Assembly (NCBI GenBank): GCA_023453725.1
Contig: JAEXTB010000308.1
Location: forward strand, 1-38,461
Source: Bacillota bacterium
Lineage (GTDB): Bacteria > Bacillota > Clostridia > Christensenellales > CAG-138
Direction: 5' to 3'
DNA length: 38,461 nucleotides
This document shows positions 1 to 38,461 of this stretch, piece after piece. Every line of letters begins with the position of its first letter. The stretch's first letter is position 1. The translations under genes were made by a program, and so were the position numbers. Below the pieces are notes generated by a model that was not told the DNA's origin, made no database searches, and was given only the letters and a program-made list of their open reading frames with translations.

Positions 1-13
1 CCCCCGCAGAGTA

Positions 14-853
14 TTGGGCGCAAAAGAGCGGCGTGTCAAGCACATTGCGGAAACGGACAAGCTGCTGCTTGATGAACTCAACGCGGATTTTCACGAGCGT
101 TTTATCCTGCCGCTTCTTAAAAAGCTGCGCCGCACGTTCAGCCGCCTGACGAAATCCACCAAAAAAGAGGGCGCCATCAACAGCAAAATGGAACGGCAGC
201 TGCGCATGGCGGGCATGTATATCGGCGCTTCCGGCTTCCTGGTGGTTCGCGTCATGGTTGCGCTGGGGCTATTCCTGGTTACGGCAATCCTTTTGCGTTT
301 TACTGAACTGGAGGCATATCTGAAACTGCTGATGATGATCGCGGCGCTCATGGTCGGGTTGCTGGTGCCGGTATACTATATGCGCTTTCAGATCCGCTCG
401 CGGCAGAGCTCCATTCGGAACCAGCTTCCGGATATGATCGATATTCTTACCGTCAGTATCGATGCCGGGCTGAGTTTTGACATTGCGTTAAGACGTGCCT
501 TGGATAAATTCACAGGCGCACTCAAGGAGGAAATGACGATCACCGCCATGGAAATCCAGATGGGCAAACCCCGGCGCATTGCGCTGACGGAGCTTGGCGA
601 GCGCAACGATGTCGCGGAACTGAAATCTTTGGCTTCCGCCGTGGTGCAGTCCGAGCAAATGGGGACACCCATCAAACAGGTGTTAAGGACCCAGGCCGCA
701 CAATTAAGGCTTTCCCGCAAGCAGTACGCACAGGAAAAGGGCATGAAGGCGTCCGTCAAAATGCTCCTTCCGATGGTGGCATTTATTTTCCCGGTCATAT
801 TCATTATATTGCTTGGACCCACCGTCATCCGGGTCATGGACACCTTCAAATAA
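14..853 (+). CDS. tadC: Type II secretion system F-family protein, TadC-like (Tad/Flp pilus platform). The true 5' end may lie upstream of the window.
   Basis: 279-aa ORF starting at TTG 14, with no in-frame stop in nt 2-13. T2SSF-type helical core (LPDMIDILTVSIDAGLSFDIAL ... VVQSEQMGTPI) is flanked by hydrophobic TM segments. Confidence 0.75.
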   Translation: MGAKERRVKHIAETDKLLLDELNADFHERFILPLLKKLRRTFSRLTKSTKKEGAINSKMERQLRMAGMYIGASGFLVVRVMVALGLFLVTAILLRFTELEAYLKLLMMIAALMVGLLVPVYYMRFQIRSRQSSIRNQLPDMIDILTVSIDAGLSFDIALRRALDKFTGALKEEMTITAMEIQMGKPRRIALTELGERNDVAELKSLASAVVQSEQMGTPIKQVLRTQAAQLRLSRKQYAQEKGMKASVKMLLPMVAFIFPVIFIILLGPTVIRVMDTFK

Positions 854-912
854 TACTTTAACAGTAAGCCCATAAGCAGGGCAGCTATAAATATGGATTG
901 GCAGGTAGCGTT

Positions 913-1278
913 ATGAAGTATGCGATTTTGTATTCGGACGGCAAGGCGCTTGCGCGTATCCGCGTGGCGGATCGGTTTTTCCACCGCCTCAAGGGGTTGA
1001 TGGGAGAGCGTGATATCAAGGAAGGCCTGTTGCTGCACCCGTGCGCACAGGTGCATACCTATTTCATGCGCGAGCCCATCGATGTGATTTACCTTGATAA
1101 GCAGGGGCGCGTGCTTTCCGTAGAGGAAGCGATGGAGCCGGGACGCATGGGGTTTTATATCCACGGCTGCAAGAGCGTACTGGAGCTGCCGGCCTACCGG
1201 TGGAAGAAGCTTGGCTGCTCAGAACAGGTGCGTATTGTAGAAGTCGGGAGGTTTCATGATGGCCAGGCAACCGGTTGA
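913..1278 (+). CDS. DUF192 domain protein
   Basis: ATG at 913 (MKYAILYSDG) inside ORF 898..1278. The pattern RFFHRLKGLMG ... GLLLHPCAQVHTYFMREPIDVIYLD ... VLELP is typical of DUF192/COG1430. Confidence 0.7.
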   Translation: MKYAILYSDGKALARIRVADRFFHRLKGLMGERDIKEGLLLHPCAQVHTYFMREPIDVIYLDKQGRVLSVEEAMEPGRMGFYIHGCKSVLELPAYRWKKLGCSEQVRIVEVGRFHDGQATG

Positions 1279-2038
1279 AAACAGCGGCGCGTTGCATTGT
1301 GCGCCGCCGGTGAGCGCGGATTATAACGCTTATAAGCGCGCGGAACTGATTGCGCTCGCGGCGGAACAGACCCAAGCGCTTGCAGACATGCGCTGCGTGC
1401 TGTACCGAGAAACGGATGCGCTCAGAGAAGAATTGTCCATACTCCAGGCGGAAAACCGCGCGTTAAAAGAAACGCTCCGCTCGTTGCAGGAAAAGCTTGC
1501 GGAAGAGCCGCTGCCGGTTGCGCCTACGCTGGAGGAGGCCGCGCTCAAAGAAAAGCTGCGGCCTATTGTGGCGAAGTTGCTTCTTAGACACCAGCAGGAA
1601 ACGCAGGCGCTGCAGCGGGAGCTGATGGCGCTGCGGCAGAAGCTTGCACAGGAACAGGAAGCGCACCAGGAGGCGCTCCTGGCGCTTGCCCGCGTGGAGG
1701 AGCGCTGCCAGGACCTAGATTCTGCCGGGGAGAGCGATGATGAGGGCGCCTTATTAAAAATTCAGGAATACCAGCGTGCGCTCAAAGAAGCCATGGAACA
1801 GGCCGCCCGTCAGGAAGAGACCGTACATTCTCTGACCCGGCAGTTGGAGTCTTCTACCGCGCAGGCCCGCATGCAGCGCACACAGGCTATGGAATACCTT
1901 TGTACAATGCGCGAAAGCTTTGAACAGATCTCCCATTGCCTGGTTCCGGAGGAAAGCCCAAGAAACGCTGCGCCGCCCAGGGTGGCGGTGTACAGGGAGA
2001 AGCTGATGCCGTTTACACGGGATCACGCAAGGCAATAA
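1256..2038 (+). CDS. Hypothetical coiled-coil protein (Glu/Leu/Ala/Gln-rich)
   Basis: GGGAGG lies 5 nt upstream of ATG 1256, and the ORF overlaps the DUF192 3' end by 23 nt. Heptad-like EELSILQAENRALKETLRSLQEKLAEE. No family recognised. Confidence 0.55.
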   Translation: MMARQPVENSGALHCAPPVSADYNAYKRAELIALAAEQTQALADMRCVLYRETDALREELSILQAENRALKETLRSLQEKLAEEPLPVAPTLEEAALKEKLRPIVAKLLLRHQQETQALQRELMALRQKLAQEQEAHQEALLALARVEERCQDLDSAGESDDEGALLKIQEYQRALKEAMEQAARQEETVHSLTRQLESSTAQARMQRTQAMEYLCTMRESFEQISHCLVPEESPRNAAPPRVAVYREKLMPFTRDHARQ

Positions 2039-2067
2039 ATGGACGCGCTTAGCATATCGCCGGGTTC

Positions 2068-2102
2068 AATGCAAGTATGGCGGCAAGCCGGCTTGCATTT
2101 TT
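2068..2102 (+). terminator. Rho-independent terminator closing the Tad-associated genes
   Basis: AATGCAAG (2068-2075) pairs with CTTGCATT (2092-2099), followed by a T-run to 2102. It lies 30 nt after the stop at 2038. Confidence 0.5.
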
Positions 2103-2159
2103 CTATGGAAAAAGCAGGTAAATTGCGTTATTGTAAGAATAAGGATGGGGGCGAACGGA

Positions 2160-2780
2160 ATGAATGGGGTACTCGAGTGGGATTCGATTTTCGGATGCAG
2201 GGTGAGACATGCGTTTTTGAAGCAGGAGCAAAAACCGGATGGTCTGGTGGTGCTGTTTCCCGGCCGCGGCTATACTTGTGAGAAGCCCCTTCTCTATTAT
2301 GCGGCTCAAGTCGCATGGGAACAGGGATATGACGTGCTCTGTCTGGAGTACGGGTTTTATAAAGCGGGCAAACCTTTTCTGGCGGAAGACGTCGCGCTCT
2401 TTTGCGAAGAACTCTGCGCCACGCTTCGCGAAGCGGAGGCGCATAGCTATGAGTGCCTGTATTGCATCAGCAAAAGTTTGGGGACTGTACTTGCGGGTGC
2501 GGTATGTACGCTGCTCGGCCATCCAAATGTGCAGCATCTGTTTTTAACGCCGGTAGAGCGTACGCTTCCTTATATGCTCAACACAAAATCGCTTGCGGTA
2601 ATCGGAACGGCGGATGATTCTTTTCCGCAGGCCTGTCTGGAACAGACAAAAGCGGACGGCACCTGCGGGCTGGTTTTCATTGAGGATGCCGATCATTCCC
2701 TGGAAACGCCGCATGGCAGCATACACAACCTTTCCGTCATGCAGCGCATCGCTGGCATTTACGAGTCGTTTTTGAAATAA
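2160..2780 (+). CDS. Alpha/beta hydrolase (dienelactone-hydrolase / KANL3-Tex30-like)
   Basis: VVLFPGRGYTCEKP, nucleophile-elbow-like CISKSLGT, and C-terminal DADHSLE. The start is ATG 2160 or ATG 2145 in the same frame. Confidence 0.6.
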   Translation: MNGVLEWDSIFGCRVRHAFLKQEQKPDGLVVLFPGRGYTCEKPLLYYAAQVAWEQGYDVLCLEYGFYKAGKPFLAEDVALFCEELCATLREAEAHSYECLYCISKSLGTVLAGAVCTLLGHPNVQHLFLTPVERTLPYMLNTKSLAVIGTADDSFPQACLEQTKADGTCGLVFIEDADHSLETPHGSIHNLSVMQRIAGIYESFLK

Positions 2781-2837
2781 CGCCGAATTGGGAATTTCTA
2801 CGGCAGATACGTGCACACTAAAGACGAGGTGATGCAC

Positions 2838-2999
2838 ATGCCTGAAATACCGGATGAATTCTTGACGGCGTTATCCCGCAACCAATCGGCCATGCAGCGC
2901 TTTTCCGGTCTTCCGGACCCGGAAAAGGACACTGTTCTCAACCGTGTACGCGGCGCGCGCACACAGGGCGAACTGGACGATATTGTGAACAAGCTGTAA
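2838..2999 (+). CDS. Small protein (53 aa), YdeI/OmdA-like helical motif; paralog of the next gene
   Basis: GAGGTG lies 6 nt before ATG 2838. MPEIPDEFLTALSRNQSAMQRFSGLPDPEKDTVLNRVRGARTQGELDDIVNKL aligns along its full length with the 3039..3200 product. Confidence 0.5.
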   Translation: MPEIPDEFLTALSRNQSAMQRFSGLPDPEKDTVLNRVRGARTQGELDDIVNKL

Positions 3000-3038
3000 G
3001 CCTACACACGAACTGTGCTTTGGGACGGAGGAACTTGT

Positions 3039-3200
3039 ATGACAGAAATGCCGCAGGGGCTGATACAGGCGTTTGCCCAGGATATGGAGGCCATGCGCCG
3101 CTTTGCGCAGCTTTCGGGCGCACAGCGGGCCGCAATTGTGAACAGAGCGCGCAATGTTACAAGCCGCGAAGAGATGGAAGAGATCGTAAAGGGAATATAG
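3039..3200 (+). CDS. Small protein (53 aa), paralog of 2838..2999
   Basis: GGAGGAA lies 5 nt before ATG 3039. MTEMPQGLIQAFAQDMEAMRRFAQLSGAQRAAIVNRARNVTSREEMEEIVKGI. Confidence 0.5.
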   Translation: MTEMPQGLIQAFAQDMEAMRRFAQLSGAQRAAIVNRARNVTSREEMEEIVKGI

Positions 3201-3235
3201 AAACGGACAAGCCGGTGCCTGTCCAAGTACTACAT

Positions 3236-3266
3236 AAAAATGTCGCTTCACAGGCGGCATTTTTTT
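3236..3266. terminator. Bidirectional intrinsic terminator between convergent genes
   Basis: A-run, then stem ATGTCGC/GCGGCAT (one G-U pair) with loop TTCACAG, then T7. It sits between the stop at 3200 (+) and the stop at 3294 (-). Confidence 0.55.
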
Positions 3267-3293
3267 ATAGACTCTGTTAGACAAACGGTACAA

Positions 3294-4478
3294 TCAGAGA
3301 ACCTTGCGTATTTCAAACATGGAGGCAAGCATGCCATAGCTTACGGGTGAGAATCGGTTGATGGTCCAGAAGCTTACGCCCCCAAGGTCAAATTCGTTCA
3401 CCAGGTCATACCGGGCGTGCAGACTTCCCCGGTTATCAAACCATACCACATGCCGTACGCCGTTATCCGCATAGAAGAAGTAGGGCGCCTGTGCCTGCGG
3501 ATCAAACTGGATTTGGGCGTTGTGCTCTTTTGCAAGTTCTAGCGCCTGCGCAAAGGAAATTGAGCGCGCTGCCCGCCCCTGCATATAGGGCAGCGTCCAA
3601 TCATAGCCGTAATTGGGCATCCCCATGAGTATTTTTCCGGGTTCTATGACTGTGGTGGCGTATTCCAGCACGCGGCGCACCTGATTCGCGGGCGATACGG
3701 CCATGGGCGGGCCGTATGTATGCCCCCATTCATAGGTCATGAGTATGACATGATCCACCAGCGCGCCAATTGCCGCATAGTCGTGCGCCTCATATAAAAG
3801 TCCCTGGTGTTCCGCACTGGTCTTGGGGGCGAGCGCTGTCGTTACAATATACCCTAAGGGATGCAGCCGCCCTACGGCCTTTTTTAAAAACGCCACGTAG
3901 GCAGGGCCGTCTGCGGGATAAATGTATTCAAAATCCACATCCAGCCCGAAATAGTTCTTGGCTTTGAGCGTATTTACGACATTGTGTAACAGCGTCTCCT
4001 GCACAGCGTTGTCTGTGAGGATCGCGTGCGCAACGTCGCTTGAAAAAGAGCCCTGTTCCCCAATATTGGTGATCACCATTAAGGGCGCGACATTGGCTTC
4101 GCGCGCGGCTGTAATAAGCGGCATATCTTCAATGGGCACCAAAGCCCCGTTGGGCTGTACCTGATAACTGAAAATGCCTAAATACGTCAGGTAGGGGAGC
4201 GTCCTTCGCAAGACATTCATATCAATGGTCGGAAACGCATAGCCGTTGACAGAAACCTCTGTTGCATTGTTGGGAGTCTCGGGGATATTGATGGGGGTGC
4301 CGGGCAAAAGCTGTGTAGGATCTGTAATTCCCGGGTTGGCCAATAATATCAGCGCAGGTGCAATGCCGTACTCCCGCGCAATGGTATAAAGAGAGTCGCC
4401 GCTTTTTACAGTGTATTCCCGCAAGGAACCACTTCCTTTGCCGTTTTTATTACCATATTGAACGGGTATGAAAAACAT
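3294..4478 (-). CDS. LysM domain-containing glycoside hydrolase family 18 (YaaH/SleL-like spore cortex-lytic type)
   Basis: LysM motif (YTVKSGDSLYTIAREYGI ... ANPGI) followed by a GH18 core with the catalytic DxDxE signature (GLDVDFEYI). Confidence 0.8.
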   Translation of the reverse strand: MFFIPVQYGNKNGKGSGSLREYTVKSGDSLYTIAREYGIAPALILLANPGITDPTQLLPGTPINIPETPNNATEVSVNGYAFPTIDMNVLRRTLPYLTYLGIFSYQVQPNGALVPIEDMPLITAAREANVAPLMVITNIGEQGSFSSDVAHAILTDNAVQETLLHNVVNTLKAKNYFGLDVDFEYIYPADGPAYVAFLKKAVGRLHPLGYIVTTALAPKTSAEHQGLLYEAHDYAAIGALVDHVILMTYEWGHTYGPPMAVSPANQVRRVLEYATTVIEPGKILMGMPNYGYDWTLPYMQGRAARSISFAQALELAKEHNAQIQFDPQAQAPYFFYADNGVRHVVWFDNRGSLHARYDLVNEFDLGGVSFWTINRFSPVSYGMLASMFEIRKVL

Positions 4479-4680
4479 GATTGCCTTATGCCATTTCTTT
4501 GAGAAGAACGGAACTTTGTATCGGGACTAAACAGGCACGAAATACTTGATTGTCTTTGCGCATACTGAACCTTTGCGCTGAACAAGGCGGAAAGGCCACA
4601 GTTCATATGAAGATATGGCGCGCAATGCGCCCTCCGGCATGTTATAATAGTTGCATCTAATCCAACCGAAAGGGAAAAGC

Positions 4681-5469
4681 ATGCTGTTTTCTCCGTTGTT
4701 TTCCGGCTCTTCCGGCAATGCAACCTTTATAGAAGCGGGCGGCGCCCGCCTGCTGGTGGATGCGGGGCTGCCTGGCTCGCGCATTGAGCAGGCGCTTGCC
4801 GCCATCCGCATACCCATCGATACCATCAGCGCCATACTTGTGACGCATGAACATATTGACCATGTGCGGGGGATCGGCGTTCTTTCCCGGAAATACGGCA
4901 TCCCCGTATATGCAAACGCGGCCTGCTGGGAGGCTATGCCGGGCAGTGTCGGCGAAATTGCGCCGGGCTGCACCCGCGTGATTGAAACAGGCCGGGATTT
5001 TTACATTAAAAACGTCAACATCACGCCGTTTGCCACCCCGCACGATGCCGCGGAGCCGGTTGGATATACGCTGCGGCACGAAAACCGCTGTGCAGGCGTG
5101 ATGACGGATATCGGCCACATTGACGAGCGGCTGATCGACGCCGTAGACGGTTGCGATATTCTGCTCATCGAATCCAACCACGATATTGAGATGCTCAAAT
5201 CTGGGAGCTATCCCTATCCGCTCAAACAACGCATTCTCTCCAACCGCGGGCACCTTTCCAATGTCGATTGCGGCCGCGCGCTGTGCAGGCTGTATGCGCG
5301 GGGGTTACGCAACGCCATTTTGGGACATTTGAGCCGGGACAACAACGAGGAGCAGCTGGCCATGGAAACGGTCGCCATGCAGCTTGCGGCGGAGGATATC
5401 CACACCGGCATGCGCGTTGCCATGTCCCACCGGGACAGACCCTGCGGCGTATTTCACTTAGAAGCCTGA
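4681..5469 (+). CDS. MBL-fold metallo-hydrolase, YycJ/WalJ-like
   Basis: ATG 4681 (MLFSPLFSGSSGNATFIE), HxHxDH motif (VTHEHIDHVRG), and C-terminal GHLSN. Confidence 0.8.
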   Translation: MLFSPLFSGSSGNATFIEAGGARLLVDAGLPGSRIEQALAAIRIPIDTISAILVTHEHIDHVRGIGVLSRKYGIPVYANAACWEAMPGSVGEIAPGCTRVIETGRDFYIKNVNITPFATPHDAAEPVGYTLRHENRCAGVMTDIGHIDERLIDAVDGCDILLIESNHDIEMLKSGSYPYPLKQRILSNRGHLSNVDCGRALCRLYARGLRNAILGHLSRDNNEEQLAMETVAMQLAAEDIHTGMRVAMSHRDRPCGVFHLEA

Positions 5470-5498
5470 AGAATCTCTTTTTCACAACAGGAGGTCAA

Positions 5499-6509
5499 AT
5501 GCAGCCAATCACTCCGCTTCAAATGAAAACTGCGCGCAGCATGGACAAATGGTCGATGTGGATCATCCTCAGCATGCTTGCATTCAATATCGGTCTGGGC
5601 TTTATTCCCGGTATTGCAGGTGATCTTGTGCGCCTCTTTGCCATCAGCTCCCTGATCGTGGAGCTTGGCTGCATTTATATTCCCGCAAGCGCGTTCATTG
5701 AGCGCAACGGCGGGCGAAAGGCGTTCGGTTTTGTGCGCATCAGCGGCTGGGAATGCGCATGGGCGGTGTTGTTTGGCACCGGCATATTTTTTCTCTCCAC
5801 CGCAACGAATGGGCTTACACAGTTTTTGTGGCAGCTGCTTGGAGCAAATCCGGATATGATGCTGTCAACACAACTGCCTACGGAAGGTGGGTGGCGGCTT
5901 ATAGCAACCATATTCCTGGTTGCGGTGATTCCTGCCTTTGTGGAGGAAACGTTGTTCCGTGGCGCGATGCTGCATGCATGGCGTGTACGGGGCAAGAAAC
6001 GTGCGCTCATTTATACGGTCATACTGTTTTCGCTGATCCACTTCCAGCCTGCGGCGCTGCCCGCCTATATTTTATTATCCTTTGCGCTTGGCTACGTTGC
6101 GCTGGCTACAGGCTCCGTATTTCCGGCTATGATCGTACATGGCATCAACAACCTGTTGGCCATATTGGTTACGTATCTTGCTGGGGATATGGCAGCATCT
6201 GAGGCGGCGCGGGCCACGCTGACAGCAGATATGCTTCCGGGGCTAGTGATCTACGCCGCAATTGGCGTGAGTGCCTGCATTGGCGGTTATCGCGGTATGA
6301 AGGCGGCGGCAGGTGCTCGTAACGCCTCGCAAGCGGAACCTGCAAACGTGGATATCCCGGTGCAGCAGGAGACAGAAGCCGAAGCTGCGCCCGCTAAAAA
6401 CCCGAATATCAGCGCGCCGCTCATCATCATATTCGCAATACTGGGGCTTATCAATCTGCTTGCGCTGATCGGCATGTTTATCACGCTTCCGCAGGGCCTG
6501 CCCATATAG
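5499..6509 (+). CDS. CPBP family intramembrane glutamic endopeptidase (CAAX protease-like)
   Basis: AGGAGG lies 6 nt before ATG 5499. Motifs EETLFRG, FSLIHF and HGINN in a polytopic membrane protein. The upstream part of ORF 5268.. overlaps the MBL gene and is not credible. Confidence 0.8.
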   Translation: MQPITPLQMKTARSMDKWSMWIILSMLAFNIGLGFIPGIAGDLVRLFAISSLIVELGCIYIPASAFIERNGGRKAFGFVRISGWECAWAVLFGTGIFFLSTATNGLTQFLWQLLGANPDMMLSTQLPTEGGWRLIATIFLVAVIPAFVEETLFRGAMLHAWRVRGKKRALIYTVILFSLIHFQPAALPAYILLSFALGYVALATGSVFPAMIVHGINNLLAILVTYLAGDMAASEAARATLTADMLPGLVIYAAIGVSACIGGYRGMKAAAGARNASQAEPANVDIPVQQETEAEAAPAKNPNISAPLIIIFAILGLINLLALIGMFITLPQGLPI

Positions 6510-6524
6510 ACGGAGGAAAAGCAC

Positions 6525-7004
6525 TTGCGTTTGGCGATACTATGCACCGGCAAATTAAAGGAACCCTATTGGCGCGACGCCGCAGAGGAATACAAAAAGC
6601 GCATGACCCGCTATGCGGAAGTTGAGGTGCTCGAAACGCCGGACGAGCCGGTGCCCGAACGGTTTTCCGAGGCCCAGCGCATACAGGCCATGAACCGGGA
6701 GGGAGAGCGCATGCTTGCGCAAATCGGCCCGCGGGATTTTGTGGTGGCGCTGTCCATTACCGGCAAACGCCTCACCTCGGAAGCGTTTGCAAAACAGATG
6801 GAACACTGGATGGCAGGCGGGTATACGCGTATTATGTTTGTCATCGGCGGGTCGCTGGGCCTTTCTTCCGCAATACTTGCCCGCGCGGACGCGCAGTTCT
6901 CTTTGTCCGATCTTACGTTTCCCCATCAGCTTGCGCGCATTGTGCTTCTTGAGCAGGTGTACCGCGCGTTCAAAATCATCAGCAACGAGCCATATCATAA
7001 ATGA
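6525..7004 (+). CDS. rlmH: 23S rRNA (pseudouridine1915-N3)-methyltransferase RlmH
   Basis: 159 aa from a TTG start with GGAGGA upstream. SPOUT motifs (FVIGGSLGLS, LSLSDLTFPHQLARIVLLEQVYRAF, EPYHK end). Confidence 0.9.
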   Translation: MRLAILCTGKLKEPYWRDAAEEYKKRMTRYAEVEVLETPDEPVPERFSEAQRIQAMNREGERMLAQIGPRDFVVALSITGKRLTSEAFAKQMEHWMAGGYTRIMFVIGGSLGLSSAILARADAQFSLSDLTFPHQLARIVLLEQVYRAFKIISNEPYHK

Positions 7005-7008
7005 GGTT

Positions 7009-7030
7009 CGCATGTGAACCGCATGTGAAC
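7009..7030. repeat. Perfect 11-bp tandem duplication CGCATGTGAAC x2 at the left edge of a low-G+C segment
   Basis: Read directly: 7009-7019 and 7020-7030 are identical. It lies 5 nt after the rlmH stop. Confidence 0.9.
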
Positions 7031-7151
7031 ATTATTGAGCAGCAGCCCAAAACGAGATTTTGCAATAGTATTCCTGTAAAAGCATGTGTATTTTGCTTGG
7101 TAAGACTCGATAGGAGTTATTTTAGGTGATGAACAAAAGCGGGGGCACAAT

Positions 7152-7520
7152 ATGTTAGTTACGCAAATACATTTTAATGGACAATGCAGAGAAGCAATTG
7201 AGATATATGTAAAAGCATTTAATGCTACGATTAGGACAATCATGCAAAATCCTGAGAATGAAAGTCTCGTCATTCATGCAGAACTATTTATTCATAACCA
7301 ATTGCTTATGTTAAACGATTTTGGCGACAATGAAGGTTTCTCTAAGGCAGGCGGATACCATTTGTCTGTTAGCTTTGACAGTGAAGAAGAGTTGAAAAAA
7401 GCTTACTCCGTATTGAAAGAGGGTAGTACGACAATTACACCTATGAGAGCTACTGATTACAGCAAATGTGTAATTCGGTTTGTTGATAAATTTGATGTTA
7501 GTTGGGGGTTTTGGGTGTAA
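7152..7520 (+). CDS. VOC/glyoxalase-fold protein (PhnB / 3-demethylubiquinone methyltransferase-domain-like)
   Basis: 122 aa. The N-terminus MLVTQIHFNGQCREAIEIYVKAFNA and the C-terminal FGVSW-like FDVSWGFWV are typical of the PhnB/YjdN group. The gene is strongly AT-rich. Confidence 0.6.
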   Translation: MLVTQIHFNGQCREAIEIYVKAFNATIRTIMQNPENESLVIHAELFIHNQLLMLNDFGDNEGFSKAGGYHLSVSFDSEEELKKAYSVLKEGSTTITPMRATDYSKCVIRFVDKFDVSWGFWV

Positions 7521-7791
7521 GTCTTAGATGCAATTATAGTTTGCAGAGAGAGCTATAATACTTTTATTCGTTTTGAAATAGCCGATTAAGACCATCCAAA
7601 GAAGTGCCTTTTCACTAACAGACTATTCTAATTCATACCCTATGGTTTCGTTGCAAAGTGATACGGTGGACCATACATAACTAGCAAATTAGGGTGCTCC
7701 TAATTGCGTTTGCTCAGAATACTCCTTGTGTGTCGAACGATTGTTTGGTATATTGGATAGAGTTGGAAGAGTAAATTTTTTGGAGGCCATT

Positions 7792-8421
7792 ATGAGCGAC
7801 AAGACGTTTTATTCTGTTGTACAAAGCCGCCGTACCACAAGAAAGTTTCAAAATAGAGCAGTGGAACCGGATGCCATACACAGGGTCTTGGCGTGCGGCC
7901 TGCAGGCCCCAACCTACAACCACATGCGGGAATGGCACTTTCTTTTTCTCAGGGATCTAGGGCTGCGTAAACGCATACTGGAGGAAAGCGGTGCATTCAG
8001 CCGCACACCGGATAAGGCCTTTTTAAACGAAACCCTTGCAAAGATCGAAAACCCATATCAGAAGGAAGTCTACTCCTATTCGGTTCCGCTGCAGGAAAAA
8101 ATTCTGCTCACGGCGCCGGAGGTGCTTCTGGTATGTTTTAAAATGGAGAAAGCGCTGTCCGCGTGTAACACGCTGTTTGAACTAAACAATTTCGCTTCCG
8201 CGTGGCTTGCGGTGGAAAACATACTGCTTGCAATGGCGGCGGAAGGGCTCTACGGGGTAACTTTGGTGCCGTTTCGGACAGACAAACTCAAAGACATCCT
8301 CGGCATGCCGGAAGATATGGAGGTTGCCACCTTCCTGCCGTTTGGCTATCCGGAAAAAGAGCCAGCAATCCGGCAAATAAACAAAGCGGTGCAGGATACC
8401 ATACATATCGATTGCTGGTAG
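7792..8421 (+). CDS. Nitroreductase family protein
   Basis: TGGAGG lies 5 nt before ATG 7792. The N-terminus SVVQSRRTTRKFQNRAVEPDAIHRVLACGLQAPTYNHMREW is the classic nitroreductase motif. Confidence 0.8.
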   Translation: MSDKTFYSVVQSRRTTRKFQNRAVEPDAIHRVLACGLQAPTYNHMREWHFLFLRDLGLRKRILEESGAFSRTPDKAFLNETLAKIENPYQKEVYSYSVPLQEKILLTAPEVLLVCFKMEKALSACNTLFELNNFASAWLAVENILLAMAAEGLYGVTLVPFRTDKLKDILGMPEDMEVATFLPFGYPEKEPAIRQINKAVQDTIHIDCW

Positions 8422-8437
8422 AAATGAGAGCAGGAGA

Positions 8438-9199
8438 ATGATGCATAGGACCGCGCTTACACAAGACATTGCCCGGTATTCGTTTGACCCGCAGCCCAAT
8501 CGGCATTTCGCCACCGCGGTCTATGCCATATTTGACGGCGACCGGGCGTTGCTGATCGATACAGGGTACGAATTCCAGGCGGCGGAGCTATGGCAGGAAT
8601 TTCAGAAGAGCGGCGTCACAATAAGCGCCGTCATACTCTCGCATTTTCATGACGATCATATGCAGGGGCTAAAGTCGTTGCCAAAAGTGCCTGTATACGG
8701 AAGCGCAGACTATCAAATATCGTTGGACCTGTGGACGGAACAGGATAAGCATGCGGTGTTTCGGCCCACGATTTGTATCAAAGAACCGTATGCGCTTCAC
8801 TTTGGCGCGCATCATCTCACACTGCTTCCGTTTCCCGGTCATTCTCCTTGTACATTGCTGACAAAAATAGACGATACATACCTGCACATAGCCGACGAAC
8901 TGATGTTCTCAGAAAAAGGGAAGCCGCTTCTCCCGTCTACGGACCCGCAGTGTATTGTGCGGCATGTAAACTCTCTGAAGCGGCTTAAGGACTATTGCGG
9001 GAGGTATACATTCCTTCCCGGGCACGGCCCTGCATTTTTCGGAAGAGAGCGGCAGCTGAGGGAGATCGGCTATCGCCTTGCTTACATGCAAGCCATATTG
9101 GACAGCAACAAGCAGCTTACCTACGAGGAAGCGGCAGAAGGCTGCGGCTGTGAATTCCTGCACAGCGAGTGGCATAGTGGGTTTTACGAGGAAGAGTGA
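8438..9199 (+). CDS. MBL-fold metallo-hydrolase
   Basis: HxHxDH motif (LSHFHDDHMQG) plus a downstream GHS and a C-terminal PGHG. Confidence 0.75.
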   Translation: MMHRTALTQDIARYSFDPQPNRHFATAVYAIFDGDRALLIDTGYEFQAAELWQEFQKSGVTISAVILSHFHDDHMQGLKSLPKVPVYGSADYQISLDLWTEQDKHAVFRPTICIKEPYALHFGAHHLTLLPFPGHSPCTLLTKIDDTYLHIADELMFSEKGKPLLPSTDPQCIVRHVNSLKRLKDYCGRYTFLPGHGPAFFGRERQLREIGYRLAYMQAILDSNKQLTYEEAAEGCGCEFLHSEWHSGFYEEE

Positions 9200-9292
9200 C
9201 CTGTTCACGCAACCGGAGGTTGTCAAAACCGCGCCAAATGGTTGGTAGAAGCTGGGCGCGTTCTTTTGTACCATATGCTTGAGGTGATAAAA

Positions 9293-9973
9293 ATGAAGTT
9301 TCATGAAAAGCTCCAGGCATGCAGGAAAGAGAAGAGCCTTTCCCAGGAACGGCTGGCGGAACGGCTCAATGTGTCCAGGCAGGCGGTCGCCAAATGGGAG
9401 GCAGGCCAATCCTACCCGGATGTAGATCGGCTGCTTGAATTGAGCGATTTGTTTCAAACCAGCGTGGATCAGCTACTGCGGGACAGGGAAGAAGACGCCT
9501 GCGCTTATGCCAATGCCGGAGAACTGGCTGCAGTGGAGGATGCGGTGATCGACTTTTTGTGCCGTGCAAAAAAGAACACCTATGCGGGGCATGGCGCAAA
9601 GTGCCCGTCCTCCCGTCCATCATCGCATGATTTCCGGTATGAGGAAGGCAGCCTTCTTTACTACGATACGTACCTGGGCGGGGAACGGTTTGCGGGGGAG
9701 GAAGGCCTTTGGCGGGATGGCGTCCCATTTTGGAGCATGAACTATACCGGGCGCATCCTGTCGGAGCAGTACAAGGAAGGCTTTTTAACCGAAGTGCTCC
9801 TGCTTGTACCCAAGGAGTACCCGTACCGCGGGCCGCTGGTGCACCGGAACGGCAGGTATACGTACCATTGCATCATCAACGGGGAGTTTACCTGGTTCAA
9901 CGGATACGAGGAGATCTTCTGCGACGATACCAAGGTCTACGAGTGCGTGTTTCACGGGGGCAGCGTGCGGTAG
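9293..9973 (+). CDS. XRE-family helix-turn-helix regulator with a C-terminal DUF5680-like domain
   Basis: ATG 9293. The HTH_3 motif is LSQERLAERLNVSRQAVAKWEAGQSYPDVDRLLELSDLF. The C-terminal half (YYDTYLGGERFAGEE ... WSMNYTG) resembles DUF5680, from memory. Confidence 0.7.
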   Translation: MKFHEKLQACRKEKSLSQERLAERLNVSRQAVAKWEAGQSYPDVDRLLELSDLFQTSVDQLLRDREEDACAYANAGELAAVEDAVIDFLCRAKKNTYAGHGAKCPSSRPSSHDFRYEEGSLLYYDTYLGGERFAGEEGLWRDGVPFWSMNYTGRILSEQYKEGFLTEVLLLVPKEYPYRGPLVHRNGRYTYHCIINGEFTWFNGYEEIFCDDTKVYECVFHGGSVR

Positions 9974-10030
9974 CGCCGCCCCTTTTCTGCTATAATGGTT
10001 GTTGAACATGAGTGCAGAAGGGAAAACAGC

Positions 10031-10483
10031 ATGCAAGTACGTGCGGCATCCATACAGGACAGGGACTATTTGATTGCCCTGACATTCCGGTCAAAGGCCA
10101 CTTGGGGCTATGACGCGGCGTTTATGGAAAACGTGCGCGAAGAATTGAAGGTGCCGGTTGTGCATATTGAGGCCGGGTACGTGCATGTGCTGGAAGACGC
10201 GGGAACCATCATCGGGTTTTTCAGCCTAATTCAGGGAAAAGAAAAATGGGAGCTGGACTTTGCATTTCTTGATCCCCCGTATATCGGAAAAGGGTACGGG
10301 CGTGCGCTGTGGGAGGCCATATTGCAGCAGGCGAGGTCCCGGGGTATAACATCGTTTACCATCACGGCCGACCCAAACGCGGAAGGGTTCTATTTGCGTA
10401 TGGGGGCGGAACGGATTGGAGAGGTCCCGTCAGGCTCCATCAAAAGCCGCATGATCCCGCTTTTGCGCGCTGCTGTGCGGTAA
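10031..10483 (+). CDS. GNAT family N-acetyltransferase
   Basis: ATG 10031. Acetyl-CoA motif A-like segment GKGYGRALWEAILQQARSRG, followed by FYLRMGAE. Confidence 0.75.
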   Translation: MQVRAASIQDRDYLIALTFRSKATWGYDAAFMENVREELKVPVVHIEAGYVHVLEDAGTIIGFFSLIQGKEKWELDFAFLDPPYIGKGYGRALWEAILQQARSRGITSFTITADPNAEGFYLRMGAERIGEVPSGSIKSRMIPLLRAAVR

Positions 10484-10534
10484 CATCAATATCCCGGAAG
10501 CGCCCGGGCACTATGCATAATACAAGGAGAACCT

Positions 10535-11059
10535 TTGGTGCTGGATCCAAAAGAATTGCCCGTGTATGCGGTTTTGAATGAACTCGCAATCTCGTATGAG
10601 CGGTTTGAACACGACGCCGCCATGACAATGGCGGACTGTTCGGTGTTTGATGCCGGAAAACAAGCTGCGCACTGCAAAAACCTGTTCTTAACAAACCGGC
10701 AAGGTACCCGATTTTATCTGATGCTAGTAGTGGGGGACAAGCCATTTCAAACCAGCCGCATCAGCCATCAGCTGGGCGTTTCGCGCCTGAGCTTTGGTAC
10801 GGCAGAGCAGCTTATGGAGACGCTGGGGGTGACGCCCGGCGCGGTAACGCCCATGGGCCTTATCCAGGATACGCAGCATCAGGTGCATGTGCTGCTTGAC
10901 CGGGATATCGCGGGCTGGGGGGAAATTATCGTCCATCCCAATGTCAATACCGCTTCCATCGTACTCAAGACCGCCGATCTGCTGCGGCTGATTGCCCATT
11001 TCAAAAATCCTGTGACATATGTGGAGGTGGGGGCAGGGAACACGGACGAAGATGTGTAA
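10535..11059 (+). CDS. Prolyl-tRNA synthetase-associated / YbaK-family deacylase-domain protein
   Basis: CKNLFLTNRQGTRFYLMLVVGDKPF ... LGVTPGAVTPMGL ... HPNVNTASI matches the ProX/YbaK domain pattern. The start is TTG 10535 or GTG 10538. Confidence 0.7.
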   Translation: MVLDPKELPVYAVLNELAISYERFEHDAAMTMADCSVFDAGKQAAHCKNLFLTNRQGTRFYLMLVVGDKPFQTSRISHQLGVSRLSFGTAEQLMETLGVTPGAVTPMGLIQDTQHQVHVLLDRDIAGWGEIIVHPNVNTASIVLKTADLLRLIAHFKNPVTYVEVGAGNTDEDV

Positions 11060-11080
11060 TTTTCCGAGGCTGAGGGGCCG

Positions 11081-11878
11081 TTACGCGACTTTCTCCAGTT
11101 TCCCAAGCACCACATAGCGGGCTTCATCGTATTCATACGTGCAGGTGGAAAGCGTAACAATGCGGTCTTCTGCCGTTACTTCCACATCGCATGCAAAATC
11201 GGAGGCCTCACGCGCATTCTCAATCAAAGAGAGGAAATCCGCTTCGGTGGCAAAGCTTGTCTGGTATACCTCGTTTGTCGCGTAGCCGTCCGTGACATAA
11301 CCGGCAAACAGCTCCAGCCGGTATACGGCGGCAGGCGTAAACAGAAGCATATCCGGATGCACGTTATAATAAGTCTGCTCCTTGTAGTTAACCAATGAGG
11401 CAAACATGGAGCCATTCTTCATGTGATGCCCATATAAAATTGTGTTCCGGTCCGAAAAATCCTTTTTATTTCTTGCGTCCACAAACACTGTGCCCATCGA
11501 ATTGCGTTCCTTACTGAACAGGTGGCCTAAATAATAGCTGTTGTTGCCGCCCTGCACCACAGGGTAGTTGATGACCGTACCCTCTGAATATAGCCACGCG
11601 TAAAACTCATCGTTTGCAGCTTGCAGCGCTTCATAATCAAGCTGCAGCATCGGCAGGGGAGTAGGCGCGGGGGTGTTGTCCTGGACATTCGGCTCCGCGG
11701 GCACAGGCAATGGTGTAGAGACTGCGCTGCGGGAAAGTTTCAGATACAGCGCGTCTCCCGCCCGGTATTCAATCAGGGGCAGCGCAAACAGAATACCGCA
11801 TACCACCATGGCAATGGCACACAGAACGATCATCAGGTTTAATAAAATGTTCTTGGGGTTGCGCTTGCTTTGACCCAT
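11081..11878 (-). CDS. srtB: Class B sortase
   Basis: N-terminal TM anchor, NDEFYAWLYSEGTVINYPVVQGGNNSYYLGH, TILYGHHMKNGSMFASL, and the catalytic TLSTC motif (IVTLSTCTYEY). Confidence 0.85.
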   Translation of the reverse strand: MGQSKRNPKNILLNLMIVLCAIAMVVCGILFALPLIEYRAGDALYLKLSRSAVSTPLPVPAEPNVQDNTPAPTPLPMLQLDYEALQAANDEFYAWLYSEGTVINYPVVQGGNNSYYLGHLFSKERNSMGTVFVDARNKKDFSDRNTILYGHHMKNGSMFASLVNYKEQTYYNVHPDMLLFTPAAVYRLELFAGYVTDGYATNEVYQTSFATEADFLSLIENAREASDFACDVEVTAEDRIVTLSTCTYEYDEARYVVLGKLEKVA

Positions 11879-11943
11879 GGACCTGCCCTTTTAAAATACT
11901 GGTCTATGTGACTCTCAATGGAACGGGTATCTATCCCGAAAAC

Positions 11944-11968
11944 AAAGGCGGCTTTTTCGGCCGCCTTT
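11944..11968 (-). terminator. Intra-operon hairpin (partial terminator/attenuator) between the sorted-protein gene and srtB
   Basis: Perfect 9-bp stem AAAGGCGGC / GCCGCCTTT with a 7-nt loop. On the minus strand it is followed by TTTGTTTTC. Confidence 0.45.
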
Positions 11969-11990
11969 TTGTGTATTTTGTAATAGAGCG

Positions 11991-12749
11991 TTACGCCTTC
12001 GTGCGGCGCTTGTGCAGCAGCAGCACAACCAGCACTGCGCCAAATACCACGAACAGTCCGCCCCACAGCAGCAGGTTTGAAGTATCCCCCGTGCCGGGAG
12101 AGAGCGGGATCTGGTTGTCGTTGATGGTAATGACCGGCCCGGGGCCGAGCGGAATTCTCGGATCGTCGTCATCATCGTCGTCGTCATCGGGCACATAGAC
12201 GTCCGCTTGGAACACCCACTTAACTTTGCCGACAGCGTTCTGGTACGTATTGTCCAAGCTGGCGGGCACTTTCATGGTGACGGTCAGCGTTTGCGTATCG
12301 CCGGAGTAGAAGCGGCCCAGGTGCAGGAATTTGCCCGCATTTGTTTGCAGCCCGTTATCCGGCCACGGAGAAATGGCGCTGCCTTCCGGGACCAGTACGG
12401 TGCCGTTTTCATTCTTTACTTCAAATGTAATCTTATTCAAAAGCCCCGCAACGCTCTCGCTTACCGCTTCCCCGCGCAGGAAAAGCTCAATGCGCTCATA
12501 GGAAGGGTTGCTGATTTTTATTTTCTGCGTATACACGCCGCCGGGCATCATGTTCTGAAAATCGGGGAACAGCCCGCTGCCGCTGCCGTCGTCGGGGGCG
12601 AAGCCGAACAAAGAGCCGGCATAACTTCCGTTGTAGGTGGCGGAAGAATCCGCCGCGTGCGCCGTTGCTGCAAACGCGAACAGCAGCAATAAGCAGAGCA
12701 TTGCCGTGCCGGTCCGTTTCAGGCTGATCATACGTTTCATGTGTTTCAT
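11991..12749 (-). CDS. Cell-wall-sorted surface protein with an SPxTG (SPGTG) sorting signal; likely SrtB substrate
   Basis: Sec signal ending AHA-AD. A beta-rich ~170-aa domain, then a D9 run, then IPLSPGTGDTS followed by a hydrophobic TM (LLLWGGLFVVFGAVLVVLLL) and a basic tail HKRRTKA. The start is ATG 12749 or, more likely by RBS spacing, ATG 12740. Confidence 0.8.
   Translation of the reverse strand: MKHMKRMISLKRTGTAMLCLLLLFAFAATAHAADSSATYNGSYAGSLFGFAPDDGSGSGLFPDFQNMMPGGVYTQKIKISNPSYERIELFLRGEAVSESVAGLLNKITFEVKNENGTVLVPEGSAISPWPDNGLQTNAGKFLHLGRFYSGDTQTLTVTMKVPASLDNTYQNAVGKVKWVFQADVYVPDDDDDDDDDPRIPLGPGPVITINDNQIPLSPGTGDTSNLLLWGGLFVVFGAVLVVLLLHKRRTKA
12162..12188 (-). repeat. (GAY)9 trinucleotide run encoding nine consecutive Asp
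   Basis: Read directly: ATC GTC GTC ATC ATC GTC GTC GTC ATC on the + strand, in frame with the 11991..12749 ORF. Confidence 0.9.
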
Positions 12750-12855
12750 CCCCCTTAGTTCCCGCTGTCGCGGGTATGGATCAAAGGCAAGGTGCTATTC
12801 ATGTTAAGATGTTCCCGGGGCGCGGGAGCTGCGGCCCGGGGTGAATGTTGTTACA

Positions 12856-13548
12856 TTATGTGGGTGGGAGTGTGGGTGTGGTTTGCCCGTCCAAAGCAGA
12901 GAACGCGGCGCTAGCGTTGGCGAAGTTTTCAGCTTGGATTGCCTCGGCCTTCACGGCGATGGTAAAGCCGCTTTCCTGAAGGGGAGCAAGCTCCTTATCC
13001 AGTTGACTGGGTAAGGCAATGCCGGTAAAGAGCGGATTTGTTGCATTGCCACTGGCCAATATGCCGTTATAGTTGAAGGTGTACGTAATGGTATCGCCAA
13101 CCACAACGCCATCACCAGCCGGGATCCAATCGGTGGTGTTGAGGCCTATCACAACATCGCCGATGATATCAATGTCCTCTTCGCCCTCATACATCTCAGA
13201 CGCTGCGCGGAAGCCCTCGTAATTGGAGATCGTCACCTTCAAGCGCACATATGCAGGATTGGAGCCCACATTTTTTACCTGTGGGTCCTTTGCGGCTGTA
13301 TCACCGGGCAGCAGTGGTTTCGCCTCGTTATATCCGAGAGCCGGGTTTTGAGCATCCGGTGTACCTATTTCTTCATCGTCAAAATCAAAACCATCCCATG
13401 CGGGTTCGCGGAGCAAAATATCCACATTACCCATGGTGAAGGTATTGGTCACATCTCTTGTGGCGGTAAAGTACGCCAACGTCACGCCAAGGGCGGTGAT
13501 CGCGACAAGGGAAATGACCAGGGAGAGTACGAGTATTTTCTTTTTCAT
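12856..13548 (-). CDS. SipW-dependent-type signal peptide protein, TasA/CalY (camelysin)-like fibre subunit, copy 3
   Basis: The N-terminus MKKKILVLSLVISLVAITALGVTLAYFTATRDVTNTFTMGNV is the SipW-cognate signal class. The KNVGSNPAYVRLKV strand and the C-terminal AEAIQAENF motif are shared with copies 1 and 2. Confidence 0.8.
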   Translation of the reverse strand: MKKKILVLSLVISLVAITALGVTLAYFTATRDVTNTFTMGNVDILLREPAWDGFDFDDEEIGTPDAQNPALGYNEAKPLLPGDTAAKDPQVKNVGSNPAYVRLKVTISNYEGFRAASEMYEGEEDIDIIGDVVIGLNTTDWIPAGDGVVVGDTITYTFNYNGILASGNATNPLFTGIALPSQLDKELAPLQESGFTIAVKAEAIQAENFANASAAFSALDGQTTPTLPPT

Positions 13549-13635
13549 TGCCTTTTCCTTCCATGTGGTTCAGACTTCTGGCGAGTTTTCATTCATGGTG
13601 CAACCGCAAAGGTAGCTCTTGCCCCAAAAGTCGGC

Positions 13636-14166
13636 TTAATATACGGTATCCCATGCCGCTAATGCATTACTACCGGCAGAAGCTTGGATGGCATAAGCGG
13701 TAATATCAATGGTTTTATCCGCCGCGGAGCCGATGGCGGCAATAGCGGTGTTGTCGGCGGTGGTCTTAATCACGATATTCTCAAACAAAGCCGGAACGGT
13801 GGAAGAAGCCGATACCTTGTTGGCATAGTAATATAGATCTAGTGTGCTGTCATACGACCAGCCTGCACCAAGGACCGGTTGCTCCATAACGGTTTTGATC
13901 TGTGCGGGGATTTCAACCTTCAAATATACCCAACTTTCTTCGGTGCCTGAGGGATGAACTGTCGGGTTTTTAGGAATGGTTGCACCCGGAACGATCTTGC
14001 TGCCGTCCGTCCATGACGTTTCATCAACAGTAAGACCAATGTTTCCGACGGTAAATGTGTTGGTTAGACTGCTGGTGGTTGCCGTTAAATACGCCAGCGT
14101 GCCGCCTACACTTGCCAAAACCAGTACTACAGCGGCCAGGATCAGTACCAATGACTTTCTCTTCAT
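13636..14166 (-). CDS. SipW-dependent-type signal peptide protein, TasA/CalY-like fibre subunit, copy 2
   Basis: N-terminus MKRKSLVLILAAVVLVLASVGGTLAYLTATTSSLTNTFTVGNI. Also WVYLKVEI and AYAIQAS near the C-terminus. Confidence 0.8.
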   Translation of the reverse strand: MKRKSLVLILAAVVLVLASVGGTLAYLTATTSSLTNTFTVGNIGLTVDETSWTDGSKIVPGATIPKNPTVHPSGTEESWVYLKVEIPAQIKTVMEQPVLGAGWSYDSTLDLYYYANKVSASSTVPALFENIVIKTTADNTAIAAIGSAADKTIDITAYAIQASAGSNALAAWDTVY

Positions 14167-14242
14167 TTTCGTTTCCTCTACTTTCAGTTCTATTTATTTG
14201 GAATGTTGATTTTATATAAAGCCAAGCGATAATGGCTGGCCG

Positions 14243-14824
14243 TCAGGGGGTAGTTGTGGTAGCGGAAGTTGCGCGGGCAAAAGCGGCCTGTGCGGTGGCT
14301 GCGCCCATACCTTCCGCCTGAATGGACTGCGCAAGCACCTGCAGCTCAAAGTATTTCCCATTGTAGGCTTCCGATAAACCGGTTACATTCGGCGTGCAGG
14401 ACTGCACCAGCACTGCCGTCAGGTTGCCGGTGTCCAAAGTTACGCCGGGCTGCACAATGGCATTGTGGTAATAGTAGCCGTCCGCGCCCTTTGTCCAATC
14501 GGCTGAATTGATGGTGATGGTATAGGTGCCCTCCGTAGCAAGGCCGGTGCCGGAACCGTCCCTGTTGCGCCAGACAGGCACAAGCGTTGCGCGGATAAAG
14601 GCTGGCACATTGCCGATGTTCTGCACCTTCACGTTGGACTTCGTGGTTTTGTCAAACGTCTCCACGACTTGGTTGGGCACCTTTCCAACTTCAAAGGTGT
14701 TGACAAGCGCGTTTGGCGTAGAGGTGAGCCACGCAAGCGTTCCCCCAATGGAAGCTACCACCAGGATGACTGCGGCAACCACGATCAAAATTGTCTTGTT
14801 TTTCTTCTTTAACAGTACCTGCAT
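14243..14824 (-). CDS. SipW-dependent-type signal peptide protein, TasA/CalY-like fibre subunit, copy 1
   Basis: N-terminus ...VVASIGGTLAWLTSTPNALVNTFEVGKV. Also VQNIGNVPAFIRATL and AQSIQAE. Its ATG lies 2 nt after the sipW stop, with GGAGGTG inside the sipW 3' end. Confidence 0.8.
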   Translation of the reverse strand: MQVLLKKKNKTILIVVAAVILVVASIGGTLAWLTSTPNALVNTFEVGKVPNQVVETFDKTTKSNVKVQNIGNVPAFIRATLVPVWRNRDGSGTGLATEGTYTITINSADWTKGADGYYYHNAIVQPGVTLDTGNLTAVLVQSCTPNVTGLSEAYNGKYFELQVLAQSIQAEGMGAATAQAAFARATSATTTTP

Positions 14825-14826
14825 GC

Positions 14827-15372
14827 TTACACCTCCGGATGCTTGGGCGTTTTACTTACGCTAGCCCGTTTGTCGGCTTCTTCCGCCTTTTTCAAGAGAT
14901 CGGGGATAAATACCAGTATCAGCAGCACGAGGACAGCGGTGCCCGCTAAAATCATGCCTTTCTGCGTAGAGAGAAAGCTGGATACGTAACCGAGCTTGGG
15001 TACGGTAAATATCGGCTTGCCCAGAAGGTTTTCAAAGTGGACAGGCGCTGCGTCCGGCACATCGTTCGCGTCGCCCTTGGTGTAAAAGAGGCTGTTGGCG
15101 CTGTCTATCGCCACAACGCGGTGGGTAGCGACAACGAGATCCTCGTTCAGGACGAACGTGATGGGATCGCCGTCTCTGATGCTTTCAGGCGTAACCTTTT
15201 GCACATAGATCAGGCTGCCAACCTGGTAAGTCGGCTCCATGGAGCCGGAAAGCACCGCAAACGGCGTCAGCCCAACAATCCGCACCCCTGCAAGCAGTAT
15301 GGCCAACAGTACGACGGCGGCCACCAGCACGGTAGTAAGCGCATTCCATATAATTTTCACGATCTTTGACAA
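14827..15372 (-). CDS. sipW: Signal peptidase I, SipW (archaeal/ER Sec11-type)
   Basis: TTG start with GGAGGA 9 nt upstream. Catalytic Ser box (VLSGSMEPTY) and His box (VATHRVVAI), TKGDANDVPD, and the second C-terminal TM typical of SipW. Confidence 0.85.
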   Translation of the reverse strand: MSKIVKIIWNALTTVLVAAVVLLAILLAGVRIVGLTPFAVLSGSMEPTYQVGSLIYVQKVTPESIRDGDPITFVLNEDLVVATHRVVAIDSANSLFYTKGDANDVPDAAPVHFENLLGKPIFTVPKLGYVSSFLSTQKGMILAGTAVLVLLILVFIPDLLKKAEEADKRASVSKTPKHPEV

Positions 15373-15398
15373 GGTGCGTTATCCTCCGTACTGGCGCG

Positions 15399-18300
15399 TT
15401 ATACTGCGGGATTGTAGGGGTTAAAACTGTTCACCGCAAAGCTTTCGCCGGAAAGCCAGAAGGGAACGCGGTTTGTGTTGGCCACCGAGCAGGAGATTGC
15501 GGTATCGGTCGGTGTCTGACCCAATGTTCTGTCGCTGTTGGTCCAGCCAATGGTCGGCGTGGCGTCATACCGCCAGGACCACGTGGTCTCTTCCGTTACG
15601 GTGTACGTGCCCTTGGGCAGGCCTTTGATCACCTTGCTGCTGTTGCCCTGGATGACTTCTTTGACGGTAATCCCGGTATCGCTGGTCAGCGTGAAGATGT
15701 AGCTTTCGCCTTCCGCGCCGCCCGTCTTTGTAATGGTCACCTGTCCGGATATAACCGTCACGGTGAAGTGCTGCGCCGCTGTGGTGACGTCCGCAGAGTT
15801 ATTCATGATCTTGCAGAACGTCGTAATGTCTACGCCGCCGATTAGAGCTTTCACCTTAAAGGTGGAGGTCACAGCCGGTTTGTACACGGTAAGATCGCTT
15901 CCGGGCGCGGTGCCGGTTACCTTCACGGGGGAGACTGTTACAGTAGGTGCTGTCGCAAACGGAGCGGCCACAGCGGGTGCGCCCGTGGTCCCGACCCATG
16001 TAATGCCGGAATAACGGCCGGTCAAATTCGTGGTTTCACCCAAGAACACGCTGGTATCCGTGCAGGTGATGGTGGGTTTTAAGACGAATAGTTTCAAATG
16101 GCTTCCAACGGGTGCCGCCGCAGTCTTTGTGATTGTGGACGCCGCAGTCAAATCATCCAGATCGCCGTCTGTGCGTGTGACGGATGCAATGGTGACGCCT
16201 GTATCAGCCGTTGGGTACGCCGGGGATGCGGGCAGGCCGCTAAAGGTGTAGGTCAGCCCGGGCGCCGCGCCCATTGTGACGATATTGGCGGTATTGGCGC
16301 CATGCTTCCAATCAACATTGGCAATTGCGGCGGTATTGAGCTGTGCCGTGGTCGGATTCTGCGTGAGGTACACGCTCAAATCCTTTGCCGTGATGGCGGG
16401 GTTATAAACGCTGACGCTTGCGGAACCAATATTCAAATTGGCAATACTGCCCGCAGTACCAACTTGGTTAGTTGCCGTCTCGGAAGGCGTAATGGCAGCG
16501 GTAACGGTATAGGTCTTATCCGCCATCAGGTCAGCAATCGTACTCGTGCCGGTCCATTCGCAAAGCGCGGAGCCGAGCACGGAACCCGCGGGAACGGTAT
16601 AGGTTCCTATGACTGTGCCGCCATCTTTAATGGTATAAGCGACATCGGAATACTGGTTGGTCACAACATTGCCCAGCGTATACGTGCTGCCGCCGCTTGA
16701 GGTAGTGTAGTTCCCGCCAAACAGACTGGTCAGTACTACATCATCCCCCGCATAGATGTCTTTGTTTTGCAGGGAAGCGGTGCTGAACCGTATGGGCACG
16801 TTGACTTCCGGGGACTCGTTTCCGAACATCTGCCTCGGAGCCGGAGCCGTAGCGTTATCGTACAGGCCGGATGTCGCAGGTACGTTTGTCTCCACGTTGT
16901 TGCCGCCGATAAAGCTGGGCTCGCGCTCCACTTCTATTTCGATGATCAGCTTTTTGCCGTGGAATGTATTGCCTGCGCCTCGCCCGTTGACGGAGACGTA
17001 GTTCGTATCAAAGTCAAACCCGCTGACGGTAACGGTCTTGCCGCTGACTGTGGGCGTCAAAGCTACGACAGTTTCATTGACAAACGAAAGCGTACCGCCG
17101 GTATAGGAAGCGTCCGCCGTCTTGACGGTAATATTGCCGGGCGTCGGTAACCGGAAATAGGCGGATATCGTATCCTTGATGCGCGCTTCAGCGCCCAGCT
17201 TCACCGTTGGGTTGCCAACCTGTTGCGATATGTCCTGGAATACATCATCCAATGCATTTGCATTGCTTGCGGAAAGATAATAGCTGGACCATTCTCCTGT
17301 TATCGGATCCTGTTTCCCGGTAGCGCCGCCTGTTCCGGGGGCGTCCAATGCCGTCGCATTGGGATAATTTGAAGACGTTAAATGCATATACCTGTTCGCA
17401 CGGTTGGTATCCCCGCTAGTGGTTCCAGGGAGGGACCCACCTGCATTCACTTCTGCATCCGCAAAGATGCCCACCGTAAAGACCGTGACTGACTTATCTT
17501 TGAGAACTTTACTTTCAGCAATTGTATTTGTGGCAACAGTGCTGCTGAAACCTGAGCCATGGTTGGGATATCCGTCCGTAAACATGACAGTTACGCGGTT
17601 GCGGCTTGAAGTGGCCGCAGAAAAAATGCTGTTGGCATTTGCCATACCATAATCTGCGCCTGTGGAACCATCGGCGGTCAAACTGTTTACAATTCCTTTT
17701 AAGGTAGCAGCTCCAGTTGCGTCAACGGTAATCAGATTTTGTCTAATGGAAGAGTTATCCGCAAACGTAACAATCGCAATTTTATGTTTATTTGCGGCAA
17801 CCGTTATACTGTCGTTTTGTGCTTTTGTAGAGTCGATGAAGTTGTTAACGGCCGTCTTAAGCGCCGCAAGCCGGGACGTTGTAACCGTAGTTTCATTTCT
17901 TCGGTAGAGCGTCCATGGTGCAGTTCCATTGTCATAGTCGCTGGTTGCTGTAACGGTAGTTCCTTCGGCATTTACATAGGAATAAGTGTATTGATTATAA
18001 CCACCTGAGCTATTAATCCAAGTTCGAGTTAACGTTACCTGAGTGAAAGTTCCATTACCCAGGTCGTAATACAAATTATCCTTTCGGTCATAGAGCTGCG
18101 AATTCTTGGTCTGACTGCGGACCTGGAAAGTATAGACTGTCTTTGAAAAATCATAATCCATACTGCCGGATACATCCAAAACAAGCACGATATCCGCAGG
18201 CGCAGGCTCGTTTGTGTTTGTAACTGTACCTGTGGTATAGGATTCGAGACGGATCTTATAGTTGCCGTTCGGAAGAAGGCTGACGGATTTGTCCAGTTGA

Positions 18301-19001
18301 ATGCCGGTATCAGGCACCACCAATGTGGTGAAGCCCCTGGCCATTGATTTTAGCTTGGGGGCAGAAGCGGGAGCGGTCAAAGAGGTAAGCAACGCGCCCG
18401 CGTTGCTGAAATCTTCTTTCGCAACGCCTGCTCCAAGCAAATTGCCGGTAACGGAGAACAGCTTTGTAAACTCTTCCTCCGTAAACTCCTGTGCAACCGC
18501 ATCCATTTTATCCGCATCCAGAAGGGCGGAAAGCTCAATCCATGCGTCAATGCGCGCCTGGTTGCTTTCCAAACCGCGCAGGTAATCCGCAATTTCAGCA
18601 GCGGTCATCTTTGTAAAATCAAGCGCCTGAGAGAACCATGCGGCCAACTCCGTCTGGGTCGCATAGCCCTGCAAAGACGTAATCTGCTGCTCTGTGAGCA
18701 CAGTGAGCACGGCTTTGAGCGCATCGCCTTCGAGCGTCTTCAAATACGCATACAGTTCTTCCCCTGATAGCCCGCTTACGTCAATGGACGAATTTGTCGC
18801 AGGCGTCGGCAGCGGCGTTTCCGTCGGTCCCGGCGTTGCAGCGGAATCCGGCGTTGGTGTGGGAGTCGCCTGGGGCGCTTCTACAGACGAAGGCGTGGCG
18901 GACTCATCCCCCTCCGCCGCAAAGCCCGCGATGGGGAACAGCCCCACAACCAGCAATGTAGCCAATAAAAGGGCCAGTGTCTTCTTGCTTTGTTTCTTCA
19001 T
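15399..19001 (-). CDS. Giant secreted vWA-domain adhesin with Ig-like beta-repeat modules (about 1200 aa)
   Basis: Sec signal (…GLFPIAGFAAEG), a P/T-rich linker, and two helical E-[LI]-x-x-YL-[KR]-x-LE repeats. The vWA MIDAS motif is VLVLDVSGSMDY, with VTVMFTDGYPN and VTVFTVGIF. About 700 aa of T/G/V-rich beta modules follow. There is no LPXTG/SPXTG motif and no C-terminal TM. The start is ATG 19001 or GTG 19013. Confidence 0.8.
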   Translation of the reverse strand: MKKQSKKTLALLLATLLVVGLFPIAGFAAEGDESATPSSVEAPQATPTPTPDSAATPGPTETPLPTPATNSSIDVSGLSGEELYAYLKTLEGDALKAVLTVLTEQQITSLQGYATQTELAAWFSQALDFTKMTAAEIADYLRGLESNQARIDAWIELSALLDADKMDAVAQEFTEEEFTKLFSVTGNLLGAGVAKEDFSNAGALLTSLTAPASAPKLKSMARGFTTLVVPDTGIQLDKSVSLLPNGNYKIRLESYTTGTVTNTNEPAPADIVLVLDVSGSMDYDFSKTVYTFQVRSQTKNSQLYDRKDNLYYDLGNGTFTQVTLTRTWINSSGGYNQYTYSYVNAEGTTVTATSDYDNGTAPWTLYRRNETTVTTSRLAALKTAVNNFIDSTKAQNDSITVAANKHKIAIVTFADNSSIRQNLITVDATGAATLKGIVNSLTADGSTGADYGMANANSIFSAATSSRNRVTVMFTDGYPNHGSGFSSTVATNTIAESKVLKDKSVTVFTVGIFADAEVNAGGSLPGTTSGDTNRANRYMHLTSSNYPNATALDAPGTGGATGKQDPITGEWSSYYLSASNANALDDVFQDISQQVGNPTVKLGAEARIKDTISAYFRLPTPGNITVKTADASYTGGTLSFVNETVVALTPTVSGKTVTVSGFDFDTNYVSVNGRGAGNTFHGKKLIIEIEVEREPSFIGGNNVETNVPATSGLYDNATAPAPRQMFGNESPEVNVPIRFSTASLQNKDIYAGDDVVLTSLFGGNYTTSSGGSTYTLGNVVTNQYSDVAYTIKDGGTVIGTYTVPAGSVLGSALCEWTGTSTIADLMADKTYTVTAAITPSETATNQVGTAGSIANLNIGSASVSVYNPAITAKDLSVYLTQNPTTAQLNTAAIANVDWKHGANTANIVTMGAAPGLTYTFSGLPASPAYPTADTGVTIASVTRTDGDLDDLTAASTITKTAAAPVGSHLKLFVLKPTITCTDTSVFLGETTNLTGRYSGITWVGTTGAPAVAAPFATAPTVTVSPVKVTGTAPGSDLTVYKPAVTSTFKVKALIGGVDITTFCKIMNNSADVTTAAQHFTVTVISGQVTITKTGGAEGESYIFTLTSDTGITVKEVIQGNSSKVIKGLPKGTYTVTEETTWSWRYDATPTIGWTNSDRTLGQTPTDTAISCSVANTNRVPFWLSGESFAVNSFNPYNPAV

Positions 19002-19220
19002 CCCGCTATGCACCCCTTACGCTGGAATTGGCTGGCAAACGAGCGCCAGCCGATACATGTATTTCCATCTTTCACAAATCATAAACCACGCTGGTCACAG
19101 ACCAGCCTCCAAACCGTCTTTTTTCAATTTTATTTTTTCCTTATTTAGGTTCCCTGCAGTTAAAATGGCAGGAGAGTTCTCAAAATATTCACATACAGCG
19201 TTGTTTTTCAAAAATCACCA

Positions 19221-19248
19221 AAAAAATCGGTATGCAATTTGCATACCG
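19221..19248 (-). terminator. Orphan minus-strand intrinsic terminator about 210 nt upstream of the fibre operon start codon
   Basis: Perfect 9-bp stem CGGTATGCA / TGCATACCG (19228-19248) with a 3-nt loop. A7 on the + strand (19221-19227) gives a U7 tail on the minus strand. Confidence 0.5.
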
Positions 19249-19389
19249 GAATGCAGCCGTTTACGGCGGATTGACGCGATTGACAAAGGGGGAGGCATGG
19301 CGGTATCCTAAAACCAAAGGAAAAAGCAGTTTTATTTGGCTTATGAAGGGCAGTTCTCCAAATTTGCAGCACATTTTCAGGAGGGGCAC

Positions 19390-20916
19390 ATGCAATACGT
19401 AATCGGCGTGGATATCGGTACCTCCGGTACCAAGACGGTATTATTTGATGAAGCTGGCAACCGCATTTCCTCGGCCATGAGAGAATACCCGCTTTATCAG
19501 CCGCAAAACGGCTGGGCGGAGCAGGAGCCGGAGGATTGGTGGCGCGCTGCTGTTGAAACCATCCGGGAAGCGGTTTCAAATTCCGGCGTGGATGCAAAGG
19601 ACATTAAAGGCGTGGGCCTCTCCGGGCAGATGCACGGCCTTGTCATGCTCAACCAAAAAGGCGAAGTGCTGCGGCGCAGCATCCTCTGGTGCGATGGCCG
19701 CACAGCCGCCGAATGCGCGGAAATTACAGAAAAGGTCGGCAAAGAAAAGCTGATTGCAATCACGGCCAACCCCGCGCTCACCGGCTTTACTGCGGGCAAG
19801 GTGCTCTGGGTGCGCAGGCACGAGCCGGAGCTGTATAAAGCTTGCCGCATGATGCTGCTGCCCAAGGATTATATCCGGTACCGGCTGACAGGTGTTTACG
19901 CAACGGAAGCTTCGGACGCCGCGGGCACCAACCTTTTGGATGTACCAAACCGCCGCTGGTCGGAAGAAGTGCTTTCCATATTGGATATCGATGGCGCACT
20001 GCTGCCCAAAGTGTTTGAATCCCCCGACGTCACAGGGTATGTGACAAAAGAAGTTGCTGCGCTCACCGGCCTGTGTGAAGGGACGCCCGTTGTGGGCGGC
20101 GCTGGGGACAATGCGGCGGCGGCTGTCGGCACGGGCGTTGTCAAGGACGGCCGTGCGTTTTTGACCATCGGCACGTCCGGCGTGATATTCGCGCATGCGG
20201 ACAGCGTGCGCATCGATCCCGGCGGGCGCGTGCACACGTTCTGCCATGCAGTGCCCGGCTGTTATACGGTCATGAGCTGTACGCTTTCGGCAGGCCTTTC
20301 CCTAAAGTGGTTCCGCGATCAGTTCTTTACGGCGGAAATGGAAGCTGCCGCAGGCATGGGTGTGGACCCGTATGAACTGATGAACGCGCAGGCTGCCCGC
20401 GTCCCCATCGGCTCCAACCGCCTCGTTTATCTGCCCTATCTGATGGGAGAGCGCTCGCCCATACTCGATCCCGATGCGCGGGGCGCGTTTATCGGCCTTT
20501 CCGCCATCCACACCAAGTATGATATGCTGCGCGCCGTCATGGAGGGAGTGTCCTACTCCCAGCTGGAATGCCTGGATGTGCTCCACGGCATGGGCATTGT
20601 TCCAAAGGAACTCCTGGCGACGGGCGGCGGCGCAAGGAGCGCGCTGTGGCGGCAGATGCTTTCGGATGTTTTAAACTGCCCGGTTGCCACCGTCGCGTCC
20701 TCCGGGGAAGGTCCGGCGCTTGGCGCGGCTTTGCTTGCGGGCGTAGGCGCAGGCGTCTATAAGAGCGTACCGGAGGCGTGTGACGCCGTTATTCACCTTA
20801 ACCCGCTCCAGCAGCCGGAAGAAAAGAGCGTGAAGGCATACGCGCCCTATTATGCGCTCTACAAAACCATGTATCCCTCGCTCAAAGCGCAGTATGCCGC
20901 GCTGGCGTCACTGTAA
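19390..20916 (+). CDS. xylB: Xylulokinase (FGGY carbohydrate kinase)
   Basis: AGGAGGGG lies upstream of ATG 19390. Motifs MQYVIGVDIGTSGTKTVLFD, GLSGQMHGLV and GGAGDNAAAAVGTG. Confidence 0.85.
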   Translation: MQYVIGVDIGTSGTKTVLFDEAGNRISSAMREYPLYQPQNGWAEQEPEDWWRAAVETIREAVSNSGVDAKDIKGVGLSGQMHGLVMLNQKGEVLRRSILWCDGRTAAECAEITEKVGKEKLIAITANPALTGFTAGKVLWVRRHEPELYKACRMMLLPKDYIRYRLTGVYATEASDAAGTNLLDVPNRRWSEEVLSILDIDGALLPKVFESPDVTGYVTKEVAALTGLCEGTPVVGGAGDNAAAAVGTGVVKDGRAFLTIGTSGVIFAHADSVRIDPGGRVHTFCHAVPGCYTVMSCTLSAGLSLKWFRDQFFTAEMEAAAGMGVDPYELMNAQAARVPIGSNRLVYLPYLMGERSPILDPDARGAFIGLSAIHTKYDMLRAVMEGVSYSQLECLDVLHGMGIVPKELLATGGGARSALWRQMLSDVLNCPVATVASSGEGPALGAALLAGVGAGVYKSVPEACDAVIHLNPLQQPEEKSVKAYAPYYALYKTMYPSLKAQYAALASL

Positions 20917-20954
20917 ACAAAGGCCGTCCAGCCTACAGAAAGAAGGATTTGTTG

Positions 20955-21914
20955 ATGAAGAAAAAGGCGCTTGCCCTGCTGTTGGTGCTCACGATGCTGT
21001 TCCTTGCAACCGGCTGCCTGCCCAAATTGGTGCAGGGCGTTGTCGAACAATACATGGAAGACAAAGCGGGTGAAACAATCGAGGCAAAGCCTGTTCCCCA
21101 AACTCCGGAGCAGGAAGCGCAGCTTCCCGGCAAGGCTGAGCAGCCGGCTTCTCCGGTTGCACCTCCCGCGCCGGGTGAAACGACTGGTGCAACGGATATT
21201 TACAGCAATATGGATTATGTGCGTGTGTATTCCGATTATCCGCAGGAATTTGATCTGGATGGGGACGGCGCATTGGAAACGCTGACGGTATTGACAGACG
21301 ATGATGCGGGGACGTTTGGCATCAACATCGAAAAAAACGGAGAGACCATGCCGGGGGATGCCATACAGGCATATTTGAAGGATGCGTTCGTCGCTTATAA
21401 TTCCGAAGGCAAGCCCTGCATTGTGGTAAGCTACGATTATGCCTCGGATGATTATGAGACCGCCATCTATACATTTGACGGGCAGTGCCTCGCCTGCACC
21501 GATACAAAGACCGGGTTTGCGGAAGGCATATATGAAGGCGTATGGATGCTGCGCGGCTGGGTGTACACGATGGGGACATGGAGCGGCTACCATAAATGGA
21601 CAATATCACCGTCCTTTACGTTTGCTTCCCAGGGGCCCGATCTTTGGATGCTGCAGGATGCCGGCCCAGACCGGCTGCTGTCCGCGAAAACAAGCATAGA
21701 CGCGCAGTTTATCGAAAACGGCGCGCTTGTACCTGGAACGATACAGGCGGGGGAACGCCTGCGGCCCTACGCCACGGATCAAAATGAGGTCGTATATTTT
21801 AGCATGGAGGATGGCAGAAAAGGGCTGCTGCGTGTAGAACTGAAAGAAGGGCTTACCTATATTGGCGGCCAACAGGATGACATGGTGTTTGACAATCTGT
21901 TTTATGCCGGATGA
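20955..21914 (+). CDS. Hypothetical lipoprotein
   Basis: MKKKALALLLVLTMLFLATGC has a lipobox (LATG-C). An E/P/A-rich linker follows, and there is a DLDGDGALE calcium-loop-like motif. No family recognised. Confidence 0.6.
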   Translation: MKKKALALLLVLTMLFLATGCLPKLVQGVVEQYMEDKAGETIEAKPVPQTPEQEAQLPGKAEQPASPVAPPAPGETTGATDIYSNMDYVRVYSDYPQEFDLDGDGALETLTVLTDDDAGTFGINIEKNGETMPGDAIQAYLKDAFVAYNSEGKPCIVVSYDYASDDYETAIYTFDGQCLACTDTKTGFAEGIYEGVWMLRGWVYTMGTWSGYHKWTISPSFTFASQGPDLWMLQDAGPDRLLSAKTSIDAQFIENGALVPGTIQAGERLRPYATDQNEVVYFSMEDGRKGLLRVELKEGLTYIGGQQDDMVFDNLFYAG

Positions 21915-21926
21915 CCAGTGCCTTAG

Positions 21927-21964
21927 AAAAAACGAGCCGCCAAATACTTGGCGGCTCGTTTTTT
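21927..21964. terminator. Bidirectional intrinsic terminator
   Basis: 11-bp perfect stem AACGAGCCGCC / GGCGGCTCGTT with an 8-nt loop, an A-run upstream and a T-run downstream. It lies 13 nt after the stop at 21914. Confidence 0.8.
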
Positions 21965-22073
21965 CTTTTCCTTACAGGAGCTTCAACCCCAAATTCCCTG
22001 CCCTAAAACATGGGGATTATGGGAGTAGGCCATACATAGTAAGTTTCCGGTACGGGCAAGCCATATATAATCA

Positions 22074-22104
22074 CAAACACCCCGACAAAACGCCGGGGTG
22101 TTTG
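22074..22104 (-). terminator. Intrinsic terminator of the MCP gene
   Basis: 11-bp stem CAAACACCCCG / CGGGGTGTTTG with a 9-nt loop, 14 nt downstream of the minus-strand stop at 22118. Confidence 0.6.
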
Positions 22105-22117
22105 GATGAGGGGTGTA

Positions 22118-24574
22118 TTATTCTTCTTCGCCCATCAGACGGAACTCTTCCACCAGTTCCTTGAGCATGTCGGCCTGGCCGGAAAGCTCCTCCGCCGTTG
22201 CGGCACTTTCTTCCGCCGTGGCGGAAGTCTGTTGTACCATATCGCTCATCATATTAAGGCCGCTGTTGACCTGCGCAATGCCGGTGGCCTGCTCGTTGGA
22301 GGCATCCGCAATTTCCTTGACGAGCGTCGCCGTCTGTTCAACGGTTGCGGTAATCTCGAGAAGGGCAGCGGAAGTATCGTCCGCAATCCGGGTGCCCGCG
22401 GCCGCTTTCTTAATAGAATTGTTGATGAGCGCAGTCGTTTCCTTTGCGGCGTTGGCGGATTTTTGCGCAAGATTTCGCACCTCGTCCGCAACCACGGAGA
22501 AGCCGCGCCCATACTGCCCCGCGCGAGCCGCTTCAATTGCTGCGTTCAGGGAAAGTATGCTTGTCTGGAACGCGATATCGTCAATGACCTTGATGATCTT
22601 TCGGATACTGCCCGCAGTCTCATTGATGGCTTCCATAGCGACCTGCATGGCGTGCATGCGCTTGTTGCCGGTCTGCGCGTGCGTCTGTGCGGCCACGCTC
22701 AGTTCGCTTGCGGTCATGGCGCGCGCGGCGTTGCGCTTGGTATGGTCGGCAAGTTCCGATACTGTGGCGTTGAGCTCCTCAATAGAGCTTGACTGCTCTA
22801 CAGAAGCATGGGATAGCGCCTGGCTGCCTGCAGACACCTGCAAAGTGCCCGCCGCCACCTGGTCGGCCGCGGCACCGATTTCCTGCAGCATGTCGTTGAA
22901 AGAGAAGACAATGCCGTTGATGGCCTCCTTCAGTTCCACAAAATCCCCGTGGTATTCCGTGGTGATAGATACCGTCAAGTTTTTGTTGGACAGCTCGGAA
23001 AGCACATACGAGGTTTCTGAAATATAACGCTTGAGCGCGGCGATTGTTTCGTTGAGCGCGTGCTTGATAATGGCGTGGTCGCCCCGGAACTCACCCGTTA
23101 CCTGCGCGTCCAGGTTGCCAAGGGAAAGCTCGCGCAGCACGGCGGTCGCTTCTTCCACGGGGGCGATTACGGCGTCAAGCGTGTCGTTTATGCCTTCCAC
23201 GATCTTTTTAAAGTCGCCCTTGTGCTGTTCAGCGTCGGCGCGCGTTTTGAGTTCGCCCGCAAGCGCGGCCTGTACCAGCACGTCGGTATCGGATATCATG
23301 GCCTGCAGGGAACCGCATACGCTCATAAAAGACTGCATGAGCATGCCGATTTCATCTTTGCGGCTGCCCGCCTCCATTGCAAAGCGGGTGTTGCCTTCCG
23401 CAAGCTGTTCGGCCCCGGCTTTTAGCGCCATAAGCGGCTTCTGCACAATTCTGCGTATGAACAACAGCGTGCCTGCTACGGAAAGCGCAATGAGCACAAC
23501 GGCCACAAGTATGGTATTGCGTATGCCCGCTCCGCGCGCCTCATTAATTTCGTCAATCGATAGCCCGACAAACAGGGCGCCCAGCACGGTACCGTCCTTA
23601 TCCATTAACGGCGAATACTTGACGGCGTAGCTCTTTTCCGCAATCACGGCGCGGCCGGTGTACTCCTGCTTCTGCTTCAATACGATATCCGCAATGTGGG
23701 GATCCATTTGGGTGCCCACAATGCGCACGTTGTTCTTCGTAATGGTCGTCGCCCAGCGCACGTCGTTTTTAAACACGGTAAAATCGGCGCCATGCAAATC
23801 CTTCTGTTTATCCAGCAGCGCGGCGTTGTTGTAATAATAACCCGCAACAATACAGCCAACAATCCCCGTGCGCTCCAGCTTTACGGGGACCGCCGCCAGC
23901 CGGTAGATATTGCCGTTGGGGTCGGCGGTAAGGCTGATATCCTGACGCCCCTCAAACGCTTTTTGCAGATAGGCGGCGGAGGCAAGGTTTTCTCCCTTTC
24001 TATAATAGGAACTTGTGGAATAAAGAATGTTCCCAAGCCTGTCCGTCACAAACACAAAGCCGGAACCGCCCGCCTGGAAGTCGCTCAGGTAGTTTCCGAT
24101 GCCTTCCGCATTTTGCGCTGAGACTTCCTTTATAAAGACGGGGTCAACCGCGCTTTCCGTAGCCGTTTCCAGCCAAGTAAGCACCTGGTCCTCCAGGCTT
24201 TTGCTAAAGCTAGAGAACGCGCGGTCCATTTGCTCGTTCATAATGCGGTCGGAAATCTGGTTTCCGCTGGTTGTAGCCAGAAGTGTGCTTACCGTAACCG
24301 CCACAATCAGAATGGGCACTACAAACAAAAGCAGCTTGCCGCCAATGCTCTCAAACAGGGAGACGGCGGATTCGCGCGCCTGGGCTCGCTTTGTAAAAAC
24401 GAGCCTCCCGATGCGAGAAAAGAAAACACCCGTTTTTTGAAAAAAGGCATTACTTTTCTGACCCTCTGCCGGATGACTTTGGGTTTGCGCTTCTTTCGGG
24501 GCCGGTTGCTTTCGGTTGGCGAGTATCTTTGTGGTTAGCTGGGAGAGCTTTGTAAAGATGTTTTTCTTGTTCAC
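22118..24574 (-). CDS. Methyl-accepting chemotaxis protein (Cache-type sensor, HAMP repeats, MA signalling domain)
   Basis: The highly conserved MCP hairpin reads [44 protein letters not shown]. The protein has two TMs flanking a ~270-aa periplasmic domain. The probable start is GTG 24574 (TAGGGGG 6 nt upstream); the ORF stays open to 24628. Confidence 0.85.
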
Positions 24575-24666
24575 CTGACAACCCCCTACAATGCAATATG
24601 GAAAAATATCAAGAAGAGAAGGCCGCAACCTGCAGCGGAGCGGCGTAATCCTTTCATTATATCGGC

Positions 24667-24695
24667 ATTTTATCCGCGGTTCTTAACATTTGCAA
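24667..24695 (-). promoter_or_regulatory. Putative sigma-A promoter for the MCP gene
   Basis: On the minus strand this reads TTGCAA-N17-TAAAAT (-35 at 24690-24695, -10 at 24667-24672), about 90 nt upstream of the start. Confidence 0.4.
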
Positions 24696-24864
24696 AGCAG
24701 AAAGCTGCAATATTATGGGTCTTTTCAAAAATACAGGAAGAATTATGTCTATCAATCATTGTTCACGGTTTCGTTTTTAAAGCGATATCCTTTCAAACAG
24801 CATAATTGCCTTGCATGGTTTGCCAAAATGCCCCAAAAAAATTTGTGTATGGGTCGTATTCGTA

Positions 24865-24915
24865 TTGCAAACGCTTAGAAAAGGGGATTTTACATAGATT
24901 TGATAATTCTAATAT
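24865..24915 (+). promoter_or_regulatory. Candidate Pho-box promoter of the pst operon
   Basis: Four TTnAnA-like hexamers in roughly 11-bp register: TTGCAA 24865, TAGAAA 24876, TTTACA 24888, TTGATA 24899. A -10-like TAATAT follows at 24910-24915. This resembles the PhoP/PhoB direct-repeat architecture. Confidence 0.3.
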
Positions 24916-24976
24916 TGGGGGATAACAATCGGGATGTATGCTTGCAATGTAAAATGAATTGGAGGAAGTATTCAAC

Positions 24977-25921
24977 ATGGAAGCAATCAGAAAGTTTGCA
25001 ACTCTGGCGGTCAGCGCATTACTCGTGCTTTCCGTATTCGCAGGTTGCGCGCCTGCGGCTGAAGCGCCCGCGGCGACCGAAGCACCCGCAAGCGAAGCGC
25101 CTGCGGTGACCGAAGCTCCCGCATCCACATTTGACAATAAGCAGGATATCATCGTGATCTCCCGCGAAGACGGTTCCGGCACCCGCGGCGCGTTCATTGA
25201 ACTCTTGGGCGTCGAAGTGAAGCAGGATGACGGCACCAAAGTGGATATGACAACCGTTGAAGCGCAGATCACCAACGATACCGCCGTCATGCTCACTACC
25301 GTCGCCGGTAACCCCTATGGCATCGGCTACATCTCGCTTGGCTCCCTCAATGATACAGTAAAGGCGGTCCAGGTAGACGGCGTGGACGCCACCGTTGAAA
25401 ACATCAAGGCCGGTACCTACAAGGTTTCCCGTCCGTTCAATATCGCCACAAAGGGCGAAGTGAGCGCCGCAGCGCAGGATTTCATCAACTTCATCATGAG
25501 CGCAGAAGGACAGGAAGTTGTATTGAAGAGCAAGTACATCAAAATCAATGACGCCGCTCCCGCGTTCGCTCCCACGGAAGCTTCCGGCAAGGTCGTCGTC
25601 GCCGGTTCCTCTTCTGTCACCCCCGTCATGGAAAAGCTTGCGGAAGCTTACAAGGCTGTTAATCCTAACGTCACCATCGAAATCCAGCAGAGCGACTCCT
25701 CCACCGGTATGAAGAGCGCCATCGACGGCACCTGCGACATTGGGATGGCTTCCCGTGCGCTCAAGGACAGCGAACTTTCCGAAGGCCTCACCCCGACTGC
25801 CATCGCCATGGACGGTATTGCGGTCATCGTCAACAACGAGAACACCTTCTCCAGCCTGACCTCCGACCAGATCCGTGCCATATTCACTGGCGAGATCCTC
25901 AGCTGGAGCGAGGTTGCGTAA
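24977..25921 (+). CDS. pstS: Phosphate ABC transporter substrate-binding lipoprotein PstS, with permuted domain order
   Basis: GGAGGA upstream of ATG 24977, lipobox VFAG-C, and an (E/T)APA-rich linker. PstS/PBP_like_2 motifs are present (SREDGSGTRGAF, GIGYISLGS, GTYKVSRPF, GSSSVTP, DIGMASRAL, IAMDGIAVIVN, IFTGEILSWSEV), but the canonical C-terminal half comes first. Confidence 0.85.
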   Translation: MEAIRKFATLAVSALLVLSVFAGCAPAAEAPAATEAPASEAPAVTEAPASTFDNKQDIIVISREDGSGTRGAFIELLGVEVKQDDGTKVDMTTVEAQITNDTAVMLTTVAGNPYGIGYISLGSLNDTVKAVQVDGVDATVENIKAGTYKVSRPFNIATKGEVSAAAQDFINFIMSAEGQEVVLKSKYIKINDAAPAFAPTEASGKVVVAGSSSVTPVMEKLAEAYKAVNPNVTIEIQQSDSSTGMKSAIDGTCDIGMASRALKDSELSEGLTPTAIAMDGIAVIVNNENTFSSLTSDQIRAIFTGEILSWSEVA

Positions 25922-25955
25922 ACGTAACATAAACAATGCCAGTGTATGGCATGGC

Positions 25956-25992
25956 TGCCGCCCGGAAAACGCCCCCGCGTTTTCGGGCGGCA
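25956..25992 (+). other. Strong intercistronic hairpin between pstS and pstC, with no U-tract
   Basis: A 16-bp stem with one bulged G (25956-25972 pairs with 25977-25992) and loop CCCC. It is followed by AGCGCG, not a T-run. Confidence 0.6.
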
Positions 25993-26074
25993 AGCGCGTC
26001 CCATAAGATTGTTCCGTGCAGCATTCTGCACACCCCAAAGAACCGTATCCTAAGGAAAAAGAAATAACGGGGGA

Positions 26075-26932
26075 ATGTTCATGAAAAAATGGAAGGAACC
26101 GGCGATGAAAGGCGTATTCATCGCGGCGGCGGCCACCTCCATCCTCTCCGTAGCGCTTATCTGCATATTCCTGTTCGCAAACGGCCTCCCGGCGATATTT
26201 GAGATCGGCCCGGCCAATTTCCTTCTGGGGCGGACATGGAAGCCGGGAAATGATATTTACGGCATATTCCCTATGATTGTGGGGAGCGTCTATGTCACGG
26301 CCGGGGCCATGCTCATCGGCGTGCCCATCGGGTTGTTAATGGCCATATTCATGGCGCGCTTTTGCCCGCGCTGGCTGTACCGCGTATTAAAACCGGCAAC
26401 GGAGCTTTTGGCGGGGATCCCTTCGGTCGTATACGGCTTCTTTGGCCTGGTGGTCATCGTGCCGTTTGTACGGGAGCAGTTTGGGGGCAGCGGTGCATCC
26501 ATGCTAACTGCCTCAGTGCTCCTTGGCATTATGATATTGCCTACGATAGTGGGCGTGGCGGAGAGCGCAATCCGCGCCGTGCCGGAGAACTACTATGAAG
26601 GCTCGCTCGCGTTAGGCGCGACGCATGAGCGCAGCGTGTTTTCCACCCTGGTTCCCGCTGCGAAGTCCGGCCTGTTCGCCTCTGTTGTGCTGGGTATGGG
26701 CCGCGCCGTTGGCGAGACCATGGCGGTCATCATGGTGGCGGGCAACCAGGCGCGCATGCCTGCGGGCATACTCAAGGGACTGCGTACGCTGACTGCGAAC
26801 ATCGTCATTGAAATGGGCTACTCGGCGGATCTCCACCGCGAGGCGCTGATTGCAACAGCCGTTGTGCTCTTTATCTTCATCCTGGTCATCAACGGGCTGT
26901 TCTCGCTGCTCAAGAGGAGGTCGAACCTATGA
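26075..26932 (+). CDS. pstC: Phosphate ABC transporter permease PstC
   Basis: Polytopic permease with the EAA-type loop (ESAIRAVPENYYEGSLALGAT). It sits after pstS. An alternative start is ATG 26081. Confidence 0.9.
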   Translation: MFMKKWKEPAMKGVFIAAAATSILSVALICIFLFANGLPAIFEIGPANFLLGRTWKPGNDIYGIFPMIVGSVYVTAGAMLIGVPIGLLMAIFMARFCPRWLYRVLKPATELLAGIPSVVYGFFGLVVIVPFVREQFGGSGASMLTASVLLGIMILPTIVGVAESAIRAVPENYYEGSLALGATHERSVFSTLVPAAKSGLFASVVLGMGRAVGETMAVIMVAGNQARMPAGILKGLRTLTANIVIEMGYSADLHREALIATAVVLFIFILVINGLFSLLKRRSNL

Positions 26933-27798
26933 CGGGAACGAATGCTTCTTACTATAAAACTGCCGCGCATCCGGGCAGGGGAAAAGCGATATTCTTACGG
27001 GTATTGGTTTACCTTGCCGCGATCATTACCGTTACGGTTCTGCTGTTCCTGGTCGGGTATATTTTAATCAAGGGCGTACCATATCTTACGCCGGAACTGT
27101 TTGCGTGGGAGTATACATCGGAGAACGTCTCCATGATGCCTGCCATTATCAACACCATATTGATGACGGTGCTTTCGCTCATCATTGCGGCGCCGCTTGG
27201 CGTATTTGCCGCAGTCTACCTGGTGGAGTACGCAAAGCGAGGCAGTAAATTTGTTTCCGTTGTCCGCGTGACGGCGGAAACGCTTTCGGGCATTCCTTCC
27301 ATTGTGTACGGGCTGTTTGGCCTCCTGTTCTTTGTCACCCGCCTCCAGTGGGGCATGTCCCTGCTGGCGGGCGCGTTTACTCTGGCGGTTATGATACTGC
27401 CGCTTATTATGCGTACCACCGAAGAAGCGCTAAAGGGTGTGCCGGACGCATACCGGGAAGGCAGCTTTGGCCTTGGCGCAGGGCGGTTAAGAACGGTATT
27501 TTCCATCGTACTGCCTGCGGCGGTTCCGGGCATACTTGCCGGCGTCATATTGGGCATCGGCCGCATTGTGGGAGAAACCGCGGCGCTCATTTATACGGCA
27601 GGTACTGTCGCCAAAGTGCCGGAAAATCTTCTCTCTTCCACCCGCACACTTTCGGTGCATATGTATTCGCTCGCGCGCGAGGGGCTGCATATCAACCAGA
27701 CATATGCGACTGCGGTGGTGCTGCTTATCGTCGTGGTTGGCATTAACGCGCTTTCTTCCATGGTGGCGCGCAGGCTCATTAAGCGCAACGGCAGCTAA
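26929..27798 (+). CDS. pstA: Phosphate ABC transporter permease PstA
   Basis: ATGA overlap with pstC. EAA loop TEEALKGVPDAYREGSFGLGAG. Confidence 0.9.
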   Translation: MTGTNASYYKTAAHPGRGKAIFLRVLVYLAAIITVTVLLFLVGYILIKGVPYLTPELFAWEYTSENVSMMPAIINTILMTVLSLIIAAPLGVFAAVYLVEYAKRGSKFVSVVRVTAETLSGIPSIVYGLFGLLFFVTRLQWGMSLLAGAFTLAVMILPLIMRTTEEALKGVPDAYREGSFGLGAGRLRTVFSIVLPAAVPGILAGVILGIGRIVGETAALIYTAGTVAKVPENLLSSTRTLSVHMYSLAREGLHINQTYATAVVLLIVVVGINALSSMVARRLIKRNGS

Positions 27799-27853
27799 GT
27801 AAACCCTTATGGGGGCGTCACAGAAAAGGCCAGAACCGGCGAAAGGAAGAACT

Positions 27854-28621
27854 ATGGAAAAGCAGAAAAAGGCCATTAAGTTTGATATAAAGGATTTGGA
27901 TCTGTATTATAGCTCGTTTCAGGCGCTTAAGAAAGTGAACATGTCCGTGGAGGAGCGGGAGATCACCGCGTTCATCGGCCCATCCGGCTGCGGCAAGTCT
28001 ACACTTTTGAAAACGCTCAACCGCATGAACGATCTTGTGGAAGGCTGCAGGATTGTAGGCAAGGTCGCGCTCGACGGAGAAGACATTTACGGGAACATGG
28101 ATGTCAACCTTCTCAGAAAGCGCGTGGGCATGGTGTTTCAAAAGCCCAATCCGTTCCCCATGAGCGTGTACGATAACATCGCATATGGCCCGCGTACGCA
28201 CGGCGTGCGATCGAAAGCGAAGCTTGACGATATTGTGGAACGCTCGCTCACCAACGCGGCGATCTGGGATGAACTCAAGGACCGGCTCAAAAAGAGCGCC
28301 CTTGGGCTTTCCGGCGGGCAGCAGCAGCGCCTGTGCATTGCACGCGCGCTTGCTGTGGAGCCCGAGGTGTTGCTGATGGATGAGCCCACCAGTGCGCTGG
28401 ACCCCATTTCCACCTCAAAAATTGAGGATCTTGCCGTGGAATTGAAGTCAAAATATACTATAATCATCGTAACGCACAACATGCAGCAGGCTGCGCGCAT
28501 TTCAGACAAGACGGCATTCTTTTTATTGGGTGAGGTCATAGAGTACGGGGAGACGGAGCAGCTGTTTTCCATGCCAAAGGATAAACGAACAGAGGACTAC
28601 ATCACAGGGAGGTTTGGCTGA
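27854..28621 (+). CDS. pstB: Phosphate ABC transporter ATP-binding protein PstB
   Basis: AAAGGAAG upstream of ATG 27854. Walker [10 protein letters not shown], signature LSGGQQQR, Walker [12 protein letters not shown]. Confidence 0.9.
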
Positions 28622-29277
28622 TGCGAAATAAATTCGACGAACAACTGGATTTGCTGAACAAAGAACTCATTGAAATGGGCGGGCTCATTGAGCAGGCCAT
28701 CCAGAACGCCTGCGCCGCGTTAAGAACCCATGACGCGCAGCTTGCCAAAGAAGCCATTAAGTTTGACCATGAGATCGATGAAAAGGAACGCCGTATTGAA
28801 GGCCTGTGCCTGAGGCTTTTACTGCAGCAGCAGCCGGTGGCAAGGGACCTGCGGCTCATTTCCTCTGCCCTTAAAATGATTACGGATATGGAGCGCATCG
28901 GCGACCAGGCGGCGGATATTTCGGAAATTGTGCTGGTGATGGGCAAGGACTATGACAATGTCCAGCCGGAAGAGATCCCGCTGATGGCAGATGCGACAAT
29001 CGCTATGGTAACAAACAGCATTGATGCGTTTGTGCGGCGGGATGAGGCGCTTGCGCAGCAGGTGATTGACGCGGACGACGAAGTGGACGAACGTTTCCTG
29101 CAGGTACGGGCCAAGCTGATTGAACGCTTTACGGCGGACCCGCACACCGCGGAGTATGCGCTGGATTTGTTCATGATTACTAAATATTTGGAGCGCATTG
29201 GCGACCATGCGGTCAACATTGCGGAATGGGTGCTGTTTTCCATTACCGGCATCCATCAGTCATCTGAAATGGAATAA
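28621..29277 (+). CDS. phoU: Phosphate signalling complex protein PhoU
   Basis: 1-nt overlap with the pstB stop. Two PhoU repeats are present (DMERIGDQAADI and YLERIGDHAVNI). Confidence 0.9.
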   Translation: MRNKFDEQLDLLNKELIEMGGLIEQAIQNACAALRTHDAQLAKEAIKFDHEIDEKERRIEGLCLRLLLQQQPVARDLRLISSALKMITDMERIGDQAADISEIVLVMGKDYDNVQPEEIPLMADATIAMVTNSIDAFVRRDEALAQQVIDADDEVDERFLQVRAKLIERFTADPHTAEYALDLFMITKYLERIGDHAVNIAEWVLFSITGIHQSSEME

Positions 29278-29308
29278 AATCGGTACGTAAGCTTAAAAGG
29301 GGAACGGC

Positions 29309-29977
29309 ATGATTTATTATGTAGAGGATGAAACCAATATCCGGGAACTTGTGCTCTACACGCTTGCGCAGACCGGCTTCGAAGCATGCGGCTTTGAAAA
29401 CGCGGAGCAGTTCTGGAGGGGCATTGACGGTGCACATCCCGAGCTTGTCTTGCTTGACGTCATGCTGCCCGGGGAGGATGGCATTTCTATTCTGAAGCGG
29501 CTGCGTGCAGCAAACGCTACAAAAGGCATCCCCGTTATTCTTTTGACCGCCCGCGGTGCGGAATACGATAAGGTGACGGGGTTGGACGGCGGTGCTGACG
29601 ATTATATTACAAAGCCGTTTGGCATGATGGAGCTGATTTCCCGCATCAAGGCGGTGCTCCGGCGCTCTTCTCCCAAGGAACTCACGGATATTCTCGCCAT
29701 TGACGAGCTTGTCATGAACACAGAAAAGCATACCGTCACATGCGTTGGCGCAAACGTCGTGCTTTCGTTTAAGGAGTTTTCGCTGCTGCGGTTTCTGATG
29801 GAAAACCGCGGGCGCGTGTTCACGCGGGACCGGCTGTTGACCGCTGTCTGGGGCTATGATTATGCGGGCGGCACGCGCACCGTGGATGTACACATCCAGA
29901 CGCTGCGGCAGAAGCTGGGGGATTGTGCGTACCTAGTAGAGACTGTCCGTGGAGTCGGCTACCGCGCAAAGGAGTGA
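29309..29977 (+). CDS. OmpR/PhoB-family response regulator (Pho regulon type)
   Basis: Receiver domain (YYVEDE, LVLLDVMLPGEDG, ADDYITKPF) plus a winged-helix output domain (VDVHIQTLRQKLG ... VRGVGYR). Confidence 0.85.
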   Translation: MIYYVEDETNIRELVLYTLAQTGFEACGFENAEQFWRGIDGAHPELVLLDVMLPGEDGISILKRLRAANATKGIPVILLTARGAEYDKVTGLDGGADDYITKPFGMMELISRIKAVLRRSSPKELTDILAIDELVMNTEKHTVTCVGANVVLSFKEFSLLRFLMENRGRVFTRDRLLTAVWGYDYAGGTRTVDVHIQTLRQKLGDCAYLVETVRGVGYRAKE

Positions 29978-29984
29978 AAGCAAT

Positions 29985-31673
29985 ATGCAAAAGACCGTCA
30001 ACCGCTACATGGTGCTGCTTTCGCTCGCCTGCGTGCTGCTTTTGGCACTTTTGACGCTGGGCGTATTCTATGGCGTGCTTACCGGACAATTGCGCTGGGA
30101 GCAGAGGAGCGAAGCGGAGTATGTGGCGGCAGGCATGAAACTGTTGGGCGATGAAGCATACCTCCATCAGGTTCGTCAGGTGGATGAAACGCGCCTGACC
30201 CTGATTGCCGCCGATGGCACCGTGCTGTACGACACTAATGCAAACGCGGCTCAAATGGAAAACCACGGCGACAGGCCGGAGGTCATTGCGGCGCTGGCGA
30301 ACGGGGTTGGGGAAAGCACCCGGCCTTCGGAAACCATTGGGCGGGAAACGCTCTATTACGCCATAAAGCTTCCGGATGGCAGTGTGCTGCGCCTTGCGGA
30401 TACACAGGCAAGCGTTTGGGGCATCCTGTGGCGGATGCTGCCCGGGGTGATCGGCACGCTTGTTTTGACGCTGCTTATTTGCGTGCTTCTCGCAAAACGC
30501 ATGACGCGGCATGTCATTTCCCCGCTCAATGCGCTGAACCTGGACGATCCGCTCAATAACGACGTGTATGATGAGCTTTCTCCGCTTTTGTCAAGACTAG
30601 AGGCCCAAAAGCGCCAGATTGCTTCGCAGATGCGGGAACTGACCGCAAGGAGCGATGAGTTTTCCGCCATCGCCCACAACATGCGCGAAGGGCTGCTGGT
30701 ATTAAACGCCCACGGTATGATCCTTACCATCAACCGCAGCGCGCAGCGGCTGTTCCGTGCGGACAGCAAGACCTGCACGGGTAAGCATGTGCTTACCGTA
30801 GACCGCAGCCTGAAACTGCAGACTGCGGTGGAGCAGGCCGAAAAAGGCATACCTGCCGAGCAGGTCATACAGCTCAACGGCCGCAGCTACCAGCTCATTG
30901 CAAGCCCGGTGCGCGAGCGCGCGGCGGTGACAGGCGTTGTGGTGCTAATACTCGATATCACCGAGCGGGAGGAGCAGGAGCGCATGCGGCGGGAGTTCTC
31001 CGCAAACGTTTCGCATGAATTGAAAACGCCGCTCACTTCCATTTCCGGCTATGCGGAAATTATGAAAACCGGGCTGGTAAAGCCAGAAAACATGCAGGAC
31101 TTCGCGCGGCGCATATTTGAGGAAAGCACCCGGCTCATTGCCCTTGTGGAGGATACCATACGGCTTTCACGGCTCGATGAAGGGGCAGGAAATATGCCGT
31201 TTGCGCGCGTGGAACTTCTTGCGCTTGCAAACAGCGTCAAAGAGCGGCTGCTTCCTGTGGCGCAGACAAAGGATGTGATATTGCGTGTAGAGGGCGAACA
31301 TGCGGAGGTAGATGGCGTGAAGCAGGTGCTTGAGGAAATCCTCTATAACCTGTGCGATAACGGTATACGCTACAACAGGCAGGGTGGAAGCGTCACGCTT
31401 GCGGTATTGCCGCAGGCCGACGGACGCGTCAATGTCGTGGTGTCCGATACCGGCATCGGCATCCCGCCGGAGCACCAGGCCCGCGTGTTTGAACGGTTTT
31501 ACCGCGTGGACCAGAGCCATTCCAAGGAGACCGGGGGTACCGGGCTTGGCCTTGCAATCGTCAAGCGCGGCGCGCTGATGCATGGCGCAAAACTCTCTCT
31601 GGAGAGCACGGTCAATAAGGGGACGGTTATCACCGTCAAATTTCCCGCGCCTACCGTACGGGAACAGCAGTAG
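29985..31673 (+). CDS. Sensor histidine kinase, PhoR/PnpS-like
   Basis: Two N-terminal TMs, a PAS-like segment, H-box FSANVSHELKTPLTSI, N-box LCDNGIRYN, and G-boxes DTGIGIP and GGTGLGLAIVK. ATG 29985 follows AAAGGAG. Confidence 0.85.
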   Translation: MQKTVNRYMVLLSLACVLLLALLTLGVFYGVLTGQLRWEQRSEAEYVAAGMKLLGDEAYLHQVRQVDETRLTLIAADGTVLYDTNANAAQMENHGDRPEVIAALANGVGESTRPSETIGRETLYYAIKLPDGSVLRLADTQASVWGILWRMLPGVIGTLVLTLLICVLLAKRMTRHVISPLNALNLDDPLNNDVYDELSPLLSRLEAQKRQIASQMRELTARSDEFSAIAHNMREGLLVLNAHGMILTINRSAQRLFRADSKTCTGKHVLTVDRSLKLQTAVEQAEKGIPAEQVIQLNGRSYQLIASPVRERAAVTGVVVLILDITEREEQERMRREFSANVSHELKTPLTSISGYAEIMKTGLVKPENMQDFARRIFEESTRLIALVEDTIRLSRLDEGAGNMPFARVELLALANSVKERLLPVAQTKDVILRVEGEHAEVDGVKQVLEEILYNLCDNGIRYNRQGGSVTLAVLPQADGRVNVVVSDTGIGIPPEHQARVFERFYRVDQSHSKETGGTGLGLAIVKRGALMHGAKLSLESTVNKGTVITVKFPAPTVREQQ

Positions 31674-31700
31674 AGCGGATTAAAAAATGCAGGGAATGCC

Positions 31701-31729
31701 TTGCAATGCGTCATGGTTCCTGCTATCAT
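31701..31729 (+). promoter_or_regulatory. Putative sigma-A promoter driving the FMN riboswitch-ribU unit
   Basis: TTGCAA (31701-31706), N17, TATCAT (31724-31729), immediately upstream of the aptamer. Confidence 0.5.
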
Positions 31730-31734
31730 ATATA

Positions 31735-31880
31735 TGATGCTTCGGGGCGGGGTGTAATTCCCCACCGGCGGTGATGCGGCAGGGTTCAAAGCCTGCTTAG
31801 CTAAGCCCGCGACCCCTGTTTACAGGGTTGAGCCAATGAGATTTTGGCGCCGACGGTATAGTCCGGATGGAAGAAGCGCG
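31735..31880 (+). promoter_or_regulatory. FMN riboswitch (RFN element) aptamer
   Basis: Conserved RFN blocks read directly: CTTCGGGGCGGGGTGTAATTCCCCACCGGCGGT, AGCCCGCGACCC, CGACGGTATAGTCCGGATGGAAGAAG. P1 forms by GCTTC/GAAGC pairing. Confidence 0.9.
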
Positions 31881-31911
31881 ACGAGTTCTTTTATCGCCGC
31901 ACTTGTTTTTC

Positions 31912-31939
31912 AACGCACCGCAGCAGCGGGGCGTTTTTT
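31912..31939 (+). terminator. Riboswitch expression-platform terminator
   Basis: Stem CGCACCGC / GCGGGGCG (one mismatch), loop AGCA, followed by T6. It lies about 85 nt upstream of the ribU ATG. Confidence 0.6.
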
Positions 31940-32022
31940 GTTGCTTATCAGATCAATGCCCTTGCTGCAATGGAGCGGGAAAAGCCGGGAAGCATACATT
32001 TTTTAAACGGAGTGTTTGCAAC

Positions 32023-32604
32023 ATGAAACGGGAAAACACAAACAGGCTGGTTCACTTGGGGATGCTGGCGGGGCTTTCGCTGCTGCTGGTCTACATCATT
32101 CATTTCCCCATATTCCCCGGCGCGACGTTCCTCGAGTACGACATGGCGGATGTCCCCATACTCATCGGCACATTCCTCTACGGCCCGCTTTGGGGCATTG
32201 TGCTTACCGCGGTGGTCAGCGTTTTGCAATGGCTGCTCATTTCCCCGGCAAGTGGTTGGATTGGCGCGCTGATGCACTTTTGCGCCACCGGTACGTTTGT
32301 ACTTGTAGCGGGTCTTATCTACAGCCGCTGGCGTTCCCGCAAGGGTGCGGTCACGGGCCTCTTTTTCGGGGCACTGGGCATGATTTTGATGATGATCCCA
32401 TTGAACCTCCTATTCACCGTGCACTTCATGGGCGTGCCGCGTGAGGTGGTGGTGGATATGCTCGCCCCCATCATCATCCCCTTCAATGCCATCAAAACCG
32501 TGGCCAACGGCACGTTGACGTTCCTCCTATACAAGGCTGTTGCGCGCGTACTGCGGATTGAACGCGTGGATAATCCCACCTACGCGGTACAGAAAGCAAA
32601 GTAA
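32023..32604 (+). CDS. ribU: ECF transporter S component, riboflavin-type (RibU)
   Basis: ATG 32023 (MKRENTNRLVHLGMLAGLSLLL). A ~190-aa protein with about six TMs, directly downstream of an FMN riboswitch. The upstream part of ORF 31867.. covers the riboswitch and is not coding. Confidence 0.8.
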   Translation: MKRENTNRLVHLGMLAGLSLLLVYIIHFPIFPGATFLEYDMADVPILIGTFLYGPLWGIVLTAVVSVLQWLLISPASGWIGALMHFCATGTFVLVAGLIYSRWRSRKGAVTGLFFGALGMILMMIPLNLLFTVHFMGVPREVVVDMLAPIIIPFNAIKTVANGTLTFLLYKAVARVLRIERVDNPTYAVQKAK

Positions 32605-32624
32605 ACCATAAGCATAGATGACTG

Positions 32625-32652
32625 AGCCGGAGCAAACGCTCCGGTTCTTTTT
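32625..32652 (+). terminator. Intrinsic terminator after ribU
   Basis: Stem CCGGAGC / GCTCCGG, loop AAAC, then TTCTTTTT. Confidence 0.65.
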
Positions 32653-32678
32653 GTATTTTTGCATATTAAAAAGATGAC

Positions 32679-32707
32679 TTGCGAACAAATGAACGCAAGG
32701 GTATACT
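32679..32707 (+). promoter_or_regulatory. Putative sigma-A promoter of the membrane-protein paralog array
   Basis: TTGCGA (32679-32684), N17, TATACT (32702-32707). The spacer contains the inverted repeat TTGCG-N10-CGCAA. Confidence 0.5.
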
Positions 32708-32750
32708 GGCAATAGACCCATATATATGCATTTCATAAAGGAGATTCAGC

Positions 32751-33263
32751 ATGCGGCGAAAAGAGTGTATTGCTGTATTGAAAGAAAGCCAAATCCCGAC
32801 AAGGTGGATGCGGGCGTATATCAGCATCTATCTCATTGCATTGCTTGTACAACTGGCGTCGCTTATGCTCAGTACCGGCGGGTTGCTGCTGTTTGCGAAA
32901 GATCTGTTGGTAGATCCGCTGCTGACAATGACCTTATCAAGCGGTGCGCTAACGCTGCTGATCTGCACGGCGATTGCCTACCATAGTATGATCCATCTTC
33001 GTCCAAGTGCCTTTGTGTGGTGTGTCGTGCATCTCATACTTTCCGCTGTTTACTGGACAGGTAGCGCTACACTAAGTTTAGTGCCCGCATATGATTCTGC
33101 GGGGATTGGATATGCGCCATACGCCGCAATCTTTTTCGTGATTTATATGGGCGGATGGGTTGCGCCAAATTACCTGTACTTTAACAAACGGAGGGAGTTA
33201 TTCCGCGTGTATACGCCGCGGGAGATTGCTTTTGCGATGAGCCAGTGGCACTCGCTTTCCTAG
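32751..33263 (+). CDS. Paralog A of a 4-TM membrane-protein family (unrecognised family); divergent and lacks the basic tail
   Basis: AAAGGAG upstream. Shares W-M-R-x-Y-[IL] (TRWMRAYISIYL) and the post-TM4 motif PNYLYFNKRRELFRVYTPREIA with copies B-E. Confidence 0.7.
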   Translation: MRRKECIAVLKESQIPTRWMRAYISIYLIALLVQLASLMLSTGGLLLFAKDLLVDPLLTMTLSSGALTLLICTAIAYHSMIHLRPSAFVWCVVHLILSAVYWTGSATLSLVPAYDSAGIGYAPYAAIFFVIYMGGWVAPNYLYFNKRRELFRVYTPREIAFAMSQWHSLS

Positions 33264-33322
33264 GTTCTTAAAGTTGGCAGAACAATCAGACCAGTACAGG
33301 ACAGAACAGGAGCAGAAACGAT

Positions 33323-33988
33323 ATGACCAATGCCGGTATCAAAGCGGTGCTCAAAAAAACGATGCTCGAGAATGAGGAAATCTCGACCGCATGGATGGGC
33401 TTTTATCTGAATGTATATTTGTATCTGGCGCTTGTGACGAGCGTGCTGACCCTGCCCAATACACTATTAAACATATCCAATATCCCCATCTTTGTTGGAG
33501 AAGGGAATATTTGGGGGGTGGTATCGTTCTTTGTGAGCGCGATTGCGGCTGTTGCAGCAATCATGACGTTTATTGAACTTCGCGACATTACACTGGCAGG
33601 ATACAAGTGGAATATTGTATTGCTGGTGAGCATTTCTGTTGAGTTTGCCCTTTCTATGCTCTCCGTATGGCTTAGAGGCGAGCCTGATGCACGAATGGAT
33701 ATTGGCTTTCTGATTGGAGGACAGGTAGTAGTTGCCCTGACTTGGCTTGTCCCCAACCTAATTTACTTCAAGAAGCGCAAGCACCTGTTCCGCCCCTACA
33801 CCACGGCGGAGGTGGCGGCTGCTCTTAAAGGCGAACCGCCGACCCCCGCGCTGCCTGTTCGTAAACCTTGCCATTATAAGCCCACCAAAGTGAAGGTTGA
33901 TATGAGGAAGCTTTATTCGTCTCAAGCGGACGGCAAGGAGACACGGCTTATGCGGATCATGGAACAGCATAACAAAGTGAAAGTGTAG
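33323..33988 (+). CDS. Paralog B, full-length with the basic Cys tail
   Basis: MTNAGIKAVLK N-terminus, WMGFYLNVYLY, GYKWN, PNLIYFKKRKHLFRPYTTAEVAAALKGEPPTPALPVRKPCHYKPTKVKVDMRK. Confidence 0.75.
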   Translation: MTNAGIKAVLKKTMLENEEISTAWMGFYLNVYLYLALVTSVLTLPNTLLNISNIPIFVGEGNIWGVVSFFVSAIAAVAAIMTFIELRDITLAGYKWNIVLLVSISVEFALSMLSVWLRGEPDARMDIGFLIGGQVVVALTWLVPNLIYFKKRKHLFRPYTTAEVAAALKGEPPTPALPVRKPCHYKPTKVKVDMRKLYSSQADGKETRLMRIMEQHNKVKV

Positions 33989-33996
33989 GAGAGGCT

Positions 33997-34636
33997 ATGG
34001 CCAATACTGTAATCGGATTGCCAATGCAACCCAAAGAACTACGCACAAAATGGATGCGCTTTTATCTCAACATTTATTTGCTCCTGAAGCTGATTTCTGT
34101 GGTGCTTGCCATACCAAGCATAGTTTCCGTACTCCCTCTCATTGCCGAATGGGTAGCAGAAGGTTACAATTTGTATGCTATTGCATTGATTGCGCCGATC
34201 GTCGTAATCCTGTCTACGATTATGACATTTATCAAAACACGGAAGCTGACGCCGACCGGATACAAGTGGAATACCGTTATGATCTGGAGCAATTTTGTTG
34301 GGTTTGCCGCATGGTCGTTAGGAGGTGAGCTACAGGCAAGCCGGGGCCTATACACCTCCGGGGTTTGTGTTTATTGCGATCATACTCTATTTGTTTGGGT
34401 GGACGGTGCCCAACCTTGTCTATTTTCATAACCGCAGGCGATTGTTCTATATCGGCACAGAGGAAGAGAAAGCGGCTCCCGCCGCTCCAAATGCGCCGGA
34501 CACTCTCACGCCGCCTATCCGCAAACCTTGCCATTATAAGCCTGGCAAAGCGAAGGTAGATACGCGGAAGCTTTATTCGCCGAAGAATAGGGCGACAAAG
34601 TTCGCGCGTATTATAAAGCATCAGCAGCAAAGATAG
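33997..34636 (+). pseudogene. Paralog C, split by a +1 frame change (frames 33997..34431 and 34325..34636)
   Basis: Frame 1 carries WMRFYLNIYLL and GYKWN. Frame 2 carries PNLVYFHNRRRLF and PPIRKPCHYKPGKAKVDTRK. The frames overlap at 34325-34431, where GGGG runs occur at 34343-34346 and 34360-34363. Confidence 0.7.
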
Positions 34637-34666
34637 GCATGACAATACAGAGCAGGAGTATGAGCC

Positions 34667-35278
34667 ATGACCAATGCCGGTATCAAAGCGGTACTCAAGA
34701 ATAAGAATCCTTCCACAAGATGGCTGCGCTTCTATCTCAACGTGTATCTATACATTGTAATCGTGTTCGCGGCGATTGCGACTCCAAGCATTGTGATTGG
34801 CTTGCTCAGCAGTGCCAACTGGATTGCTGAGGGAAATATCTTGGAGCTCACAACGTTTTTGGTTCGCACGCTTACGGCTGCTGCTTCAATTGTTACATTT
34901 CTTGAGATGCGCGATTTAACAATGCTCGGTTATAAATGGAACGTTGTCATGCTTTGTGGTGGATTTGTTTGGACAGTTCTAATATATGTTTCCGAGTGGT
35001 TAAATACGGATGCCGAATACAGGACTCAAATGAGCGGGGTGGCTCTATTCTTGGCGCTGTTGCTGTTCCTGTGGCTCATTCCCAATTTGGTTTATTTCAA
35101 AAATAGAAAGCATCTCTTCCGCCCCTACACCGCTGCGGAGGTTGCGGCCGCCATCAAGGGCGAACCGCCCGCCCCCGCGCTGCCCATCCGCAAGCCCTGC
35201 CGCTATAAGCCTACCAAGGCGAAAGTGGATACGCGGAAGTTCTTGCCTCAGGCCAGGAAAGAGACGAGATATTTTTAG
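34667..35278 (+). CDS. Paralog D, full-length with the basic Cys tail
   Basis: MTNAGIKAVLK, with the first 26 nt identical to copy B. WLRFYLNVYLY, GYKWN, PNLVYFKNRKHLFRPYTAAEVAAAIKGEPPAPALPIRKPCRYKPTKAKVDTRK. Confidence 0.75.
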   Translation: MTNAGIKAVLKNKNPSTRWLRFYLNVYLYIVIVFAAIATPSIVIGLLSSANWIAEGNILELTTFLVRTLTAAASIVTFLEMRDLTMLGYKWNVVMLCGGFVWTVLIYVSEWLNTDAEYRTQMSGVALFLALLLFLWLIPNLVYFKNRKHLFRPYTAAEVAAAIKGEPPAPALPIRKPCRYKPTKAKVDTRKFLPQARKETRYF

Positions 35279-35369
35279 ATCATGAAAGATCATAAGCAAA
35301 TGCGCGTTCGATAATGTGGAACAGGAGCAGAAGATACGACCAAGGCCGGCAGTAAGACGGAGCGAAAAG

Positions 35370-35867
35370 ATGGAGCTAAAAGACAAAGATAAGGAACGTT
35401 CCATTGCATGGATGCGGATTTATATTGGCGCTTTTCTATGGATTGCGGTCTCGTTTGCAGTGTGCCGTATTTCCGCCATGGCGGAAGAGGTTCCACACAT
35501 CGCCTTATGGATTCGGAACGGCCTTTATCCATTACTCATCAGGCTTCTTGTGCAGACGGTTGCATCAGTAACCACGGTTATCACGTTCATACAGATGCGC
35601 AGGTTGAAACCATCCGGCTACTGGTGGAATGTCGTCATGCTGTGGAGCATTTTCGTCACTGTCGCAACGGACGTGCTTACTTTGGGGATTGTTGGGCTGC
35701 CAAGCATCAGGATACCGGCGGAATCGACAGTTACAGTGATGATAGCGCCATTGTTATGGATCATTCCTAACCTGATTTACTTCAAAAAGCGCAAGCATTT
35801 GTTCCGCGGCTATACCGCGGCGGAGGTCAAGGCTGCTATTTATGGGGAGCCGCTGCCCCCGCGCTGA
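35370..35867 (+). CDS. Paralog E, with a remodelled N-terminus and no tail
   Basis: WMRIYIG, GYWWN and PNLIYFKKRKHLFRGYTAAEVKAAIYGEPLPPR-stop. The start is ATG 35370 or GTG 35316. The ancestral start position now reads ACG (35336-35338). Confidence 0.6.
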   Translation: MELKDKDKERSIAWMRIYIGAFLWIAVSFAVCRISAMAEEVPHIALWIRNGLYPLLIRLLVQTVASVTTVITFIQMRRLKPSGYWWNVVMLWSIFVTVATDVLTLGIVGLPSIRIPAESTVTVMIAPLLWIIPNLIYFKKRKHLFRGYTAAEVKAAIYGEPLPPR

Positions 35868-35963
35868 TCATCTGCAAAACCCTTGGTATGAGCATGTAAA
35901 GGCGAACGGAATAATGCATTTTATAGCGCTGACCAGAACGGAAAGGGAACGATAAAACCAAAC

Positions 35964-35992
35964 AAAAGAGCGCCGAAGAACGGCGCTCTTTT
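35964..35992. terminator. Bidirectional intrinsic terminator
   Basis: 12-bp perfect stem AAAAGAGCGCCG / CGGCGCTCTTTT with loop AAGAA. It sits between the paralog array (+) and the convergent gene that ends at 35999 (-). Confidence 0.8.
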
Positions 35993-35998
35993 GTATTG

Positions 35999-36910
35999 CT
36001 ATTTCCCGTCTATCCGCGGCTTGCCTACGCCATCGTCCACATTCACAGTTTCGGGCGGGGTGAGCAGGACATCCGGTTTCGCCAGGATATGCCGGAACTG
36101 CTTGATGGAAGAGGCAAAGTAAAGCCCGTCGCAGATGCGCTCGTCTATGTTGATTTTCAGCCCGATGAAACGCTTGACTTCGCGCGCACCGGTTTCGGAA
36201 ACCGTGTGTATGCGGGTCTTGTTGCCCATGGCCACAAACATGCTGCAGGTGCCAAACTCGTACAGGTGATGATAGATAGGGCCAATGCCCAAGGAGCCCA
36301 TGTTGGTCAGAAACATGCTGGCGTGCCAGGGGCTTACTTCAAAAAGAGCGCGGGGGAGGCGGCCTATGTTATCCAGCGTGCGGATAATTCCAATGACAAA
36401 CCGGAGGATAAACGAAGGGATGTATCCCATGAATTTGGAGATTTTGTCCGCATCGTTGACAGCGCCTTCGATCCTGTTGGAATTAACGGCTTCGGAAATG
36501 CGGCGTGCTACGTCATAGATGGTATCGGTAGGCTCAAACTCAACCTTTACGACGGTTTCCTCGCCCTTTTCCGTCATGGTACGCTTGATGACGAGGGAAA
36601 GCGTGATGCTGTTGCGCGCGTAGACCTTGTTCCAGACAATAAAGCGGTTGAGATAAGGGCGCAGTGCGACGATGCGTACAAGCCCCGCAATGAGTATGTG
36701 CATATAGGAAAGCTCAGGCATGGTTTCCCGGTGCTTGCGTACAAATTGTTCCAACGGCTCAAGCGGCAGGCTTTCTTCAAACATATTCTGCGAGTCGAGG
36801 CGAGAGCGCAGGATAAAGGGAATCACATTAAACAGCGCGTCCACATTGCGGATGCGCCAGCCGTCGTAACGGTCAAATATGCCACGCTTGAAAGTATGCT
36901 GCATATGCAT
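35999..36910 (-). CDS. 2-oxoacid dehydrogenase acyltransferase catalytic-domain (CAT-like fold) family protein
   Basis: 303 aa. A DERICDG segment sits where the DHRxxDG active-site motif would be, and the overall layout resembles PF00198-type stand-alone proteins. The assignment is from memory only. Confidence 0.5.
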   Translation of the reverse strand: MHMQHTFKRGIFDRYDGWRIRNVDALFNVIPFILRSRLDSQNMFEESLPLEPLEQFVRKHRETMPELSYMHILIAGLVRIVALRPYLNRFIVWNKVYARNSITLSLVIKRTMTEKGEETVVKVEFEPTDTIYDVARRISEAVNSNRIEGAVNDADKISKFMGYIPSFILRFVIGIIRTLDNIGRLPRALFEVSPWHASMFLTNMGSLGIGPIYHHLYEFGTCSMFVAMGNKTRIHTVSETGAREVKRFIGLKINIDERICDGLYFASSIKQFRHILAKPDVLLTPPETVNVDDGVGKPRIDGK

Positions 36911-37133
36911 TTCTCCTGGCTGTTATTGTACTGAGCAAGGCATGTGGGACAACGTTAATGGTATATACTTCTCGTATTATACCTGTTTTTTATACAATAG
37001 GGAATAAGTTTTGCACACGCCTGATTGAAAGCGGCGGGCATGCAGGTTAAACTTGTATATGGCCGCTTATCAATAAAAAAGGCCTGAAAAGATTTTCTTA
37101 AGCCTTCAGGTAGGCATGACTACCTTGCATCAT

Positions 37134-37162
37134 TTGCAAACAAACACGACATGCACTATACT
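37134..37162 (+). promoter_or_regulatory. Putative sigma-A promoter of the PHP gene
   Basis: TTGCAA (37134-37139), N17, TATACT (37157-37162), about 35 nt upstream of the start codon. Confidence 0.5.
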
Positions 37163-37196
37163 TTAGTGTATCGCACAGATGGAGAGGAACCGCGTG

Positions 37197-37907
37197 ATGC
37201 TGATTGCGGATTTGCATACCCACACCAAATACAGCCACGGCGTTGGCACAGTGGAAGAAAACGTGCTCGCAGCCATCGCCCGCGGGCTAAAGCGCATCGG
37301 GATATCGGAGCATGGGCCCAAGCATATGTTCTTCCCGGTAAAATGGGAAGCATTGCTCAACATACGTAAAGAAATCGATGAAATGAACGCCCGCTACGGC
37401 AATCAGATCGAGGTGCTTATGGGCCTTGAGGCGAACCTGATGGGGGATGGCCTTACCGACCTGCCCAAGGATACCTCCATATTTGACTACGTGATGCTGG
37501 GTTACCACAAGGGGACATTCCCCGCGGATGCGATCAGCCGCGGCTGGTGGCGCAGCTTCTTTTTCGGGCAGAGCACCAGGCGCCACGCAAAGGCGAATGC
37601 CGTTGCATATGAGCACGCCATGGACAAGACGCCAAAGCTTGTTGCCATCACGCACCCGGGCACGTATATACCTGTGGACCTGACGGATCTTGCACGTATG
37701 GCGCGCGAACACAATGTGGCGCTTGAAATCAACGAAGGGCACCGCAACATGTCGTTGGAGGATGTGCTCGAGGCGAAGGCGGGCGGCGCTAGCTTTTTAT
37801 TAAGCTCGGACGCGCACCGTCCCGGCCGTGTAGGGCAGGCGCCAAACAGCATCGCGCTTGCGCGCGAAGCAGATATATTGGGGCAGTGCGTGAATTGGGA
37901 AGAATGA
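37197..37907 (+). CDS. PHP-domain phosphoesterase (histidinol-phosphatase family)
   Basis: MLIADLHTHTKYSHG N-terminus, with later GISEHG, AITHPG and SSDAH metal-ligand motifs. GGAGAGG lies 9 nt before ATG 37197; the ORF is open from 37179. Confidence 0.75.
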   Translation: MLIADLHTHTKYSHGVGTVEENVLAAIARGLKRIGISEHGPKHMFFPVKWEALLNIRKEIDEMNARYGNQIEVLMGLEANLMGDGLTDLPKDTSIFDYVMLGYHKGTFPADAISRGWWRSFFFGQSTRRHAKANAVAYEHAMDKTPKLVAITHPGTYIPVDLTDLARMAREHNVALEINEGHRNMSLEDVLEAKAGGASFLLSSDAHRPGRVGQAPNSIALAREADILGQCVNWEE

Positions 37908-38081
37908 AAAGTTTTTCGGCAGCTCTGTGACCCGGGGGCATACCATCGGACCACCACCCAAGGAATTCATCCCTTGGGAATCCCTTTCTCGGAATGTCCC
38001 ATGGGACATTCCCGGATGGGTTCTTAGGGTCGTAACGACCCTAAGCGGGAGTTTGAGGGCGGGGCCCTCATCGTAATAATT

Positions 38082-38108
38082 AAAGGGAGGCATGTGCCTC
38101 CCTTTTTT
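38082..38108. terminator. Bidirectional intrinsic terminator
   Basis: 10-bp perfect stem AAAGGGAGGC / GCCTCCCTTT with loop ATGT, followed by T6 on the + strand. It lies 8 nt beyond the minus-strand stop at 38116. Confidence 0.8.
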
Positions 38109-38115
38109 CTAGCCT

Positions 38116-38461
38116 TTATTCCTGCTCTGCCGGGCCTTCCTTTTTTGCGGCGTCGGTAAGCGAGACGAGCGCACTCTCCAAACGATGCTCTTTGATTTCA
38201 AGCACCTTGATGGCCATGCCGTATTCTTCAAGCTGCGGGGTGCTGCCATCTTCGGGTATTGCGCCTAAAATACCGAATACCAGGCCGCCAAACGTATCGT
38301 AATCCTCCTCAGGCAGCGGGACGGACAACGCTTCAGCAACCTCCTCCAGCGGCGTCCAACCCTGGATGCGCCAGGTGTTGGCGTCAATCTGCTCGATATC
38401 CGGGGGTTCGGCGGGCATGGTGACGTCATCGTCCAGATCGCCTACCAGTTCTTCTAACAGA
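38116..38461 (-). CDS. Hemolysin/CNNM-family protein, C-terminal CorC_HlyC domain (5' part outside the window)
   Basis: WRIQGWTPLEEVAEALSVPLPEEDYDTFGGLVFGILGAIPEDG is the transporter-associated CorC_HlyC pattern. The frame stays open to the window edge (..LLEELVGDLDDDVTMPAEPP). Confidence 0.75.
   Translation of the reverse strand, partial: LLEELVGDLDDDVTMPAEPPDIEQIDANTWRIQGWTPLEEVAEALSVPLPEEDYDTFGGLVFGILGAIPEDGSTPQLEEYGMAIKVLEIKEHRLESALVSLTDAAKKEGPAEQE

Follow-up and report, generated by a model that had tools for sequence, protein, structure and literature searches.

A candidate TasA/BsaA-like surface-fibre locus with a predicted sortase-anchored base protein in an uncultured Clostridia bacterium

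A seven-gene cluster on a 38,461-nt stretch of DNA, hereafter the window, probably encodes a surface-fibre system of the bsa/TasA type that has its own dedicated wall anchor. In the most likely reading, the cluster builds a TasA/BsaA-like surface fibre that is fixed to the wall via one SrtB-sorted base protein.

Results

As shown in Table 1, seven co-directional ORFs occupy positions 11081-19013 of the minus strand, where the original prediction had placed them. They are transcribed in the order vWA protein, SipW, T1, T2, T3, anchor protein and SrtB, with successive gaps of 26, 2, 76, 87, 106 and 112 nt. The gene identities proposed from the letters alone were correct, since HMM searches with VWA, TIGR02228, TIGR04088 and TIGR03064 all scored above their cutoffs. 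The motifs that had been quoted were also present as written (GGTLAWLTS...VNTFEVG, GGTLAYLTA...TNTFTVG and GVTLAYFTA...TNTFTMG in the subunits, SPGTG with 20 hydrophobic residues and HKRRTKA in the anchor protein, TLSTC in the sortase). The same gene order was found in eight other genomes (L001-L008), whose anchor proteins are 47-70% identical, so the arrangement is not due to chance. The exceptions are L004, which has two subunit genes only, and L006, in which the contig stops just past the anchor gene and a sortase-like ORF lies upstream instead. The close relatives of the locus are all MAGs, and the source organism is an uncultured gut-type Clostridia bacterium.

The promoter candidates upstream of the vWA gene are of low confidence, because they show 9/12 matches and the regional site count is not above the shuffled expectation. 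No Rfam element was found in the leader upstream of the vWA gene, and no c-di-GMP riboswitch was found here.

Table 1. Positions of genes and sequence features of the fibre locus in the window.
Feature	Position (nt)	Strand	Details and evidence
Class B sortase SrtB, 265 aa	11081..11878	-	TIGR03064 196.5 bits (cutoff 153.75)
SrtB catalytic Cys in TLSTC	11141-11155	-	Sequence
GC-rich hairpin	11944..11968	-	AAGGCGGC-cgaaaaa-GCCGCCTT, then TGTTTTC; between anchor gene and srtB
Wall-anchored base subunit (putative), 252 aa (249 aa from M4)	11991..12749	-	ORF
Cell-wall sorting signal of anchor protein	11994..12101	-	SPGTG (nt 12087-12101), DTSN, 20-residue hydrophobic segment, HKRRTKA
TasA-like jelly-roll domain (predicted), residues 35-185 of anchor protein	12195-12647	-	AF2 and Foldseek
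Fibre subunit T3 (putative), 230 aa	12856..13548	-	Signal GVTLAYFTA; TIGR04088 28.4 bits (cutoff 19)
T3 donor strand VTNTFTMG	13429-13452	-	V33/N35/F37; candidate triad N35/E48/K87
Fibre subunit T2 (putative), 176 aa	13636..14166	-	Signal GGTLAYLTA; TIGR04088 22.4 bits (cutoff 19)
T2 donor strand LTNTFTVG	14044-14067	-	Candidate triad N36/E49/K66
Fibre subunit T1 (putative), 193 aa	14243..14824	-	Signal GGTLAWLTS; TIGR04088 21.1 bits (cutoff 19)
T1 donor strand LVNTFEVG	14684-14707	-	Candidate triad N42/E55/K62
SipW-class (archaeal/ER-type) signal peptidase I, 181 aa	14827..15372	-	ORF and HMM
vWA-domain protein, 1204 aa from GTG	15399..19013	-	ORF and Pfam
vWA C-terminal tail, residues 1186-1197	15423..15458	-	WLSGESFAVNSF; 7 aa before stop
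MIDAS motif DVSGS, residues 280-284 of vWA protein	18162-18176	-	
Weak sigma-70-like promoter candidates	19182..19211	-	TTGAAA, 16-18 nt, AATATT/TATTTT; 170-200 nt upstream of vWA start

SipW peptidase and fibre subunits

The SipW peptidase is catalytically intact by sequence and contains both catalytic motifs, SGSMEP (Ser) and THRV (His). It scored 107 bits against TIGR02228 (signal peptidase I, archaeal/ER type; cutoff 51.85) and 29.4 bits against Pfam Peptidase_S26 (cutoff 22.9); its score against the Bacillus SipW equivalog NF046067 was 93.9, under the cutoff of 190.

T1, T2 and T3 are three paralogous TasA-superfamily subunits, each with the SipW-cognate signal and, right after it, an x-[VT]-N-T-F-x-x-G strand. 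In hhalign comparisons T2 matched T3 at 99.9%, and T1 matched both at a probability of 99.2-99.5%. T2 scored 28.6 bits against Pfam Peptidase_M73 (TasA/camelysin; cutoff 22.5), and PF12389 was found on most homologues of the subunit family. The best PDB match of the family profile, a weak one (E 0.05), was the TasA fibre 8aur, and the profile aligned to TasA in the form ATFASGTLDLSAKE...PGDKLTKD. Against the BsaA-family model TIGR04090, T1-T3 scored 32-35 bits, under the cutoff of 60.

A BsaA-like Asn-Glu-Lys triad was aligned in all of T1, T2 and T3, as assigned by alignment to TasA and by the match of residue numbers with published BsaA residues, not by alignment to BsaA. The donor-strand numbers V33/N35/F37 of T3 are those of BsaA. 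N35 and E48 were each present in 54/57 sequences of the subunit family, and K87 in 40/57. Because the triad is conserved in T1-T3, BsaA-like isopeptide locking of the polymer is likely.

vWA protein

On the identical metagenome scaffold, gene callers place the start of the vWA protein at M5 (ATG at 19001), which gives 1200 aa. It consists of a Sec signal peptide, a Pro/Thr linker, a helical N-terminal region and the vWA domain, followed by a C-terminal part of ~600 aa of beta-rich domains; it has no sorting signal. The scores were 36 bits against Pfam VWA (cutoff 23.8) and 36.6 bits against Pfam VWA_2 (cutoff 27). A PDB search with the protein sequence returned no relative, and the regions flanking the vWA domain matched no Pfam family, save for one sub-threshold SpaA match. 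Judged by its position in the locus, the protein may be the counterpart of C. perfringens BsaC (PMC11580942).

Each of the 15 vWA proteins in these loci carries the tail motif W-[LV]-x7-N-x-[FW], at a distance of 1-18 aa from its C-terminus. The proteins range in length from 149 aa, for an ORF that the contig end truncates, to 2953 aa. Its likeness to the subunit donor strand [LV]-[TV]-N-[TS]-F suggests that the tail is a candidate C-terminal donor strand. Two details are new here: the Asn-Glu-Lys triad in T1-T3 and the conserved donor-strand-like WLx7Nx[F/W] tail on every vWA protein.

Wall-anchored 252-aa protein

The 252-aa protein, which has an ordinary Sec signal (AHA/AD) and a C-terminal SPGTG sorting signal, is predicted to fold as a divergent TasA-like jelly-roll. 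The jelly-roll is followed by an Asp-run linker, IPLGPG...IPLSPGTG and the cell-wall sorting signal, the only one in the window. (S/A)PGTGD was present in 18/19 aligned anchor homologues, and P0024, the most distant, has LPDTGD. The protein matched no family in Pfam and NCBIfam, its domain family of ~3,800 clusters has no Pfam model, and sequence profiles of the domain did not reach TasA in the PDB. The AF2 model (pLDDT 91.7, pTM 0.84) gave 7ueg AbpA and 5of2/5of1 TasA (probability 1.00, TMq 0.44-0.52) and 7pnb as the best Foldseek matches, of moderate strength (E 7.5e-4 to 3e-3, TM ~0.5). These top matches are subunits of donor-strand filaments, namely AbpA, TasA and the Sulfolobus 0406 thread.

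In a profile-profile alignment (hhalign) the anchor domain matched the subunit family at 77% (P 2e-5), collinear over 109 columns, and the conserved Gln of the anchor fell on the Lys of the subunits. Among 217 anchor domains the residue at this lock position was Q in 174, E in 27 and D in 15, and never Lys; the joint between fibre and anchor would therefore be non-covalent.

The anchor may have a different role, for example that of a donor-only initiator like TapA. Rather than accepting a strand at the base of the fibre, such a wall-anchored nucleator would donate its own N-terminal strand (consensus xVTYxG...FxF) to the groove of the first subunit. The fibre would then extend outwards from the cell with its distal N-terminal donor strands free, and the vWA protein would be no tip cap in the sense proposed below. 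TapA starts TasA filaments by N-terminus donation, and its own fold is complete (PMC10151520). The anchor model is likewise a complete sandwich with its N-terminal strands in cis at high confidence, and the anchor has a conserved N-terminal strand like the subunit donor strand, minus the Asn. In proteins that fuse a subunit domain to the anchor domain, this strand follows the subunit domain after a linker of ~20-35 aa. Such a domain-linker-strand topology is that of the self-complemented pilins engineered in chaperone-usher work. The mature anchor, however, has ~4 residues before its first strand, the long free extension of TapA is missing, and only the anchor itself would be left as acceptor for the C-terminal N-x-F tail of the vWA protein. 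We consider an initiator of this kind rather unlikely.

Genomic neighbourhoods of the anchor domain and srtB

A TasA-like gene lies immediately upstream of the anchor gene in the 38 related loci wherever sequence exists, and in distant loci this gene is of the T1 type. SipW is encoded <=10 kb from the anchor-domain gene in 27/38 loci; most of the loci without a nearby SipW are truncated by a contig end on the SipW side (L009, L013, L014, L022, L027, L028, L034, L036 and L037). There was no case in the 38 loci of an anchor-domain gene apart from fibre genes. Four loci (L018, L020, L030, L032) encode fusions of a SipW-signal subunit domain, the anchor domain and a sorting signal, and the N-terminal domain of P0329 passes the BsaA-family model TIGR04090 (69 bits, cutoff 60). 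Triple SLH domains stand in place of the sorting signal in L027, L033 and L035, and L037 has two matched SLH stretches (E 1e-32 to 1e-43 over the four loci). A sorting signal was present in 74/75 closer anchor homologues and in 127/142 of the top new representatives. In Clostridia, Erysipelotrichaceae and Eggerthellaceae the anchor domain co-occurs, sometimes fused, with SipW-dependent subunits. It is almost always held at the envelope, whether through a sorting signal, SLH repeats or a TM tail.

SrtB has an N-terminal TM segment and a His in LYGHHM. The closest solved structures were C. difficile SrtB 5gyj/4ux7 (E 2e-35 to 1.5e-34), followed by the B. anthracis, Listeria and S. aureus SrtB enzymes. 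A hairpin and T-run equivalent to that in Table 1 was found at the same intergenic position in seven related loci (L001-L005, L007 and L008). It is a candidate (partial) intrinsic terminator, and transcriptional continuity into srtB is therefore not assured.

This hairpin, which parts srtB from the upstream genes, would fit a view of srtB and its SPGTG substrate as an unrelated surface-protein pair that lies beside a sipW/tasA-like operon. So would the adjacency of srtB and the anchor gene, which is limited to the clade of the window, L017 and L025; among the distant loci, most lack a sortase within 10 kb. Furthermore, deletion of srtB in C. perfringens strain 13 gave no fibre phenotype, BsaA polymers and pellicle being unchanged (PMC7395162). 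Yet the substrate, unlike the enzyme, never occurs away from fibre genes in the 38 loci, has a TasA-like fold, forms fusions with subunit domains in a number of species, and has its sorting signal replaced by SLH repeats with unchanged neighbours. For the substrate these observations largely refute an independent cassette, which we regard as highly improbable. The sorting-signal substrate is rather integral to the fibre module, given its fold, its TasA-like and SipW neighbours and its fusions, as originally predicted. From these neighbourhoods, the dedicated srtB is apparently a lineage-specific add-on to a fibre module that includes the substrate.

A class B sortase could also join pilins covalently, as in an S. 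pyogenes FCT-type pilus, with the peptidase homologue as a SipA/LepA-like chaperone. An adhesin, a signal-peptidase homologue, small beta-sandwich subunits, a class B sortase and a base subunit match such a pilus superficially. The PDB relatives of SrtB include the FCT pilin polymerase Spy0129 (3psq, E 1.9e-26), and some distant anchor homologues (L017, L019) carry FctA/Spy0128-type isopeptide stalk domains. However, Spy0129 is a more remote relative of SrtB than the anchoring SrtB enzymes are. SipA/LepA proteins are catalytically inactive, whereas the peptidase here retains both catalytic residues, Ser and His, and scores above the TIGR02228 cutoff. Sorting signals are absent from T1-T3 and the vWA protein, so the sortase cannot join them, and such signals were found in 0/120 subunit-family proteins. 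That the subunits lack sorting motifs contradicts a sortase-polymerised pilus, which is very unlikely here, and indicates that the sortase anchors the fibre rather than building it, as had been proposed.

Discussion

In the anchored-fibre model preferred here, SipW would cleave T1-T3 and expose their N-terminal donor strands. Donor-strand exchange outside the membrane would then give a subunit polymer, which is probably locked by intermolecular Asn-Lys isopeptide bonds under Glu catalysis as in BsaA. The anchor subunit would join one fibre end via the same beta-sandwich interface, without the lock chemistry, since Gln takes the place of Lys. SrtB would cut the anchor at SPGT/G and link it to peptidoglycan, and the fibre would therefore be held on the cell and not shed. 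In the preferred polarity the vWA protein would form the distal tip, with its ...AVNSF... C-terminal tail in a subunit groove, and at the base the anchor would accept the donor strand of the last subunit. The polarity and the tip role are the weakest steps of the mechanism. The terminator-like hairpin before srtB may allow low expression of the enzyme and high expression of the structural genes.

To our knowledge, the substrates of C. difficile SrtB are adhesins and enzymes with no relation to TasA-like fibres, and their genes do not occur with SipW. This enzyme, the closest solved sortase (E 2e-35), recognises (S/P)PxTG, which SPGTG of the anchor protein fits, and its role is the wall anchoring of few substrates, not polymerisation (PMC4155245, PMC4591827). 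The C. difficile system differs in that no c-di-GMP riboswitch was found here. Gram-positive pili built by class C sortases and the S. pyogenes FCT pili share the logic of tip adhesin, shaft and wall-linked base, and isopeptide bonds for strength; FCT pili also have a signal-peptidase homologue (SipA) and a class B sortase (Spy0129). Their shaft subunits are joined by sortase via sorting motifs, whereas the shaft subunits here have none and should polymerise by strand exchange.

The B. subtilis tapA-sipW-tasA and B. cereus sipW-tasA-calY/CapP systems also form a SipW-processed donor-strand-exchange fibre (PMC9674648), with an accessory protein that starts or tethers it at the surface (TapA, PMC10151520; CapP, PMC13082335). 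Unlike the present locus, they have neither sortase nor sorting signal, published descriptions state outright that they are sortase-independent, their operons have no vWA protein, and Bacillus TasA lacks the Asn of the lock triad. TapA and CapP showed no homology to the anchor domain in any test run.

The same parts list as here is found in C. perfringens bsa (Obana 2020, PMC7395162; Kivimaki et al. preprint, PMC11580942), which was compared through its published description. There srtB adjoins sipW-bsaA-bsaB-bsaC, bsaC encodes a vWA protein, one bsaB-like gene has LPXTG in most strains, and the authors already propose SrtB-mediated peptidoglycan anchoring of the BsaA fibre (PMC11580942; PMC7395162). 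The present locus also preserves the donor-strand Asn, Glu and Lys positions. In strain 13, which has lost the LPXTG gene, BsaA was membrane-associated and not wall-associated (PMC11580942). The secretion of monomeric BsaC by C. perfringens speaks against the vWA protein being obligatory at the tip. Here srtB runs in the same direction as the other genes and lies downstream of them, but it is divergent in C. perfringens, and the vWA gene is first (~1200 aa) here but last (~70 kDa) there. Further differences here are three subunit paralogues scoring under the BsaA-family cutoff, the SPGTG motif, and an anchored protein that has an ordinary Sec signal and whose distinct domain has no Pfam model.

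A 2026 preprint describes LPXTG and SLH anchors with sortases in bacterial TasA-superfamily (AbpX) loci and AF3-predicted donor-strand oligomers of an LPXTG anchor with fibre subunits in C. amylolyticum (10.64898/2026.01.04.697558). These loci share with ours fibre subunits, a dedicated signal peptidase, minor/tip subunits, an LPXTG/SLH anchor and sortases, and the anchor was independently found here in two versions, one with a sorting signal and one with SLH repeats. The AbpX clade has a signal peptidase with ten TM helices, whereas the subunits here are SipW/BsaA-like; wall anchoring is a prediction in both studies.

The original prediction had regarded this wiring as undescribed, which is contradicted by C. 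perfringens bsa (PMC11580942; PMC7395162) and the TasA-superfamily preprint (10.64898/2026.01.04.697558). Since the design has been noted in C. perfringens and in genome surveys, the locus is not a new kind of system but a well-resolved new example of a known design, a TasA-type fibre with a wall anchor.

Gene content of the fibre cluster

As listed in the table, seven minus-strand ORFs are transcribed in the order vWA, SipW, T1, T2, T3, anchor and SrtB, with intergenic gaps of 26, 2, 76, 87, 106 and 112 nt. T1, T2 and T3 are three fibre subunits of the TasA superfamily with a SipW-type signal, and the anchor is the protein ending in SPGTG. A seven-gene surface-fibre cluster had been proposed here from the sequence, and its ORFs, HMM matches and motifs were borne out in every particular. 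The sequence of the window was found in identical form on one metagenome scaffold, and the genomes nearest to the locus are MAGs of uncultured Bacillota, Oscillospiraceae and Feifaniaceae.

The cluster is flanked by ordinary housekeeping genes, including a YbaK-type editing domain, an acetyltransferase, an FGGY kinase, a chemoreceptor and a pst/phoU operon. The phosphate uptake cluster, which is of the usual kind and without relation to the fibre locus, encodes a PstS-like binding protein, a pair of permeases, an ABC ATPase and PhoU, followed by a PAS/HisKA histidine kinase. An FMN riboswitch lies directly 5′ of the gene for an ECF-transporter S component, which is presumably a riboflavin transporter. 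An ORF with a lipoprotein-like N-terminus and without a Pfam family is located between the FGGY kinase and chemoreceptor genes. The GC content falls locally to 0.40 between a SPOUT methyltransferase gene and a nitroreductase gene, compared with ~0.45-0.61 in the other 1-kb blocks.

Table. Positions of the features described in the window and in related loci (L-numbers). ORF positions in related loci are those of the locus.
Feature	Position (nt)	Strand	Length	Remarks
Fibre cluster	11081-19013	-		seven ORFs
vWA protein	15399-19013	-	1204 aa	Sec signal; Pfam VWA 36 bits (cutoff 23.8)
vWA protein, helical part	18400-18800			residues ~75-200
vWA protein, tail	15423-15458			residues 1186-1197
SipW-class signal peptidase I	14827-15372	-	181 aa	TIGR02228 107.2 bits (cutoff 51.85)
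T1		-	193 aa	TIGR04088 signal
T2		-	176 aa	TIGR04088 signal
T3		-	230 aa	TIGR04088 signal
Anchor	11991-12749	-	252 aa	C-terminus SPGTG (residues 217-221), DTSN, 20 hydrophobic residues, HKRRTKA
Anchor, Asp run and paired motif	12087-12170			residues ~194-221
Anchor-srtB intergenic hairpin	11944-11968
Class B sortase (SrtB)	11081-11878	-	265 aa	TIGR03064 196.5 bits (cutoff 153.75)
Local GC minimum	7001-8000
ORF with lipoprotein-like N-terminus	20949-21914	+	321 aa	LFLATGC
Phosphate uptake cluster	24959-31673	+
FMN riboswitch	31734-31882	+		RF00050, 103.8 bits
ECF-transporter S component	31867-32604
T-anchor fusion, L018	3401-5182
T-anchor fusion, L020	9320-10594
T-anchor fusion, L030	3874-5175
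T-anchor fusion, L032	9320-10657
T-anchor fusion, P0329
Anchor-domain ORF with SLH, L027	1086-2465			three matched SLH stretches
Anchor-domain ORF with SLH, L033	9701-11113			three matched SLH stretches
Anchor-domain ORF with SLH, L035	8377-9681			three matched SLH stretches
Anchor-domain ORF with SLH, L037	2353-3678			two matched SLH stretches
Stalk-domain anchor protein, L017	6911-8053
Stalk-domain anchor protein, L019	9962-11422
Stalk-domain anchor protein, P0239

Signal peptidase and fibre subunits

The catalytic Ser and His motifs of SipW, SGSMEP (residues 42-47) and THRV (83-86), are intact. The protein scored 93.9 bits against the Bacillus SipW equivalog NF046067, under the cutoff of 190 bits. 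Judged by its sequence, it is of the archaeal/ER-type class common to Bacillus SipW, but not a Bacillus orthologue.

T1, T2 and T3 are mutually related (hhalign probability 99.2-99.9%). They scored 21.1, 22.4 and 28.4 bits against TIGR04088 (SipW-dependent-type signal, cutoff 19), which had no match in the anchor or the vWA protein. The BsaA-family model TIGR04090 (cutoff 60) gave 33.3, 32.2 and 34.6 bits, covering only the N-terminal 30-90 residues. With PF12389 (Peptidase_M73, TasA/camelysin, cutoff 22.5), T2 reached 28.6 bits in its N-terminal 75 residues only, T3 gave 17.6 bits and T1 gave no match. In the database, most T-family homologues have PF12389, and the best match of the T-family profile in PDB was the TasA fibre 8aur, which is weak (E 0.05).

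Candidate residues for covalent locking of the shaft

In C. perfringens BsaA, Kivimaki et al. showed by mutagenesis that oligomers stable to heat and SDS require residues N35, E56 and K74, and they proposed an isopeptide formed by donor-strand "exchange and lock" (PMC11580942). Among 57 sequences of the T family, the Asn of the N-T-F strand was present in 54, the Glu 13 residues later also in 54, and the Lys of a PG-x4-K-D-P motif in 40. The candidate triads are N42/E55/K62 in T1, N36/E49/K66 in T2 and N35/E48/K87 in T3, with positions assigned by alignment to TasA 8aur (E 0.05) and not to BsaA. The triad aligned to ATF...KE...PGDKLTKD of TasA, which by this alignment has the Glu and the Lys without the Asn. 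T3 shares the numbering V33/N35/F37 with BsaA; none of the retrieved homologues matched the BsaA numbering N35/E56/K74. Since Asn, Glu and Lys are all present in T1, T2 and T3, covalent Asn-Lys locking of the shaft is likely, and the purely non-covalent polymerisation assumed in the original prediction is doubtful.

No sorting signal was found in T1-T3, in the vWA protein or in any of 120 T-family homologues. A sortase-polymerised pilus was rejected because the shaft subunits are without sorting motifs.

The anchor domain has a TasA-like predicted fold

No Pfam or NCBIfam family was found for the anchor. Anchor-family sequence profiles gave nothing significant against PDB and Pfam, and a sub-threshold Peptidase_M73 match was obtained for a few members only. 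The AF2 model of the full-length protein was of low confidence (pLDDT 69.8), and its Foldseek matches were mostly noise, with TasA and AbpA at low TM only. Residues 35-190, the anchor domain, were modelled from a 29-sequence alignment with pLDDT 91.7 and pTM 0.84. The first Foldseek match of this model was the Pyrobaculum bundling pilus subunit AbpA (7ueg_A, E 7.5e-4, probability 1.00), followed by B. subtilis TasA 5of2 and 5of1_B (probability 1.00, TMq 0.52 and 0.50); the three together spanned TMq 0.44-0.52 and E 7.5e-4 to 3.3e-3. The Sulfolobus 0406 thread (7pnb, probability 0.99) was also among the matches. All of these proteins are donor-strand-complemented filament subunits.

When 217 sequences of the anchor domain were compared by hhalign with 74 of the T family, the probability was 77% and P 2e-5. 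The 109 aligned columns are collinear from an MPGD...N motif through the C-terminal N-x-Y-Q...W-x-F strand. Because of the structural matches and this alignment, the anchor domain is predicted, with moderate confidence, to be a divergent jelly-roll or Ig-like sandwich of the TasA superfamily, which is the fold that had been proposed for a check. At the position aligned to the Lys of the T family, 174 of the 217 anchor-family sequences have Gln, 27 have Glu and 15 have Asp; none has Lys. The lock Asn is also absent from the family.

Sorting signal and extent of the anchor family

The anchor motif is kept as (S/A)PGTGD in 18 of 19 aligned homologues, and SPGTG agrees with the (S/P)PxTG consensus of C. 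difficile SrtB (PMC4155245). The generic LPXTG HMM was silent on the anchor of the window, while it matched the homologous protein P0014 at 20.4 bits (cutoff 15.9). A search of 1.84 billion proteins with the anchor-domain profile returned 3,839 representatives of clusters at 50% identity with E<=1e-3, and 1,935 with E<=1e-10. A C-terminal sorting signal was present in 74 of 75 closer homologues and in 127 of 142 among the best new representatives. Of the homologues without it, most have SLH repeats or a TM segment plus a basic tail at the C-terminus, and a few have neither.

Ahead of the anchor's hydrophobic segment, a run of eight Asp precedes a near-duplicate pair, IPLGPG ... IPLSPGTG, which is conserved family-wide. 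Its match to the NF033073 "doubled motif LPXTG anchor" is weak and sub-threshold (22 bits, cutoff 48).

The anchor-domain gene belongs to the fibre module

Related loci were scanned with one genome per species, and synteny was determined in 38 loci by ORF calling and phmmer. The order vWA-SipW-T1-T2-T3-anchor-SrtB was found in L001-L008 (anchor proteins 47-70% identical), except that L004 has two subunit genes only and that the contig of L006 stops just past the anchor gene and has, instead, a sortase-like ORF on the upstream side. In the more distant loci, from Erysipelotrichaceae, Anaerovoracaceae, Oscillospiraceae, Robinsoniella, Faeciplasma and even Eggerthellaceae, a T-type gene always lies directly upstream of the anchor-domain gene. 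SipW and two to five further T genes lie within 10 kb of it in 27 of the 38 loci, and in most of the loci without a nearby SipW the contig ends on that side. A trio of vWA, T1 and anchor is frequent.

Single ORFs joining a SipW-signal T domain, an anchor domain and a sorting signal were found in four loci and in the protein P0329, the N-terminal domain of which passes the BsaA-family model (69 bits, cutoff 60). In four other loci, SLH domains (E 1e-32 to 1e-43) stand in place of the sorting signal, so the anchor domain would use a non-covalent wall anchor in some lineages. In L017 and L019, FctA/Spy0128-type isopeptide stalk domains, by sequence a module borrowed from sortase pilins, separate the anchor domain from the sorting signal. 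The original prediction allowed that srtB and its substrate were an independent cassette lying next to sipW by chance. This reading was rejected: synteny, fusions, SLH replacements and fold indicate that the sortase substrate is part of the fibre module.

Sortase and transcription of the cluster

SrtB has the catalytic motif TLSTC at residues 242-246 and contains LYGHHM. Its closest solved relatives are the C. difficile SrtB structures 5gyj and 4ux7 (E 2e-35), and its best PDB relatives are all SrtB enzymes. From gene adjacency only, we infer that SrtB acts on the anchor. Among the 38 loci, a sortase gene adjoins the anchor gene in the clade of the window, L017 and L025, but not in the other loci. 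In the latter, a sortase from elsewhere in the genome must act.

Rfam searches within and upstream of the cluster gave no element, and upstream of the operon there is no c-di-GMP or other riboswitch like those of C. difficile SrtB substrates. Promoter and terminator scans were overall not above shuffled background. The anchor-srtB intergenic region contains the hairpin AAGGCGGC-cgaaaaa-GCCGCCTT, followed by TGTTTTC. An equivalent GC hairpin with a T-run is located at the same intergenic spot in L001-L005, L007 and L008. The hairpin is likely a partial terminator dividing the structural genes from the sortase gene. The structural genes are probably one transcription unit, mostly ending at the hairpin, and srtB would be expressed by read-through or from a weak promoter of its own.

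The vWA protein and models of assembly

The MIDAS motif DVSGS of the vWA protein is intact (residues 280-284). Neither a sorting signal nor a SipW-type signal was found in this protein, and outside the vWA domain it gave no Pfam family; no PDB sequence relative was found. Its helical part has repeated E-E-L/Y-L-x-x-L-type segments without a Pfam match. All 15 vWA proteins of these loci (the window, L001-L008, L013, L016, L023, L027, L035 and L037) have a W-[LV]-x7-N-x-[FW] tail 1-18 residues from the C-terminus. They are otherwise very divergent, with lengths from 149 aa, for an ORF truncated at a contig end, to 2953 aa. The tail in the window is WLSGESFAVNSF-NPYNPAV, and its core A-V-N-S-F resembles the subunit donor strand [LV]-[TV]-N-[TS]-F.

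The resemblance suggests that the tail may act as a donor strand at the C-terminus, with the lock Asn in it, by which the putative vWA adhesin would plug into a subunit groove. With a donor strand and without an acceptor groove it would be a chain terminator, which fits a tip position. We know of no system in which a C-terminal donor strand has been demonstrated on an adhesin. The tip reading needs caution, since BsaC of C. perfringens occurs as a secreted monomer (PMC11580942).

Two arrangements of the base may be envisaged. If the anchor accepts the donor strand of the last subunit and the vWA protein forms the tip, the fibre would have a self-consistent polarity from tip to wall. Alternatively, the donor would be the anchor itself, through its N-terminal xVTYxG strand, in the manner of TapA, which initiates TasA filaments by donation of its N-terminus (PMC10151520); the topology of the fusions of a SipW-signal T domain with an anchor domain is compatible with this. 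In the monomer model of the anchor, the N-terminal strands are packed in cis. We favour the accepting anchor with the vWA tip.

A complete scheme may be tentatively drawn, which we consider possible but, as a whole, rather unlikely: the shaft would be polymerised by donor-strand exchange and locked between subunits by spontaneous Asn-Lys isopeptide bonds, the vWA tip would be locked alike through WLx7Nx[F/W], and the sortase would act only once, to attach the lock-less TasA-like base to peptidoglycan. To our knowledge, no system has been demonstrated to divide the work in this way, with polymerisation by strand exchange and anchoring by a sortase. If true, a shaft of the exchange-and-lock type with a plugged vWA tip and a single sortase step would be a third kind of covalent Gram-positive pilus.

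Relation to known systems

Among known systems, the bsa locus of C. perfringens, which consists of sipW-bsaA-bsaB-bsaC and a neighbouring srtB, comes closest. In strain 13, Obana et al. found no effect of srtB on BsaA polymers (PMC7395162). Kivimaki et al. noted that this strain lost by recombination an LPXTG-bearing bsaB-like gene that most strains have, and they proposed that SrtB anchors the bsaB-like protein and hence the fibre (PMC11580942). A 2026 preprint on AbpX reported that bacterial TasA-superfamily loci are often linked to SLH or LPXTG anchors and sortases, and that AF3 predicts donor-strand oligomers of an LPXTG anchor with a fibre subunit (10.64898/2026.01.04.697558). Bacillus fibre systems were described as sortase-independent (PMC13082335).

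The chimeric system of the original prediction therefore stands in its architecture and in the wall-anchoring role of the anchor, both of which are well supported by comparative evidence and predicted folds. Its claim that the wiring was undescribed does not stand, as the bsa locus and the AbpX preprint already record it as a genomic pattern and a hypothesis. Sortase-anchored TasA-type wiring is so far only computationally proposed. The window adds a clean and compact case in which SrtB is dedicated and co-directional and the SPGTG motif fits the C. difficile (S/P)PxTG rule (PMC4155245). It further contributes the delimitation of the anchor domain, which represents a large family without annotation, as well as the Lys-to-Gln substitution of the anchor, the vWA tail motif and the conserved terminator-like hairpin before srtB.

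There is as yet no agreed mode of attachment of TasA-type matrix fibres to Gram-positive cells. TapA and CapP associate only loosely with the wall, and BsaA of strain 13 associates with the membrane (PMC11580942). Nothing is overturned by the locus of the window, since such anchoring has already been published as a hypothesis. The base domain, with a family of ~3,800 clusters, is a candidate for a new Pfam or NCBIfam model. Together with the locus of the window, this family argues that gut Clostridia and related bacteria commonly anchor such fibres covalently or in an S-layer-type manner.

Follow-up and report, generated by a model that had tools for sequence, protein, structure and literature searches.

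Membrane proteins that carry SHOCT or zinc-ribbon modules are among the closest described systems to the locus analyzed here: a membrane part is followed by a short cytoplasmic module, and for SHOCT-like domains, roles have been proposed in bringing proteins to the inner leaflet and in building complexes associated with the membrane (PMC11237479). The function of SHOCT is itself unproven; in the work that described the domain, experiments gave no support for oligomerization (PMC3581485). Tandem membrane immunity genes from bacteriocin loci (such as CPBP/Abi, Rce1-like, PF02517) and orphan polymorphic-toxin immunity arrays share other features with the locus, as small polytopic proteins encoded by tandem paralogues that differ in copy number, while phage superinfection-exclusion proteins are encoded near the integrase or repressor of temperate phages.

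The array that we describe lies in a 38,461-nucleotide stretch of DNA from an uncultured member of the Clostridia (contig JAEXTB010000308.1; this whole stretch is referred to as the window). The tail found in copies B, C, and D matches neither SHOCT nor a zinc ribbon by any profile. It differs from the tandem immunity genes in having no sequence or fold relation to them, no toxin, bacteriocin, or exporter nearby, and a conserved face that is cytoplasmic. Two distant relatives are placed in integrative elements in the manner of superinfection-exclusion proteins, but the array itself is chromosomal and syntenic across species, has housekeeping flanks, and has no PHROGs, phage-record, or plasmid match. 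Our best reading, a tentative one, is that A and B form a heteromer that serves as an anchor or scaffold in the membrane, its cytoplasmic tail acting as an adaptor.

Layout and integrity of the array

A first-pass annotation of the window proposed five tandem paralogous genes for proteins with four transmembrane (TM) helices, transcribed from their own promoter between two terminators. Five consecutive family members are indeed present on the + strand at 32751-35867, with copies A, B, D, and E intact, but copy C is broken by a 5-nt deletion. The features of the locus are as follows.

32624-32647, + strand: terminator-like hairpin closing the ribU unit, the upstream boundary of the array; 10-bp stem with 7 G-C pairs, then a T run
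32679-32707, + strand: sigma-70-like promoter match, TTGCGA-N17-TATACT; 9/12 consensus match
32751-33263, + strand: copy A, A-type subunit, 170 aa; N-terminus MRRKECIAVLKES, C-terminus QWHSLS, no basic tail
33323-33988, + strand: copy B, B-type subunit, 221 aa; N-terminus MTNAGIKAVLK, four TM helices, basic Cys tail (RKPCHYKPTKVKVD...)
33997-34636, + strand: copy C, disrupted by a frameshift; 5' part in frame to ~34319, 3' part in the +1 frame from 34322
34667-35278, + strand: copy D, B-like subunit, 203 aa; N-terminus as in B, basic Cys tail (RKPCRYKPTKAKVD...)
35370-35867, + strand: copy E, trimmed B-derived subunit, 165 aa, without the N-terminal helix or the tail; identical to database protein P0019
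35855-35877, + strand: relic of tail-coding sequence across and beyond the E stop codon; 87% identity to 35171-35193 in D (repeat family D8)
35962-35994, no strand assigned: bidirectional terminator-like hairpin that separates E from the convergent acyltransferase-like gene, the downstream boundary; 14-bp stem (8 G-C pairs) with T runs on either strand

Both hairpins and the promoter match were recovered; the latter is weak taken alone, with 10 such matches in the region versus 6.4 expected by shuffling. The array is also lower in G+C than its surroundings, as had been noted (0.49 versus 0.53 for the window), and its GC3 of 0.52 to 0.60 lies below the 0.64 to 0.73 of the flanks. The upstream pst-phoU-two-component genes and ribU are separate units shut off by a strong terminator, in agreement with the earlier statement that no toxin, transporter ATPase, or regulator adjoins the array. 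A functional link to the upstream genes was considered and rejected, since ribU has its own terminator and FMN riboswitch (31734-31882) and an A-B pair elsewhere (L015) lies in an unrelated neighborhood.

A profile of the family matches copies A, B, D, and E at E values of 1e-60 to 1e-75; for the 5' and 3' halves of C, the values are 7e-25 and 8e-10. The motif plan described at first pass is present in all of them: W-x-x-[FY]-Y, G-Y-x-x-N, and P-N-x-x-Y-F-x-[KR]-R-x-x-L-F occur in A, B, D, E, and both C halves, taking the forms W-[ML]-R-x-Y, G-Y-x-W-N, and P-N-[LY]-x-Y-F-x-[KN]-R-[KR]-x-L-F-R-x-Y-T in the array. Copy A has an AGGAG ribosome-binding site 8 nt upstream, and its N-terminus and C-terminal motif are invariant among A-type orthologues (n = 12). 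Copy D is 100% identical to P0001. The start of copy E is probably the ATG at 35370, which has GGAG 10 nt ahead of it, rather than a possible in-frame GTG upstream at 35316; its orthologues (P0020-P0025, L008, and L010) all terminate in GEPLPP[RYI]. The tail-coding relic, which spans and passes the E stop codon, shows that truncation removed the tail of E.

Copy C comprises open reading frames at 33997-34431 (144 aa) and, in another frame, 34325-34636, and relative to an intact orthologue (L023:1838-2467; P0040, 209 aa) it carries the 5-nt deletion at ~34319/34320; the lesion is identical in L004 and L005. Programmed frameshifting was rejected in favor of the deletion, given that an intact orthologue exists and that copy C has no slippery site or nearby stop.

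The frameshift in C, the loss of both ends from E, and a contig that breaks within the array in one MAG (L013/L014) might be taken to indicate an assembly artifact or a decaying, functionless cluster. We regard this explanation as extremely improbable, and for A, B, D, and E it is refuted by comparative data. Positions 32600-36000 are 100% identical in L004 and L005, and L006 is identical over the portion covered; because these are three different public ERZ metagenome assemblies, the array is real and not a misassembly, which disposes of the collapsed or misassembled repeat that the first-pass annotation had raised against its own account. A and B are retained in every related genome with invariant motifs, and their overall dN/dS of 0.27 shows purifying selection and hence functional genes; the E type is conserved in several species.

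Database searches and a wider 4-TM superfamily

The family had not been recognized from the letters alone, and no search placed it in a characterized family. Scans of the copies against Pfam, NCBIfam, PADLOC, and PHROGs gave no match above threshold; sub-threshold Pfam scores for DUF7937, DUF819, and DUF2463, set against the respective gathering thresholds, were 17.7 versus 31, 20.6 versus 27, and 13.9 versus 22.5 bits, each matching one copy only and none recurring in 99 relatives. No PADLOC-DB family was matched at E<=0.1 by A, B, D, E, or P0040, and the single PHROGs match, of copy A to a 46-position model with no assigned function (E 0.032), was at chance level. Profile and tail-only searches of PDB sequences gave 0 matches at E<=10, and nothing in Foldseek was significant, the best E values being 0.42 (B model, PDB), 0.16 (A-B fusion, PDB), and 0.51 (B model, BFVD). 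PF02517 (CPBP/Abi), a family with conserved Glu and His motifs, has no match in the array, whose aligned proteins show no conserved His or Glu within the membrane; a separate, unrelated gene of the window, at 5268-6509, does match it. tblastn and record searches found no match in 50,697 INPHARED phage or 72,556 plasmid records, and among 2.9 million viral contigs there were only 4 distinct distant relatives, all near contig ends.

In an exhaustive profile search, the array clade falls within a wider 4-TM superfamily that has no name, Pfam model, or described function. An hmmsearch with the A3 profile (E<=1e-3) recovered 290 cluster representatives, mostly metagenomic proteins (e.g., P0053, P0058, P0067, and P0068), with matches spanning approximately profile positions 12 to 152; 0 of 10 clusters of distant relatives had a name. 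The homologous 4-TM domain lies at the N-terminus, ahead of a cytoplasmic extension with a median length of 93 aa. Three motifs are invariant or nearly so (alignments A3 and A8): W-x-x-[FY]-Y where TM1 begins, G-Y-x-x-N ahead of TM3, and P-N-x-[IV]-Y-F-x-[KR]-R-x-x-L-F following TM4. C-terminal modules are frequent in the superfamily, though not universal: zinc ribbons (DZR, Zn_Ribbon_1) were found in 34 to 45 of 99 distant members (34 at E<=1e-3) and SHOCT in 13 of 99 at E<=1e-3; Pfam searches of these 99 relatives at E<=1 yielded only zinc-ribbon and SHOCT families and no recurrent weak 4-TM family. The window clade, in contrast, has neither module, with none found by profile in any window copy, and bears a clade-specific basic Cys tail or no tail at all; it is further set apart by an N-terminal helix with the conserved sequence [IC]-x-A-V-L-K and by the fixed pairing of A and B genes, with extra paralogues. 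The clade is rare, with ~36 protein clusters among 5.8 billion.

A constant A+B pair with variable extra copies

The first-pass annotation read the array as a gene-sized tandem amplification, a view that the comparison with related genomes does not support. Because the paralogues are only 22 to 52% identical to one another (52% for B versus D) and other species (related Feifaniaceae-like MAGs) have orthologues of each of the types A, B, C, and E, the copies are not the product of recent amplification. The survey of copy number and neighborhood that had been suggested showed extra copies gained or lost between unchanged flanks, ribU and the acyltransferase-like gene, with A+B as the constant unit in every configuration seen:

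Window: A-B-C*-D-E (C* = broken)
L023: A-B-C
L008 and L010: A-B-E
L001: A-B with an additional gene of two fused domains
L007 and L009: A-B, then an unrelated gene
L015: A-B alone, in an unrelated neighborhood

The unrelated gene 3' of A-B in L007 and L009, considered as a candidate toxin partner, encodes 470 aa and has only a sub-threshold PG_binding_1 match and no phage match. In more distant bacteria, A and B occur as single-chain fusions (P0038, P0039, and P0042, the last with an incomplete second domain). An AlphaFold (AF2) model of the P0038 fusion contains eight long helices (pLDDT 79.6, pTM 0.64), although its second half rests on 2 to 3 sequences only. No constant neighbor gene was found among the neighborhoods of P0038, P0039, P0043, P0058, and P0067.

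Predicted topology, conservation, and selection

The AF2 model of copy B places TM helices at residues 22-51, 63-87, 91-118, and 127-151, followed by a low-confidence tail (pLDDT ~50). Loop 1 has no K or R, and 18 K+R follow TM4 (B residues 149-221). From the model and this charge distribution, four TM helices are predicted with both ends cytoplasmic and the tail inside, which fits the plan first proposed. Invariant columns of the family alignment concentrate at the predicted cytoplasmic side, where dN/dS is 0.14 to 0.18 versus 0.41 to 0.43 in the remainder; the dN of A and B is 4 to 5 times that of the flanking genes, with the outer loops and helix cores as the fast parts and the helix cores the least conserved.

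The cytoplasmic ends of TM1, TM3, and TM4 are where the conserved polar and aromatic residues gather, and a gate or a site for lipid binding would explain such conservation at the membrane-cytoplasm boundary equally well. A small-solute or ion channel or transporter, built as an eight-helix bundle or higher oligomer with this Asn/aromatic ring (N30, N97, N145, W24, Y28, W96, and Y148 in B numbering) as its cytoplasmic gate, would also suit the eight helices of the fused form. The top weak Foldseek rows for the fusion are PfHT1 and MATE proteins (E 0.16 to 0.6), but these are not significant, with TM-scores of 0.16 to 0.25. A transporter is quite improbable in our judgment: the helix cores vary most, no conserved charged residue lies inside the membrane, and zinc-ribbon or SHOCT extensions such as those of the relatives would be unusual for transporters.

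The same pattern of change bears on immunity or exclusion, functions suggested at first pass together with a receptor role. In an immunity or exclusion module, the membrane proteins would block a membrane-acting bacteriocin or phage genome entry and the variable loops and copy repertoire would set specificity. Copy content varies among species whose flanking proteins are 82 to 95% identical, A and B evolve far faster than their flanks, the TM and outer parts reach a dN/dS of 0.6 to 0.8 in less saturated pairs, and GC3 is depressed. The divergence of A follows the upstream flank and not the downstream one, suggesting a recombination junction at the array. One distant relative, P0058, is cargo in an integrase/AAA_25/HTH element, and a two-domain relative in a viral contig is flanked by XRE repressors, a Fic protein, and a serine recombinase. 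Nevertheless, dN/dS is below 1 everywhere, the substitution tolerance of hydrophobic helices can by itself account for fast change, and the most conserved surface is cytoplasmic rather than exposed. No toxin, bacteriocin, ABC exporter, or prophage adjoins the array in ~10 loci, and neither the defense and phage families nor the phage and plasmid records gave a match, the few viral relatives being distant ones. An immunity, exclusion, or receptor function remains speculation, and an immunity or exclusion module seems unlikely. A related proposal, which we consider decidedly unlikely, assigns the array to a widespread superfamily of 4-TM membrane anchors that had gone unrecognized. In this clade, the A/B heteromer and its changeable B-derived set would then form an envelope-level device, located at a recombination junction, for exclusion of or immunity to phage entry or membrane-acting bacteriocins, the fast-changing outer face setting specificity and the conserved inner face and Cys tail coupling to a conserved cellular partner.

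The tail and its cysteine

An AAEVAAA[LI]KGEPP tail with an invariant Pro-Cys had been ascribed to copies B, C, and D. B and D carry this tail, but C has no AAEVAAA[LI]KGEPP and retains only PPIRKPCHYKPGKAKVDTRK, and Pro-Cys is not invariant. Variants across the family include KSC, KLC, KHC, AIC, and AVC, and the P0038 tail has no Cys (RPVHH); the cysteine is not essential across the family. Docking, as had been suggested for the tail, is plausible, because distant relatives bear zinc-ribbon or SHOCT modules at the same position. Since the A and E types persist without a tail, it cannot be the only functional element.

Features of the cysteines might point to a thiol- or metal-dependent switch, in which a disulfide between subunits, or a metal site shared by them, would involve the single tail Cys and the A-type Cys6; the complete zinc ribbons at that position in the relatives would here be split between chains. 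Cys is present in 15 of 16 tails, many tails contain a C-H or H-H pair (PCHY, ICHF, VCHH, and VHHG), and all close-clade A-type proteins start with MRRKEC, making Cys6 invariant among them. However, D and several B orthologues have C-R instead of C-H, P0038 has no tail Cys, and Cys6 is absent in the more distant A-type proteins of L015, P0038, and P0039. One or two ligands per chain are weak evidence for a metal site, and there is no sign that the tail is mobile as a module: among 5.8 billion proteins, a profile of the tail by itself recovered only one fragment, from the same clade. We consider such a switch very improbable.

Discussion

In this study, we analyzed an array that would be best read, on present evidence, as a vertically inherited operon of small inner-membrane 4-TM paralogous subunits. 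The gene fusions and the co-occurrence of the two types suggest that one A-type and one B-type subunit may form the obligatory unit, most likely assembling as an eight-helix heteromer. C, D, and E would then be accessory subunits derived from B, which species have variously gained, fused, trimmed, or lost; copy C is dead in the source genome. Since the cytoplasmic face is the conserved one, the functional surface may comprise the amphipathic helix at the N-terminus, the loop between TM2 and TM3 (GYxWN), the juxtamembrane segment P-N-x-x-Y-F-K-K-R-K-x-L-F-R-x-Y, and the basic, partly disordered tail of B, C, and D. We infer that the complex tethers either a partner in the cytoplasm or an assembly beneath the membrane, with the tail, placed where distant relatives bear zinc-ribbon or SHOCT modules, acting as an adaptor and the paralogue repertoire tuning which partner is recruited.

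The practical impact of this proposal is limited by the rarity of the clade and its uncultured clostridial hosts. If it is correct, the array would define a membrane domain for which Pfam and NCBIfam have no model and which lacks structural relatives. On this one domain, the basic Cys tail, zinc ribbons, and SHOCT would be interchangeable, giving a handle on short cytoplasmic modules at the membrane, and the A+B pair, backed by its natural fusions, would provide a clear and testable case of a two-subunit unit.

Results

Five successive plus-strand genes of one protein family, here copies A to E, lie between two terminator-like hairpins. The array is an operon whose paralogous genes encode subunits of a four-transmembrane (4-TM) family not described before. 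The first-pass annotation had described five tandem family genes with shared motifs between flanking terminators; the motifs, hairpins, member count, and orientation all hold, but only four genes are intact, copy C being frameshifted.

Features of the array (window coordinates)
32624-32647: terminator-like hairpin, upstream edge of array
32751-33263 (+): copy A, 170 aa, intact
33323-33988 (+): copy B, 221 aa, intact
33997-34636 (+): copy C, frameshifted
34667-35278 (+): copy D, 203 aa, intact
35370-35867 (+): copy E, 165 aa, intact; in-frame GTG at 35316 is a less likely start
35962-35994: bidirectional terminator-like hairpin, downstream edge of array

A family profile recovered every copy with E values of 1e-60 to 1e-75 (7e-25 and 8e-10 for the two pieces of C), values so low that the copies are paralogues far beyond chance. 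AGGAG-like ribosome-binding sites precede A, B, C, and D, and GGAG precedes the ATG of E at 35370. The promoter proposed at first, TTGCGA-N17-TATACT, is present at 32679-32707, but it is only a 9/12 match of a kind barely enriched relative to shuffled sequences. The array is lower in G+C than its surroundings, as initially noted (0.49 versus 0.53 for the window), and GC3 is likewise lower (0.52 to 0.60 versus 0.64 to 0.73 in flanking genes). Other low-G+C patches occur at 7001-8000 (0.40), just upstream of a nitroreductase gene, and at 24001-25000 (0.45), which covers the start of a minus-strand chemoreceptor gene and the intergenic region before the phosphate-uptake cluster.

The region from 32600 to 36000 is 100% identical and ungapped in L004 and L005, and L006 is identical where it covers it; since these are matching loci in three separate public assemblies, the array is not a collapsed or misassembled repeat. 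For A, B, D, and E, we rule out an artefact or junk. Copy C is read in two frames owing to a 5-nt deletion near 34319/34320 relative to an intact C-type orthologue (P0040, 209 aa, in L023). Its downstream frame is open and encodes PNLVYF...RKPCHYKPGKAKVD, which points to a recent lesion, and no sign of programmed frameshifting was seen in C. Copy E keeps relics of two lost parts: positions 35855-35877, across and past its stop codon, share 87% identity with the DNA encoding the tail of D, and 35336-35375 is a degenerate, out-of-frame version of the stretch that codes for MTNAGIKAVL at the start of B and D. E-type orthologues of other species stop at the same position, which indicates that the trimmed form is old and retained.

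No copy in the window reached the threshold of any model in Pfam, NCBIfam, PADLOC, or PHROGs. Neither the family profile nor the tail by itself (the basic, Cys-bearing extension after TM4 in B, C, and D) matched any PDB sequence at E≤10, and Foldseek searches with models of B and of an A-B fusion gave a best E value of 0.16 and TM-scores of 0.16 to 0.36. Together these searches bear out the initial failure to recognise the family. A word-indexed search of 5.8 billion proteins found just 36 clusters, whose sole names were 'hypothetical protein [Feifaniaceae bacterium]', while an exhaustive profile search over 1.84 billion representatives recovered 5 proteins at E≤1e-30, 43 at ≤1e-10, and 290 at ≤1e-3; these counts make the window clade one narrow branch within a larger superfamily. 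Distant members carry the 4-TM domain N-terminally (median of 1 residue ahead and 93 behind), have W-x-x-[FY]-Y, G-Y-x-x-N, and P-N-x-x-Y-F-x-[KR]-R-x-x-L-F in common with the array, and have no Pfam model covering this domain. Among 99 of them, Pfam matches at E≤1e-3 were to Zn_Ribbon_1 (34), DZR (28; 45 at E≤1), and SHOCT (13), and the array tail occupies the position of these modules. The closest relatives are unnamed zinc-ribbon- or SHOCT-bearing 4-TM proteins whose membrane domain is homologous to that of the array but whose cytoplasmic module is different; none is characterised, and 0 of 10 distant clusters looked up carried a name. One SHOCT-bearing relative of 204 aa (L025 to L029, gene 6001-6615) is carried as cargo by an integrase/AAA_25/HTH mobile element that occurs in 47 collection blocks, and another relative, of 486 aa with two domains (L031:5707-7167, an IMG/VR contig), is mobile-element cargo located between XRE repressors, a Fic-like protein (HPFPDGNGRVGR), and a large serine recombinase.

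The 37 close sequences sort into orthologous types, and about ten related MAG loci have an identical flank order, in which pstSCAB-phoU, a response regulator and kinase, and an FMN riboswitch with ribU lie upstream of the array, and a convergent acyltransferase-like gene followed by a PHP gene lies downstream (flanking proteins 82 to 95% identical to those of the window). Between these same flanks, the survey of relatives proposed at the outset found that array content varies.

Orthologous types and array content
A type: start MRRKECIAVLKES, end QWHSL(S)
B/D type: start MTNAGIKAVLK, end basic Cys tail
C type (P0040 in L023): end basic Cys tail
E type: start trimmed, end GEPLPP[RYI]
Window: A-B-C*-D-E (C*, frameshifted C)
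L023, L024: A-B-C
L008, L010: A-B-E
L001 (= L013 + L014): A-B plus a 388-aa gene of two fused domains
L007, L009: A-B, then an unrelated 470-aa gene on the other strand

An A-B pair also stands alone in a different neighbourhood in a more distant Clostridia MAG (L015), and two proteins in unrelated neighbourhoods (P0038 and P0039) join an A-type half and, after it, a B-type half in one chain; a third such chain (P0042) has an incomplete second domain. These comparisons establish A and B as the core unit and C, D, and E as B-derived extras in flux. The tandem amplification is not recent, as the copies are 22 to 52% identical to B and orthologous types exist in other species. The modeled fusion P0038 has eight long helices (pLDDT 79.6, pTM 0.64), although very few sequences underlie its second half. 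The gene that replaces C to E (L009:10845-12260 and L007:10689-12095, both minus strand) matches PG_binding_1 below threshold at its N terminus and contains three G-R-T-[FY]-G-x-x-G-[FY] repeats, with no Pfam family or phage match; its presence there marks the array site as an insertion hot spot.

Neighbouring features (window coordinates)
5268-6509 (+): 413-aa membrane protein with CPBP/Rce1-like domain (PF02517), 26 kb from the array and unrelated to it
11081-11878 (-): sortase gene
15399-19013 (-): 1204-aa VWA-domain protein, a few kb from the sortase gene
~24959-31673 (+): phosphate-uptake cluster (PstS-like binding protein, two permeases, PstB, PhoU), followed by response regulator and PAS/HisKA kinase
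31734-31882 (+): FMN riboswitch (Rfam RF00050, 103.8 bits)
32023-32604 (+): ECF-transporter S component (PF12822)
35999-36910 (-): convergent gene, 303 aa

The PF12822 gene lies directly downstream of the FMN riboswitch, a position that makes RibU, the riboflavin S component, its very likely identity; a longer ORF call from 31867 overlaps the riboswitch, and the true start is probably ATG 32023 (193 aa, as in relatives). The pst-to-kinase cluster is syntenic in all related MAGs (81 to 95% protein identity to the window). The convergent gene, kept beside the array in all close relatives, has just a sub-threshold match (E = 0.0013) to the catalytic domain of 2-oxoacid dehydrogenase acyltransferases, limited to that domain's C-terminal part, and is without a lipoyl domain. 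The sortase and VWA genes may form a sortase-dependent surface adhesin or pilus locus. CPBP/Rce1-like proteins are often tied to bacteriocin immunity.

In the AlphaFold model of B (pLDDT 70.6, from a 37-sequence alignment), a short helix at the N terminus (3-17) is followed by four long ones (22-51, 63-87, 91-118, and 127-151); the model also has a short helix at 161-168 and a low-confidence tail. Loop 1 contains zero K/R and the 73 residues after TM4 contain 18 K+R, so by the positive-inside rule both termini are predicted to be cytoplasmic, which fits the zinc ribbons found at either end of the domain in distant relatives.

Orthologues of A and B are 54 to 71% identical to those of the window. 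Pairwise NG86 estimates, with dS near saturation (~1), gave a median dN of 0.31 for A and 0.26 for B (dN/dS 0.27 for both) and of 0.06 to 0.13 for five flanking genes (dN/dS 0.05 to 0.13). Cytoplasmic segments have dN/dS of 0.14 to 0.18, and helix cores and outer loops 0.41 to 0.43, reaching 0.6 to 0.8 in a few less saturated pairs. Invariant columns fall in the N-terminal helix, at the beginning of TM1, in the loop between TM2 and TM3, at the end of TM4 together with its basic juxtamembrane stretch, and over much of the tail, which establishes the predicted cytoplasmic surface as the conserved one. A conserved ring of Asn and aromatic residues at the cytoplasmic boundary is the sole hint of a channel or transporter, which we regard as improbable. 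The tail Cys could in principle act as a thiol or metal switch, but the Pro-Cys first taken as invariant is not, with C-R variants and one Cys-less member counting against this very improbable role.

Across L001, L007 to L012, and L023, whose pairs are not independent, divergence of A tracks that of ribU (rho 0.66) and B (0.54), but not that of the downstream genes (-0.02 and -0.23), and the two flanks are uncorrelated (ribU versus acyltransferase, rho -0.06); in L010 versus L023, for example, acyltransferase dN is 0.02 yet A dN is 0.37. These patterns suggest a recombination junction at the array, although metagenomic contigs can be chimeric at repeats, and the discordant flanks reflect either recombination at this site or chimeric contigs.

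Discussion

The constant adjacency of A and B and their natural fusions lead us to propose an A/B heteromer. Tentatively, A and B would form an eight-helix membrane anchor or scaffold, whose N-terminal helices, juxtamembrane segments, and tails would tether a cytoplasmic partner or a sub-membrane assembly to the membrane. Such a role is in line with a proposal that SHOCT-like modules put proteins at the inner leaflet (PMC11237479), though what SHOCT itself does is still unproven (PMC3581485).

Both functional ideas put forward initially, an immunity, exclusion, or receptor-type role and a docking or modification site in the tail, stay speculative. Immunity or exclusion draws on copy turnover, rapid change in the outer parts, the sign of recombination, and the position of two distant relatives beside integrases. 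We nonetheless consider it unlikely: a partner toxin is absent, defence, phage, and plasmid searches gave no match, the family is rare in viral contigs (4 distinct loci among 2.9 million, all near contig ends), dN/dS is below 1, and conservation lies on the cytoplasmic side. Bacteriocin immunity arrays and phage exclusion proteins resemble the array by functional analogy only, as none of the membership tests run placed it with either.

Bacterial genomes commonly contain paralogue clusters of small membrane proteins. The clade described here is rare and uncultured, with no phenotype attached to it, and it represents a real, previously undescribed protein family whose genes form a lineage-specific cluster of paralogues.
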